A stretch of 64,000 bases of DNA, taken from Marsupella aquatica (Eukaryota; Plantae; Marchantiophyta). A program made the position numbers and the translations under genes. Position 1 is the first letter of the stretch; every line of letters begins with the position of its first letter. The notes below the pieces were generated by a model. The model was not told the DNA's origin and did not search any database. It worked only from the letters and a program-made list of their open reading frames with translations. Where the stretch lies: assembly GCA_973895155.1 (NCBI GenBank), contig OZ316896.1:20962152-21026151 (forward strand), written 5' to 3'. This document shows, piece by piece, positions 1 to 64,000 of the stretch.

Positions 1-814
1 GGGTAAGTCAAGAGGTTCCGTCTGGAAGATTAATTTTGCGTTTACTGATGTAAGTGGTGTCTTGACTATGGAGGTCCGTGTATTTTAGTGGACGACTCTT
101 CAGATTTTGCGTCCACCTCTCCTCTAAGTTGATCACGTTTGTAGGAGTCAGAGCTTTTTGCAACTGTGATAGCCTGCTCAATATATTTGGTTAATTATTT
201 TGAGTTCCGTTCCAGAATGGATCAGGTTCCAGCAAAATTAAGAAGATCAGAAGCAGCCAAACTATAAAGACGAAACATTCTTCCACCAAATAAATATCAG
301 AGGTACTGTCCAAGCACTAATTTTGGAGAGTCCCAATTACAACGAGCATCTTCATACTACTACAAGTGATACTACGGGCAATAAAAGAACACACAAAACC
401 TTTCCGATTCTGCTTACGAAACGAATAAAAGCGTGAGACATCAAACTTCTGCAAATATGTGCCCATCCGTTGCAGTTTTTCGTTCCTAATCTCTGCTGTT
501 TTCAGGACGCAGCTGGCGTTGCAGCTTGTGGACCCCCGTGTGGACCACCATCAGCAACTAAGGCGACCTCATAGATGTATGTTCCACTCCCTGCTGTTGC
601 AAGACGACATGTTGGACACCTCAGGTCAGGATTATTAGTATACAGATCTCTGGTCTGTGCTTGCTAACCTTACCTATCACTGAAGACAAAGCATAAAAAA
701 CTATCACGAGGACCCAAATCTCAAGCTTGGCTGAGAAGCAAAAATGTCAGTAAAACTGAACCTCAAATACTGGCTAGAACATATTGTATGATACCTTTGA
801 ATGATGAGTGAAAG
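1..814 (-). pseudogene. Partial duplicate of the APE1 3' end (3' flank, last exon ~502-596, part of last intron), left of the transposon insertion
   Basis: Colinear high similarity to ~44280-45336 (e.g. gtggacgactct..ttttgcgtccacctctcctctaagtt; last exon tcaggacgcagctggcgttgc..cctcatagatgt). Confidence 0.85.
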
Positions 815-856
815 ATCAACCTATTCATTAAAAGTATATTATTATTTTATTTATAG

Positions 857-1156
857 TGTACTTTTGGGCGAGGAAAAGTGTACATTTGGCCAATTAAAAG
901 TGTACATTTGGGGATAAAAAATGTACAATTGGCCTAAAGAGTGTACATTTAGACAATAAAAAGTGTATACTTGAACATCAAAATAGGTACATTTGGCTTT
1001 AAAAGTGTACATTTGAGTACATTTGGCCTAGAAAGTGTACATTTGAGTGAAAGAAACATACATTTGGCTTAAAAAGTGTACATTTAAGTGCAGTTGGTCT
1101 AGAAAGTGTAACTTTGAGTGCAACAAAGTGTACATTTGGCCTAAAAACTGTACATT
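857..1156 (+). repeat. Left subterminal array of aaagtgtacattt motifs (more than 10 copies, ~20-bp spacing)
   Basis: Repeated aaagtgtacattt(gg) directly inside the left TIR; the same motif occurs 3 times at 24418-24474. Confidence 0.9.
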
Positions 1157-4100
1157 TTCCTACCAACTCTTATTATAATCATTTAAAAGAAAAGAATGAA
1201 TAGAAAAATATTTTTAATTATGCAAAAAAGCAAACATTCATATTCATAACGATCAAAAATTTAGAAAATGAGGAGATAGTATAATTAACACTCAATGACA
1301 TGGTCTCACATTAAAACTATTAGAATAGTAAATAACTAGTACGTAAGTTACTATGTTTGAATGAGTGTCGACTATTTACATAAAAACTAGGTAAGTAACT
1401 ATCTAAATTAATTTAATTATTATAGCTTCGCAAGTAACAACTAAGTCTACTTGTCCATTCTTTGGAGATAACTTTGGACAGTTTGTACTACTTGTCCATC
1501 CTTTGGAGATAACTTTGGACAGTTTGTAGAACATTTCGAGGAATCTTCAAACCTCTGCCCGCCATGTTTTCTTCTTTCATGCCAGATTTAAAACCATACA
1601 TTGCAGAATTTGCATACTGCCAATGTTGAGCGTTCTCACCAAACCCTGGATCTCGTTCCCATGTCTTAGTGGACATGAAGCAGTTTAGATACCGTGCACT
1701 CTCAGTCACATCAAGTTTAGAGTGTTTAGGCCTCCACCATTCGACTGGAAACATTGGAGCATATTGTTGAGGCAGAGGAGGGTTTGTTGGAGATGTAGTT
1801 GGGACTTCATGCTTAGGGTCCACCGAACCCAAAGCTCTCACCAACCAAAAATGACCTCCACCATTTTTATTCTCCCAGTCATCCTCAGGTCGAAGAAATA
1901 CAAAGTTCCCTTCATGAATATCCTGTAGGGGAATCCACCGTCCTTGTTCTCTCTTAGCTCGAGATCCAACAAATGGTGTTGCTTGATCTTTCATCTCTTC
2001 CAAGACCTCATTTTGAAGAGCCGTCATCTCCGCATTCTCCTCATCTTCACTTGGAGGACCACTTTGTTCTGGTTGGTTGACCTTGTAACCAGTGCCGTGG
2101 TTAGTCTTAGGCCAAAATCCATTTTTCAAGGGAAATTGAGTACTTCCCTCCCCTTCTAGTGCAAGCCCATTTGTCAACAACTCCACAATTCTCTCCCAAT
2201 ATTTGACAAGAGGAAATCTTTCCTTATATGCTATAGATGTCTCATCAGTGCAACTCCTTCTCAAAAAATCAAGATACTTGTTAAGAAATGGGATAATCTC
2301 TTCAAATTTTTTGTGTATCTCTCCAATGGATTTAGCTAAGGGCTCTCCACTAGGTAAAAGAAGAGAATTTGTTGTCAGATCTATTGCCCAAATGCACCTT
2401 CCTCCAACTGGAGCCCAAGCTTGCTTTACATGGGACTTATACTGAAATATTGGTACATTATCTCTCATAGAGAAAAAAAATGATACGGGTTTTGAGTGAT
2501 CTTGAATATCTTTAACTCTGAAAGTTTGAAGATATTCTTTGTAAGATGCAACTTCTTGTATCAATCTGGGAACTGGATGAATGCTCTCACATTCCCAAAC
2601 CTCTGCCATAAGAGCAAGGAGAGTTGCAACTTCCTTGTGTTGAACTTGATATGATACCTTCGAAAAGAGTGCATCAACATCTTCGTGTGTATGACCAACC
2701 ATTAGAAAAGACATTTGAACAGTTTCAAATACTCCTCTACTCACAAGCTCACTACAAAATGCCATGACAGTCTGGTTTTTGTTATCCTTTGGTGAGTTAT
2801 CCATTTGTAGTGTTAGGTGCCTTGGCAAGGGCTTGCCTTGTTCCCCATGCATGTCCCCTCCTTGATCCTCACCATGTTGGGTGGAGACCGTCTCTGTCTG
2901 ACTCTCGGCTGCATCTTCAGAACCAATATATCTATTCATTGGAATACTCTTTGGTTCCAAATATCCCTTAAAAAATGCATCAAAGTCAAGAAGGGCTTGA
3001 AAGAAAGGTCTATGAGGTTCCAAATAAAGATCATCCAACATGTCACCTGTCTTGTCTCCATTGTACTCTTCAAGGTCTCGAAGACACTTAGCCAAGGATG
3101 TCACCGTGAAATCAGTATCTTCTGGCCAAAGGCCAGTGACACTAAAGCGTGCATAGACTCCTGGATCCCTTCCGTGGGTCAACATCCCTGTGAGAGCAAT
3201 AGGTAGTGGCATCCCATGACCTGAAAGCGATTTAGGAGTACTGACCATTTTTGGAATCCACGTCTTTGCTTGATCCATCTTGTCGTGAATGATGCAAAGA
3301 TATTCCCCTGGATGTTCCTTAGCCATCACTTGATAAGCATAGTAAACATATCTACGTGACATATGCTCATGAAGATGTTGCGCTTGTTTTTCTTCAATTT
3401 CAGCATGCTCTTTTTTCCTTCTTTCTCGCATCAAACTATCTTTGTATTCACAACAAAGAGTACACTTGGCAAATGCATCATCTTTATGGAAACTGAAGTT
3501 TGCGAATGATTTGCTCCAAATCTTGTACAGAGTATTCTCTGTTACTGGAGGAAGCCCCTCTTCCTTCATCTTTGTTCTCACATCTTCCAAAATCTCCAAC
3601 TTCTTGTAACATGCTAGAAGACGATACTCAATGGAGTCTGTCCCATGAGCCCCAGCATAAGGTATATGAGGCATGGGCTCTGCATTTTGAGTCAAAAAAT
3701 CCTCCAATAGAGCTCATGCATGCAAGGTATTTGACCTTGTTTTCATGGAGCCCGTGTTTCCATGGAACCCAATTTTGCAACCCTCCACATATCTCCTTTT
3801 GTAATCATAATATTTTGTGTGGCTAAAGCCATGGATGATTGCAAATGCATGTCTACATACGACCATACCCTTGAGAACATGGTGCCCCTTATCACGAACA
3901 TCATCTTCTCTATAGTGGAAGAGGTTGAAAATGTGTGATGTTTTTGACTCGCTAGACATCCCGTGAAATTCTATCCGGATATCTTCTATGTCTTCTCTTG
4001 GCATAGTCAGACAACATTTCTGCTTGCAAAAATTCTCTCTTTTAATTTCATCAATCGAAGCTTCCGTTGTTTTTGAAACTGCCTTGGTTTCCAACAACCT

Positions 4101-5479
4101 TCTCTTCTTTTCAATCGGATCTACATGAGTCCTCTTGTTGAAACTGTATGGCCTTGTGCGCGGCATTCCCCTATCATTTACATTTGGATAGAGATCATCC
4201 CTATCCACCGTCTCCATCCTCTCTGAACCTTTAACCAAAATGTCCGACAAAAATTTCCCGTTTGCAAGTAGTTTTGTTGAATCAATCCGCCACCGAACCA
4301 AAGTAATTACTCCCCTATGGAAATTGGGAAAGTATTGTGATTCCACCACATCTTTCACAACAATCCCTACTTGGTCCTCACCAAGGATTTCATCGTCAAC
4401 CGCTGTCGTTTCTTGAGGCACAGTGATGGTCCCCGTGGCAACCCTATTGGTTCGATCTGAACCGATGTATAGTTCGACCAACTCTGACATCCAATTTGAC
4501 TGTTGGAAATAGTCACAATTAGTTTTAGAAATTTCAGCTGAGGGAGACTCCGCAACAAAACTCCGCTCTATGTTGATATCATCGCCCGCATCCTTCTTTA
4601 AGATCTTTCTACTTCGGACATCTGCCACATCCTAGAGAACCCATGAGTCTTTTGCCTCGTCAATTGTTTCAGCCCCGCTGTGTTTGTAAGGTAAAACCCT
4701 ACTCCCATGAATGACATCAGTGATCCTCACACTGATCCGTGATTCACCAAGTAAAATGTTGTGACATCTTTCCATTGGATTTGTATTGAAAACAACTCCA
4801 AGGGCTACACAACACCCAAAGATGAACATTTCAACCTCATCCCCTTGCCTCAGAGTGATCGATGAGTCCTCCTCTACAATTGGATTTTTTTCCAAATTAC
4901 GCTCCGAACACAGTGACGGACCAAACGAGAAGTATGACCACCGAACAAGAAGTGTGTTTTTGATTTCGTGAAAAATGGCGAAAAATCACTAAAATTAAGA
5001 TCAAAAACGCTATTTTGAGGATGAATCCAAAATCGCATCCAACATCGGATTTCAAATTGAGATACTGTCGACACAAAAACAAAGAATTGTCACAATCCAG
5101 AATTCTGATACACTTCATCTAAAAAAAGTGCAAATTCCAAAACCTAGAAAAACAATGCTTTTCACGTGATCCTTCTAAAAGCTAAATCCGAGCGTCAAAC
5201 AAAACGATAAAACACAAGATTTCATTTTTGCCATCAAAATGGCAAACTGAAAATGGGATACGGCGTATCCCATTTCGGATTCAACCGTTGAACGTGAACA
5301 AAAACCGCACCAAATCATTCTCTTGACGCTTCCATTTAACCTCGAGTTTAAAATATTTGAATTTTTAACTGCAGTAAAACCGAAAACTGCGAAAAACTGA
5401 CCGCGGACTACAGTCAACCCACACAGTTAGTTAAGTTAACCCGACGATATGTCCAGAAATTTTTTAGCCCATAACACAT

Positions 5480-6590
5480 GATGAATACGAGATGGGATCC
5501 AAGTATCCACTATCGTATTCAACCTCGATGTTTTCCACCTGCAACTTTGCATCAGAAGATCTTTCGACATGAATACCAACTGAGATCCATGGATCCCATT
5601 TTTTTTGCAAGTCCAAAAACTCATCGGGAAAACAGGAGGATGAATATCAGATGGGATCCATGGATCCCATCTAGTATTCAACCTCTACATTTTGAACTTT
5701 TTGCATTGCATACCTTGATATTCTAGTTTGAAGACCAACTGGGATCTGCGACGACTTCCTCAAAAATCTACAATTTAAATTTCAGCATTCCTTGAAAAGA
5801 CAAACTCTCACTTTAAAAAACCCTTGTATGGACCACTCAGGGAATGCCAATAGGGATCCACGTATCCCATTTTTCTGAACAAGTCAAAAAATAACCCACT
5901 CAAAACCAAGGATGAATACCAAATGGGATCCATGGATCCCATTTGGTATTCGCTTGCCAAAATTTGCCCTTGCCGCACCTTGCACCTTGATATTGAGGTT
6001 TGAATACCAACACGGATCCATGGATCCCATTTGGTATTCACCCGCCAAAATTTGTCATTGCCACACCTTGCACCTCAACATTGAGGTTTGAATATTGACA
6101 CGAATCCATACCGACACGGATCCATGAGTCCCATTTGTTGATTCAACTCCAAACAATTTTGGATTTTTCCTTGCTCAGCACAACCCCAATCACATCCATT
6201 TTTTACTCTTTCAAAATATGTAGGACCAATCAACAGACCTACCTAAAAATGGAGGCAAATACCAAGTGGGTTTGTGGATCCCACCTCAGATTCAAAGTCC
6301 CGGATTGGCCCTTGGTCACAAGTTACTCATCCATTTTCACATTTGAATACAAAATTGGATTTCATTTGGTCTTTGTAAAATTATTATCACACTTTGTAAA
6401 GTTCTTGATTTGTAAAATAACATGTTTTTATACCAAATGGGATAAAACAACATGTTCTTATACCAAATGTGGGATCCATGGATCCCACTTGGTATTCATA
6501 CAAGGTTTTATGACTTTTTTCTTTCTAGATTTGTGAAATAACATGTTTGAATACTACATGGGATTCTTGGTATCCCACTTGGTATTTCTC
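5480..6590. repeat. Array of palindromes tgggatccatggatccca flanked by gaatac..gtattc
   Basis: Multiple copies, e.g. ~5651, ~5923, ~6015, ~6470. Confidence 0.9.
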
Positions 6591-6899
6591 TTGAAGTTTT
6601 GATCATTTGTGATTTTTTTACAAATATAATCTGGATTTTTTGCAAGATTTTGCCTGATCTCAGATTTTTTATTTTTCTATTTTTGCAGCGCTGAGTAAAG
6701 CGGCCGAAAAGTCTCAAGCTCTTCTTTCTAATGGTATCAATTATAAGGAATTTGGATGAATACCGATAAAGATATGGCTTCCAAAGCGTGAGAGGGTACA
6801 AACTTAAGTTTTTGTAATTTTATAAATTTCACCCCACAGCTTAATCTAATCATATCTTAGTCAATCTTGCATTTTGCACCTAAATGCTTCATATTCAGA

Positions 6900-7565
6900 G
6901 GTTGAATGCAAAGTGGGATACCCCGTATCCCACTTCGCATCCAACCTCATTTTTTCACGTTTATGATACCCAAACTGGATTTTTGAAGATTGAATCCCAA
7001 ACGGGATACGCCGTATCCCATTTCGCATTCAACGTTGAGGTTTTGACATTTGGAGTCTAAGATACTTCATATTCGGAGGTTGGATGCGATATGGGATACC
7101 CCGTATCCCACTTCGCATCCAACCTTATTTTTTAGCTAAAGTGAAACAAAAACTGGACATTTGAAGGTTGAATCCCAAACGGGATACGCCGTATCCCATT
7201 TGGGATTCATCCTCGCCATTTCCATGAAGATTCTTACTTGTTAGCCAAATCTGATTTTCAGGGAATACAGGTTTGTATAGACGGTGTGCATTCGTCAAGA
7301 GTAAGAGGATACAGAGCGAGAAAAAATGAGCGGAAAATTCTCAAGCGGTGATCTCTTATTTATAGTTTTCTCTCTGACCGTGGTTAGTATTTGACTGCAA
7401 TTGCATCGCAATCGGTTAAATGTTACCGTTGAGAAGAATCGTTTGGGAATATTCTTGACGGGTAAACCAATATTGGCACTTTTACTACGTTTGTTTTAAT
7501 TTTTTTTGGAATTCCGCGGTTGGATCCGAAATGGGATACGCCGTATCCCATCTTCGTATTCGTGT
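6900..7565. repeat. Array of palindromes gggatac(g/c)ccgtatccca (one further copy at ~5254)
   Basis: Copies at ~6915, ~7003, ~7092, ~7181 and ~7532; 6890-7030 and 7067-7210 are a tandem duplication. Confidence 0.9.
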
Positions 7566-8099
7566 TGATTTTTCTCATTTTTTAAATTTGAAAAACTAGT
7601 TTTTAGGGGGAATACTAATTCCGTATCCAAGACTTTTTTGCCTTAGAAAATTTTTTTGCCGCAGGCAAAATGAGAAGTGTGGTCACACTTCTCGTTTGGT
7701 CCGTCACTGTGTTTCCGGTCGATTTGAACAACTACCTACACTAATGCATTTTTGAGAATTTATTATCGTTCATAGATATGCGCAAGACAAATCCCAAATA
7801 ATGCAAGAATCAATGGCATCAAAAAGGTTTTCTGCCTGAGGCATTGAAAATGGTAGTTTTGTGGTTCGGTCAAAAACTTTCTCAATGAGAACGCCCATTC
7901 GATTCTCTCTCAACAATATCTTTTGAACACTATCTTGCGGGTTGATGTTTTGAACTGTCCCGCTTGCAACATCGTAACCACCAATTGTCAATATCACATT
8001 GTCGCCTCTCAAAAATATTCCGGCCATTCCTACAACGTGTTCACCTGCACAATTTGAAATGTAAGGTATTAGTTAACAATGGTCCCAACTAGGAAGCAG

Positions 8100-8450
8100 A
8101 TAGGTGTGAACCCTATCCAAGGACAGTGCACAAATAGGGATCATCCCCATCAAGAAAAATAATAGGTCCCTAAACAATCCTTATCTAGCCCTAAGATCCC
8201 TGATCCCTATTTAGATGTTGGATAGGGATGATCCCTATCCAGACGGCAGATAGGTTTTGTCACTGTCCAAACAATGGACATAGATGATCCCTGTAAACGG
8301 TGGACAAGGATCATCCCTGTCCAAAATCCAAACAGGGATGATCCCTGTCAAAACGATGGATAGGGTCTGTTACTGTCCAAAGGGCGGACACAGCTAATCC
8401 TTGTCCAAATGGCGGATAGGGTCTATCACTGTCCAAACAATAGACATGGA
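8100..8450. repeat. Hairpin repeat array ggacagggatcatccctatccaaa (left part, interrupted by element B)
   Basis: ~30-bp periodic motif of the same type as 16670-17205. Confidence 0.85.
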
Positions 8451-9078
8451 TGATTCAAGGTCCGGATCACTTAGGATCACTCAGCGGTCCTATCTGAAAG
8501 TAAAACCTTTCATATTGAACAAGAAGCCTTAACTGATGAGTAACAAGCCCATACTTTAGGAACTCTAGCCAAAAAATCAGAAAAACAACAAAAAAGTAAA
8601 AAAAAAGTGCAAAAATTAGCACCTATTTTAGAACAAAAATATGGAGCGAACAAAATATGACATAAACTAGCTATGTTTTGATGCCTAAAAATGACCAAAT
8701 TCATCTGGAGTTACATTCCACCAATAAATGATCTCAAATACAACACTATTATCTACAATGGTCTCACAATTACACGAGCTGTCTCTTGAAACAACAAGTA
8801 AATCACCTCCAAAAGCCATTGTCATTTAAAAACCAGAAAATAAATTACTACAACTTAACCTGATAGACATTATTGTGAAAAGAAGACAAGGAGAATAGAA
8901 ATGACACCATCTAATTGAATTGAAACACAACCCACTAAGAAAATATTAAACTACAAATTTCTCAAGAAACTTTAACCATGAATTCATGAATAAGTGGTAA
9001 AGGCATTTTGAAAATTTGAAAAATTACAAGTTATCAATGTTTTTCAATGGTAATGTCACAAACAATAACTACTTTTCA

Positions 9079-12000
9079 TTACTCAGATCCAGAAGTCCTC
9101 AATTCTTGAAACGAAATATCCCTAGATTTATCTCCTAGCGGGGTTCTAGCTGATCCATTCTCTTGTTCTTGCTCTTTCTCTTCTGCCAAAAATTCAGTCA
9201 ATCGGATTTTGATTCGATCTACTGTCTTTTTGTACAATGTATCAGATTTTATCAACATGAAGTTGTAAGCAAAAACAGTCGTTGAAGATAAATCAAGCTC
9301 TTGGTGAAACCATATTGGTTTCAAAGTTCCTTTCCCACGACCACTTTTCTTCTTTTCGTAGTTTAAGACTTCCGGTAAGTACTTGGCTTTCCAAGGATCT
9401 GACCCGGTTTTTGCAGCATGCCATAAAACATAAATCATTTTTGGAATGTTGAACTCGTCGCGCTGGTCAATTCTTTCCACCTTGGCCACCCAAAATGTTC
9501 CTGATTCTTCTCCAGCAACAGAAATATAAGTGTTGACTTCAAGATCCAAAAAGTCTCCTTCCATATTCTCCTTCTCTGCATCTATCTTTCCTTGATTCCG
9601 ATAAGGACCCACGTATATATCTCTGGTAGGTCCGTATACTCTCTCTTCAATTTCCTCTTCATTGACAAGGACTCTGGGAACTTCAGCAGCAACAGCAATC
9701 TCCCCTTGGGAGCGTGGCCATTGAAAAGGGAAAATCAATTTGATCAAGGAGCAAAGATTTATTCAATTCCCGTTGCTCTTCAAAAAACATTCTCCACCAA
9801 TTCACTTCCTCTTCTGAGAATAAAGTTTCAATTGCAAGTATTCCCTTTTGAATCTCATTTAACGAATCATCCATCTCCTTCAAAGTCATTCTTGAAGAAC
9901 TAGACATATTTGGTTGAGTCCTTGTAACGTTCTTATCCCCCTTTTTGAAAAGGGGTAATCCGGGAGCACAACCCATCACCTTTTCTGGCTCCTCTTCCCT
10001 CAAAAATTTCACGCCTCCATCAGGTTTCCAAGTTGAGTCTGTGGAAAACTTCTTCCCCCATTGGGTTGGAACTTGATCTTCCAACTTGTCAAATGCAAAT
10101 TTGTACTGGTGGTGGAAGCTAGGTAACATTTTGAATCCTTTCAATGACTAAAGGTGGATCTGAGAAGGCATATTGACGGAAATCATATGTTTCCTTTAAA
10201 AGAGTGCTATTTGGTTGGGGTTGATATGATTCACAAATAATATCACATAGGCTTTTGTATGTGAATGCCTTAAACCTTGCTAATCGTTTAGAAAATCGAC
10301 TGAACATTTGATCTATTTGGTCGTGTGTGTGTCCAACCAACAAGAATCCTAGTTTGATTTTCCGAAAAACCTTTCTTTGAATCAACATATGAAGATAGGC
10401 AAAGAGTAAATTATTTTTATTTTCTCTACTGGTATTATCAAGTTGAAGATAGAGAACAGGCGGCAAGCCACCAGGCTTTTCTTCCCATTCGTGAAACACC
10501 CTTTGCAGGATTGTGACTGTCAAGTTTCCATCATTATGCAATACAGGATAATTAAGAAACACTCTTGAAAATAGTGCACCATTGAAAACCAGGCATCCGA
10601 CAACGTGCATTTGGATCAAACATGTTTCGTCCACCGATTTTGGGGGCCGCGGCCAATGAGGCAACCTTGTCTTCTTCTGATCCATCCCATCAATGACAAC
10701 TCCCAAATATTTATCAGGATTTGAAAAACATTTCTTACGATGCTTCGCGAGTTTCTCACGTTCTTTGGATTGTTGGTCTCTATGTTTTTGTAACATAATT
10801 TCCCCTCGCCCTGGAAAAACAACTTGTTAGTTTCTTCAAAAAAAAATAGAAATCATGTGCTAAGCCATATTCTTGAAACAAAAACTTGTCAAACTTGTAA
10901 GTAACTTACTCTTTTCGGTCTCCGAGACAGCTTTGTCCCAAATTGATTTGAACTCCTCGCAATCCGCGCAAGCACTGAATCGATTGACTAGAGGAATCTT
11001 CACATGACCAAATTCTTGAACCCAAACTTTCAAGAATTGTCGATAGGATATTTTTGATGATTCATCAATCTTGGCATAGTTGGAGTCGTAGATCTTCCAT
11101 ACCTCCAACTTTGAATAATTATCCGGTAAATGTGAAACTTCTTTATTTGGCAATGTTTCCACGCATGTCTCAAAAAATGACCTAAGCCAACTGACCAAGA
11201 CTAATCTTTTAACAGATGGAGGGCGTCCAACTGGTTTAGAATATCCTAAGTCTTGGTTGTCTAATTTCAAAATTCTATTTAATCTATGATTGCCAACGCA
11301 AAATATAAGCTTGAAAGCTTTCCGACAAATACTCTTTTGACCAAACGTGTAAGATATAGTCTGCCTCCCTCCTTCATTTCCGTCTCGCTTTATAAGCCAC
11401 TGCAAAGATAAAGATCGATCCTGAGATTTCTGCCTAAAAAATTTAGAACGCGCCTCACGAATTTCTTTTGGAGATAGACTTAGGAGACAATGACTCTGAC
11501 AACAGTACTTACTATTTGTTTTCTTGATATCCTCCTCTTTCAACTTTGTTTCACACAAAGTGGCATTGCTCGTACGTTTGTAACGACTAGATGCCACCGG
11601 AACATCATCATCCTCCCCACTCTCCGAAGACTCGCTTTCATTCGATGATGAAATGGTCACCAACATTTGCTTCTGAAGATGCCGAGATTCTAGACCTGCA
11701 GCCTTCGGAGATGGAGGCTCTTCCTTCACTCTATGCAGCCTTGGAATACCTGGGCGTATTTCAGAAATCCCTCCATTACCGTGTAGGAACCCTTTCAATA
11801 TTTTCCTAGGGTCTCTCTCCACCAGGTTGGTTTCCCTGTTTGAGTTTCCGTGACTTGATCCGCTCCCTGCCCCAACACCCTGACTCCTAGGTAAAACTGA
11901 GGAACGCACATTAGAATTCCTTTGTGGAATACTTTTCAATAACACTGGTCGTCTAGTTTCTTCCCTCATCCCCCTGTGAAATGTTTCCGACGTTGGCTTA

Positions 12001-12473
12001 CCAAAGGTTTTACTTTTTGGCATTTGCTTCAGCCGTTGAACACTTTGGAGACTGCAAAAATCTGTCATTTTCCCCACTTAGTGCCTTCTTCATCTTTCCA
12101 AATCCAGTCTTCATGAATTCATGAGACCGTTTCCCAGACATCCAAATAGGCATTGAACCTTCCAGATTACTCCCCAATTTGTCCTTTGTTGGTGACAAAG
12201 GAGATACAACTTGACGTCCAGGGGGACCAATACTCTCCAAGGAGTCAGAGGAGCTCCCTGACCTCTCCTTACCACCGACCAATGATTTCTTCCCACTAAT
12301 TGCAAGTCGTAAAGGACTACTTTTTAACTTGCTCATAGGGGTGGGGGTGGCATATCTAAAACACTAGTTATTCCAGGGATATCTGGGCCAACGACTGTGC
12401 AGGGGCCATCCGACAATGAAACATCATCAGAAACTCCATCTGAATAATCATCTGATTTGTAACATGCCGCCAT
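9079..12473 (-). pseudogene. Transposase B: second Sola-like/DUF7869-type DDD transposase, with one intron (~10811-10909) and several frameshifts
   Basis: Motifs IDGMDQKKT, LQLDNTSRENKN, FLLVGHTHDQIDQMFSR, CCQSHC, ICRKAF, CADC. A GTAAGT..TTCCAG intron joins ORF 10860-12077 in frame to ORF 10119-10796. Frameshifts at ~12350, ~12050, ~10120 and ~9740. Confidence 0.88.
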
Positions 12474-13254
12474 TGGAAAAACTAGTGCAAATTGACAAGA
12501 AACTCAGAAAATCAGTAAAATCTAACAAATCTTCTCAAAATAATGACCAAGAGTCATGAATAAACGAGCCTATTTATAGTTTTTCACGGATTGTTGGGAC
12601 TTTTTAACTTCAAAAATATCAAATATTCATGAAATTTGCAAGCTTTTTCCCGTTAATACCCCAAAATATTCATGAATAATTGGCCCGAAAACATTGATTT
12701 ATCATGATTTGGGGTTAATTTTACTAAGTCGCGCCTGATCCGTGATTAGTATGTATAACCAAGGAACACGGGGCAGCCCATTCATTTTCACTCGATGTCA
12801 TTTGGATTTCCTTTGTAAAAGAGTGAAAAACAATCTCGCTGTCCAATTTCGTGCCATTTTTAGCACTCATTGGTGACGTGTCGCGAGTTGTCGTGGTCGC
12901 GCTTCATTTCGACCCTATTTTAGGTAGTAATTTAGGCCTTGGGTGATTTCTTCACGTCACCCCCCCCTTTGAACCCTATTTTGAATACCCTTCTGGATCA
13001 CCGAGGTGTACAAGCAAAGAGAGAGGAGACTCCCTTCATGAATTCATGAAGGTCGGTGCGAGAGGGAGACTCCCTTCATGAATTCATGATAGGAGTCCTG
13101 GGGTGGCCGAGAGCATTGTTAGATCCGTAAGGACACGGCTTTAGTAGCCATTTGTTGGCACATTCCTTGGTTTTGTGGCACTTTGTCTCGCAGGTTGGGG
13201 TTTAAGTGGACTGATTTTGTGGTATGTTCTCAGGTTTGAAGATCAGGCAAAAAC

Positions 13255-16200
13255 ATGACAATGTCGCAGGAAGAGCTGGTGGATGACATCTTTTCGCACC
13301 ATCCTTTGACGGACTTCCACAACTCATCCTGGAGGATTTCCTTAGGGACGGAAACATGGAAGAAGCCCTTCCTAATGCTATGTGTATTTGAGGGGCTTCC
13401 ATTGGGGGCATTAGGGTGGGTAAATTATGGCCGTATCGATGTATTTTGATGGGGCGACGAAGTTGTGAACATGTTGATCACAACAAAGGAAACGTCGACT
13501 TTGATTGTCGTGGATGTGGAGAGGTTTTCCAGAACGGCTGCCACCTGCTATCTCGATGAGGACATCGATAGCATCATTGAGACTGTCAAGTCTCTTTCGA
13601 GTGAGGAACGTTACCACGACATCGCGGGAAAGATTTCCGGTTTTGTGTTCGAATTTCACGCTAGCACTTTAAAGAGTGCAATCCGAAAATTGAGAGAGAT
13701 TCTCCGGAAAAGGTTGGCAGAGAAGGGGGTAAGTCGTCCACCCAAATCTGGGGCTTTCAGTGTTCCTTCTGGATCCAGGCCTAGCATTTTACCCGATGAT
13801 ATTATGACCGTGGTAGCGCCTACGACCTCTCGGGAAGCAGCAGCATCTGGAGGGGGATCTCAAGTTGGCAGATCATCCTAGGGAACAGCTTTGACTGGTG
13901 GGTGCACACAAGGTACGACTGGAACTCACACTTCTTCAAAGAAGCAACCTGCTATGACTCCTGAGCCTACCGAGCCCAGTGCTCCAAAGTCAAAAAAGAA
14001 GACTTTGGAGAAAATTCCAACGCATTTGGAGCAAAAGGCTCAATCAATGTCAATGGATGCACGGGTATTGTACCAGGAGGAGATTCTGGGAAGATGTGGT
14101 GTTCAAGAGGAGACCGTGACCATTGACATTGGTCAACTTTACCCTCCAGTGAGAGAGAAGGCTGTGGGCTTGCCCATTTACCAGGTCCGACACATCCAAC
14201 CATATTTCTTGACCCAATTGACCTTGCGGATGAAGACTGTAGGTGCCAGTCCACTTGCAGCTCCGTTTGTCCTCTTGGTGGATCCGAAGGAGTGTGCTAC
14301 TAGGCAAGACTTTGATTTTTCAAGGAAAGCTGATTACCATTATTATGTGATTGGGGGCAACCATTCAGCCTGTGCCAAAGCAGACCTTGCTCTTCAGTTC
14401 CCTAACAACAAGGCATTTCGGAGAGTGCAATCTTGGATATTTGCGGGATTGAGTGTGCAAGAGGCCAGAAACCTGGCGTGGAGTCACAATATTGATTCTG
14501 AATTTTGACAACAGATGACGACAATCCAGAGAGTAAATTATATTCACATGAGATTTGTTGAGAATGGATTGTCGTCCAACCAGGATTTCAAGAAAGAGTG
14601 TGCTACTGAAATCAATCTCAAGGATTGGGGTGTACGAAAGGATGCTGAGGTTCTTAATGCCAATGATAACCTATTTCAGTTGGCATTCCGACAAGATCCT
14701 GTGTGGTCATTTGTGAGGCAGATTTGTGACAAGTGGGAGATGTGTGAGATCAAAGGTCAAAAAGGAGACAAGGGCAAGAAGACAGTCTCTAAGTCTGGAG
14801 ATGCCAAATTGCCTTATGAGGACATGAAATTAACAGAGTGGAGACACATGCAGGCCTTGAAGGATCCTGATATGATTTGCCCAGTGTTACAGAGAGTTCT
14901 TACTAAAGAACTCTCTTTACAAGAAATGGGTCACGAATTTACTCGACACAAATTTCAGATGCAGGGCTAGGTGCAGAAGGCCTTCCTCACGTGTCTACAC
15001 GAGGAGAGTTGGTCAGGTTGTAAAACCAAGTACCCTGAGCATTGCACAGACAATGTGCTTAAGAATTTCGTACCTGTTTTCCAGACATGGGTAAGATTTT
15101 TTCACCTTTCTTCGAATGATTGTTTGAATTCATTTAATATTTGGAATCCTTGTTTCTGATTGTATGGTTCCTTTTTGTAGAAAGATACCACCTCCCGGAA
15201 AAAGAAGGGAGATGAGGAAGGCAAAGATCTCAAGTCATTCCCGGACAAATTCAATGCGCATATTGTGCAAGCGCAAAATTGGCTATCCATGAAGACTTCT
15301 AGTCGGCAAACCCAAGAGGGGGAACTTCATCCAAATTCGTTTGAGCATCCAGAGTTTGGTGATGTGCAGTATGATATTTTTACTCATGATGCTCAGCGAT
15401 TACACGAGGTGGTTCCGGGTCGGGCTTACACATTAGCTTTAGTGGATATTCCCTACGGGTTTGCATTGCCTGGATGTCTTCATGAGGACACTATTGGATG
15501 GGGAACTGAGGAGATCACAAAAATGGTCCAATCGTTCAAGGTGGCTACTACTGCAAAGTTGTGGCGTATTATCATTCACCACAGCCTTGACCAATATGAG
15601 GCCATCAAGACCATTTTGAAAGCGGAGTGTAATGGAGGGTTCCAGAATTGTGTGTGGTAAGAAATATTTGTTTTTGAAAAAAACAACTATTAGTTATTCA
15701 TGATTTCATGAACCATGTTTCTAAGTTTAAATGACTCCTTGACTTTTTGTGACTTTTCAGGGCTAAGGATAATGTGAAGAATGCTGGTGGACCAAGATTG
15801 AACAACAACTTTGAGTGCTTTACAATTGGCTTTCACAGCCAGGATGGTAAACGGTCATTGGAGCACTTCAATTTTGACACAAATGAATCAAGGAACAATG
15901 TGGTTGTATGCGCAGCTGTGACTAAGAAGCTGAAACACAACGGGGATAACAAGGCAGTGAATGTTTATCAGAAACCACGTGCATTGTTAGATTGGGAAGT
16001 GAGTCATTTTAGTTAGGTTGGAGACTGGGTTTTGGATATTTGTTCAGGATCAGGGATTGGGACAACCTCCTCCTTGGCCATGGGGAGACATTGCGTTGCC
16101 ATTGAGATTGACGAGCGACAGAGCAGTATGTTGAAAGGGAGGATTCTTAACCTTGCAAATAACATTGAAGAGGAAGACGGACAGGGGGAGACGGATGAGG

Positions 16201-16322
16201 AGAGTGAGGAAGACATTCCTCAGGCCGGAGAGGATAGCGTGGTTGACGATGCCACAATTGTTCCAGAATTGACGGCAGGGACTTCCGGAACCGAGGAAGG
16301 GGAAGCGGTCCCTTTGGATTAG
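13255..16322 (+). pseudogene. ParB/Srx-like domain fused to beta-class amino (N6-adenine/N4-cytosine) DNA methyltransferase; exons 13255-15090, 15181-15656, 15761-16322 (~957 codons, five in-frame stops)
   Basis: ParB-like YYVIGGNHSACA. MTase motifs in beta order: LALVDIPYG (IV), WAKDN..FECF, YQKPRALL, GDWVLDICSGSG (I), GRHCVAIEIDE. GT-AG introns 15091-15180 and 15657-15760 keep the frame. Confidence 0.85.
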
Positions 16323-16669
16323 ACTAGGTAAATAGAGGGACTCGTAGCATTTGAAACCACTTGAGCTTAAGTTGGGTTATATTTTGTAAAACTTTGAGTT
16401 TGACTTAAACTCTGATCGATGAGTTTGATTTTGACTACTTTTATAAAGTGCATATTTCAAGGTTTATACAATTGTGAGAATATCATATAAGATATGCTTA
16501 GATTTTGGGGCTAAAATTCTCTTGAGTCTAGTTTGGAAAATACATACCATTTTTTGGTGGTTTTTTGGTACACATTTTTGAATATCATGAAGATTTTGAA
16601 AAGAGAAATAAGGCTTTGGACTCATCCCTTAAGGCTTCTTGTTATTGGGGTCCCATAAACAAATATCTC

Positions 16670-17205
16670 AAACGGCGGACAGGGATCATCTCTATCCAAA
16701 TGGTGGACATGGATCATCTCTATCCAAAAGCCGGACAGGGATCATCCCCATCCAAACGGTGGACAGAGATCATCCCTATCCAAACGGTGGACAGGGATCA
16801 TCCCTATCCAAAATCCGGACAGGGATCATCCCCATCCAAATGGTGGACAGGGATCATCCCTATCCAAAATCCGGACAGGGATCATCTCCATCCAAACGGT
16901 GGACAGGGATCATCCCTATCCAAAATTTGAACAAGGATCATCCCCATCCAAACGGTGGACAGACATCATTCTTATCCAAAAGCTGGACAGGGATCATCGC
17001 CATCCAAACAGTGGACAGGGATCATCTCTATCCAAACGGTGGACAAACATCATTCTTATCCAAAAGCTGGACAGGGATCATCCCCATCCAAACGGTGAAC
17101 AGGGATCATCTCTATCCAAACGGTGGACAACCATCATTCTTATCCAAACAGCACATAGGGATGATCCCTATCAAAACAACTAACAGGGATGACCCTTGTA
17201 CGGAC
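16670..17205. repeat. Hairpin repeat array tggacagggatcatccc(t/c)atccaaa, ~29-30-bp unit, about 18 copies
   Basis: Directly visible tandem array; each unit is an imperfect inverted repeat centred on gggat-c-atccc. Confidence 0.95.
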
Positions 17206-17579
17206 AATTAACCTCTACACACTAATTTAATGTTTGACCAAAGAAAGGTTCGATTGAGATGATCCCAATCGTGAGTTGGGCTGGATACCCCAACCTTAAG
17301 TAACTTAGATATACAATTCCTAAATTTGATACACGGTTACCTGTAATGGAAATAATTCTCAGTAAGCTGGTAAACTAAATGCTTCAGGGGTGTGGAAGAA
17401 ATTAAAACTAGATGTTCTGTCTAGAAAACAAGAGTGGCTCAATGGGGCTCCGTAATGAACAGACCTGGTTGAGAGACTGAATGAAAATCTAGAAATGAAA
17501 ATACCAAATGAGGACCAGCCGGAGCAGCCCAAGTATCTTATACCATTTGTTCAAGATCGCTCTTACGAATAAGGCGATG

Positions 17580-17960
17580 CGTGATCAGCCTTAAGCAGTG
17601 GCGGAGTTTAGGGTCGAGTGGATTAGGTCACCCACGCCACACAACCAAGTCGGGCGGCACAATTTACACAGCCTTGCATTTAGGGTTTGCCTTGCACGGC
17701 TGTCTTGCCCCGCCTCGCAGCTCGGCCTCCCACGTGTTGAGTCGGCCTTGCCTCGCCTTGGTGGGGGGGTAAAGGAGGCAAGAGGTCCCACTTGGGCCTC
17801 ATTCTTCTTCCCTCCTCTTCTTCGCTCCTCCGCTCCTGTGCCTCCGCTCCTCCGCTCTTCGCTCCTCCGCTCCCCCGCCTCATTCGCTTCCAGTCTCCCT
17901 AGGCCCCACTCCACCTCCGCCTTCACACTAGAGTTTTTGCCCTAGCCGCCACGTTAATTG
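17580..17960. promoter_or_regulatory. GC/CT-rich putative divergent promoter/5'UTR of element A
   Basis: CpG-rich, pyrimidine-tract island between minus-strand transposase A (once B is removed) and the plus-strand ParB gene; similar in composition to the host upstream region at ~60300. Confidence 0.4.
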
Positions 17961-18179
17961 CCCTAGATCTAACGCTCTGTGATCCTCCATGTGTCCATAC
18001 GGCCACGTGTCACAAGATGGATCCATCTAGACCTATTCATGTGTCTTTGGTCGTTGAGCCAACAGAGGAGATAGACCTCTCCTCCATTGAGGATGTGGTA
18101 GACACGGCCCTCAAGGATTCCAGAGCCTTCCAATTGCTCAATCCAAGTGAGTATCTCGGTAACAAGTTGAATATTTGTG

Positions 18180-18455
18180 CAGTGGACAGAGATCATCTCT
18201 GTCCAATTGGACAAAGATGATCCCTGTCCAAGTGTCCAAGTAGAAGATAGTGATCTTTATTACGAAATTGGACAGAGATCATCTCTATCCAAGTAGAGGA
18301 TAGAGATCATCCCTGTCCAATTCCTAATAAAGATTGTCAGTATCCTTTGATCAAACAAAGATTATCTTTGTTAGGAATTGGACAGAGATCATCTTTATCC
18401 AAGTAGAGGATAGAGATCATCCCTGTCCAATTGGATAGGGATCATCTCTGTCCAA
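18180..18455. repeat. Hairpin repeats ggacagagatcatctct(a/g)tccaa
   Basis: Same motif family as 16670-17205. Confidence 0.85.
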
Positions 18456-20134
18456 ACTGTGAGAGAACCTCATCTTTGCCGATTACAAATTAAGATTTTC
18501 CAAACTAATATGCATGGATGGGACTATTGCAGGGAGCGATCTAAATGGATTGAAACCAGCAATTTCAGAATCAGATTGCTCCAAGGGAGTCTTGTTGGAG
18601 CAGAGAAAACCAGATTTTCGTTGGGGCCTTGAGTTCTCTAGAGTTGATTTTGATTTCCTTAGCACGTCATAGAGACGGGATCCCATTTTGTGCATAAAGG
18701 TCAGAACATAAGATCAAGAGACTCTTGTACTCAGACCTGTAGTCTTCATTGGAATTGAAGGAAGAGGGTTTGTTTCCGTCATTCTTGAGCTCCATGAAAG
18801 GATACGATGGGTTAAGCTACATCTACCATCAAAGGCGTATTCTTTAGAGTTCAATGTTGAGTGGTCTGCTGCTGGAGAACTTGGCGTGATGGCAATGGGC
18901 TTTTTCCCTAAGTTGTATTCAACTCAAAAGGTGATTGCTGGAGTGAAGGGGATTCTTCTACTTGACATCATGTATGGGTTTCAATATGTGAAGCTGAATA
19001 TCCATAAACACCAAGGGAATTATACATTTCTGGTGACATGGATTTTAAATAATTTGCTCGACAAGGCAGGATTCCTATCTTCCGAATCAAGTGTTTGCCT
19101 TGACAAGCAAATTGCATTTGCAGAGGAGTTTGCGATGGATAATGCAAAAAAGTGGGTAGAATCATTACCCAAGCCTACAAATGTTGCACCAGTAGCAGTG
19201 AACGAGCTTCCAATAGTTGTTAACAAAGAAGTTCCCAAACCTAGAAAAATATCTTAGGAGACAATAATGACTGCAGGAACAACGGCTGGGACAAGCACCA
19301 AACAAGTGGTAGGGAAGCGAAGACTAAGAGAGAGGAAGGGTCGCGAGAAAATTGAGACATTGCCGAAGGAACCCGAGAAGAAGCCAATAGCGAAGAAACA
19401 GAAAACTGACAAGTCTCTTTTGTGGTCAACCCCTACAGACGTACAGGTGCTTCCAGAAGATGAGGGAGACAAACTTGATGCCCCTGAGGAGAAGAAGGTC
19501 TTAGAAGGAAATGATGTTCTCCAGAGAATAGAGCAGTACTATACTTTTGGGATAAATGAACTGTTTTCTATTCCAGTGGAGAAAATTGTGCCTGCACCTG
19601 CAAGATTATGTTACATGATGCTTAGTAGTACCCATGTGAAGCACATAGCCGAATCCATGGTCAAAAACCCTGGACATGAACCTCACGTCGCAGACCTGCT
19701 TCCTTATAGTCCGAAGCTTAGAAAGTTGCTCCATTTTGACAGCACGGAGAACGACCGCAAAGACTTTCTTGCAGGAGTTAAGAAAGGCGAGATTGGTTTC
19801 TTTGCCATCAGTGGGCAACATTCGGCTAGGGCGGCCAAGTGGGTTCTTGAATGGGCCAAAACTGATGCCAAGCTCACAGTGTTGGCAAAAAAGTTAAAAT
19901 ACAGGAAGTCTAGATTATTGTCAGACCTTACACCATCGGCTATATTGGTTGAGCACTCAATGAGATCAAATGCCATCAATTCAACGATGGTGTTTCAATC
20001 GTGCTTCAAAGATACAATTGTTCATGCAAGGAAACAATTCCTTGAATGCGGAGGACCAAGAAAGCCAAAGCACGGGGACAACAAGTCAAACGCCCAAGAG
20101 AATAAAAAATTTCAGGTGAGAAACATTTTTCTTG

Positions 20135-20475
20135 TTTGGACAAAGATGGTCTCTATCCAAGAGTGTGACCGTCCGTTAGATTGATTTTAGTTCAATATAT
20201 TTCTGGTTATAACTTGGATGGAGATGGTCTTTGTCCAAGAGTGTGATTGTCCATTCTAGAGATTTCTCTTCCTTCTACTTTTGGTTATGACTTGGATGGA
20301 GATGATCTCTGTCCAAGAGTGTGATCGTCCATTCCAGAGATTTCTCTTCCTTTTACTTTTGGTTATGACTTGGATGGAGATGATCTCTATCCAAGAGTGT
20401 GATCGTCCATTCCAGAGATTTCTATTTCTTTTACTGTTGGTTATGACTTGGATGGAGATGGTCTTTGTCCAACAA
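20135..20475. repeat. Intronic 60-bp tandem repeat containing ttggatggagatgatctctgtccaa
   Basis: Three near-identical 60-bp units plus degenerate flanking copies inside intron 20116-20544. Confidence 0.9.
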
Positions 20476-23032
20476 GCAAGTGATAGTTTGTTGTCAAATC
20501 TCATTGATTGTAGATAACTCATTTTCCCCTAATTTTGACTGTAGGATTATTTGGCATTGGCAAGGATGACCATGGGGAGAAAAGACTTGAAAAATTTATA
20601 TTGGTTGCTCTTTGCCGAGAATGATCTTTTCGAGGTCTGGCGGTTAGTATGCCAGATGTGGATTGATGGACATCTTCCTGATGGAGCTGGTACACAAGGA
20701 AACAAAATGTCTGAAAAGGGTATAACGGTCGCAATGTTTTGTTGTTTTGATGGTGAAATCTCAAGTAGAGATTTGACCAGAATTTTGAACAAGGTGAAGT
20801 CAGGTCAGGTTTTATTGAAGAAGGATCCAACAAATAAGTCAGATGTTCCAGCAATGGAGGACTTTGCAAAGGAGATGAAGATATTGATCAAACTGAAGTC
20901 TCTTATTGGAGATTACTACTGCAAGAAGGATCCAAAAAACTTCCTAGCAGATAGTGATTGGGTTAAAGTAATTGAGGTCCTCCCATTGTTAGATGCCGAG
21001 TCGGAGTTGAACAGGTGCCGAAGAGCGGCTGGTGAAGTATGGTTGACAAATTTATTGAAGTCTAATGATACAAAGGAGAGTGAGATATTTCCAATGACAT
21101 TGGTGATGCGTCTAGATGATATTTACTGTCAGAAGTTTGGCGGTGGGACAAGTTCTCGGACCCAACCATGGGTCACATTTTTTAGTAATAACCTAATGAA
21201 GACAGTGGATCCGGAGTCGTTCGAAGAACAATCTCCAGCATGCCCTCTTGCAATTGTTGATTTCAGCCGACTTCAACAGAAGGAGTGGACCGAAGCAGAG
21301 ATTTTGGTACTCTTCCAATACATAGTAGAGCTACCACGGAATCTCACCATTGTTGTGATGATAACTGTCCATCCGGATTACCCTTGTATTGAATGTCCTA
21401 AGCGCTCTTCATAAATTAGGACATTCAAAAACTCTCACTATTCACATTGAGTATGGGAGTTATTACCGAGATGATCAACCTCACCCTCACAACTCATGTT
21501 GGAAGGGAGGAATAGAAGAAGTTATCTTTGTGGGAATTTCTTGCGAAGAGAACGTCAGCTGGGATGAAGTGTTCAAGCCCAACCAGATGAAGCCAAAATG
21601 GGTGTACGGTGACAAGGATACTGATTTCATGGTTGAGAAGGTCAAGGGAAAGGGAAAGGCAAAGGACGCGGACGAGGAGTCATTACATGTAGATCTAAGA
21701 AATATGATGACCCCAGAAGAGGCGGAAATACTTCTGCACATGGCACCTCGATTTGAGACGGTCGGCACTCGGGGTGGGTGGGTGAATCCTCACGCCAAAC
21801 CCACACGGATGATCCAAAAGATCATCCAAACACTGTCCGAGCCGGGGGATTTGATTCTTGACTTTTTCTCTAGCGGTCAAGTGATGAAGGCATCCCTTTT
21901 TTCTCAACGTGAATGTTTTGTTTATTGTGACTCTCAACATGAGTTCCTTTGTGAGAAGGTTCCCACCATCAAAGATCGTTATGATCGCTATGTCGGTGGA
22001 AGTTCTAGAAATTGGGAACCCTCTTCTACCGCTGTTGCTATTGACGATGAATCAGATGGTGATCAAGAAGATGGAGCTGACCAACCAGTCAAAGACGATG
22101 GGCCATCGGAGGGGGCATACGTGAAGAATTTGGATGACCGAGTTGGCGAGGGTGAAAATATTGACCTTGTGGAAGACGATCTATGATTGTTGGAGCTGCA
22201 CCTTGCAGTTCACCAATTACAGATGTTGCCCCCATGGGCCCCAACGAGGGCCAGTATGATGATAACTTGGATAGAGATGGTCTCCATCCACAATTGCTTG
22301 GACAAGAGATGGAAGTTGATACGTTTGAAAAACTGTCTTCAAACAACCTTCTCAATCAAGGTGCGGAGAGGCATGGTGAGTCCAATGAACTCGACAAATT
22401 GGGATTGAGACCACAGCCCATCCAAATAGTTGACATTCTCATGAATGAAGCAAGTGCATCCACGACTGCTAACAACCAGGCAGGTGCTTCAATTTTTCCC
22501 GATACACTCTTTTCCGCTTCTGATGACAAATTGGTGTTTGTTTGATCACAATCAAGAAGTCCCGTTATCCTTCCACTCCAAAAAAGAAAGGGAAGACAGT
22601 AGGATCAACTGGATATAAGTCACTTGAATATGATTGTCGATGTTACGTGTGGAAAAGTGGACCCGATGTAGGAACTGAAGTTGCGTTGGATGCTGCTCAA
22701 TCAATTTTGAACAATGACTCGTACAAAAAGCACAAGAAAGATCCAACTTATAGAAGTGGAGAATTGGGATTGATAACTCCGGTTTGGTCTGCACCTTATT
22801 GGATAGAGGAGAGTACCTCCAATGTCAATTATGAGATCCAACAAGAGCTCGGTGATGATATCTTGATTGATGAATATGGATCTCATTGTTAGCCAAGGTC
22901 TAGATTGAGCCATGTGACCTTATCAATTTGATATAATATAGTCTGTATAATTATACTTCAAGTTTAACAATTAGAGCATCAGTATCCATCTCCTCTTTAC
23001 AGTTTCTCAATGAATACGGTCAATATGCAAGA

Positions 23033-24142
23033 TTGACAGAGATGATCTCTATCCAAACTTCAAATGTGGTTTTTTCTCTAAGATTGGTATTTGTTGCACT
23101 TGCAGAACCAAGACCTTGTTCCATCAAGCGCAAATTGCTGATTTTGGATCTTAACAAAATACTTTGGGATTCAGTTGAATTCCAAAGCAAGGGCAAATCC
23201 AGAAATGTTGTGACCCCAAGTGGAGTGCATTGGGATAGAAAATATGGAATGAGTCGCATGTATACAGAAAGGCCAGGGCTCCATGAGTTTCTAAAGTTGG
23301 TTTTTGACCGATTTGACGTTGCAATTTGGACATGTGCTGGGGTACAACAAATAGTGAAAATGTTGAACATGATGTTCACTGCTGAGGAGAGATTGAAACT
23401 TAAGTTTGTATTCACACAGGTGGAAGCCTTTGACACAGGCATTCAAAGGCGTGACATTACAAATGGAAAGGCAAATCTGCTACTGAAGGATTTTCGGATG
23501 GTATGGAGTGGATTTGAAAATCTATATGATGAAACCAACACCCTCCTTGTGGATGACTCCCCCCTTAAGGCATTTGCCAACCCAAGCATGACCGGACTAT
23601 TTCCAGTGCCGCACACGCATGCCAATCGTGGAGATAATTTTCTTCTTACAATTCTTTGGCCTTGTCTTGAGAAACTATCACATGCAAGTGACATTAGATG
23701 TTATCTTCTTCTTAACTCTCCACTGTGGTCTCTATTGCACATAAAGAGCGACAAGGTAAAAAATGAAATTACTTATGATCAACTTAGTAAGAGATGCGCA
23801 ACAAAAATTTAGAAGTCACAGTTTACGCATAGTGTGTTGGACCTCAATAGCAATGAGATTCCTTGGAACGTGAAGCATCATATATGTAGTTTACGTCCTG
23901 AGGTAGAACTTGACAATGCACTTGTCACCTCACTTGCTAAAGCATTTGTAGGACGGGACTATTCAGGTCCGTATAGAGAAAATCCTAGACACTTTTTGTG
24001 GGAGATTATAGCCATTAGGAACAACACCACCAACTTTCAGCTCCCTGAAGATAAAGGGACTTGCAACCGTGACACTAGGGTAGATAGTAAAGGAGACAGG
24101 GGCACGTGCTCAAATACACATTGTAATGAGCACTTTGTTTAG
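23033..24142 (+). pseudogene. FCP1/SCP (NIF)-like HAD phosphatase, cargo of element A; one in-frame stop at 23810; true 5' end uncertain
   Basis: LLILDLNKIL, RPGLHEFL, FDVAIWT, LLKDF..VW, NTLLVDDSP.K...NP; ORF 23834-24142 is in the same frame. Confidence 0.8.
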
Positions 24143-24417
24143 AGATCTGACTCATGTTAAGCCCCTTAGATAGAAGAAATACATTGTAAATTTGGAGATA
24201 ACTGTATATTATTTTATAATCTATATGGAGTTATGTCATTTTGTTCACACATATTCAAGGGCTTCTTTGTGCTGAAATGTTTTTATAAGTATGATCTCTA
24301 TCCTACTATTCTTTGTGAATTAATAAATAATGATCTCTATTATATTATTCTTTGTGAATCAATAAATGATATAATATGTATTATTTATTAATATAATAGT
24401 AATATGATTTGGCCTAT

Positions 24418-24474
24418 AAAGTGTACATTTAGAGACCAAAAAGTGTACATTTGGGGACATGAAAGTGTACATTT
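24418..24474 (+). repeat. Right subterminal aaagtgtacattt repeats (3 copies)
   Basis: Same motif and same strand orientation as the left array. Confidence 0.9.
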
Positions 24475-24529
24475 CAAGATTGATTTGTGAACAAAAAAAA
24501 ATACACTTTTAATGAATAGGCTGATAAAG

Positions 24530-25470
24530 TATAAGTTACAGATGTTTGTTGAGATCCCTGGTCTACAAAATGACGTAAACTTAGCCTGCAGGATAAAGAC
24601 AGGTGTTGTAATTTAACAGTTAGTACTTTCAAAACTTGCTGGATGCATGTAAGCTCTTAGAACATGGATACAACCTTTGGCGATGATAATGACAATCCAA
24701 GAGGATTTGACTACATCGATACTACCTATCGCTGTTCAAAATTGTCCAGCTTCAAAGCTTTTGCTTCAAGCGCAATCACTAATGTATATTACTTATCCCT
24801 AGATTCCTCCACTATCATCGTCGGTCCCATCAAGTCCATCAAAAAGGTGAAGAACTGTTTCGTTTAAGTACACATGATCCTAAAGTAATCCTGGTGGTCC
24901 TTAAAGTAAAGAGCTCCCACCAAAGCAGTGGGAGGTGCCTTTAATAGCCACCTCAAGCCTGATTGAGCATACAATTCTTCTCTCATGCTCATTAGTCGCT
25001 ACCTGCGAATCTAGCTGATGAAAGAGCTTTTATGCTGTAGCATTCTGATGCGTTGGGAATGGACATGTAATCCTGATAAGAGACCTACTGTAGACGATTA
25101 GAGCTCACATCTTCACGAATAGATTGAAGTTTTGGATTAGTTTTGGGGCGTTCCATCTTTGAATGCCTCCACCTTGCAAAAGCAGTGAACTTCTCTTAAA
25201 GACCCATGAAAAAAACCTGGTTACACCACATTTCACCATTTTAGTACGTACATTTTCCAAAAATTGTGGAGCAAAGTCTCACTGTAGAGGAGAGTAATTT
25301 GAAAAAGGAAGAAGACATGGACATTTATCCTTTTTCTGGCCAGTGGTGGTATAAACATGTTCTCGTAAACAAGGAGGCCCAACCTAAAACTCTGTCAAAT
25401 TGAAAGAAACTGGACCCAAATGACTTTGGCTGCTGTTTTCCTCCTCTTACACTGTCTGATATAGTGAGGT
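24530..25470 (-). pseudogene. Partial degenerate duplicate of APE1 internal exons, right of the transposon insertion
   Basis: Colinear with ~45337-46095 (exons corresponding to KFTSFFGPGI, LVFEAK.LKLDDF and GGIQR..APK), with indels. Confidence 0.85.
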
Positions 25471-27454
25471 TTAACTCATACCATCGCAGTCACAACATTT
25501 CCAAGTGTCTCAATCCATGGGAAAGTGAAGCCCGGATGGACCTTCCATGTTGGTGGTCCATGTGAATTTTGTCCTTATAATTTGATGATTATGATCTTAA
25601 GATATAGTTTTTCACCTGCATGACAACTAGAGAAGGAGTAGAATCTGATATGAAAAAAAACAAGCCCTAATATTTCATATTAATGTAATGAAAAAAAATC
25701 TTATAGAATTTACCCCTCTACATTCCATGATAAATAATTCTATAAAAATGGCCAAAAAACTCTCTCTCACTTTGATGGAAATGGAACTCACCTACTGCTC
25801 TAGCACACCCTCAAAACTAAAAACTATTTTAATTTATGATCAAATTTATTAACATTTAAATTCAAATTTTGGGAAATGTGGCTCATGGGGGTTTCAAAAG
25901 TCCAACCTTGAGGTACATGGAAGCATCAGTTTTCTTGGATCTCCCTAGATTTAAGGATAACTGTATGATATTCTCTGCCAATGGGATCTGTGCAAAAATT
26001 AAAGTTGGGCTAATTTATACCAAAAGTGGCAAATATTTTATGTTGGGGCGAAATTGGCTACTTTTGGCACTTTAAAAATGCTGCCCAAAAATCCAAAAAG
26101 GTGGCCTTATTTTCCTGGAATGGCTCAGGAACCTGGTGTTATAATTTTCCTCCCTCCCATTGGTTTTTTTCCTAATATTTATGTCTATTTTTAATCAGAA
26201 AAAACTCCCAAATACCACCCTATTATAGCTCATTGACATTTTAACCTTGTCTTATTTTTAAACTCTCCAAATACACTTGCTACAGGTCTGTTGCTGCACT
26301 TAACTAGCCCAGGTTGCAGAAATTAGAATAAACAGCCCACTGCTCACTATTGATGAACCACCACTGGCACTCTTCAATTTTTGGTCATACCAGAACAGCA
26401 GATGCCCATTAGTAATAAGTTAAAACTCTGGTTTAACAAAGCAAAAAGAAAGTACAGAGGGCAGATATTTTGGGTGACAGTGGAGTATATAATCTGCTAG
26501 AGCAACATTTCTTGGAAACAGGAGGAAAGCTACATAATTTGTTGAAGAATTATGGTCAGTGAAATAAGCTCTCCTTCAACTACCATCGCTGAAAAAGGCA
26601 AAAAACAAAAAATAGTATATGTAAAATAAGGCAAAAAAACAAAAAAACAGTATATGTATAATATACTAAACTATAATACAAGGTGGCTCCTTTTTATGAA
26701 GTGGTCATCATTCAAATTTGGTTCAAAAAACATTAATCATGTCAAAGACAAGGAATAAAGGTTATATTAAATTTTGTGTGAACCAAAGAATTAATAAATA
26801 CATTCCAAACAAGAGGGGAATCAAATGGGAAACACAAAAAGAGGGAGCCAATGCTCGAGCCAATGGGGCACAGAAAACAACAGAGAGAATGTACATGCAT
26901 GGGTATCAAGGAGGTTCTTGACCCATACACATGAAATACAAAAGTATATAATATATATATGATACTATATATTATTGCAACTATTATAAATATTGCAAAA
27001 TGTAATAATGATAGTAATTTAATTAAAATAGGTTAATTAAACACAATAACTTAGATGACAAGTACAATGTCAAAAGCTATAGTAAAATGTTACTTTTTTT
27101 ATAGTAGTCATTCAAATTTGCAATGATTTCCTTTGTGAATGAAAATGGAGAGCAATTATGTTTCCAAGCAAAAAATGAATTTAATAGTACAAAGAAAATA
27201 AGGAGGGTATCTAGCAATGCAAGAGTATCAAGGAGACCTCCCTTTACCATGTACCACTATAATACTTATACTATCCCTTTACAAACTAAAAAAAATGACA
27301 ATCAATCTTGAATGTTCATCAAAACCTCAGGGGCTCACTATATGGATGTCTCCCCATATAGCATGCTCATTCTGGAACATGCTTTACTTTTTGTCTTGTA
27401 GTGATATTAAATGGACAAAATTAAAGAGTAAGACTAGAGTACATATTAAATGTG

Positions 27455-27648
27455 AATGAAATCAAATAATATAAATAAAGTACATGCAATAAAAGCACAT
27501 AGTGACCAATGGAAAGTACAATTTCATTACACAAAGTTGCTACGAGTTGTGCACAATGAAATCAAATAATATAAATAAAGCACATGCAATAAAAGCACAT
27601 AGTGACCAATGGAAAGTACAATTTTATTACACAAAGATCCTACGAGTT
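27455..27648. repeat. 100-bp tandem duplication
   Basis: aatgaaatcaaataatataaataaag..ctacgagtt occurs twice at 100-bp spacing. Confidence 0.9.
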
Positions 27649-28499
27649 ACGTATTTCAGTGTGTCTTATTAATGACTCTTATTCAATAAAAACCATAAAC
27701 TTAGGAAAGAAAGTCACAAGGGGAGCTTAATACAGGATGTGCTGACATTTCTTAGAATCATTCCTCTCACTCATGAGTATACTTAAAAGCGGTAGAAAAT
27801 GAAACCCTTAGTTTCTCTCTAGGACTTAACAAAGTTTACAAATTATACAAATTAAGGGAATTATACAAATTAAGGGGGCTGCCAAAATAAATTCAAAACA
27901 CTATAGAATACCAAAAATTTAAAGGGGTCCAAAAATGAATTAAAAGTCTATGTGATACAAAGGATGCCCCTTGTTAAGGTACATTCAAATAAAAATTCAT
28001 GATACACAAATATGAATAAGACAAAACATGAGAGTTGGATTCACCATATAGCAGCTTCAAATTACCTCCAACGTTTTCAAGCCTTGGACCCCCTAAAATG
28101 TATGAAGAAGAAAAAATCCAACCCCTATAACGTTGAAATATTCCAAATTTTGGTTATAAGGACCCTAATGGTCTTATCAGTCTCAAAACTGTATTTAATT
28201 GACCATATTGTTATTCTCAGAAAATTATTTTAAGTCTTTCCTTTGAACCCTATACTTCGTCGCACATATTTTTGTGGAGGTGAAACCCCCGAGACGGCCT
28301 CGAGATCAAAACATAATTTTTTCCACACTGTCAGATCTATCCATACACCCCTTCTAAAAATAAGTTCCTGCCCAAGCTACCCTTTAACCTTCCCATACCT
28401 GCCACAATGAAAAAATTAACCAAATTTAAATTAAATTTGTTCATATATAAATAATTCTATTTTTTTAAAATAATATAAATAAAATATAGATAAAATATT

Positions 28500-30008
28500 T
28501 TCTCATCTTGACATCTTTAGTTCATATTAAGATCTTCTTACCTCAAGATCTTTGCTCATCTTGACATATTTTCCTCACCTTGAGATCTTTTCTCACCTCA
28601 ACATATATATGATATTTGTCTCATTTTGCCATATTTTTCTCACCGGCTGGCCATCTTTATCTCACCACAACATCTTTCTTCATCCTCAACATTTTTTCTT
28701 CATATTGACATCTTTTTCTCATCTCGCCATCTTTTCTCTCCTTGACATATTTTTCTCACCTCCGAATGTTTTTCTCTAATATGACATATTTTTCTCACCT
28801 TGCCATCTTTTCTCTCCTTGACATATTTTTCTCAGCTTGAAATCTTTTCTCTTATCGACATCTTTTCTTAACTTGATATATTTTCTCACCTCAACACGCA
28901 TCATTTGTGCAATGTATAAGGCCCAAGATGTACTTAACAACATCTTTTACTTCACAACATCTTTGAGTAATGACATACTTTATCTAGTGACCATTTTGCA
29001 CTTAACTGTTGGGGATAATCCCTATCCTGAGACACCATGCACATGTGAACACCATACAAAGTAGTCGACACAGCGAGTACGTGGTTCACCTCATGACCGA
29101 GGCTACGTCCACGGGAAAGCAAGAGACCTTTATTTCTCTCTTGCCCAACTCCAACAATGAACTGAAGATCCACTAGGGGCTGGCATCAGCCCTAGTTATA
29201 TACAGTATGCATCATTGCTAACCTCAACTAAGTCCTAACTTGAGTTAGCCTAACTGTGGTTAGCTCTAGAGTCGCAAGACTAAGAGCAATACTCAACATT
29301 AACAACATCTTAATACTTAATGACATCTTTGGCATAACAACATCATTGGCGACATGACATCTATTTGACACAATTTTTTACTTGATAACCTTTTGGGCAA
29401 CATGCCATCTTTGGCAAAATGACTTCTTTTTCTTAACAACATCTTTTTACTTCATGACATCTTTCACATAAGAACATCATTCTTGGAAAACACAACATAT
29501 AATTCTCTTAAGAGCATTTTGGGCGCCACAACACTTTCCTCTTAGCGACATCTTGGGGGACACGACATCTTGGGCGCCACAACATCTGTTTTCTTAACCA
29601 TATCTTGGGCGCCACGATATCTTTATTTTAATGACATTTTGGGCGACACAACAACTTTTTTCTTAACGACATCTTTTGTGCAATGTATGGGTATTTTCCC
29701 TCAACGATGTCTTGGCCGACACAACATCTTTTCTTTAAATGATGTTTTTGCCGACACGACATCTTTTTTTCAACGACATCTTGGCCGACATGGCAACTTT
29801 TTTATCAACGACCTTTTTTTTCTCAATGACTTCATTTTTCTCAACGGCCTCTTGGCCAACACGACATCTTTTCTCTCCACGACCTCTTGGCCAACAAGAC
29901 ATCTTTTCTCTCAACGACCTCTTGGCCGACACCACTGACATCTTTTTTTTCTCAACGACATCTTGGTCGACACAATTTCTTTTGGGCAATGCACAGGTAT
30001 TGAGCTAG
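28500..30008 (+). mobile_element. Non-autonomous Helitron-like element with gacatctt minisatellites (5' end undefined)
   Basis: Arrays of ttgacatcttt and acgacatcttggcc end in gcaatgcacaggtattgagctag|t, which resembles a degenerate Helitron 3' hairpin plus CTAG. Confidence 0.5.
29007..29298. mobile_element. Solo LTR (292 bp)
   Basis: Termini TGTTG...CAACA with a perfect 5-bp TSD ttaac at 29002-29006 and 29299-29303. Confidence 0.85.
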
Positions 30009-33000
30009 TATATAACAACGTTTTCCAGCCGGTTATGGCCAGTTGCACAACTTGCTCAATGGTGGTCTCCCCTCCACACTCCAACTGTCTGTATTTCATG
30101 CATTACGAGTAGCTTCTATTGTTTATAATGCATGGGCACATACAACTTCTTACATGGACTGTTTTCAGACAATTTTGGGGAATTTTAGGTGCTCAGTGTC
30201 ATCTCATCTGTTTATCACAGGGGTCTGTATATTGCCCAAAAAATAGATCTTGGTGAGATCTACAACCAGCAACAAATTGGCTTCAAAAAATAGTTTTTAT
30301 TTTGTGATAAACTTTTGCAAAAATGGGAGGCCACTATTCACTAGAGCAAAAGTGAATAGTGTTGGTGCAAGGTGGGGGCAGATGAGTCCATTTGTATTTT
30401 GGACAGGCGGCACTTACATGGCGAGTTGAGAAGCCTCTGGTTGCAAACAATCATCTTGTACTTGACTTGTACAGTAATGTTATGTAACAAGTAAGATCTA
30501 TGTATAGTCAAATATGGACTGTTGATTATGGTGAACAAGTCACTATAATTATGGGGTTTTAAACACATTTGTATCATTGGCAAGGCCCTGCACCTGGTAG
30601 CAAATGTGTTGAAATTTACTAGTAAAACTGGTGGGGGCCCATTTACACAGGCACCTGTTGAAGAGGCACATCAGAGGGATATTGGCCTCAAATTTCAGCA
30701 GGCGGAGACTTTGCATGCAAAGCGATTATCTTTGCAGGCAATAATGCTTTTGATGCTAATTTGAGGACTCTGAGAAAGGGACATGCTTATAATCATTTCC
30801 TCTCAAAGTTTCCTTGATCTCATCTCATCGATGCATCGGCTGGTAGGGGCTTATGTCACTTGCGGGCTCTACTTCATGTCAATCATCTGTGTTAAATAGC
30901 CCACTCATGTATATTCCACTTGTCCCTTGTTCTAACTTTTCCCTGAGGTGCCTGTCTTGATATGAATTAGGACTTATGGCATTGCATCGCAACTTGCGAG
31001 ACTTATTACTTTAGACATGTACATGCAGAAGCGCAAAACATCTTGCACTTTTGGAAGTTGCATGCTGGCATGTGTTTGTGAAAATCCAAACAATTACTCT
31101 TTGTACCTGCATTGGAAAGATAAGAAAGGGTATATCAACTCCTCACCATCTTCTCTGGTAGTGAAAGTATCAACTTACTCCCCCCCCCCTCCTCCTTTTC
31201 AAAGAGGGCAGGAAAACAAATCACCAGAAGCTGGAAGAAGGCTTGGTGCACAATTTGAAACAAAGTTATTTCAACTTGGCACATGCTCACTTTGGAGCAT
31301 TGTGCTGCTGTAGACCTGTACTAAAGTCCGCCTATGGACTCATCTCATGTCAGTTTCTAATGGCAATTTTTGTTCCCTCTTAACCCTCATCTTTTGAGGA
31401 TGACCTTGTGGTCTGATGGGCTCGCTTTTGGTGCTGCAGCCTCATTGGTGTGCGTTCTGGCCCTTGGGGATTAGTTTTGCTTTCTGCCCCGCAGTGGCCT
31501 CTCTAATATTTGGTTCACCATTTCCTCAAAAAAACCAAAAAACCAAAAAAGACTAGAACTTGCAAGAGTACACTTTTAAAAACGCTTCAAAACAAAGCTC
31601 TGGGTCCCTTCTCTGTTCATTTGCACTTGCCCTCTCGTGTTTGTTGTCTCTGGTCCACTTTTGAGTCTTGTCCATTGTATTTTGTTTGCTCCTTTTCCTA
31701 TAATTTGATTCTTTTCGAGATAAACTCGTTGAGTTCATCATCAATGCTTTAGCAACAACTGTGAAGTTTCAAGCTACAAGTTTTTGAACCTTTACTACCA
31801 AACCAAATCTGAAGCCAAATCAATACATCGAGCTTCAGATTCTTGGACCTCTCCCTTTGCAGCAAAACAATCCCGCTTAAGGGGATGGCATTGCACGGCT
31901 TAACAAATTGCAGGGACACTACTGCTCTAGATAACTTCCCGATACACTCAGATCTATCAGTCAAACCCGTATGTCAAATTTAAAACTTCCTGCTTGCTAC
32001 TTAACGAGCTCGCATATATAACGACCCTCATGATTGTCAACTCTGATGATTTTTCTATCAAAGGATTTTTAAGTCGTTTGATGGACTTATGGCCAGAGTG
32101 ATGGAAACGGCTTCTTGAACCAAACCAGCCGATGTACAGCGATAACTGAACCTTTCGAGACTCCCTCCCTGTTTTGCAAAAATTGCCATAGAGGGGTGGA
32201 AAAGCCCTGACGATCTCCAGCTTGACCTCGTTCCGGGCCTGGTTCTCTAGTTCGTTGAATGTCTCTGACCAGCGGAGACCGAGAACTGAATTGGCCAGAA
32301 AGAAGTCCTTCACGGCAGTGATCTCGTCGGCACCAGTGGGACTGACCATACTTCCTAGCTAGTCATAGTAGTTATTCTGATATCATGCTCGATTTTTAGA
32401 TCTAACCAGTGGCATCGACACGGATTAGTAAGAGCACTGATTCATGCTGAAAGGATCGATTTCACTGTCGAAGGTTCTTCGTGAGAGGGCAGCGTTCATA
32501 TAGAAAGGAAATTTAATGGAATTACATGAGTGTCCACCATACTCAAGCAACGCACTGAATTATGCTTGCCTCGCTGGTTGTAATGGGAGGGATTCAAAGG
32601 GACGCTTGGTGATTCAAGTTGTGTTTCAGGGTCAGTATCCGACAAGTGGATGCAGTAGATGATGGTGATGCGTGAATTTTAACTAATCTTCAGACCTCTA
32701 GAACCTGTGAATCAGGTTTGGCAGCGACCCTTGCAACATTTACGATCCTAAGTGAGCAAATTCGTGTTTTCGTGCTTTTTTATGGACGCCTACGATCCCT
32801 TAAGATAATCACAACACACCAATTCAAAGTTTGTTACCTAAGTCCATTTTCAATGGAAGAAAATCATGTGCCATCCCAAGCAAATTTGTGTTTTTTTATG
32901 GACGCCTACGATGCCTTAAGATAATCACAACACGTGCATTCAAAGTTTGTTACTTGAGTTCATTTTCAACGGAAGAAAATCATGTTGAGCACTGTCAAGA

Positions 33001-34069
33001 AAATGAAATGACGTTGGAGTTCTGAACTGCATGAACCATCCTTTCGGGGGCCACGATGTGGGGGGCACAATTCCTGGCATCCTCAGTAATCCAGGAATCT
33101 CCGTGGGCAGCTGGCCAGATCTGAGATGTGGAGAAACCCTACAGACTGCGGAGAAGGGAAAATCTTGACAGAGTCTTTTACCGTCACTGGCCTTCGGTGC
33201 TAGTTCTGCTAAAGGTCTTAAATGCTTATGACTTCCACAGTTACATTCCACACTGAGGTAACGTCTAGTCCATACAAACTCCGTTCGATTGTATTCTCTT
33301 ATCATTGTGCCTACATGCTTTGGTCCACCTGAAAAATAAATAAACGCAAGCAGGTCTCGTCATAACAATGAGTTCAAGCATGCCATGAGACGCTTTTCCT
33401 GTTAATCAGTGTGATGTAAAGTCCTGAAAGTCCTGACATTCTGGCCATCGTGGAGTTGAAAGCCATACCTCGCTCAGCCATACGTGGCGGTTTAGTGACT
33501 TCAAAATTCACTCTTCGTCGTAAATTTCTTTGGTAGCGTGCAGACTTACGGTAAATTTTGTTCGAATGCAAACCTAAAGGGCGTGTGTGCTGAATCCCTT
33601 GACGGTCTCACGGCAGTTTGCCTGGGCAGGGCGATCATCGGGGTGGCAAGGAATTTTATTTTGCTTCTGCAGTCTCCAGCAAGTTTTCTTATGAAGCGGA
33701 GTGACTATCAGTTGGAGCAGGTGTCACATGAGTGGCGTAAATCTCAACGATCTCTGTTGTACAAGTGAAGAAAATACCAATAAGAACTGGAGCAGACATG
33801 TTCTAGACGAAAATTGGTATGTAATCCTTGAAATTTCAGCAATATCTCGGTTTAAGAGTCCATACCATAGAGATTCGATGCACAAGGATCATAAGCGTAT
33901 TTAAAATTTTAAAACCATTATACACATCGGCCTCTACATCAAATAATACAGAGAACTATGGAGGATTTGTGGCGAAAACTGCCACAAGTACACAAATGTG
34001 TGCGCGCTGGCGGTGCTCTCTGCTGCCGTGTCTCAAAACAAAGTTGATCCCTGAATTTCCATCAATAAG

Positions 34070-37000
34070 TCAAGGATCCAAAAGCTTGGATATGTCCGTC
34101 TTGAGATAACCTGCATGGAAGAACCCATCGGGGTCCTGCGAATGGTTATACCTTCCTTGACGACCCTCTTCAATTAGGGAAAGAATTCCATCGCGCACGT
34201 GGAAAATTTGGTAGATTTCTACCCGTCCCAGGTGACTAGAAACCTCCACATTTTGAATGTCCACCAACCATTGGGGCCAGTCGACAATAGGTTTTGCCCT
34301 AATGATCTCTACACAGCGCAATGACTTCAAGCTCCTGACGCAGTCCGGAATGGTCGTGACAGAATAATTCCATAATTGCAGATATCGGAGATTCAGTAGA
34401 GTTGAGACGTTTGGCAGAGTCCTTGAGGATGTCTGGCAAAAGGACGCAGGCGAAGCATCGAGTGAAAGAGAGGTTAGGGCGGAGAGCTGCCCAAAAGATT
34501 CGGGCAGAGATTCCATCACGCAAGAGGGCACTGAAAGACGTTCTAAGCTGGAGAGTTGTCCGAAATTTTCGGGCAGAGATTTTATTGGGCAGGAACAGAA
34601 AATAAGGCGGGTTAGAGCGGAGAGTTGCCCAAAAGATTCGGGCAGAGATTGCATTTCACAGAATGCAAACGAAAGATGTTCTAAGCTGGACAGTTGTCCG
34701 AAAGATTGAGGGAGGAGTTTCAAGCTGGGGCAATCTCTGAATTGAAGACGGTTTAAGGCAGAGAGTTGCCCGAAGGATTCAGGCAAGCATCCCAACGAAT
34801 GACACCTTACGAATTCAAGGTGCTCTAACGCCCTCAGTTGTCCAAATGACTCACACAAGCTTCTGAGTGACCTGCACCCATCGAATTGAAGGTGTCGCAA
34901 AGCGCTGAGTTGCCCGAAGGACTCAGGCAAGCTTTCCAAATCATCACATTTACGGAATGTAAGGTCTCGCAAAGCGCTGAGTTGCCCGAATGACGCAGGC
35001 AAGCTTTGCAAGCCATCACCAAATGCAAATGTAAGGTGTCGCAAAGCGCTGAGTTGCCCGAAGGATCTGGGTAGGGAATGCCAACTTGCGTCAAACAAAT
35101 CTATTTCAAGATGGCCTAATTTGGAGAGCTGCCCAATAGAAGTCGGCACGTCCTTCATGCGCCATAGTTTCAGAACGCCCAGATCTTTTTGGAGGGCAGG
35201 GTTGAAGAGAACCTGACCAGAGCAGCTCAGCAAGACAAGCTGGGTTGGTAGCGATGTATCGTTCGTCGCTCCAACAATCTGAATCTGGCTGCTGATTTCC
35301 AAGAACCGCAACTTCCTCGGATTATGGAAACCCATCCTTGAACTCTGGACCCGAACACCCCGTCCAAGAAGACGAAGAAACTCCAAGAACCGATTCTCCG
35401 GAATAGGCTCAAGGTTGACCTGCAGAGCACGAACTTCCTACAATTCCAAATGAAAAGAACCTTTATATGAAAAATACCGCAACTTTTGGGTCAAGCTGGA
35501 TCAGCAATTCAAACAAACTCGCCTTCTGTGTCTCCTCAGATTTATTGAACCACCCAAACACGTAGATGCTGCCTAGGTTAGCGTGTTTCTATCGCAGGTG
35601 CTTGCACCCACCTTACATGACTGGGGCCCTAAAGAAAAGAAGAAAAAGAGCCACACATGGCACTCATTCCCACTTCAACAAAACCCTTTGCCAAAAACTG
35701 ACCCAGTTCAAATGTAAACTTCTCCAAATGTTTACTTGGAATCTTGGCTAATGGATGTGAATTGCAAACTAAGATGTTATAATTAAATACCTTTCCATGC
35801 GATGCATCTGATGTTCCAAGCAACTCCCCATCTATATTGTACATCCAAATCTGGTACTTGCCGTTGTGCTCAGGCTCAGATGCAATCATTCTTCCAACAC
35901 TTCGAAGTTGCTCATGCACCTTGATACGGTCATCCTCTCCCACATCATAGACAAGAGACATGTCTACCAAGGTTTGCCACAGTAGCTCACTCGTCTCTCC
36001 GTAAGCTACTCTCCATGCCATTTTGGCTTCACCCAATCTCCAGACCCGGCTCTCACAAAAGAAGTTTGTGGCATCCAAAAAAATCTCCTGCTCCTTCTCT
36101 CCAAGGCTGTCAAAACTCATCCTCAACTTCGCCCATAATCTCTCGTTCAAGTTTTTCACCCTTTCTGCTCTTTGTAACACACTTAGAGTATCTTTCCAGA
36201 CCTCCTGCTTCTCTTTCCCCTGTAGGTACTTTCCCACAACTTCTAGGGCTAGAGGGAGCCCATCGCATTTCCTGACAACGTCTCCAATGAGACTTTCTAA
36301 CTGCATATTTGGCATTGTCGCTCAGGAAACGCGTGCTTCATGAATAACAACTTGGCATGGTTCTCAGCCAAGAAACGGACCTGGTGAATTGCCCCCACAT
36401 CCTTTAAAATGTCACATTCACGAGACGTCCAAATGAATTGGCTTGCTGGATCTGCATCCTTGGCTAAGTCCAGTAAAACCTTAATATCACGATCAGCGAC
36501 GTCATCCAAAGCCAGGACTAATTTTTTCCCTCTCAAGACTGACAAATTACGTTCTCCTCCAACCTTCCTGCCTTGGAAATGCAAACATTTCCACAACTCT
36601 TCCTTCACATCATCCTCCCTCCCTCTGATAAGTTTCACATCTGAAACAAAGCAACTATAATCAAACTTGGGACTCAATATGTTGAAGACCGCCTTTGCAA
36701 GGGTAGTGTTGTCACAGTTTCAAGCTTGCTTATTCAACCTGCATGTCAGTCATGTGCTGTGGAAGATGCTGGAAGTTTTCAGGGCGAGCACCTTGCACAG
36801 AGGTTTCTTTTCCTTCTCTTGATTCCTCCTACATTTCCAAGAATTGAAGTCGTCAAGATTTCTTGAATTTTGGAAGAAAATAAAAGTTAACCTTGACAAA
36901 GACCCGTAACAAAGTGCACAACTCACGATTACATGATGTGTCAAATCATCCCGGAAATATGACAAACTGCTTCACCCAGGGAGGATCCCGCCTTTTACCT

Positions 37001-38850
37001 CAGAGGTTGTGGCAACGTCGTGAAGGAGGTTCTTCAAGGCAGAGAACCTTCTGTCTATTTTACTCACAGGTTTTGAGATTGAAATATGGTCTGCTTTTAC
37101 GATATTGAAACACCCTCCGTCTCTGGATGACGCTTCTGGTACTGCCACAACATTTGGAAACAAGTTCTGCACAGCCACCAAGGATTGCCCTTTCGTCATA
37201 TCTGCCAATCTCAATGCCGAGAAAGTCCGAATCGAGATTCAACATTAGGATTTTGCACAGGTAGAGAATTCTATCGACTATCAAAAGCTCCAGATTTTGC
37301 TTTCCTGAAAACTGTGATCGAATTTTCACACAATCTAATCTAATCTAAATCTAATCCATTCTCAGCCAGACTGAACTGATCGTCCCCCGAAATGCTAGTT
37401 GTCAAGTGCGAAGACAGGGAAGAAGGCAAGGAATTTCTCTTGTGAGTAAGCAATTCTTTGATGAGGAGCCTTCGGTATACAGCTAAAGAGGGCGGATTTT
37501 TCCTCGTTCAGTCACCAGATGGATCCCGTAAGCTCTCTAGACCTAGCAGGACCCATGTCAGCAGCTCTAGATCTAGCAACGACCGAACTTGACTGAAGGT
37601 CATCCATACAAGCAAGAGACTTCATAGTCTTAGGGACTAAAGTGGTTGACTCTCTGGACTGTGATCAAAACTGGTAAAGAATCCAGAATGCGAGTCGGTC
37701 ACAGCGTATCCGGACGCAGCGGAGCCGCCAGACATCAGAAATGACTAAGTTATTGAAGAGCTACTAGACAGGGCATCTCTACTAGAGCAACCGACTGAAT
37801 GTAAACAACACAATCTTCGAATTAATTGCAAGAACCAGCACTCTCTTACATAATAGAAAAAGTAATTAAGCAGTAGATCTGTACCGATTTTGTGGGAAGA
37901 CTTTCACCAATATTATGAATTCTCCAATTCCCATGAATCCCACATAGGTGATCGAACTCGTACTTCAATCTTTTTGCTTCTGTGCTCAGGTTTTTCAAGT
38001 AAGACGACAACGGACTCCGGAGAAGGTCTACTTGTTGCGATACAAATGGGAACCCGTCGTGAGGGGTACCGTAGTAAAAGATCCCTCTAATGCTGTTTAG
38101 GAAAGTCTTGCCCTTTGTCGAGCTCCTGTTCAGCTTGGTTGCTTGCAAACACAACTGCTTGATTACAATGCCACCGAAGCAGTAGCCAACCAGTACAACA
38201 GGGCAATGGAGCAATTGCCCAATTTCTTTCTCCATCATATCAAGCAACAGATTCTCGGCAATGACATACAAGTCAAAGCTCTCATATGAGCTCTTCCCCA
38301 CTCCCCCACTGTAAGCCGCAACAAATATGTGAGCGTTGGGGAATGCCTCAGCCAACCATCTCTGAGGCCAAAACGTGCCGTCCTTGCTTTCCCACGGATC
38401 TAAATGGGCATCCGTGGAGTTCCCCGAGTGGATCCCATGGAAGAATACAATCTGCATGTTGGGAGGGCATTCTGGTCTGTGAAATTCGTACAGAGATTCG
38501 TTCACCTGAGACGACCAATTCGTAACACAAAAACGGGTCATTACTGTACTCATTTGGGCTTCTCCACACGGGATCTCCACTGTGTAGACAAATGCGAAGA
38601 CAAGCCATCGAGGATTGAAGTGATCGTGATTCTCTAACTATGTTACAATTTACAATCCAGGGAGTAGAATGGGAGACAAACGGGCTTTGAGGCAAGGCAA
38701 AACAAAGGAGCAAACAATGCAGATCGTCACAAAGACCGAGATGAGGAGTTCGAACTGTGAACCCCACCTGATGAACTGTTCCCTTCTCTTAGAACCAGAG
38801 GCTTGTCCAGATGCCGACGAGGAGCCCTCCCCGAAAAGTCGGCCGAACAT
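34070..38850 (-). pseudogene. Alpha/beta-hydrolase-NB-ARC-LRR (HNL-type) immune receptor, probably disrupted
   Basis: Hydrolase motifs IVFFHGI, FWPQRWL, VLVGYCFGG, FYYGTPH and ADHISISKP. NB-ARC motifs TTLAKAVF, LALDDV, FIWTSR, CDGLPLAL and VHEQL. LRRs LPESFGQLSAL in 34070-35386. Frameshift at ~36310 and no GxGGxGK before TTLAK. Confidence 0.85.
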
Positions 38851-40559
38851 TTCGATCTGCTCAAAGGCTCGATGCGAAGGAAACACCGCTGAAAGTCCTC
38901 GATGAGAAGAACAACCCTTGCGAGGAAAACCTACAGTAAGTCATAGGACATATGACATGTGGTTGATCTGACGGCAGCTTTGATTAAATCATCCGTAGCT
39001 TTCTGCATCGGTAAGGTCCTCTCCCCAAGCGAGCTCTCCATCACCTTGCAGACCTACCACACCTCGACCAAGTTGTGTCAGGACCAGAGCCCCGGCACTT
39101 CGCACCGTGATCGAACCCGGCAGCGATCAAAGCAGAGAATACCGAACGGCGCAGAAGTATCGAGAACAGATAGAATCAAAGCAGGGCAAGACTCTCTCTT
39201 CCCTTACCCAATCCGTGGTCGAGCCGGGTCGATAGTTTGACGGGCGGATGCTGCTAGTGAGAGACAACCGAAGGTAACGGCGTCTGTCTGTTCTCACTTT
39301 GACGATTTCCGTGGACAGACCCCGAAGGAACCGCCGTGGTGTAAACGTTTCCAGAATTATTTCATTGGCTGCGTTGCGGGTTCCTTTGACTTTGGGAGCT
39401 CACAAGGCTACTTTTCGTCGTCCTATGGTATAAGGAGCTGGGAGAGCATGCTGCTGTAGGTAACTTACTTCAAGCTCTTTGAGAAGTCTTTGCACGGGTT
39501 GTTGAGACGAAATCATGTAAATTTGCGGTGCACATTATGGCGTGACACCAATTTTGCTCTCTCTAACAACAGCTGCACTTGATCGTGACTGCCTCAACCC
39601 ACAAATACTCAGTCAAGAGAAACTTAAGAATACACAAGTGAGGACTTATACGGCATCGTGCGCGTCGGTTTCAGACTTGAACTTGCAGGACTCAGCTCTG
39701 GAGCAAAATGTTGAACAGAAAGACGCAAAGGGAAGTGAAAAGAACAAAACATGCACTTGCCTCCATTCACTTTCAGATTCTGCCCCAATTTGTAAGCGTT
39801 ATCAAGTACACACACCCTTTGTGCTCTCTCCTGGGCACGGGCCTGGACATCCATTTCCTACTGCGGAGAAAACAGATAAGAAAGGTGTGACAACCCTGCA
39901 GCGTTCTAGCCAATGTGTCAAGGATCTCTACGGACTGCTCAAGAGCTTGGCTTATTAAGATTGACGAACAATTTAGAGCCTCTGTATTTCGACCTAAGAA
40001 CCTTGTGATTGAAACCCACAGAACTCGGCTACAGGACGGGGATTCGCAGCTCCTGTAAAGGTCCTCTAACGAGGTCGCAATCTGAAACGGTACTCTTTGT
40101 AGCTTAATCTCTGGGAAGGTCGTCTTCCATCGACTTCCGTCGTCAATCGACATAACCTATTCATTCAAGACTTTACTTTCCCAAGCTAGGGAAGCTGTAA
40201 ATTTATGCCACAGTGCGCACGGGATGGTGATTATCGTCGTCGATCTCATATTTCACAGTGAACGAAGGCTGGGCCGAATCGGCTCCTCTAGAGGTCACTC
40301 CACCCTTCCACCTACTATGCACTACCGCAGTATTGTTTTTATGTCTGCTTTGCGCGTTCTTTTCAACCTTCATCCAGCACCATCGCGAGTCGCTGTCCAC
40401 GTTGCATCCTGCAAACTAATGAACGTGCGTAGGTTTAGACGTAGTCATCCTATGGTCTGATAGGGGAGTTGTATGATCTCAAGGTGGCTTACTTCAAGCT
40501 AGTGTAAAGATTTGTTTGCCTTCAAAGATCTTTTTGAATTCCATTCACAAAGACATCAT

Positions 40560-43480
40560 ACAAACAGATGGTCACCAGGGCAACACCACAGGAGGACCAA
40601 AGGTCGAAGTGCAAAAGAAAGCCGGTGGGGCCGGCGCCAGGAAAGAAACTAGGCCCCTAGATAAGGGGCAGCCAAATAAGGAATTTAACTACTGTAGTAG
40701 GAGAAGCACACTCCAAGAGATTGGCCAATGCTCAGGTTCCGGCAAGGTTCCATTCAGTGGGTCCGTGATAGACTTACGTTCCTATCGTCTAGCCTGCAGT
40801 GAAGAATCTAATCCTGGAAACAACTATAGTTCATGGTGGACAGGGTGGGACCGGGGGGACTTCTAGCCTGTCCACGTGTAGCGTCCACAACCCTGCATGA
40901 GCCTCATAGTCAAAACACATGTCCTGATAAGCTCTCTCCGAGGTGGTCTTCCCTATCCGGATCCTAGCACGATGTTTGGCCCAGTCCCTGCGCAGGTACA
41001 CTCCAAGCCGGTGCCATGATTTCTGAATGACAGCATGCGGGCTCGATCTGGTGTGTTCAATAAAGTGGGAACTCCGATCCTTCCAGATGTTCCAACATAC
41101 AACTGCCCTTAAGATATGCCACAACTTGCCTGGTACACCCCACTCCTCAGGTAGGGGCTCGCCTACAAAAATGTGAATCGGTTGTAAGTTGAGCATGGTA
41201 TTACCAGTGTGTGAAGCCAAGCAAAGAGTGTACTGAGCCCAGTTCCAAATGACCTGGGAGACTGGGCAGCTCCAAATGCAATGGCTTATGTTCTCCTGTT
41301 TCATCAAGTTGCTCCGGGTGCACCAGGTTGACTCGTCATGAACTCGGAGTTACGGGTTCCGCCAATGCTGCCTTGCAGGAATCCGGTACAGAAGCTGCTA
41401 AAGGTAGCAATTCTCTGATGCTGCCCTGAAAGGCATCCATGTGTTGCTCCATAGTGTCATGGGGGCTGGGCACCAATGCAGCAATGTAGCCCATTTAGTC
41501 AAGGCCTTGTGAAGTCCAATCCTCGCATGTCCCTGGAGCTTTCTGAGATGCGCAGTACAAGTATCAATGATGGTGTACCGTCACTCCAATGGTACTATAG
41601 GAGAATAGCAAGGTCTCCAGTGGGGTTACCAATGCGCTGCCTAACAGTGTTATTGGCCCCGGAGGTCCTAATCAGCACAGGAGAAAGTACAATGTTGGCC
41701 GGTGGTGAAGAGTGTGCTGATTTGTGGAGGTACCCATTCTGGACCATGAATGTGTTCACTGGCTTCGATGTGTCCTGAAATTGTTGCCAATTCGAGGTGA
41801 TGTGTTTCCGCTGCACCTTGAATTCCCAAATCCAATGTGATTGACCCGGGAGAGTAGCTTCCATGAGCAATGGTTCCGTTTGTTCCCTGTAGTCGTCAAG
41901 CTCTGGCACAGACCTGAGGTTAGCAATCAATTTCCTGAATGCCATTGCACAATTCCGTGGGAGTATTTGCCCAGGGCCCTCTTCCCAGGATAGGAATCCC
42001 CATCATTGGTGAGAACATCTCTCAGAACCACCAAACCAGCTTGACGCAACCGCCGCTGAGGGTTCGAAAGGCACTTCGCCTGGTTAGCCTGAATATGGAT
42101 GAGGTGGGGTCTCCACAGTGGCAGGTTACGCCATCCCTCCAGGTGTGCTGGTGCGGAGGGTCGTATGTGCTTCTTGATCACATTCCATCCGGTGCAAATG
42201 TTTGACCACACCTTGGATCCTCCTGACGGCATTGTGTAGCAGGGTGTGAAGACCCAAGTGAAGTCCTGAACACCCCATTTCTTCCCTGATAGCTGCCGCA
42301 AGTACATTTGCAGGATTCTCCTGAGAGGGTGATCTGCCTCAGCTAAAGCCCAAACGATAAAACCGCCTGCAAGAGCTCTGAACTGTGTTGGAATAGAGAT
42401 TAGCCCAAGCCCCCCCTAGCTCCTGGATCTCGTAATCGTGGCAAGGTCCACCCGAGATCGGGCCTTCTCATTCTGGCCAGCCCAAACAAAGGAGGTGATC
42501 TTCTTCTGTAAAGCATCCAACGTCTTCGGATGGCCGGCCCATACTGTGAGGAAGTACCAAATAGTGCTCATGATCAAGTGGTTAGCAACAGTGACACGAT
42601 CGATAAGGGACTCAGATCTCTTACGGATCCGGTCAAGTCGAGATTCCAGCCGATCCGACACAGTTTTGATTAGTTGATGCTCAGAGATGTGTTGCGCCAT
42701 GGGAATACCAAGCAGGCACTTGCATCATTCTCCCTAGTCCACGGGAGGGCCTGGAATTCCGCAGGTATGGATCTAGATGGTATGAAAACTGCCTTGGTTT
42801 GTTCCCAGATGCAGTGAAGCCCAGACGCCAATCCAAATGAAAGCAATTGTTGACGGCTAAACTATACAAATCTCATGTTGGCCCTCAGTAGCAGTACGAC
42901 ATCATCGGCAAAGAAATTGTGCACGTTGTGTACCCCAATTGAAGGGATTCTAACTCCTTCCAAATCCCCCTGGTCCACCGCCTTGAGAAATATCTTACTA
43001 AGGGCATCAATGGCAATGATGAACAACCGGGGGGAGAGTGGGCAGCCCTGTCTCACCTAACGTTCCAAGGAAAAGGGGGCAGCCATTTTGCCATTGAGCA
43101 AGACAGCAGATGTGGCCGAACAGAAGCTAGCGCGAAAAAATTGCAAAATTAGCCCATCGAATCCTACCTTTTCCATCAGCATCAGAAGAAATCCCCATTC
43201 AAGTTTATCGAAGGCCTTAGTCACTTCTAATTTCATTAGAATGAATTGCAGTCCCGAGGATTCAGCATGGTGGAGGAGCTCATTTAGGAGTAGCAGAGTG
43301 ATGAATATTACGCCCGGGTAGAAATGCAAATTGTTGGGGTGTGATAAACCGCTCCAGGACAGTGTAAAGAGACTACGGAGGATAGCCCAACGTTGCAACT
43401 GTGAACCTGCTCGACTACTGTAGGTAGATGAGAACGAAGGCCCAGAGGCTCGGTATTGAAGGAAGGACTTTGACAATATC
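40560..43480 (-). mobile_element. 5'-truncated, degenerate L1-type LINE retrotransposon (RT and zf-RVT remnants)
   Basis: KAFDKLEWGFL, RQGCPLSP.LF, FFADD, GGLGL-like and HCIWSCP motifs spread over frameshifted ORFs. Confidence 0.9.
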
Positions 43481-43481
43481 A

Positions 43482-43750
43482 ACTAGCTCCGTTCCCGATG
43501 CCAAACTTCGAGACCCATCACAATTTTCGTCTATTCTCGCGTAAATCCGCCAGTTTGTTTTTTAGACTAGCTCGCGAGACCCATCACAATTTTCGTGTAT
43601 TCTTTCGCGTAAATCCGTCAGTTTGTTTTACAGACTAGCTCCGTTCCCCGATGCAAATCTTCGAGACCCATTACACTTTCGTAGCTCCGTTCCCCGATGC
43701 AAATCTTCGAGACCCATTACACTTTCGTCTATTCTCGTGAGTCCGTCAAT
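43482..43750. repeat. Degenerate tandem repeat (tagctccgttccccgatgcaaatcttcgagacccat) next to the LINE
   Basis: About 4 partial copies visible. Confidence 0.8.
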
Positions 43751-45037
43751 TTTTATCCTTCCCCGTTTTCAGTCCTTTTTCGTTTCCCGTTTGACAGAAA
43801 TAGTTCATTGGTCGTTTACTTCACTTCTTTTTGATGATGCTTTCGAAGTGGAATACAAACGAGACGATGTGGTTCACAAACGAGACGATGTGGTTTACAA
43901 ACGAGACGTTCGCTGTGGAAGTCTACCGATAAATTACTTCTCAGCTTGGCCTGTTTTTCTTGTGCATTCCGATACATCCGTGGTTATCAGTCCGATGACG
44001 ATGTTGTGTGTAAACTAGTCGGAGGCTTAGAGGCTCATCCTGTGGTCTAACGAGCTGAGATAGAATGGTACTTTAGGTTACTTACAACCAGCTCGTGGAG
44101 AAGACTTACACTGGATGTTGAGAGGACATTACATAATTTGCAGTGCGCATATTGGTATGACAACTCCAGCGTGTTGGGCTTAGGAGCTTTTTACCCCAAC
44201 TTCTTGAGGTGCGGTTGTGTATCTCACGTTCAGCATTGTTCTTTAGACGTGCATTATCGCTGTTTACCACGGCAATCAAGAGATTCCGTCTGGGAAACCA
44301 ATGTTGCGTATTATTGAAATGTAAGTGGTGTAGTTGACTATTGTGGTCCCTGCATTTCAGTGGACGACTCTTTAAGATTTTGCGTCCACCTCTCCTCTAA
44401 GTTCATCACGTTTGTAGGGTAGCTTTTTGAAACTGTGATAGCCGGCTCGATTTTGGTCAATTACTTTGCATTCTGTTTGATAATGCGGCAGGTTCCAGCA
44501 ATATTAGGAAGATCAGAAGCAGCCAAACTATAAAGACGAAACATCCCTTACACGAAATAAAAATCAGAGGTACTGTCCAACCATTAATTTTGGAGAGTCC
44601 CAATTACAAAGAGCAATCTTCATACTATTACAAGTGACACTAAGGAAATAAAGGAACACAAAACCTTTCCGATTCTGTGTACGATACGAATAAAAGCGTG
44701 AGACATCAAACTTCTGCAAATACGTGCCCATCCGTTGAAGTTGGCAAATATGGAACACGAATTTCGTTCCTAGATTACCAATTCCTACCTCATGCAAAAG
44801 TACGTCGAGCTTCAGATTCTTGGACCAATCTGCGTCTAGCTCAACAACCCATCACAGGATGATGCCGAGCGCACGGGTGAATCATTTTGCACCGAAAATG
44901 ACGGCATTTACATCAATCGACCGACATAGACATAGTACTCTTTCCATCAAATTGCTCTGTTCGTCGCAACAACCAGCCGACCGTTGGTGAGGAAAGGCAC
45001 GGGTTGGAGAGCTGGTGGTGAGTGATGTCTGCTGCTT

Positions 45038-48000
45038 TCAGGACGCAGCTGGCGTTGCGGCTTGTGGACCACCATCAGCAACTAGGGCAACCTCATAGAT
45101 GTCTGTTCCACTCCCTGCTGCTGCAAGACGACATGCTCAACACCTCAGGTCAGGATTATATAGTATACAGATCTCTTGCTAATCTTCCTTATCACAGAAG
45201 ACAAGGCATAAAAATGTTCACGAAGACCCAAATTTCAAGCTTGGCTGAGAAGCGAAAATGTTTTGGGAGTCAGTAAAACTCAACCTCAATTACTGGCTAG
45301 AACATACGGTATGACACCTTTGAATGATCAGTGAAAGTATAGCTTACAGATGTTTGCTGTGATCCCTGGTCCAAAAAATGAGGTAAACTTAGTCTGCAGG
45401 ACAAAGACAGGCATTGTAATTTAGCAGTTCGTACTTTCCAAACTTGTTAGACAATGATCTCGACTAAGGAATTCAGGGGAGGAACGGAACAGGACACCTG
45501 TAAGCTCTTAAAACATAGATACAAGAGGATTTGACTATTGGTACTACCTGTCGCTGTTTGAAATCGTCCAGCTTCAAAGATTTTGCTTCAAACACAAGCA
45601 CTAATGTATATTTCTTATCCCCAGACACCTGCACTGTCATCGTCGGTCCACCAAGTCCATCAAAAAGGTGAAGAAATTCCACACGATCCTGAAAGTAATC
45701 CTGGTAATCCTTAAAGTAAAGAGATCCCACCGAAGCGGTGGGAGGTGCCTTTAATAGCCACCTCAAGCCCGATTAAGCATACAATTCTTCTCTAATGCTC
45801 ATCAGTCGCTACCTGCAAATCTAGCTGATGAAAGAGCTTTTATAATGTCGCATTCCGGTGCGTCAGGAATGGACATGTAACCCTGATAAGAGACCTAGAC
45901 GATTAGAGCTCACCTCTTCACGAATAAATTGAAGTTTTGGGGCGTTCCGTCTTTGAATGCCTCCACCCTGCAACCGCAGTGAACTTCTCTTAAACAAGGA
46001 GGTCCGAGCTAAAACTCTGTCAAATTGAAAGAAACTGGATCCAAATGGCCATACTGTTTTCCTCTGACACTGTCTGCAGACTACAAAGGTTAATATTCTC
46101 GTCAACTCCCACCTCAACTTCACGAGATCGGTAAGTTTCGAATTGATGCTCATCTGGAAAGCTAATATGACAGCTTTCGGATGAAGAAATTTACCAGGCC
46201 ATATCGGAAAATCCTCTTAAGGGCTTCATCAAGATGTTGTTCATCTCCGTATCGATACCTTGTGACATCATTTCTCACCTACAAAGACAAAGATCAGCAC
46301 GAATCACCCTTCGTATCGCAAGATGAATCTCCGTACAAGCCTTTTACATCTCCAAAATTTTCCAACAGCAAAACTGTACTCAACTCAGTTTTGGCCTCTC
46401 ATGTGTCTGCCTTGGCCATGCCAGCTTAAACCTGTCACCCATTCAGATGCAAGCAGAGAGCCATACCTGGGTTAAGATCTCGGTTGCTTGACTTTCACGA
46501 AGACCAAAAGCATCCGCATAAGTTAGACACGGTACAGGCTTCAACTCTGCATACTGCAAAAACGAATCCAGTACTCCACTCTCCAGCGTCAATTAACACT
46601 TATCCCAACCACGGTTATCTTTACGAAGTCTGACTAGATCAGCGCAAGCATACTGCAACTGATGAGACTAATAACCATCCTCGAGAATGAGCTAGAAGAT
46701 CTTGTAGCATCATACTATCAAAATTAAACACCATTTTAAATCCAGCTCAATCGTTCGTACTCAGTGCCTCTTCTCGACAAATCAACTTGTATCGCAGAAG
46801 GTCGTACCTTCAGAGCCATGCCGATAATGGTTAAGGGGAAGCCATAAGTAAGCATGAGAGCTGAAACCTCAGATCCCGGCAAAACCGTGAAGTAGGCTCC
46901 GAATCCATACCTGGATTCAAGAGTCCAAAGTCAATCAACCCCGTATTGTTGTCTCCGAAAACCTGAGAGCAACAAGGACATTCGCTAAGAGTACTCACGA
47001 AAGCAATCCGATGCCGACGGTGAGGCCGATAGTGCCGAATGATGTCTGCACTCATGAAGAAAACAAAACAAGGGGGGGACAAAGTATTTCAGTAAGTCGA
47101 ATTTCAGGACCTTCACCTCATGGCAATGTATTACGACAGCGGAAGTACAGAAAAGGCCGGTGTAGCAGGCTCGAAAATTAATTTGTTCAGTTCAGTTCAG
47201 TTCGCACTTCAAAGACACGGGGCAAATGCTAACGTCGCTATTAACACCAGGAGACTCGTGCATTGAGCCAACTCTCTACCCACCAATTCCAGACCAACTC
47301 CTCAACCTAATTCCGCCAAACGTCAAGAAATCTGGCACTTAACGTGTATATAGATGGTAGTCGAATTAATTCTCTTCAACACATGAAAACACTGATAACA
47401 GCAGCTAAACTTTCAATGACAACCGTGCATCCCAACCAATTCCGCATCCCAACCAATTCCGCATCCCAACCAATTCTGCTCAAAACATGAACGGAAGCTC
47501 CAAATGAAGGATCAAATCTTTTCCGCAACCACAGAATTGGTTGTCCTTGGAATTAGAAGGGGAGAATTTTACAACGACCCAGGCCTCTCAAAAACCACTG
47601 AGGAAGCAAAGTAATTGTCCTGAACATCAAAGGTAGCTTTCAACAAGGACTGAGATGGAGGGTTGAGTATCTGAACCACCCTCTGAGAATCTTTCCAAAG
47701 AGCTCAGGGAGTAAATTCTGTGACTAATTGATAAGTTGGATGCCCCATTTTGCATCTGGGACCCGAGCCAAACAACAAAGCAGGACAAGGTACCCAATTC
47801 AACACTCCTCGCTGGTACCAAACTCACCTTCGTGATGGTGATTTCAGTGTCTGGAATGATCTCTTTGCTACCCGCAGAGCTGGAGGAAGAAGTGGAGGTT
47901 TCGACATTGCTGGTGGCAGCCGTGACTTGCAGCGGCAGTGTCTTCCTGACGAGCCTCTGCTGGGCTCGGATCGTCGTCCTCAGCACCCCCCCACCAATTC

Positions 48001-48127
48001 CATTCAATGCTCTGCCTGACGATGACACCTGAGCAACATCCATCCTCCCCCTGCTGCTGCTGCTGCAGCACTCCTGCAGTCCCAGCAGCATCGGCTGCTG
48101 CTGCTGCAATGCCATAGCCATTGCCAT
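45038..48127 (-). CDS. APE1: Acclimation of photosynthesis to environment 1 (DUF2854 thylakoid protein); exons approx. 47828-48127, 46999-47045, 46808-46911, 46467-46553, 46195-46278, 45914-45967, 45548-45628, 45348-45393, 45038-45120
   Basis: Transit-peptide-like N-terminus, then SFGTIGL, YGFGAYF, LMLTYGFPL.IIGMALK, YAELKPVPC, VRNDVTRYRYGDEQHLDEALKRIF, LVFEAK and KFTSFFGP; GT-AG introns. Confidence 0.9.
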
Positions 48128-48222
48128 CACTCTTCTAGACACAGCTCGAATTTCACGAGAAAGACGTCGGTTAAACCACGCATCGGGGTATAAAAGCCCC
48201 AGAGTACTGTCCGGCCTCACTC

Positions 48223-48312
48223 AGTATGTCCTGTGGGGCCACCTGGTACTGTGCGGACCTGCCCGTCAGTATGTCCTGTGGGGCCACCTGGTACTGTGCG
48301 GACCTGCCCGTC
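48223..48312. repeat. 45-bp tandem duplication in the APE1 proximal promoter
   Basis: agtatgtcctgtggggccacctggtactgtgcggacctgcccgtc x2. Confidence 0.9.
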
Positions 48313-49440
48313 CCGTCTGCTACCTGTCCGTCCCGTCTGCTTCAAAACAATGGGAGACATGGCTGAGTACATGGATAGAGATGAGTAATTATAAGGACAA
48401 TAATTATGTGAGTTGCACCGTATGGCTACGCATGTGAGGGAGGCACATTGGAAAGTGTGTCTCATCTCTAATTTTTATTTAAAAATATATCCAATTAAAA
48501 TATTATTTTAAATTTTCATTAGACCTAAAAAATGCCATAGGGAAAGGGAGGGTGTACATGCGTGAACAGGTAAGTATACAAGTATTACTCAAGGTTGGGG
48601 CACAAGATTCCTTTAAATCTGATAATTTGATTTTTTATAATGTACATTTATTTACTGGTGAGCTTTAGAGCACCCATGTATCATTTGTCTTGCTTTGTAT
48701 ATTTTTTAATAATTTATTTGCATTTTGAGAGCCAGTGGAGACCATGATGATCTCGTGTGTCTTGATTTCTATTTGTTTCAATTTTTGTTTTTGAAAGTTC
48801 ATTTAAAAAAAGGGGGAGGGCCTAGGGGCACCCTCTCCCCCTGATTTTGTGCTCTCTCAATTTGACTGGGTGGGTTTTGCCCCTGTTTTTATTTGATGGG
48901 GCTTGCTCCTCCGTTACTTGAAAAAGAAATAAAAATATGTTCATTTAAAATAAGAGATCAGAAACTGGGTGGTCAAACCATTTTTAGTGGGAATGGAATA
49001 CACAAACTTTTTACAGAAAAGGGCCAAACAGAGTACAAAAGAATAAACAAAAGAGGTCCCAAGTGGGCAAAACCAAATGCAAAAGAAGTGAGCAAAAGGA
49101 ACCCTCTAAGAACCAAAAAAAAAAGGGAACTAAAACGATCGCAAATGGACCAAGTTCCTTATCATTCCTAGCTAATGTGGGTAACAGCTAATGGTCCATA
49201 TCAAGTGTCAAAACTAAATTGGCAAGTGGGAATGAACATTCAAAATGGTTGACCACTTCTCATTTTTTCCAAGAAACTAAAAAGAAGTTTTTTTCCTCTT
49301 TCATTTCATTTTGTTGGGACAAGGTGACAATTTTCTTTTCCCTCCTATAGGGCAGTTTTTCTAGATTTGTTTTTGCTCCCAATCTTGCAAATGAATAGGA
49401 TTGGAGAAAGGTATTTTTGGGTGGGAGATGGGGAAAAGAG

Positions 49441-49608
49441 GAGGTATTTGCTTGATGGGACCCCAAAATGAGAAGTTTAACTTGATGGGACCCCTGAAGT
49501 TTTAAGTGAGTTGATTCAAGGTCAATCAATGGTCCGGATCACTCCGGATCACTCAGGGGTCCTATCAAGTAAAACTTTCCACATTGGGTCCCATCAAGCA
49601 AATACCAC
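49441..49608. mobile_element. Fold-back MITE related to the termini of element B
   Basis: ggtatttgcttgatgggaccc...gggtcccatcaagcaaatacc; flanked by the direct repeat ggaaaagag (9-10 bp); internal part matches 8451-8517. Confidence 0.75.
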
Positions 49609-49819
49609 AGGAAAAGAGCAAAAACTCCCTCGCCGTGTAATTTCTATCTCTCCTCCCCATCCACAACTCAATTTTTTCCCCATCTACATTATAATATGGA
49701 ATCCTGCCACTTTTTGTCCTTTTTCCGCTTACAAAAACCAAAAATGGCAGGATCTAATCCTAGCCTTCCATTGAAAACAATAGATTTTAATCAATTTCTA
49801 ATGATCCAAAACCCACCTT

Positions 49820-50394
49820 AACTCATCTCAACATCTTGCCCTTGCCCCGACATCTTTCCCCTCATCTTGACATCTTGCCCTCGCCTCGACATCTTGCCCT
49901 TATCTTGACATTTTTGCCTTTTCCTTGACATCTTTTCCTCCCTTCAACATCTTTGTCTCTTCTTGACATCTGTCCCTCCCCTCCTCATCTTGCCCTCGCC
50001 TCAACATCTTTGCCTCTCCTTGACATCTTTACATCTTTGTCTCTCCTTGACATATTGCCCTCACCTTGACATCTTGGCGTTGCCTTGACATCTTTGCATC
50101 CCCTTGACATCTTACCCTCTCCTTGACATCTTTGTCTCTCCACGACATCATGCCCTTCAAAATCTTGCCCTCACCTCAAAATCTTGCATTCAGCTCAACA
50201 TCCAGCCTTCACTCAAAATATTTCCCTAATCTTGACATCTTGCCCTCACCTCAAAATCTTGCCCTCACCTCGATATCCAACCCTCACTTGATATCTTGCC
50301 CTCACTCAAAATCTTGCCATCACCTCAATATATTGCTCGTGGGATCTTGCTCTCAGTCAAAATCTTTTGTGAAACGCACGGGCATGGGGCTCGT
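49820..50394 (+). repeat. ttgacatcttgccctc minisatellite, possibly the 3' part of a Helitron-like element
   Basis: Same motif family as 28500-29980; ends with aacgcacgggcatggggctcgt. Confidence 0.55.
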
Positions 50395-52955
50395 GTTAGA
50401 TAATATCATATAAACATGAGTTTATAATACCTTCTTTTGCCTCCTACGTTTTTGAAAAAAATTAGTTAATTTTTATCAAAAATGCCTATTTTGGATCGCA
50501 CATGCTTCTTAAGATTTTTGATAGTCAACCCCCCGAGAAAGTGAGCAGCCAAATGCAACATCAAACTTTGAATCACGAGTGCAAAGGACTCAAGCAACCA
50601 CAAGCCAAAACATCAAGAAAAGGAGCAGCCGTGTCCAATGCCAAACTAGGTACTGCCAGTGTAAAGAATGAGCAAAAAAACAAGCAAAAATATTGAGAAA
50701 GCGAGCAGGCAAATGTAGTGTGGAACTCTAAATAGTCAATGGAAAGAATGAGCCAAAAATGGGCAAAAACATGAAGAAAGCGAGCAACCAAATACAATGT
50801 GAATCTTTGAAGCCCCAGTGGAAGGAACCATGATCAGACATTCATAATTCTTTGTAGGGATGAGATGGTTGATTTTAGGGCCTCTAGTTGGATTTCATTG
50901 CTTGTAACCTCCTATGTAGTTCACTCTGGAGCTCTAGCAGTCTCCTTAGATGCCAATAGCAAGGATTTTGGATTTTCATGTCCCTAGTTGTTCCTTTGCC
51001 CAAGTCCTTTGGGTTAGTTTGGCTCTTTGTTTGCCTCCCCTTCATTGGATTGATTAGGGGACCTTTGTTTTTAGGCACTTTGAAGTATATACTATGGGCT
51101 CCACAAGAAACAGAAAACTAGAGGAGGGGTTTGGTGACTCTGTTTCGCAGATTCCTTGCCCTCCCATTCTCTATGGAATCTTACCATTATGTATAGGATA
51201 ATCCCTGTTGAGTACAAGGTTACTAGCTTTCTGTAACTTGTGACCAGAAAGTGAAGAAAACCTGACTAACGACAACTGGGAAGCTTTTTCTGAACTTTGT
51301 TGAAGCAAGATTCAGACGAGAACCCCTGCCCACACCTCAATCATAGTATGTAATTGCTGTCCAGAAAAAAGGTTACTTCCCCTCAAGAGATTATGGGAAT
51401 AGCAAGTACCTCAAAAAATGGTTACACAATGGTAGCTTGCATTCTGTACGTAAACAATGTTCACACTCCTTGCCCTCCCGCTTTCTCTATAAAATCATAC
51501 CATTATGGTACTGCTACATGTTCCCCGCTGAGGTCCCTTCCATGCTCCCCCACATTGCCATGTTGTCTTTTGTGCCCAACCATTTTCAAAAAATATTTTT
51601 GACTTGAAAGCCAAAAACAGACCCATCTAACTGAGGATAAACTTTTTGCTCCGTAGCATGCGATTTCATGTAGGGTGGCCACAAGGGGACAATACCCAGG
51701 GATCCGACAGGACCCATAATAAGGGGGCAAGAGGGTTGAACCAAGGCCCTAAAGCAACTACACCCCACCCACACATACCCTCCACACCCCTTGCATGTGG
51801 AGGGGGATTGAAATGGGACGACCAGGGGCTGAGGAGAAACAAGGACTCCCACCACTACACCCCCACCCACACATACCATCCACACCCCTTGCGTGTTGCA
51901 TGGGCTGACGAGAAACCAGCACTCCCACCATTACACTCCCACCCACAGCCCTTGCGTGTTGCAAAGGGGGATTGAACCTGAGATCTCTAAGTTCTAGGTT
52001 CATCCCCAGGCCAACTAACCACCCTTGCCCAACTAACCAAAGCCAGTTGGTTTGAGCCATTCTTTTCCATGCAAAATTTTGCGTACATGTTACTTTGGGA
52101 TCCTTGGTGTCAAATGATTCAGAGTGTCAAATGATTCAGAGGAAGTAAAATTATGGGAAATTTGTGAGATGGTCGCCAAACACCTACTGTACCTCGGGCC
52201 AGGGTGAATGCACCAGATCCAACTTCTGAACAGAGTAGTGAAGCAATAGTAGTGGTGAGATCCCAAAACTCGGCCTCGTGAGGGTGGCGCAGCAGAGTCA
52301 GAGGTCGACGGAACCATCGCTATGCTCATGGCGTGTGTTACATTTCTTGTGATCAGAAGCTGGATTTCGGAATCGAGTTCAAGTGCAGATACTTTGTGCT
52401 GCGACGGATAGTTGACCTATACCATTTGAGGCTTACCTTTCCAATTGACCTGGTTTGCTGCTTCTGCTGCTGCGGTTGCTGCGACTGTCACATTGCTCAC
52501 TGCTTTGAATGTGATCCGGAATCTTTCAATCATTGAGAAAGGTAGATGAATTTTTGGCATCCGGATGGGACTTCTGGGATTTTCTGGGGCCCTCGTGTGA
52601 TTGTGTTGAGGTCTCGATCACAAGATTCTCATTTGTTTCACGGTTGTTGACTCTTGGTGTTTGGGTTCTCTGTTCTCTGTTCTTTAGGTCTTTCTGGTCC
52701 TGGCCAGTCAGATAATGTGGGACAGTGTTTAGATTGTGACAATTGGAAAATAGATCGAAGATAAGAATTGTGGATACCAGTGAGTCTGTTGTTGTTCATG
52801 TGGCCTTCGTTGTGATGGAGCTTTGTGAATGGATCTGAATTTAGGTCGAATTCTGGTTGTTCGATGGAATCAGGTTTTTCGCTGAAGTTTCCTGAGAGTT
52901 GGTGATGCCCTTGGATACCGTGGGAAAAGCGAGAGGGTGATGTTCGGGGATCTCG

Positions 52956-55900
52956 ATGAGAGCTATCAAGTTGCCGGAACCGCCGAGCGGTCCTGTCAAG
53001 ATGCCAGAGATTTTCGACAGAGGGATCACCAGCGTCATACGTCGTGCCATCATCATTGGTAATGGCAGTGCAGGAGCAGAGCATCAGAGCATAGGGCTCG
53101 TTCGGGCGCTCGGCCTCGGGAACAAGTATACTCTCCACGTAAGTCCGATCGATTTGTCCACCTCAAAATTACATTTCGGAACATAATGAAGGAAAAAATA
53201 GGTGTTGAAAATTTTGGTGCAGTGCCAATGTCTGGATTATTTTTTGCCTATTCAGATTAATGTACGAGGTTGCTGTCTAGTGCATGATCGGTACTTCTTT
53301 TGTGTCTCTTGGAGTGTCGTCGTGCATGCCATAACAATTCGTGTCCAGCGAGATAATCTCTTCTCTTTGTCATTTCGTGGAATTGCCGATGCTTGAGACG
53401 TTATCATTTAAAAAAGAAGAATTCACCGATGGATTTTAGGAATACTATTCAGTGAGCTCTCCCGGATGGTTGACTTATTGTAAACTTTTCAGAGGGTTGA
53501 ACTCATGTTCCTACTGTTACTTTTGTTTTGGTTGATATGGCAGCGGGTAATTCGCCCTAAAGGTGGGTATAATTATTGGCTACGATGGCTTTCGGTTCCA
53601 GTTCACAAGAGACTCGATTCAATTCTGAAGCACATATGGTCTGACTGGAGAGTGGTGTCTCTATCATATATGGTGAAAGGGCACGAGGGAGAGGTCAATT
53701 CAGTCCATGAAGAGTACGATGGCCCCATCGATTACAATGGGACCTCTGGCCTTAGAACTCTCGCATCATCGGACGGGAAGCCGACGGTGCCCGAGGCTGA
53801 TGCAGGAAAGATTGCCGCTATAGCACAGCTGAATGTTGACAGGTAGGTTAACTTCATTGATTTTGTCTTAGAAGTGCAAAAGGCTGTGCACCTCCGTTTA
53901 TATGCAGAAAAGTAGAGTAGATCAAGAGTCAGATCGTTCCTGTAGTTTTGGTGGATGACGTTGAAGCGGATCGAAATCTGGAACCTGGTGGTTTTGAGAT
54001 GCTCGGATGGATTTGCTTTTCTGTATCGACCTATTCAGAGAGGGGCCCTTGCTGGTGGTGGCGTCAGGTCGTGACACTGTGGCAGTCGCAATCGCAGTAA
54101 AGAAGTTAGCTCCAGATGCAACTTTTGTGATACAGGTATGATTTCTTCAAAGAGAACTATAATAGCAAATCTAAAATGTCTGCGTGATAGAATTATTCAA
54201 TAATCTATTCATTCATTTGAATATTTTCAATCAATAATCTGTGCAGTGTATCCAATGTATGTAATCGATACAGTATCTTCAATCTGTTCAATGTGTCCAG
54301 TTTTTCACTTCTTCAGAGACAAGTTAAATTTAATTTATTCTCAAAATTGAGATTACTATAAAGATGAATACTCTGTAAAGTGTCTTGGTTAAATTGGGAA
54401 TCTAGGACTAATTGGTTCTAACCTCGTTCCACTTTTTACTTAGTGATGTATTGTGCGAAGAGGCTTATGTTATTATGTGTGTGTTATTACAAGTACAGAT
54501 ACAGCATCCACGTTGTAACCTGGAACTCTTTGATATGGTGATCACACCTGTCCATGACTACCACGCCATGAGCCCAGCAGCTCGCACTGAAGTTCCACGT
54601 GCTGTGATACCTTGGCTTACTCCACAACAGCCACCCAACAAGAATGTGGTATGTCTCCGTCTATCATTCAGTATTTTCCAAACTCACACTCATGCTCGTG
54701 TAGGAAATCGTTAGATGAAGCACAGAGTCATTTCGGATATTGGATCGCCAACTTGGGTAATTAGGTTCAAATATGTCGTATTATTGTGTGTGTAATTTGG
54801 GACTTGCTCGGATAAGACTTTTGTGGCAACAGTTCGTCAAGTGTCTTAGATTAACACCAACACATGTGACAGTCGTACATGGTTTTCTCTGGTAGAGTAA
54901 AGAACTTTGTGTGTCTCTGAAATTAGGTGCTAACAATTGGAGCTTTGCATCATGCCGATGCTGCAACTCTCCGTGCCGCAGCTGTAACGTGGCATGACGC
55001 GTTCGCACCACTTCCAAAACCCCTTCTAATTGTCAATGTTGGGGGTCCCGCACGTAAGTTTCTCTGGGGAGAGGAATGATTCAATATTATTCACTGTTGT
55101 GTTCGAGATGTGTCATCAAACGTTGGATTTGGCACTTTTGCCGTTGCTGTGAATCTGCATATTAATGTCTTGTGGACACCGTTTCTGACAGAGAATTTCA
55201 ACGTGCCTGTTTCCTCATCTCACCTCCTTGCAGGAAACTGTCGGTACGGTGAAGACCTTACTTGTGAGCTTATACGTGCTTTGCAACAGGTGCTGAGCAC
55301 TGTTGGGAGTGTGTGTATTACTTTCTCACGCCGAACACCCCCGCAGGTATAGAGACGCTTGGAGTCCCGGTGTTAAAGTACTTGTCCAGCGTCGATTGTA
55401 GCCTAGTAAGTTTAGAGGTGACATGGCTGTTTTCGACATTGATGTGGAACTCCATGTGATGGCCAGATTTCTGATTTGATTACCAAGGAATTAGGTGGAC
55501 ACCCAAAGATTTCAATCTGGGATGGTCGAGGTACTAAAGAAAGCTGCATCCTCTTTACTTTTCAGCACTGTATTTAATGAGTTCTTTTCTTTCTTTCCTG
55601 AGTTTATAACGGCCTTGCAATAAATATCCTTTCATCTTTGGCTTATACCGGTTCTGGGGTCCTGTAGGTCCTAATCCTCATCTGGGCCAGCTTGCCTGGG
55701 GAGATACCTTCATTGTCACGGCTGATTCAATTAGTATGCTGAGTGAAGCTTGCAGCACCGGGTAAGATATCATGTGTTTCCAGATTAAGAATCGATTTTA
55801 TCATTTATCTCTGTCGGTGCACTTCTTCCACATTCAATTTCATGGCAAGGAAGTTGTTGATGTGCTTTTCTAACAATGCATTAAGCTGTGTCATAGTACA

Positions 55901-57019
55901 CGAAACTTGCGTTTCTAAGTTTTCCAGACTAACAAGATATATGCTGCCAATCAGGAAACCTGTTTATGTTGTAGGAGGAGAGAGATGCAAGTGGAAGTTT
56001 GCTGACTTCCAAAAAAGTCTGCGATACAAAGGAGTGATCAGGTCATTAACAGGAGCAGAAGATGTATGCATCCAGAGACTCCCTCAATTGCATTTCCCTG
56101 CATGAAAAGTAGACTTCGTTTCTGAAGGAATTAGTTTGGTCTGACAATCTGAACACCTGCAAATCATACATAACCAAGTGAAGGACGAACACTAAAAGCA
56201 AAGATTTTACCATACTGAGAAGGTCCTGAAACCAGTCCTAAGAAGACTGATTTAGTTACTACTTCCAAATGTCCTTATATACTCTTAATCATGATCACCT
56301 GGCCAACAAACAACCTCGAGGGTTATGTAGCATCAACGAGTAGTATGGACAGCAATCACTGATCACCCTGTTAGATGTCTGTAAAAGTTTTAGAAGATTT
56401 AGAGGACTGTCAAAAGCGATCAGGTAGAAATTAGTCATTTCCCACTTAATTTTTATCCTCGGGGCACAATCAACTGCCCCCGATCTTTGAATAGTAGTCT
56501 GGTTCCCCTGCAGTAAGGGACAGTACAATTAGACATGGTAAAACAAATCTTAAGAATAAGCATAAAAATGAAAATGATTGAAAATGAGAAGGATTGAAAA
56601 CGAAAAAGAAACTAAACAAGGGTCCAAGGAGGACGAGTGCAAGAGCCATATGTTACTTTGGCTTCTTTAGATTCTAATTTGGTTTGTTCTTGTCAATAGT
56701 AGGTGTTAGATTCATGAAGAGGGTTTCCAAAGTAGGGTGTGAGTCAGTATTGGAGCAATGTTAACCCGCAGTTTTGGGACGGGGCGCTGGCGCATGATGA
56801 GTCACTGGCATTGATAGGAAACTAGTGACCCTATTGCACCTGCAGAAGGGGCTCACAGTCGTATTATTCATGTGGTTCATCTGACTATTTCTTACAGTAG
56901 GACCTGCGTGTGCATTGCAGATGAGGGAGAGCTGGAGTTACCCACCTCTAAATGATGTGGCCGAGTCTGCTAGACGGGTTCGTGAAGCACTTGCGGAGCG
57001 AGGATGGAGCTCAAATTAG
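52956..57019 (+). CDS. ELM1: Mitochondrial fission protein ELONGATED MITOCHONDRIA 1; about 10 exons
   Basis: MRAIKLPEPP..IRRAIIIGNG.AGAEHQSIGLVRALG, LLVVASGRDT, IQHPR, NVGGP, FSRRTP, GPNPHLG.LAW.D.FIVTADSISMLSEACSTGKP, WSYPPLND; GT-AG introns. Confidence 0.92.
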
Positions 57020-58183
57020 CTTTGATTTGGGAACTTTCACAACACGTGAAGAAAAATCATTGTGCAGGGAATCACTTGGGACAAGTTAATTCCCTTTGAC
57101 AGTTTGCTCGCGAGCAAGTAGATTGTGTAGCAGTTGGTGCAGGTACTCGAGGCAGTGACAGTTTTGTAGGTTCAACGGAGAACAGTACGATAGCAGATGT
57201 GCAGAGCAGATGTGCAGAGTCTTGCTTAATGGAATATGAAGTCGATAAAGAAAGCAAATGTATCGCAGCATACTTTGTTTTGGATAGCCACGTCAACCTC
57301 CGAAAATCATCCACCACCATTAGGTATATCATTCGATATTTACTTCATTCCTCGAGTGTGTATTCCATACAGCATTGCCTCATCTCACCGTGACTGATGG
57401 TACTTGGTGTGGGTGGCGTTCTGAGCACAATTTGTAGCGCTGTCGTTCCACATCCTTTGTGATTGCCAGTCGAATTTGGATTGACCTTCTAATTTGTTCT
57501 TCGTATCAATTGCTAGTCTATTCCAAGACCTTCTACAGTCGGTAGAATGCAGGTTAGATATCAAGTTCGGCTGCTTTCTTTGCCTTCCCTTTTAATCGGA
57601 ATTAGTGGAAACCACACTAGCAGTCGCCCTTCTTCAACCCGATATTCTCTGAAATCCTCAAGAGTAGTTCCTAGGTCTAACTGAAAATATGTAGATATCA
57701 CTGTTTGCTCCAATTTTAATCAATTTTCTTGGCATTGCTAAGATATTCTGAGGCTACATCTGAAAGTCTGGAAATGAGTGGAATCAACTATCTGGGATGG
57801 AAACTTGCAAATTGAATGACAAGTACAATAGGCAAAACGACTCTTCCATCCATAGGAAGAACTAGGGGGCCATAGCTACGGTCACACAGTTCGAAAAGGT
57901 CTGAATGTTGGTTTGCCTAAATGTGTGCCAAGGGATGGGCTAACTTCTTTGTCTAAATATACACTGAAGACGGGGCTAACCTGTTGGCCTGAGTTTTGCG
58001 GGAGAGGCTAACCTGTTGGCCTAATTATTCCTAATTGGCTACGTATAAGCCACAGAAGGTGCTAAATACACCCGTGGGATGGTATAAGCTCTTGGTCTAA
58101 CCACAAATTGCGGCAGAGGCTAACCTGTTGGCCTAAATAGAAACTGAGGGAGGGACTAACCTCTTGGTCTAATTAGAGGCTGA

Positions 58184-58548
58184 GGGCCAACTTGCATGTC
58201 GAGAGTCCTTCACAACGCGGCCCTTAGACTGCAACATGTCGTGATGAGACTTGATAATTGTGCAATCCCCTAAGCCCCTCCTTCGGCAGGCTTGACTGCA
58301 GGTCTGGTGAGGACCCAAGGGCAAGGTCCGGAAACTTTCCGGCCCTTGCAGGTCCTGACCCCTACTTTGCTATTAAAACAAACCTCAAGCTTCTATACAT
58401 AGCATGTCCTGGACTGTCGCTGACAGAACGATCAACGATGACCTTGTACTGGTTTCTCTGATTGGTATAGCAGATCACCCTTTTTCCCTGAAGTGGTGCA
58501 TGAGGTAAGGGCCGCATTGTGAAGGAGTGTCAACATGCAAGTTGGCCC
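58184..58548. mobile_element. PIF/Harbinger (Tourist-like) MITE
   Basis: ~45-bp imperfect TIRs gggccaacttgcatgt..ccttcacaa.gcggccctta; 3-bp flanks tga/cga; inserted in a ctaacctgttggcctaa repeat region. Confidence 0.65.
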
Positions 58549-58818
58549 CGAGGGATGAGCAAACCTCCTGGTCCAAATATAAGACAGGGGAGGGCTTCCG
58601 TTGAGGATAACCTGTTCACGTCAACATGTAATATAGTAAAAGGAAAAACCATGTAACACGATAAATACCTATTGGCCAAGTGTTTATTCAAAACATGTTC
58701 ATTATGTTGATAGGACGCAGTTCAAAGGATGTGGTTGGCCCATACCATACCTTACCTTAACCTGCCTTAGGAGATCTTAGTCACCCATTTGATCTGTTAC
58801 CTTGATAGAATGCTGTCG

Positions 58819-58962
58819 GCCCATACACCTCACCTTATACTTGCAGATAAGAGTATCCCCCTCTGTTTTACTATTGAAATTGAATTTTTTGGCCCATACA
58901 CCTCACCTTATACTTGCAGATAAGAGTATCCCCCTCTGTTTTACTATTGAAATTGAATTTTT
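58819..58962. repeat. ~72-bp tandem duplication
   Basis: ggcccatacacctcaccttatacttgcagataagagtatccccctctgttttactattgaaattgaatttttt x2. Confidence 0.9.
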
Positions 58963-61355
58963 TGTGAACGATTGCTACCTGGGGCATGGGTATGAGCTAG
59001 GCAATTTGCACCAAAATATACAAAATACACCATCCATAGAGACAAGAGAACATGAAGCAGCCTTGGTGTAGAGAGCCCATAAAGGTTGGATCAAGGGCGG
59101 CTTTACAGATGTTGGGGCCATGTCTTCCTTTTAGTCCCTTTGAAATTAATCTGGACATATGATGAGTGTAAATGGTAGTAACGGACTTTACAAGACCTCA
59201 CCTATAGTGTGTACCAAACTTGCATGGCAAGCAGTGGGCCCAAGTAAATTCTGAATGATGTGGAGTGTTTATTTTGTCTAGAATTCCAAACAACTTCTAG
59301 ACGTGGTCCAAACTAGCATTTCTTTCGGTGGCAAAAATTGACCAGATTCAACCTCTCTGAAAAGTCTTTGCCACTTAGTCTTTGTTAGGTGTTTTGTTGT
59401 CCATTAGCCAGTCTCCCATCTAACCACAGACCCCACTAGCTAGAATCTAACAATTATCCTTAAATCTAATGAGATCTGAACAGGTTGAACATTAATTTAA
59501 GAAAATTCAATATGGAATATTCCTAACATGTTCTCTTTCACACAATGTGCTACTAGTCATCCTCACTAAAAAAATTCTTTAAAGTTAGGCCAGTCCAAAC
59601 ATGGACACACTTTGGCTTCCTTCATTCAAGGATGTGCATAGATTGATTTCATTTAAAATATCTGTGATCTGGAGTCTAGGTTTCAAACAAGTAGTGGTCT
59701 CCAGTTTGCTTTGGTGATGGAAAGTCACATCTGCCCCAAATGTCTTCTAAAGCCACCCTAAAATTCAGTTTGCTTTGATGAAAAAAAAGCCAAAAGTGCC
59801 CCTTGTCTTGTAAAGTCTCCCTAAATCCAATTTTTCTTGGTTACAAAAAGTCAAAGTGCCCCAAATTTCTTGTAGTCTCCCAAAATCCAGTTTGTGTTGG
59901 TGAAAAGGAGTCATAAATATCCATGATTTCTCATAAAGCCACCATAAAACAACAATAACCGGTTCCCCCTTCTTTATAAGTCCCCATCGGCATTAAATAG
60001 GTGTCATCCGTCTCACCAGACCCCTTCCCACTCCCAAACTCTCCAGTACGACTCTACGAGATACGTAACCTCAGATCGCCCTGAAATTAATTCAGACAAA
60101 CGAACATAAAACCCATTATTTATTCAATTGCATTTGCCCTCACGTAAGCTCTCGCCGCGTGAACCGGACCCAGCGCCTCCGACGGCGGCACCGACGGCAC
60201 GGGTAGTTAAGAGTTACGGCGCCGTCCAGTTAGGTCACCGTTGAACTAGCGAAGCAGAGCCGAAAGAAACCAAATTCCGAAAGAAAGGGAGATTTCCCTC
60301 TCTGCCTCTCCTTCTCTCGTTCCTCCTCCCGTTTCTCTCGATCCTTTCGCGTCGAGTCCTCGATCGATTTGACTCGATTCCTACTCTCTCGAATAGGAAA
60401 TCTTCTCTTCTCTCTTCTGATTTCCTTTTCGCGACTCCTCGTCGACTAATCGTCTCGTCGGCCCTGTTTCTCGAATCCTCTGCTCCGCTTTTCTCGACTT
60501 CTCTCGTCTCGTCTCGTCTCTGTTTTGCTTCGCTTCGTGGTGCGGCGGGAGTCGACTGCTGGACTGCGCTCGACTGCTGCTGCCTTCTTCTGCGCGAGGG
60601 GCGGGGAAGGAGCGAAGGGGAAGCGCTCAGCGCGTTCTGGCGCTTGCTCGTCGGTCGCTTGTGGTTCGTCCAATTTCTGAGCGCAAAGTGCGGTGCGCCT
60701 TGTGTTCGCCTCTGTTTCGGTGCCCTTTGCTGTTGCTCTCGTCATAGGTCGTAGTTTTGTCCGGTAGAGGTTCGTGGAGCGGATTCTTTGTTAGTCGGCC
60801 ACTCATCAGTCAGCAGCCAGCCAGGCCTCTCCTCTGCTCACCGCTCGCCATAAAAGGGGAGGGGGAGGGAAACGGCAGGTTTAAAGCGAGGAAAGCTAGG
60901 GCTGCTTTGAGGCGGTTCGGTCTTTCTCGGCTTCTGGTCTTGGAGCTTTCTGCAGCGGACGTCGTCTGCGGCCTGTGCCGGACTCGACGCCTCTACGTCT
61001 TGTAGGTCTGAATCGAGAGAAGACAGAAACGCAGACTCACAGAGAGAGTGAGGGTGCGAGCGAGACAGAGAGAGAGAGGCTATAAGGTGTTTAGTTACGA
61101 GGTGGGCTTCTGAAGTTTCTTCCCCGCCACTGTTGTGCTCTGCAGGTTGGAATTGTTGTCATCGACGGGGGCGTGAGAATTTTTTTGTCGTGTTGTTTGT
61201 GTCTGCGGCGGCGGTGTTTTGGTGGATTGAGAAGGGTGATCACAGCCGATCTGATCGGAATCGGAGGAATTTGTAGGGACAGTTTAGGAAAGTTGGGAAT
61301 TCTGGCCAACAGGTGTAGGTCGGATTTTTTAGGGCGTATCAGACGTCGTTGAAGG

Positions 61356-64000
61356 ATGGTGTCGGATGCGAGCAAGAAGAAGGCCGCGGCCAAGAAAGCG
61401 GCCGCTGTTGCCAAGCGAGGATCGAAGTCTATTGCAGCCTCGTTGGAGCAGAAGGCGGCAGAGTCACAGAATGGAACGAATGGAATAACTAATGATTTAG
61501 CAATGCTGGGTATCACGGATCGTACCTGTACGGGAGTTCTAGCCTCACATCCGCAGTCTAGAGATATTCACGTGAGTTTCTACTGTCACCCCGTTTCTCC
61601 CGTCTCTTTGGTGCACGTTATACCAAGGGATATGCTCGTGAGCTTCTACTTTCACTTTTCTCCCTTCTCTTTGCATGTTATGCAAAGGTATGTTCCTGAA
61701 AGAACAGGAAGGAGAGTGAGGATATGTCTAAGCCAGGGACGTTGTGTTGCATGTCTCATGTACTTCGTGTTCTTGTCGCAGATTGAGAGCTTATCAGTAA
61801 CCTTTCACGGGCATGAACTGGTTGCGGACTCGACCCTTGAATTGAATTATGGAAGGTCCGTATGCGAGACACTTTCCCTTGTCTAACGTTATCTCTGTTT
61901 CTATTGTCGATGGGTGGCCACTAGGGCAAGTCATCGATGTCTCTTAATTTGCAATTCTGAACTGTGGTTGATTGGTATTTGTGCAGGCGGTATGGGTTGC
62001 TTGGCTTGAACGGATGTGGAAAGTCTACTCTTCTCACATCAATTGGGATGCGTGAAGTGCCCATCCCCGAGCACATGGACATTTATCATCTAACGAGGGA
62101 AATAGACGCCACTGACTTGTCTGCGCTCGAGGCCGTGATGAACGTTGATGCTGAACGCCTTGAACTTGAGAAAGAGGTGGAAAGGTTGGTAGCCCAGGTG
62201 AATACCCTCTTTTGAGACTTAAACCCGTCCATTCCCCAGTTGATTTCGTATGTCCACTGTTTATAATTTAAAGATGCTAGACGTCTTGTTTTGGGGGTAT
62301 TGTGTTGTCCTTGGTGGTAAAGAGGTGGCATTTTTATTCCAGAAGTTGGACCCAAAGCAGGTCTGTGCTTGTTTCTATGTACTTGTCGTTTACATGGAAT
62401 TTAGTGTTTGTTGCTACAGCGATTCCGGCCCATTGTTGATCTGTTCGAGCTGGCCCTAGAGCGTGTGATGGCCACTGATGTTTTGTCACTTTTCTTCTGC
62501 GCTCATTGGATGCAGGATGACGGGGGTGGCGAGGCATTGGAACGGATTTACGAGCGGCTAGAGTCCATGGATTCGGCCACAGCTGAGAAAAGAGCTGCAG
62601 AGATTTTGCATGGACTCGGCTTCAATAAGAAGATGCAAGCGAAGATGACCCGTGACTTTTCCGGAGGTTGGAGAATGCGAATCGCCCTGGCTAGGGCGTT
62701 GTTCATGAATCCCACCATTCTGCTTCTAGATGAACCTACCAACCATCTTGGTGCGTCCCACTTCCACTCGGTCTCTGGATGGGAGAACTTTAATAGATCT
62801 TGCCTCCATGATGTTGTGTAGGAGGATTTCCATGGGCGTGCCGATCATTGAAGATAGATGTCGATGCGTACCACATTAGTACCTCTATTTTGTATTGGAG
62901 TTCTCATGTACCACCTTTACCTCTGCATCTTTCTAACTCTTTTGTCACGGCGAGTACTTTCAGATCTTGAGGCTTGCGTGTGGCTGGAGGAGATCCTGAA
63001 AAAGTTTGATCGTATCCTCGTGGTGGTTTCTCACTCGCAAGATTTTCTCAACGGCGTGTGCACCAATATTATTCACATGCAGGACAAGAAACTCAAGTTC
63101 TATTCAGGTAATTACGACCAATATACGCAAACGCGCTCTGAGCTGGAGGAGAATCAGATGAAGCAGTATCGGTGGGAGCAGGAACAGATATCAGCCATGA
63201 AAGAATACATTGCGAGATTTGGACACGGATCCGCAAAGCTGGCACGACAAGCTCAAAGTAAGGAGAAAACCCTTGCTAAAATGGAAAGGGGAGGTCTCAC
63301 AGAGAAGGTGTCTAGAGATAAGGTCCTGGTTTTCCGCTTTACAGATGTCGGAAAACTTCCCCCTCCAGTTTTGCAGTTCTCAGGGGTTTCATTCGGTTAT
63401 TCTCCGGAACATCAGATCTATAACAACATCGATTTTGGGGTAGATTTGGATTCCCGGATAGCTTTGGTAGGGCCTAATGGCGCGGGAAAGAGTACGCTTC
63501 TCAAGTTGATGACCGGGGATATCGTGCCCGACGAAGGAATGGTCAGACGGCACAATCACCTTCGAATTGCCCAGTATCATCAACATTTGGCTGAGACTCT
63601 GACACTTGATGTCTCAGCATTGCAGTACATGATGAGTGCATATCCAGGGTTAGAAGAGGAAAAGATGAGGGCAGCGATCGGAAAGTTTGGCCTAACTGGT
63701 AAAGCCCAAATTATGCCTATAGGAAACCTCTCAGACGGTCAGAAGAGTCGAGTAATTTTTGCGTGGCTGGCTTGGAGGCTACCCCATCTCCTGCTGTTAG
63801 ACGAGCCTACCAACCATCTCGACATCGAAACTATTGATGCTCTAGCAGATGCTTTGAATGAATGGGATGGTGGGATGGTGTTGGTGAGCCACGACTTCAG
63901 GCTCATTAACCAGGTAGCCAAAGAGATTTGGGTGTGCGAGAATAAGACCGTGACTCGATGGGAGAGTGATATTATGGAGTTCAAGCAACATTTGAAGAAG
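61356..64000 (+). CDS. ABCF1: ABC transporter F family protein (soluble, two ABC domains; plant ABCF1-like), runs off the window end; exons approx. 61356-61571, 61782-61855, 61987-62197, 62516-62750, 62964-end
   Basis: [72 protein letters not shown]. Confidence 0.9.

Follow-up and report, generated by a model that had tools for sequence, protein, structure and literature searches.

The locus raises the question of why two separate transposons each carry a minus-strand transposase gene head-to-head with a plus-strand gene for a ParB-like domain and a methyltransferase, and what this partner gene does for the element. We analysed a 64-kb window, meaning the whole stretch of DNA from the liverwort Marsupella aquatica, and found three nested TIR elements, all bounded by short TIRs and flanked by a 4-bp TSD:

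815-24525, unstranded: element A, the outer TIR pair, with ATCA... ends and the TSD AAAG at 811-814 and 24526-24529.
8518-16643, unstranded: element B, with TIR AACAAGAAGCCTTAA, TSD ATTG and 25/30 terminal bases matching.
4907-7713, unstranded: element C, non-autonomous and non-coding, with TIR AACACAGTGACGGACC, TSD TCCG and 29/30 terminal bases matching.

The preliminary description had recognised A and B as nested; their ends are corrected here, and C is added. The TIRs of A match at 26 of 30 terminal bases (19/20 bases being the best among all 4-bp-TSD pairs), with AAAGTGTACATTT repeats subterminal at both ends; we assign 815 and 24525 to element A, and they may be its own ends or those of a host MITE. 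Element B was inserted into the intergenic palindrome array of A. Its TIR reaches past a TTAA that had been considered as the target site, and that site was rejected for this reason. Element C interrupts the transposase gene of A; its site is empty in other copies (joint 4902->7714 in 4/4 runs), and its first 9 bases are identical to those of an element from outside the window, L024. Within A and B, each transposase gene lies head-to-head with a spliced partner gene at the positions first described, and none of the four genes is intact here:

1488-8027, minus strand: A transposase pseudogene (DUF7869, DDD), with C inserted and stops at 7770, 4632 and 3714.
18017-22186, plus strand: A partner pseudogene, with a weakly ParB-like part (19540-19840), a helical region and a degenerate methyltransferase.
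9079-12473, minus strand: B transposase pseudogene (DUF7869, DDD), its frame shifted and interrupted by stops.
13255-16322, plus strand: B partner pseudogene of three exons, with its ATG at 13255 and its stop at 16322.

The transposases justify the label Sola-like that they had been given. Those of A and B match Pfam DUF7869 (E 5e-44 and 2e-49), which we take to be the Sola transposase domain, and have in common three conserved Asp, a CxxC and a His; the triad D540, D701 and D743 is nearly invariant in an alignment of 25 sequences. The A transposase reads on in one frame when 2811 bp, made up of C and one TSD, are left out. A single clade (SH-aLRT 90) unites A, B, L024 and L029, and the locus L014 also falls inside it. 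As in the Sola superfamily, described in part in PMC10741241, the elements combine a DDD transposase with a 4-bp TSD, short TIRs, a length of 8-24 kb and an occurrence in bryophytes and animals; they differ in the added ParB-methyltransferase gene, in ends that read A(A/T)C and in their varying TSDs. The 4-bp TSD, which had been expected, is present in 5/5 bounded elements (A, B, C, L024 and L029) as AAAG, ATTG, TCCG, TTAG and ATAA, and the TIRs, matching at 24-29 of 30 terminal bases, fall within the Sola range of 11-1124 bp. The transposase motifs of the lineage (DKMDQ/DGMDQ, QLDN..K(D/E)NKN and GHTH(E/D)..D) depart from DFAENY, SDG..QYKN and TSHGK of Sola2, a comparison limited to the Sola2 alignment in supplement 10 of PMC3627910.

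Next we examined the partner gene. The B partner has GT-AG introns at 15091-15180 and 15657-15760 and five in-frame stops, and encodes in order an N-terminal domain, a ParB-like domain (about 14100-14570), a helical region and a beta-class amino-methyltransferase. Exon 3 lies above the cut-off of N6_N4_Mtase (E 4e-7), and motif IV (DIPY) precedes motif I (DICSGSG), the same permuted order as in the relative P0045, from whose structure model (pLDDT 79.6) the B-type folds were taken. This model resembles CcrM (Z 22.6, rmsd 3.7, 219 aligned; CcrM E 1.5e-11) and the rotifer N4CMT (Z 18.7), and further the ParB-N domain of PadC (Z 9.4, rmsd 3.0, 99 aligned), Pnob8 ParB (Z 9.0, residues 91-440), KorB (Z 8.7) and sulfiredoxin (Z 7.5). 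As judged from the model, the B-type partner is a beta-class amino-methyltransferase fold behind a ParB-like domain. Pfam ParB_N gave no sequence match in the B-type partner; a D12 methyltransferase match on the N-terminus of the B partner (E 4e-4) was below the cut-off and was discarded. The CTP-binding motif of ParB CTPase clamps is Arg-rich; the corresponding motif here reads GG(N/G/Q/T)H(S/T), without the Arg usual in ParB. Sequence searches of the PDB yielded no useful match.

For the A partner, the claim of a ParB/Srx-methyltransferase fusion stands for the methyltransferase part (N6_N4_Mtase, E 4e-6 at 21365-22183), which has DFSR in place of motif IV and DFFSSG in place of motif I, and weakly for the ParB-like part (hhalign probability 56%, pairwise E 1e-4). 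In a window-wide search with three profiles, the A partner gave the best matches outside B, in the right order (E 0.57, 0.95 and 1e-8), with 0.57 for its ParB-like part. No homologue of the A partner was found among 7992 scored candidates (lengths 394-1257) or among phages. By language-model features, the named cluster nearest to the ParB-like domain is the ascomycete DUF3723, at 0.95 for P0045 and at 0.79, a lead only, for the A partner; DUF3723 is a Starship accessory gene of ascomycetes.

The head-to-head layout recurs well beyond the window: there are four complete elements (A, B, L024 and L029) and one partial metagenome contig, L001, whose transposase N-terminus (MAACY...SDDVSL) is common with B (score 64 versus at most 53 in 300 shuffles). 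L024 and L029, found via the transposase alone, are complete spliced elements with AAC TIRs and a 4-bp TSD, and each underlying record has one clear transposase locus and one strong partner locus, both in that element. Both group with animal proteins and their host DNA is likely animal; the family is not confined to land plants.

The elements also carry palindromes specific to each type:

13036-13089, unstranded: a TCATG-N4-CATGA pair, 40 bp apart, between the two genes of B.
8100-8460, unstranded: left part of the A-type palindrome array (GGAYAGRGATSATCYCTRTCC), just upstream of the A transposase ATG.
16660-17200, unstranded: right part of the A-type 28-bp palindrome array, 18 copies.

TCATG-N4-CATGA also occurs exactly at 12111 and 15698, which brings the exact sites in the window to 4, every one of them inside B. 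They recur at the same places across B-type elements, between the genes and in the second intron of the partner, and the spacing of the intergenic pair is 40 bp in B and L001 and 42 bp in the B-type element L002. The sites number 6 versus 0.36 expected in L001 and 3 versus 0.17 in L002, in matching places, for patterns picked after the sequences had been seen. Upstream of the B transposase, and likewise in L001, a TATA box is followed by a TCATGA half-site. The arrays flanking B belong to element A, whose palindrome was matched 28 times, always within A and never inside B or C; such matches fill the introns of the A partner gene. A-type palindromes at 22269 and 23034 precede another gene of A:

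22937-24142, plus strand: HAD/NIF-type phosphatase pseudogene inside A (Pfam NIF E 8e-15, HAD-IIID E 2e-15).

L024 has no palindrome excess (12 in 13.7 kb inside versus 11 in 8.8 kb outside). Among viral contigs, 8 carry the palindrome pair, none of these 8 with a partner or transposase gene, and no relative of either protein is encoded.

On balance, we consider that A and B are probably broken copies of a two-gene Sola-like lineage, in which the partner would bind the family's own palindrome as a dimer and would therefore likely control or organise the element. The palindromes would be read by the partner rather than by the transposase, and binding beside both promoters and in the partner's own introns would amount to autoregulation. 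The palindromes may instead be transposase-binding sites, and the partner may have another role, such as countering host silencing or selecting target sites, like VANDAL accessory proteins. TIR elements commonly carry repeated binding motifs, and palindrome arrays are present inside the gene-less C (GGGATCCATGGATCCC and GGGATACGCCGTATCCC), in L014, where no partner was detected, and subterminally, near both ends, in L029. However, the sites of B, L001 and L002 are away from the ends, with conserved positions and spacing, and those of A occupy partner introns, and we hold this explanation to be unlikely.

The proposal that the partner is a core gene holds in part: it recurs in L001, L024 and L029, and among six loci that were found by their transposase and have 4.5 kb or more of upstream DNA, it is present in two and absent from four, L014 included. 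Such absences would suit a passenger of long standing, comparable to Fanzor in Sola2, that helps some branches and is freely gained or lost outside the transposition mechanism; Sola2 elements are known for passenger capture (PMC3627910). Catalytic motifs have been lost in several branches, and in G002 two weak ParB fragments share the strand of the transposase fragments instead of lying head-to-head. Against this, partner orientation and domain order are constant across layout-bearing transposases less than 40% identical, in hosts that are likely plants and animals, and B, L001 and L002 show pN of 0.10-0.29 versus pS of 0.67-0.83, methyltransferase exons included. The B type, these exons included, is by this sequence comparison under strong purifying selection, and a mere passenger appears improbable. 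In Riccia, four partner locus tags adjoin no listed transposase tag, the nearest being 19 tags apart in two partial lists.

The D-x-P-Y motif (DIPY/DFPY/DLPY/DAPY, with the first Pro of the usual (D/N/S)PP(Y/F/W) replaced) and the GxG loop of the SAM-binding motif I are kept in the B type (B, L001, L002, Chara and Adiantum), and the motifs are degenerate in A, L024, L029, Ptychodera and Exaiptasia. Because of this distribution, the conserved job of the partner is likely DNA binding and not methylation, and the suggested 6mA or 4mC marking of the element can apply to the B-type branch only. There, in one plant branch, the partner is predicted from its motifs to methylate DNA; the product would be 6mA, perhaps at CATG half-sites, since the motif is Asp-x-Pro-Tyr and not the Ser-Pro-Pro-Tyr of 4mC enzymes. 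Methylation would then be an option retained in one branch, the others having lost the catalytic loop.

Two eukaryotic enzymes of prokaryotic origin, MpDN4MT1 of the liverwort Marchantia and N4CMT of rotifers, are beta-class amino-methyltransferases too, but both are encoded by host genes and have a 4mC motif of the TSPPY type (partial text of bioRxiv 2021.02.12.428880), whereas the partner has its own motif IV variants, is fused to ParB and is mobile. DAM-LTR and DAM-DIRS retrotransposons also place a prokaryote-type adenine methyltransferase, with proposed self-marking, on a mobile element; they differ as retroelements with an Asn-Pro-Pro DAM domain and neither ParB nor DDD transposase, and are tied to hosts with AMT1 (bioRxiv 10.64898/2026.05.21.726589, main-text excerpts). 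By sequence, the methyltransferase part is matched best by phage enzymes; 574 phage records match it, a ParB_N and N6_N4_Mtase fusion beside a terminase among them, and the partner gene may derive from such a phage gene. The phage protein of the ParB-terminase locus (excerpts of PMC4738411; Javan93_0016) likewise has ParB/Srx followed by a beta-class N6_N4 methyltransferase. In contrast, the gene here is spliced and eukaryotic, has extra N-terminal and helical regions and is linked to a transposase instead of a terminase, and the sequence alignment between the two is limited to the methyltransferase part. A bolder version, which we regard as possible but doubtful, is a eukaryote-wide transposon lineage with a domesticated phage ParB-parS-methyltransferase module, in which ParB would load on family-specific parS-like palindromes and the streptophyte enzyme would write 6mA, a mark these plant hosts are thought to have lost, keeping the element active or timing transposition.

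If the two-gene reading is true, plants and animals would have in common a lineage of cut-and-paste transposons equipped with a ParB-type partner and operator-like palindromes. The presence of 6mA or 4mC is disputed in charophytes, liverworts, ferns and gymnosperms; for such marks this reading would supply a candidate enzyme and, in TCATG-N4-CATGA, a candidate motif, open to a direct test by long-read methylation data. The architecture had been put forward as possibly undescribed, and our literature searches, whose scope lay outside Repbase and Bao et al. 2009, likewise gave no description of a DUF7869 and ParB-methyltransferase layout. Prior cataloguing of the family with an annotated second gene, for example as one of Repbase's large Sola elements from mosses, is quite improbable: Sola elements longer than 15 kb are documented, as is Sola in Physcomitrella (PMC10741241, in part), and in UniRef some relatives from Chara and Riccia carry the label "DNA methylase N-4/N-6 domain-containing", but no paper found describes the family, and the 2026 DAM-LTR and DAM-DIRS preprint mentions neither ParB nor Sola in its excerpted main text, while its supplements could list related elements. 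Many of these Chara and Riccia gene models would be accounted for as likely transposon genes.

Between bases 1 and 26000, a search for inverted repeats bordered by duplications showed three nested elements with terminal inverted repeats (TIRs):

815-24525, element A, outermost; target site duplication (TSD) AAAG; 26 of 30 terminal bases match; the ends may belong to A itself or to a MITE into which A inserted
8518-16643, element B, inside A; TSD ATTG; 25 of 30 terminal bases match
4907-7713, element C, non-autonomous, interrupting the A transposase gene; TSD TCCG; 29 of 30 terminal bases match

The A transposase frame is continuous once the 2811 bp of the C insertion are skipped, and in 4 of 4 runs, drawn from 3 studies, contigs pass directly from 4902 to 7714 without C. 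In one run a weak joint from 8254 to 16834, with 21 letters on its shorter side, skips B. Contigs from the 4 runs cover all 30 bins of 600-20500 and many differ among themselves, so both A and B belong to multi-copy families. Contigs of 4 runs also show that other copies differ at two stop codons of A and lack 6 bases found at 14963 in B. A 41-bp tandem duplication across the A transposase stop (1447-1528) is absent from contigs of run X1 and hence probably peculiar to this copy. G is the last base of four of the five TSDs (AAAG 811-814, TCCG 4903-4906, ATTG 8514-8517 and TTAG 3753-3756 of L024, a complete element on a GTDB contig; the exception is ATAA in the complete element L029), which may reflect a target preference.

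The A and B transposases both match DUF7869 (Pfam) and, when aligned, retain three Asp, the CxxC and the His. Sola elements have 4-bp TSDs and short TIRs, and A and B agree with them in transposase, TSDs and TIRs as far as Sola is summarised in the accessible part of PMC10741241; their motifs, however, differ from those of Sola2, the one group compared (supplement 10 of PMC3627910, accessible part). Relatives of the A type are numerous in Riccia sorocarpa and also occur in Ceratodon (107 matches among 5252 candidates). Very long DUF7869 ORFs of 1800-2400 aa were seen in GTDB contigs (L020 5972-13264, L021 6512-12307, L019 1052-6568), one of them including a SET domain (E 2e-5); the divergent genes upstream are different ones, which reads as another two-gene branch.

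The preliminary description had assigned a ParB-like and a methyltransferase-like domain to the spliced partner gene lying head-to-head with each transposase. For B this is borne out by the predicted structure of P0045, a 789-residue relative modelled from a 68-sequence alignment (pLDDT 79.6), to whose family the B partner is tied by profile matches (E 3e-64 to 4e-20). The modelled C-terminus matches beta-class amino-methyltransferases (CcrM E 1.5e-11; Z 22.6), and residues about 90-440 match ParB/Srx proteins (PadC Z 9.4, Pnob8 ParB Z 9.0, KorB Z 8.7, Spo0J Z 5.4). Among 872 candidates, 13 are related to exon 1 of the B partner, with identities of 52-70%; the closest named one comes from Calypogeia fissa (61%), which together with the hydrolase-NLR-like gene in the neighbourhood (34070-38637) makes a liverwort host likely. 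The profile search gave 471 cluster representatives at E <= 0.001. The 20 looked up include Chara braunii (4), Riccia sorocarpa (4), Adiantum nelumboides (3) and one each of Ginkgo, Ptychodera, Saccoglossus, Exaiptasia and Clastostelium. Phage records that match the methyltransferase part number 574; in one that was checked, ParB_N and N6_N4_Mtase are fused close to terminase genes, a locus type named in PMC4738411 (accessible part). The A partner is much more diverged: its methyltransferase part passes the Pfam N6_N4_Mtase cut-off, and its ParB-like part is weakly supported (hhalign probability 56%; the three hhalign comparisons of the A partner gave 56%, 26% and 0.4%). It is the best non-B match of each of three family profiles, in order (E 0.57, 0.95 and 1e-8), and no homologue was found among 7992 candidates scored (lengths 394-1257).

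Next, we examined how regularly the two genes occur together, and found that the pairing recurs, as had been proposed, without being universal. Searching from the partner gave 124 pattern matches in metagenomes, two of them true relatives: L001, with a head-to-head ORF upstream that begins like the B transposase, and L002, whose upstream sequence ends after 635 bp; the two downstream introns of B sit at the same positions in both. Searching from the transposase gave 44 pattern matches in GTDB contigs, 17 of them relatives; of these, 11 extend no more than about 2 kb upstream, which leaves six that can be judged. L024 and L029 (13.8 and 10.9 kb, AAC ends, 4-bp TSDs) carry a spliced head-to-head gene with ParB, helical and methyltransferase-like parts (ParB E 7e-30 and 4e-26), and the first 9 bases of L024 are those of C; no partner was detected at L014, L020, L021 or L025. 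The partner was present in 2 of 5 records searched, both times within the element. A quickly built tree of 35 transposases, without L022, places A, B, L024, L029 and L014 in one 19-row clade (SH-aLRT 90, not starred) and L020, L021 and L025 outside it, so that the partner accompanies two of the three testable loci within the clade. The tree of the partner itself is poorly resolved. The records of L024 and L029 bear titles of bacterial bins, yet their spliced genes, a Helitron nearby and a loose affinity to animal proteins (89/90) lead us to infer that this is probably animal DNA. Contigs with eukaryote-type transposases in several GTDB bins (L014-L030; those of L024 and L029 measure 589 and 733 kb and have spliced genes) are likely host contamination. 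Genome record G002 (L052 7470-13670, G002:C12) has duplicated fragments of a DUF7869 transposase with two weak ParB-like fragments beside them on the same strand, a different or rearranged layout.

All four exact TCATG-N4-CATGA palindromes of the window lie in B; with one mismatch there are nine against 4.2 expected, six of them in B. L001 has six sites (0.36 expected) and L002 three (0.17), and TCATGA reaches 6.2 times expectation in B and 1.0 in flanking DNA. As the patterns were picked after the sequences had been seen, conserved places weigh more than shuffles: an intergenic pair 40-42 bp apart and one palindrome in the second partner intron (B, L001, L002), and one in the 5′ coding region of the transposase and a half-site behind its TATA box (B, L001). 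A has its own 21-bp palindrome, with all 28 matches in A outside B and C, adjoining the transposase start and in partner introns. On balance we lean towards a partner that would bind the family palindrome and, so bound, would regulate or organise the element, with methylation retained in one branch. Against this count L024, where palindromes are not in excess, and C and L014, which carry palindrome arrays without a partner; the latter two favour binding by the transposase, with the partner acting elsewhere, which we nevertheless consider rather unlikely.

The D-x-P-Y motif and glycine-rich SAM loop are kept in B, L001, L002, Chara and Adiantum, and the catalytic loop is lost in A, L024, L029, Ptychodera and Exaiptasia; in A the loss may be confined to this copy. 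Among B, L001 and L002, pN is 0.10-0.29 while synonymous sites are near saturation, and it is improbable that the partner is a passenger. In amino-methyltransferases an Asp in the motif points to 6mA rather than 4mC, and the Asp of the B-type partner thus suggests 6mA. MpDN4MT1, by contrast, has TSPPY (bioRxiv 2021.02.12.428880, accessible part).

That the family is already catalogued seems even more doubtful than the passenger reading; a full-text literature search, covering accessible text outside Repbase, Dfam and subscription papers, found no description of a two-gene ParB-methyltransferase transposon. The nearest paper (bioRxiv 10.64898/2026.05.21.726589) describes DAMs that sit in retrotransposons, whereas the A and B partners sit with a DDD transposase; its accessible part mentions neither ParB nor Sola. 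Sola is mentioned without such a partner in the accessible parts of PMC4455052, PMC5751038, PMC12973397, PMC3985635, PMC10294476 and PMC3627910.

Within A, downstream of the partner (22165-24142), lie further ORFs and a HAD/NIF phosphatase gene with DLN in place of the usual DxD, flanked by A-type palindromes. Other features are:

34070-38637, minus strand, gene combining alpha/beta-hydrolase-like, NB-ARC-like and LRR parts (from the ORF list), similar to the hydrolase-NLR class of liverworts
40831-43482, minus strand, ORF fragments similar to the reverse transcriptase region of a non-LTR retrotransposon
47627-48220, minus strand, plastid-targeted protein gene, likely host
61353-62821, plus strand, ABC-F type ATPase gene, likely host
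28500-30000 and 49800-50340, two degenerate tandem arrays of related 17-19 bp GACATCTT units, possibly the ends of another repeat family
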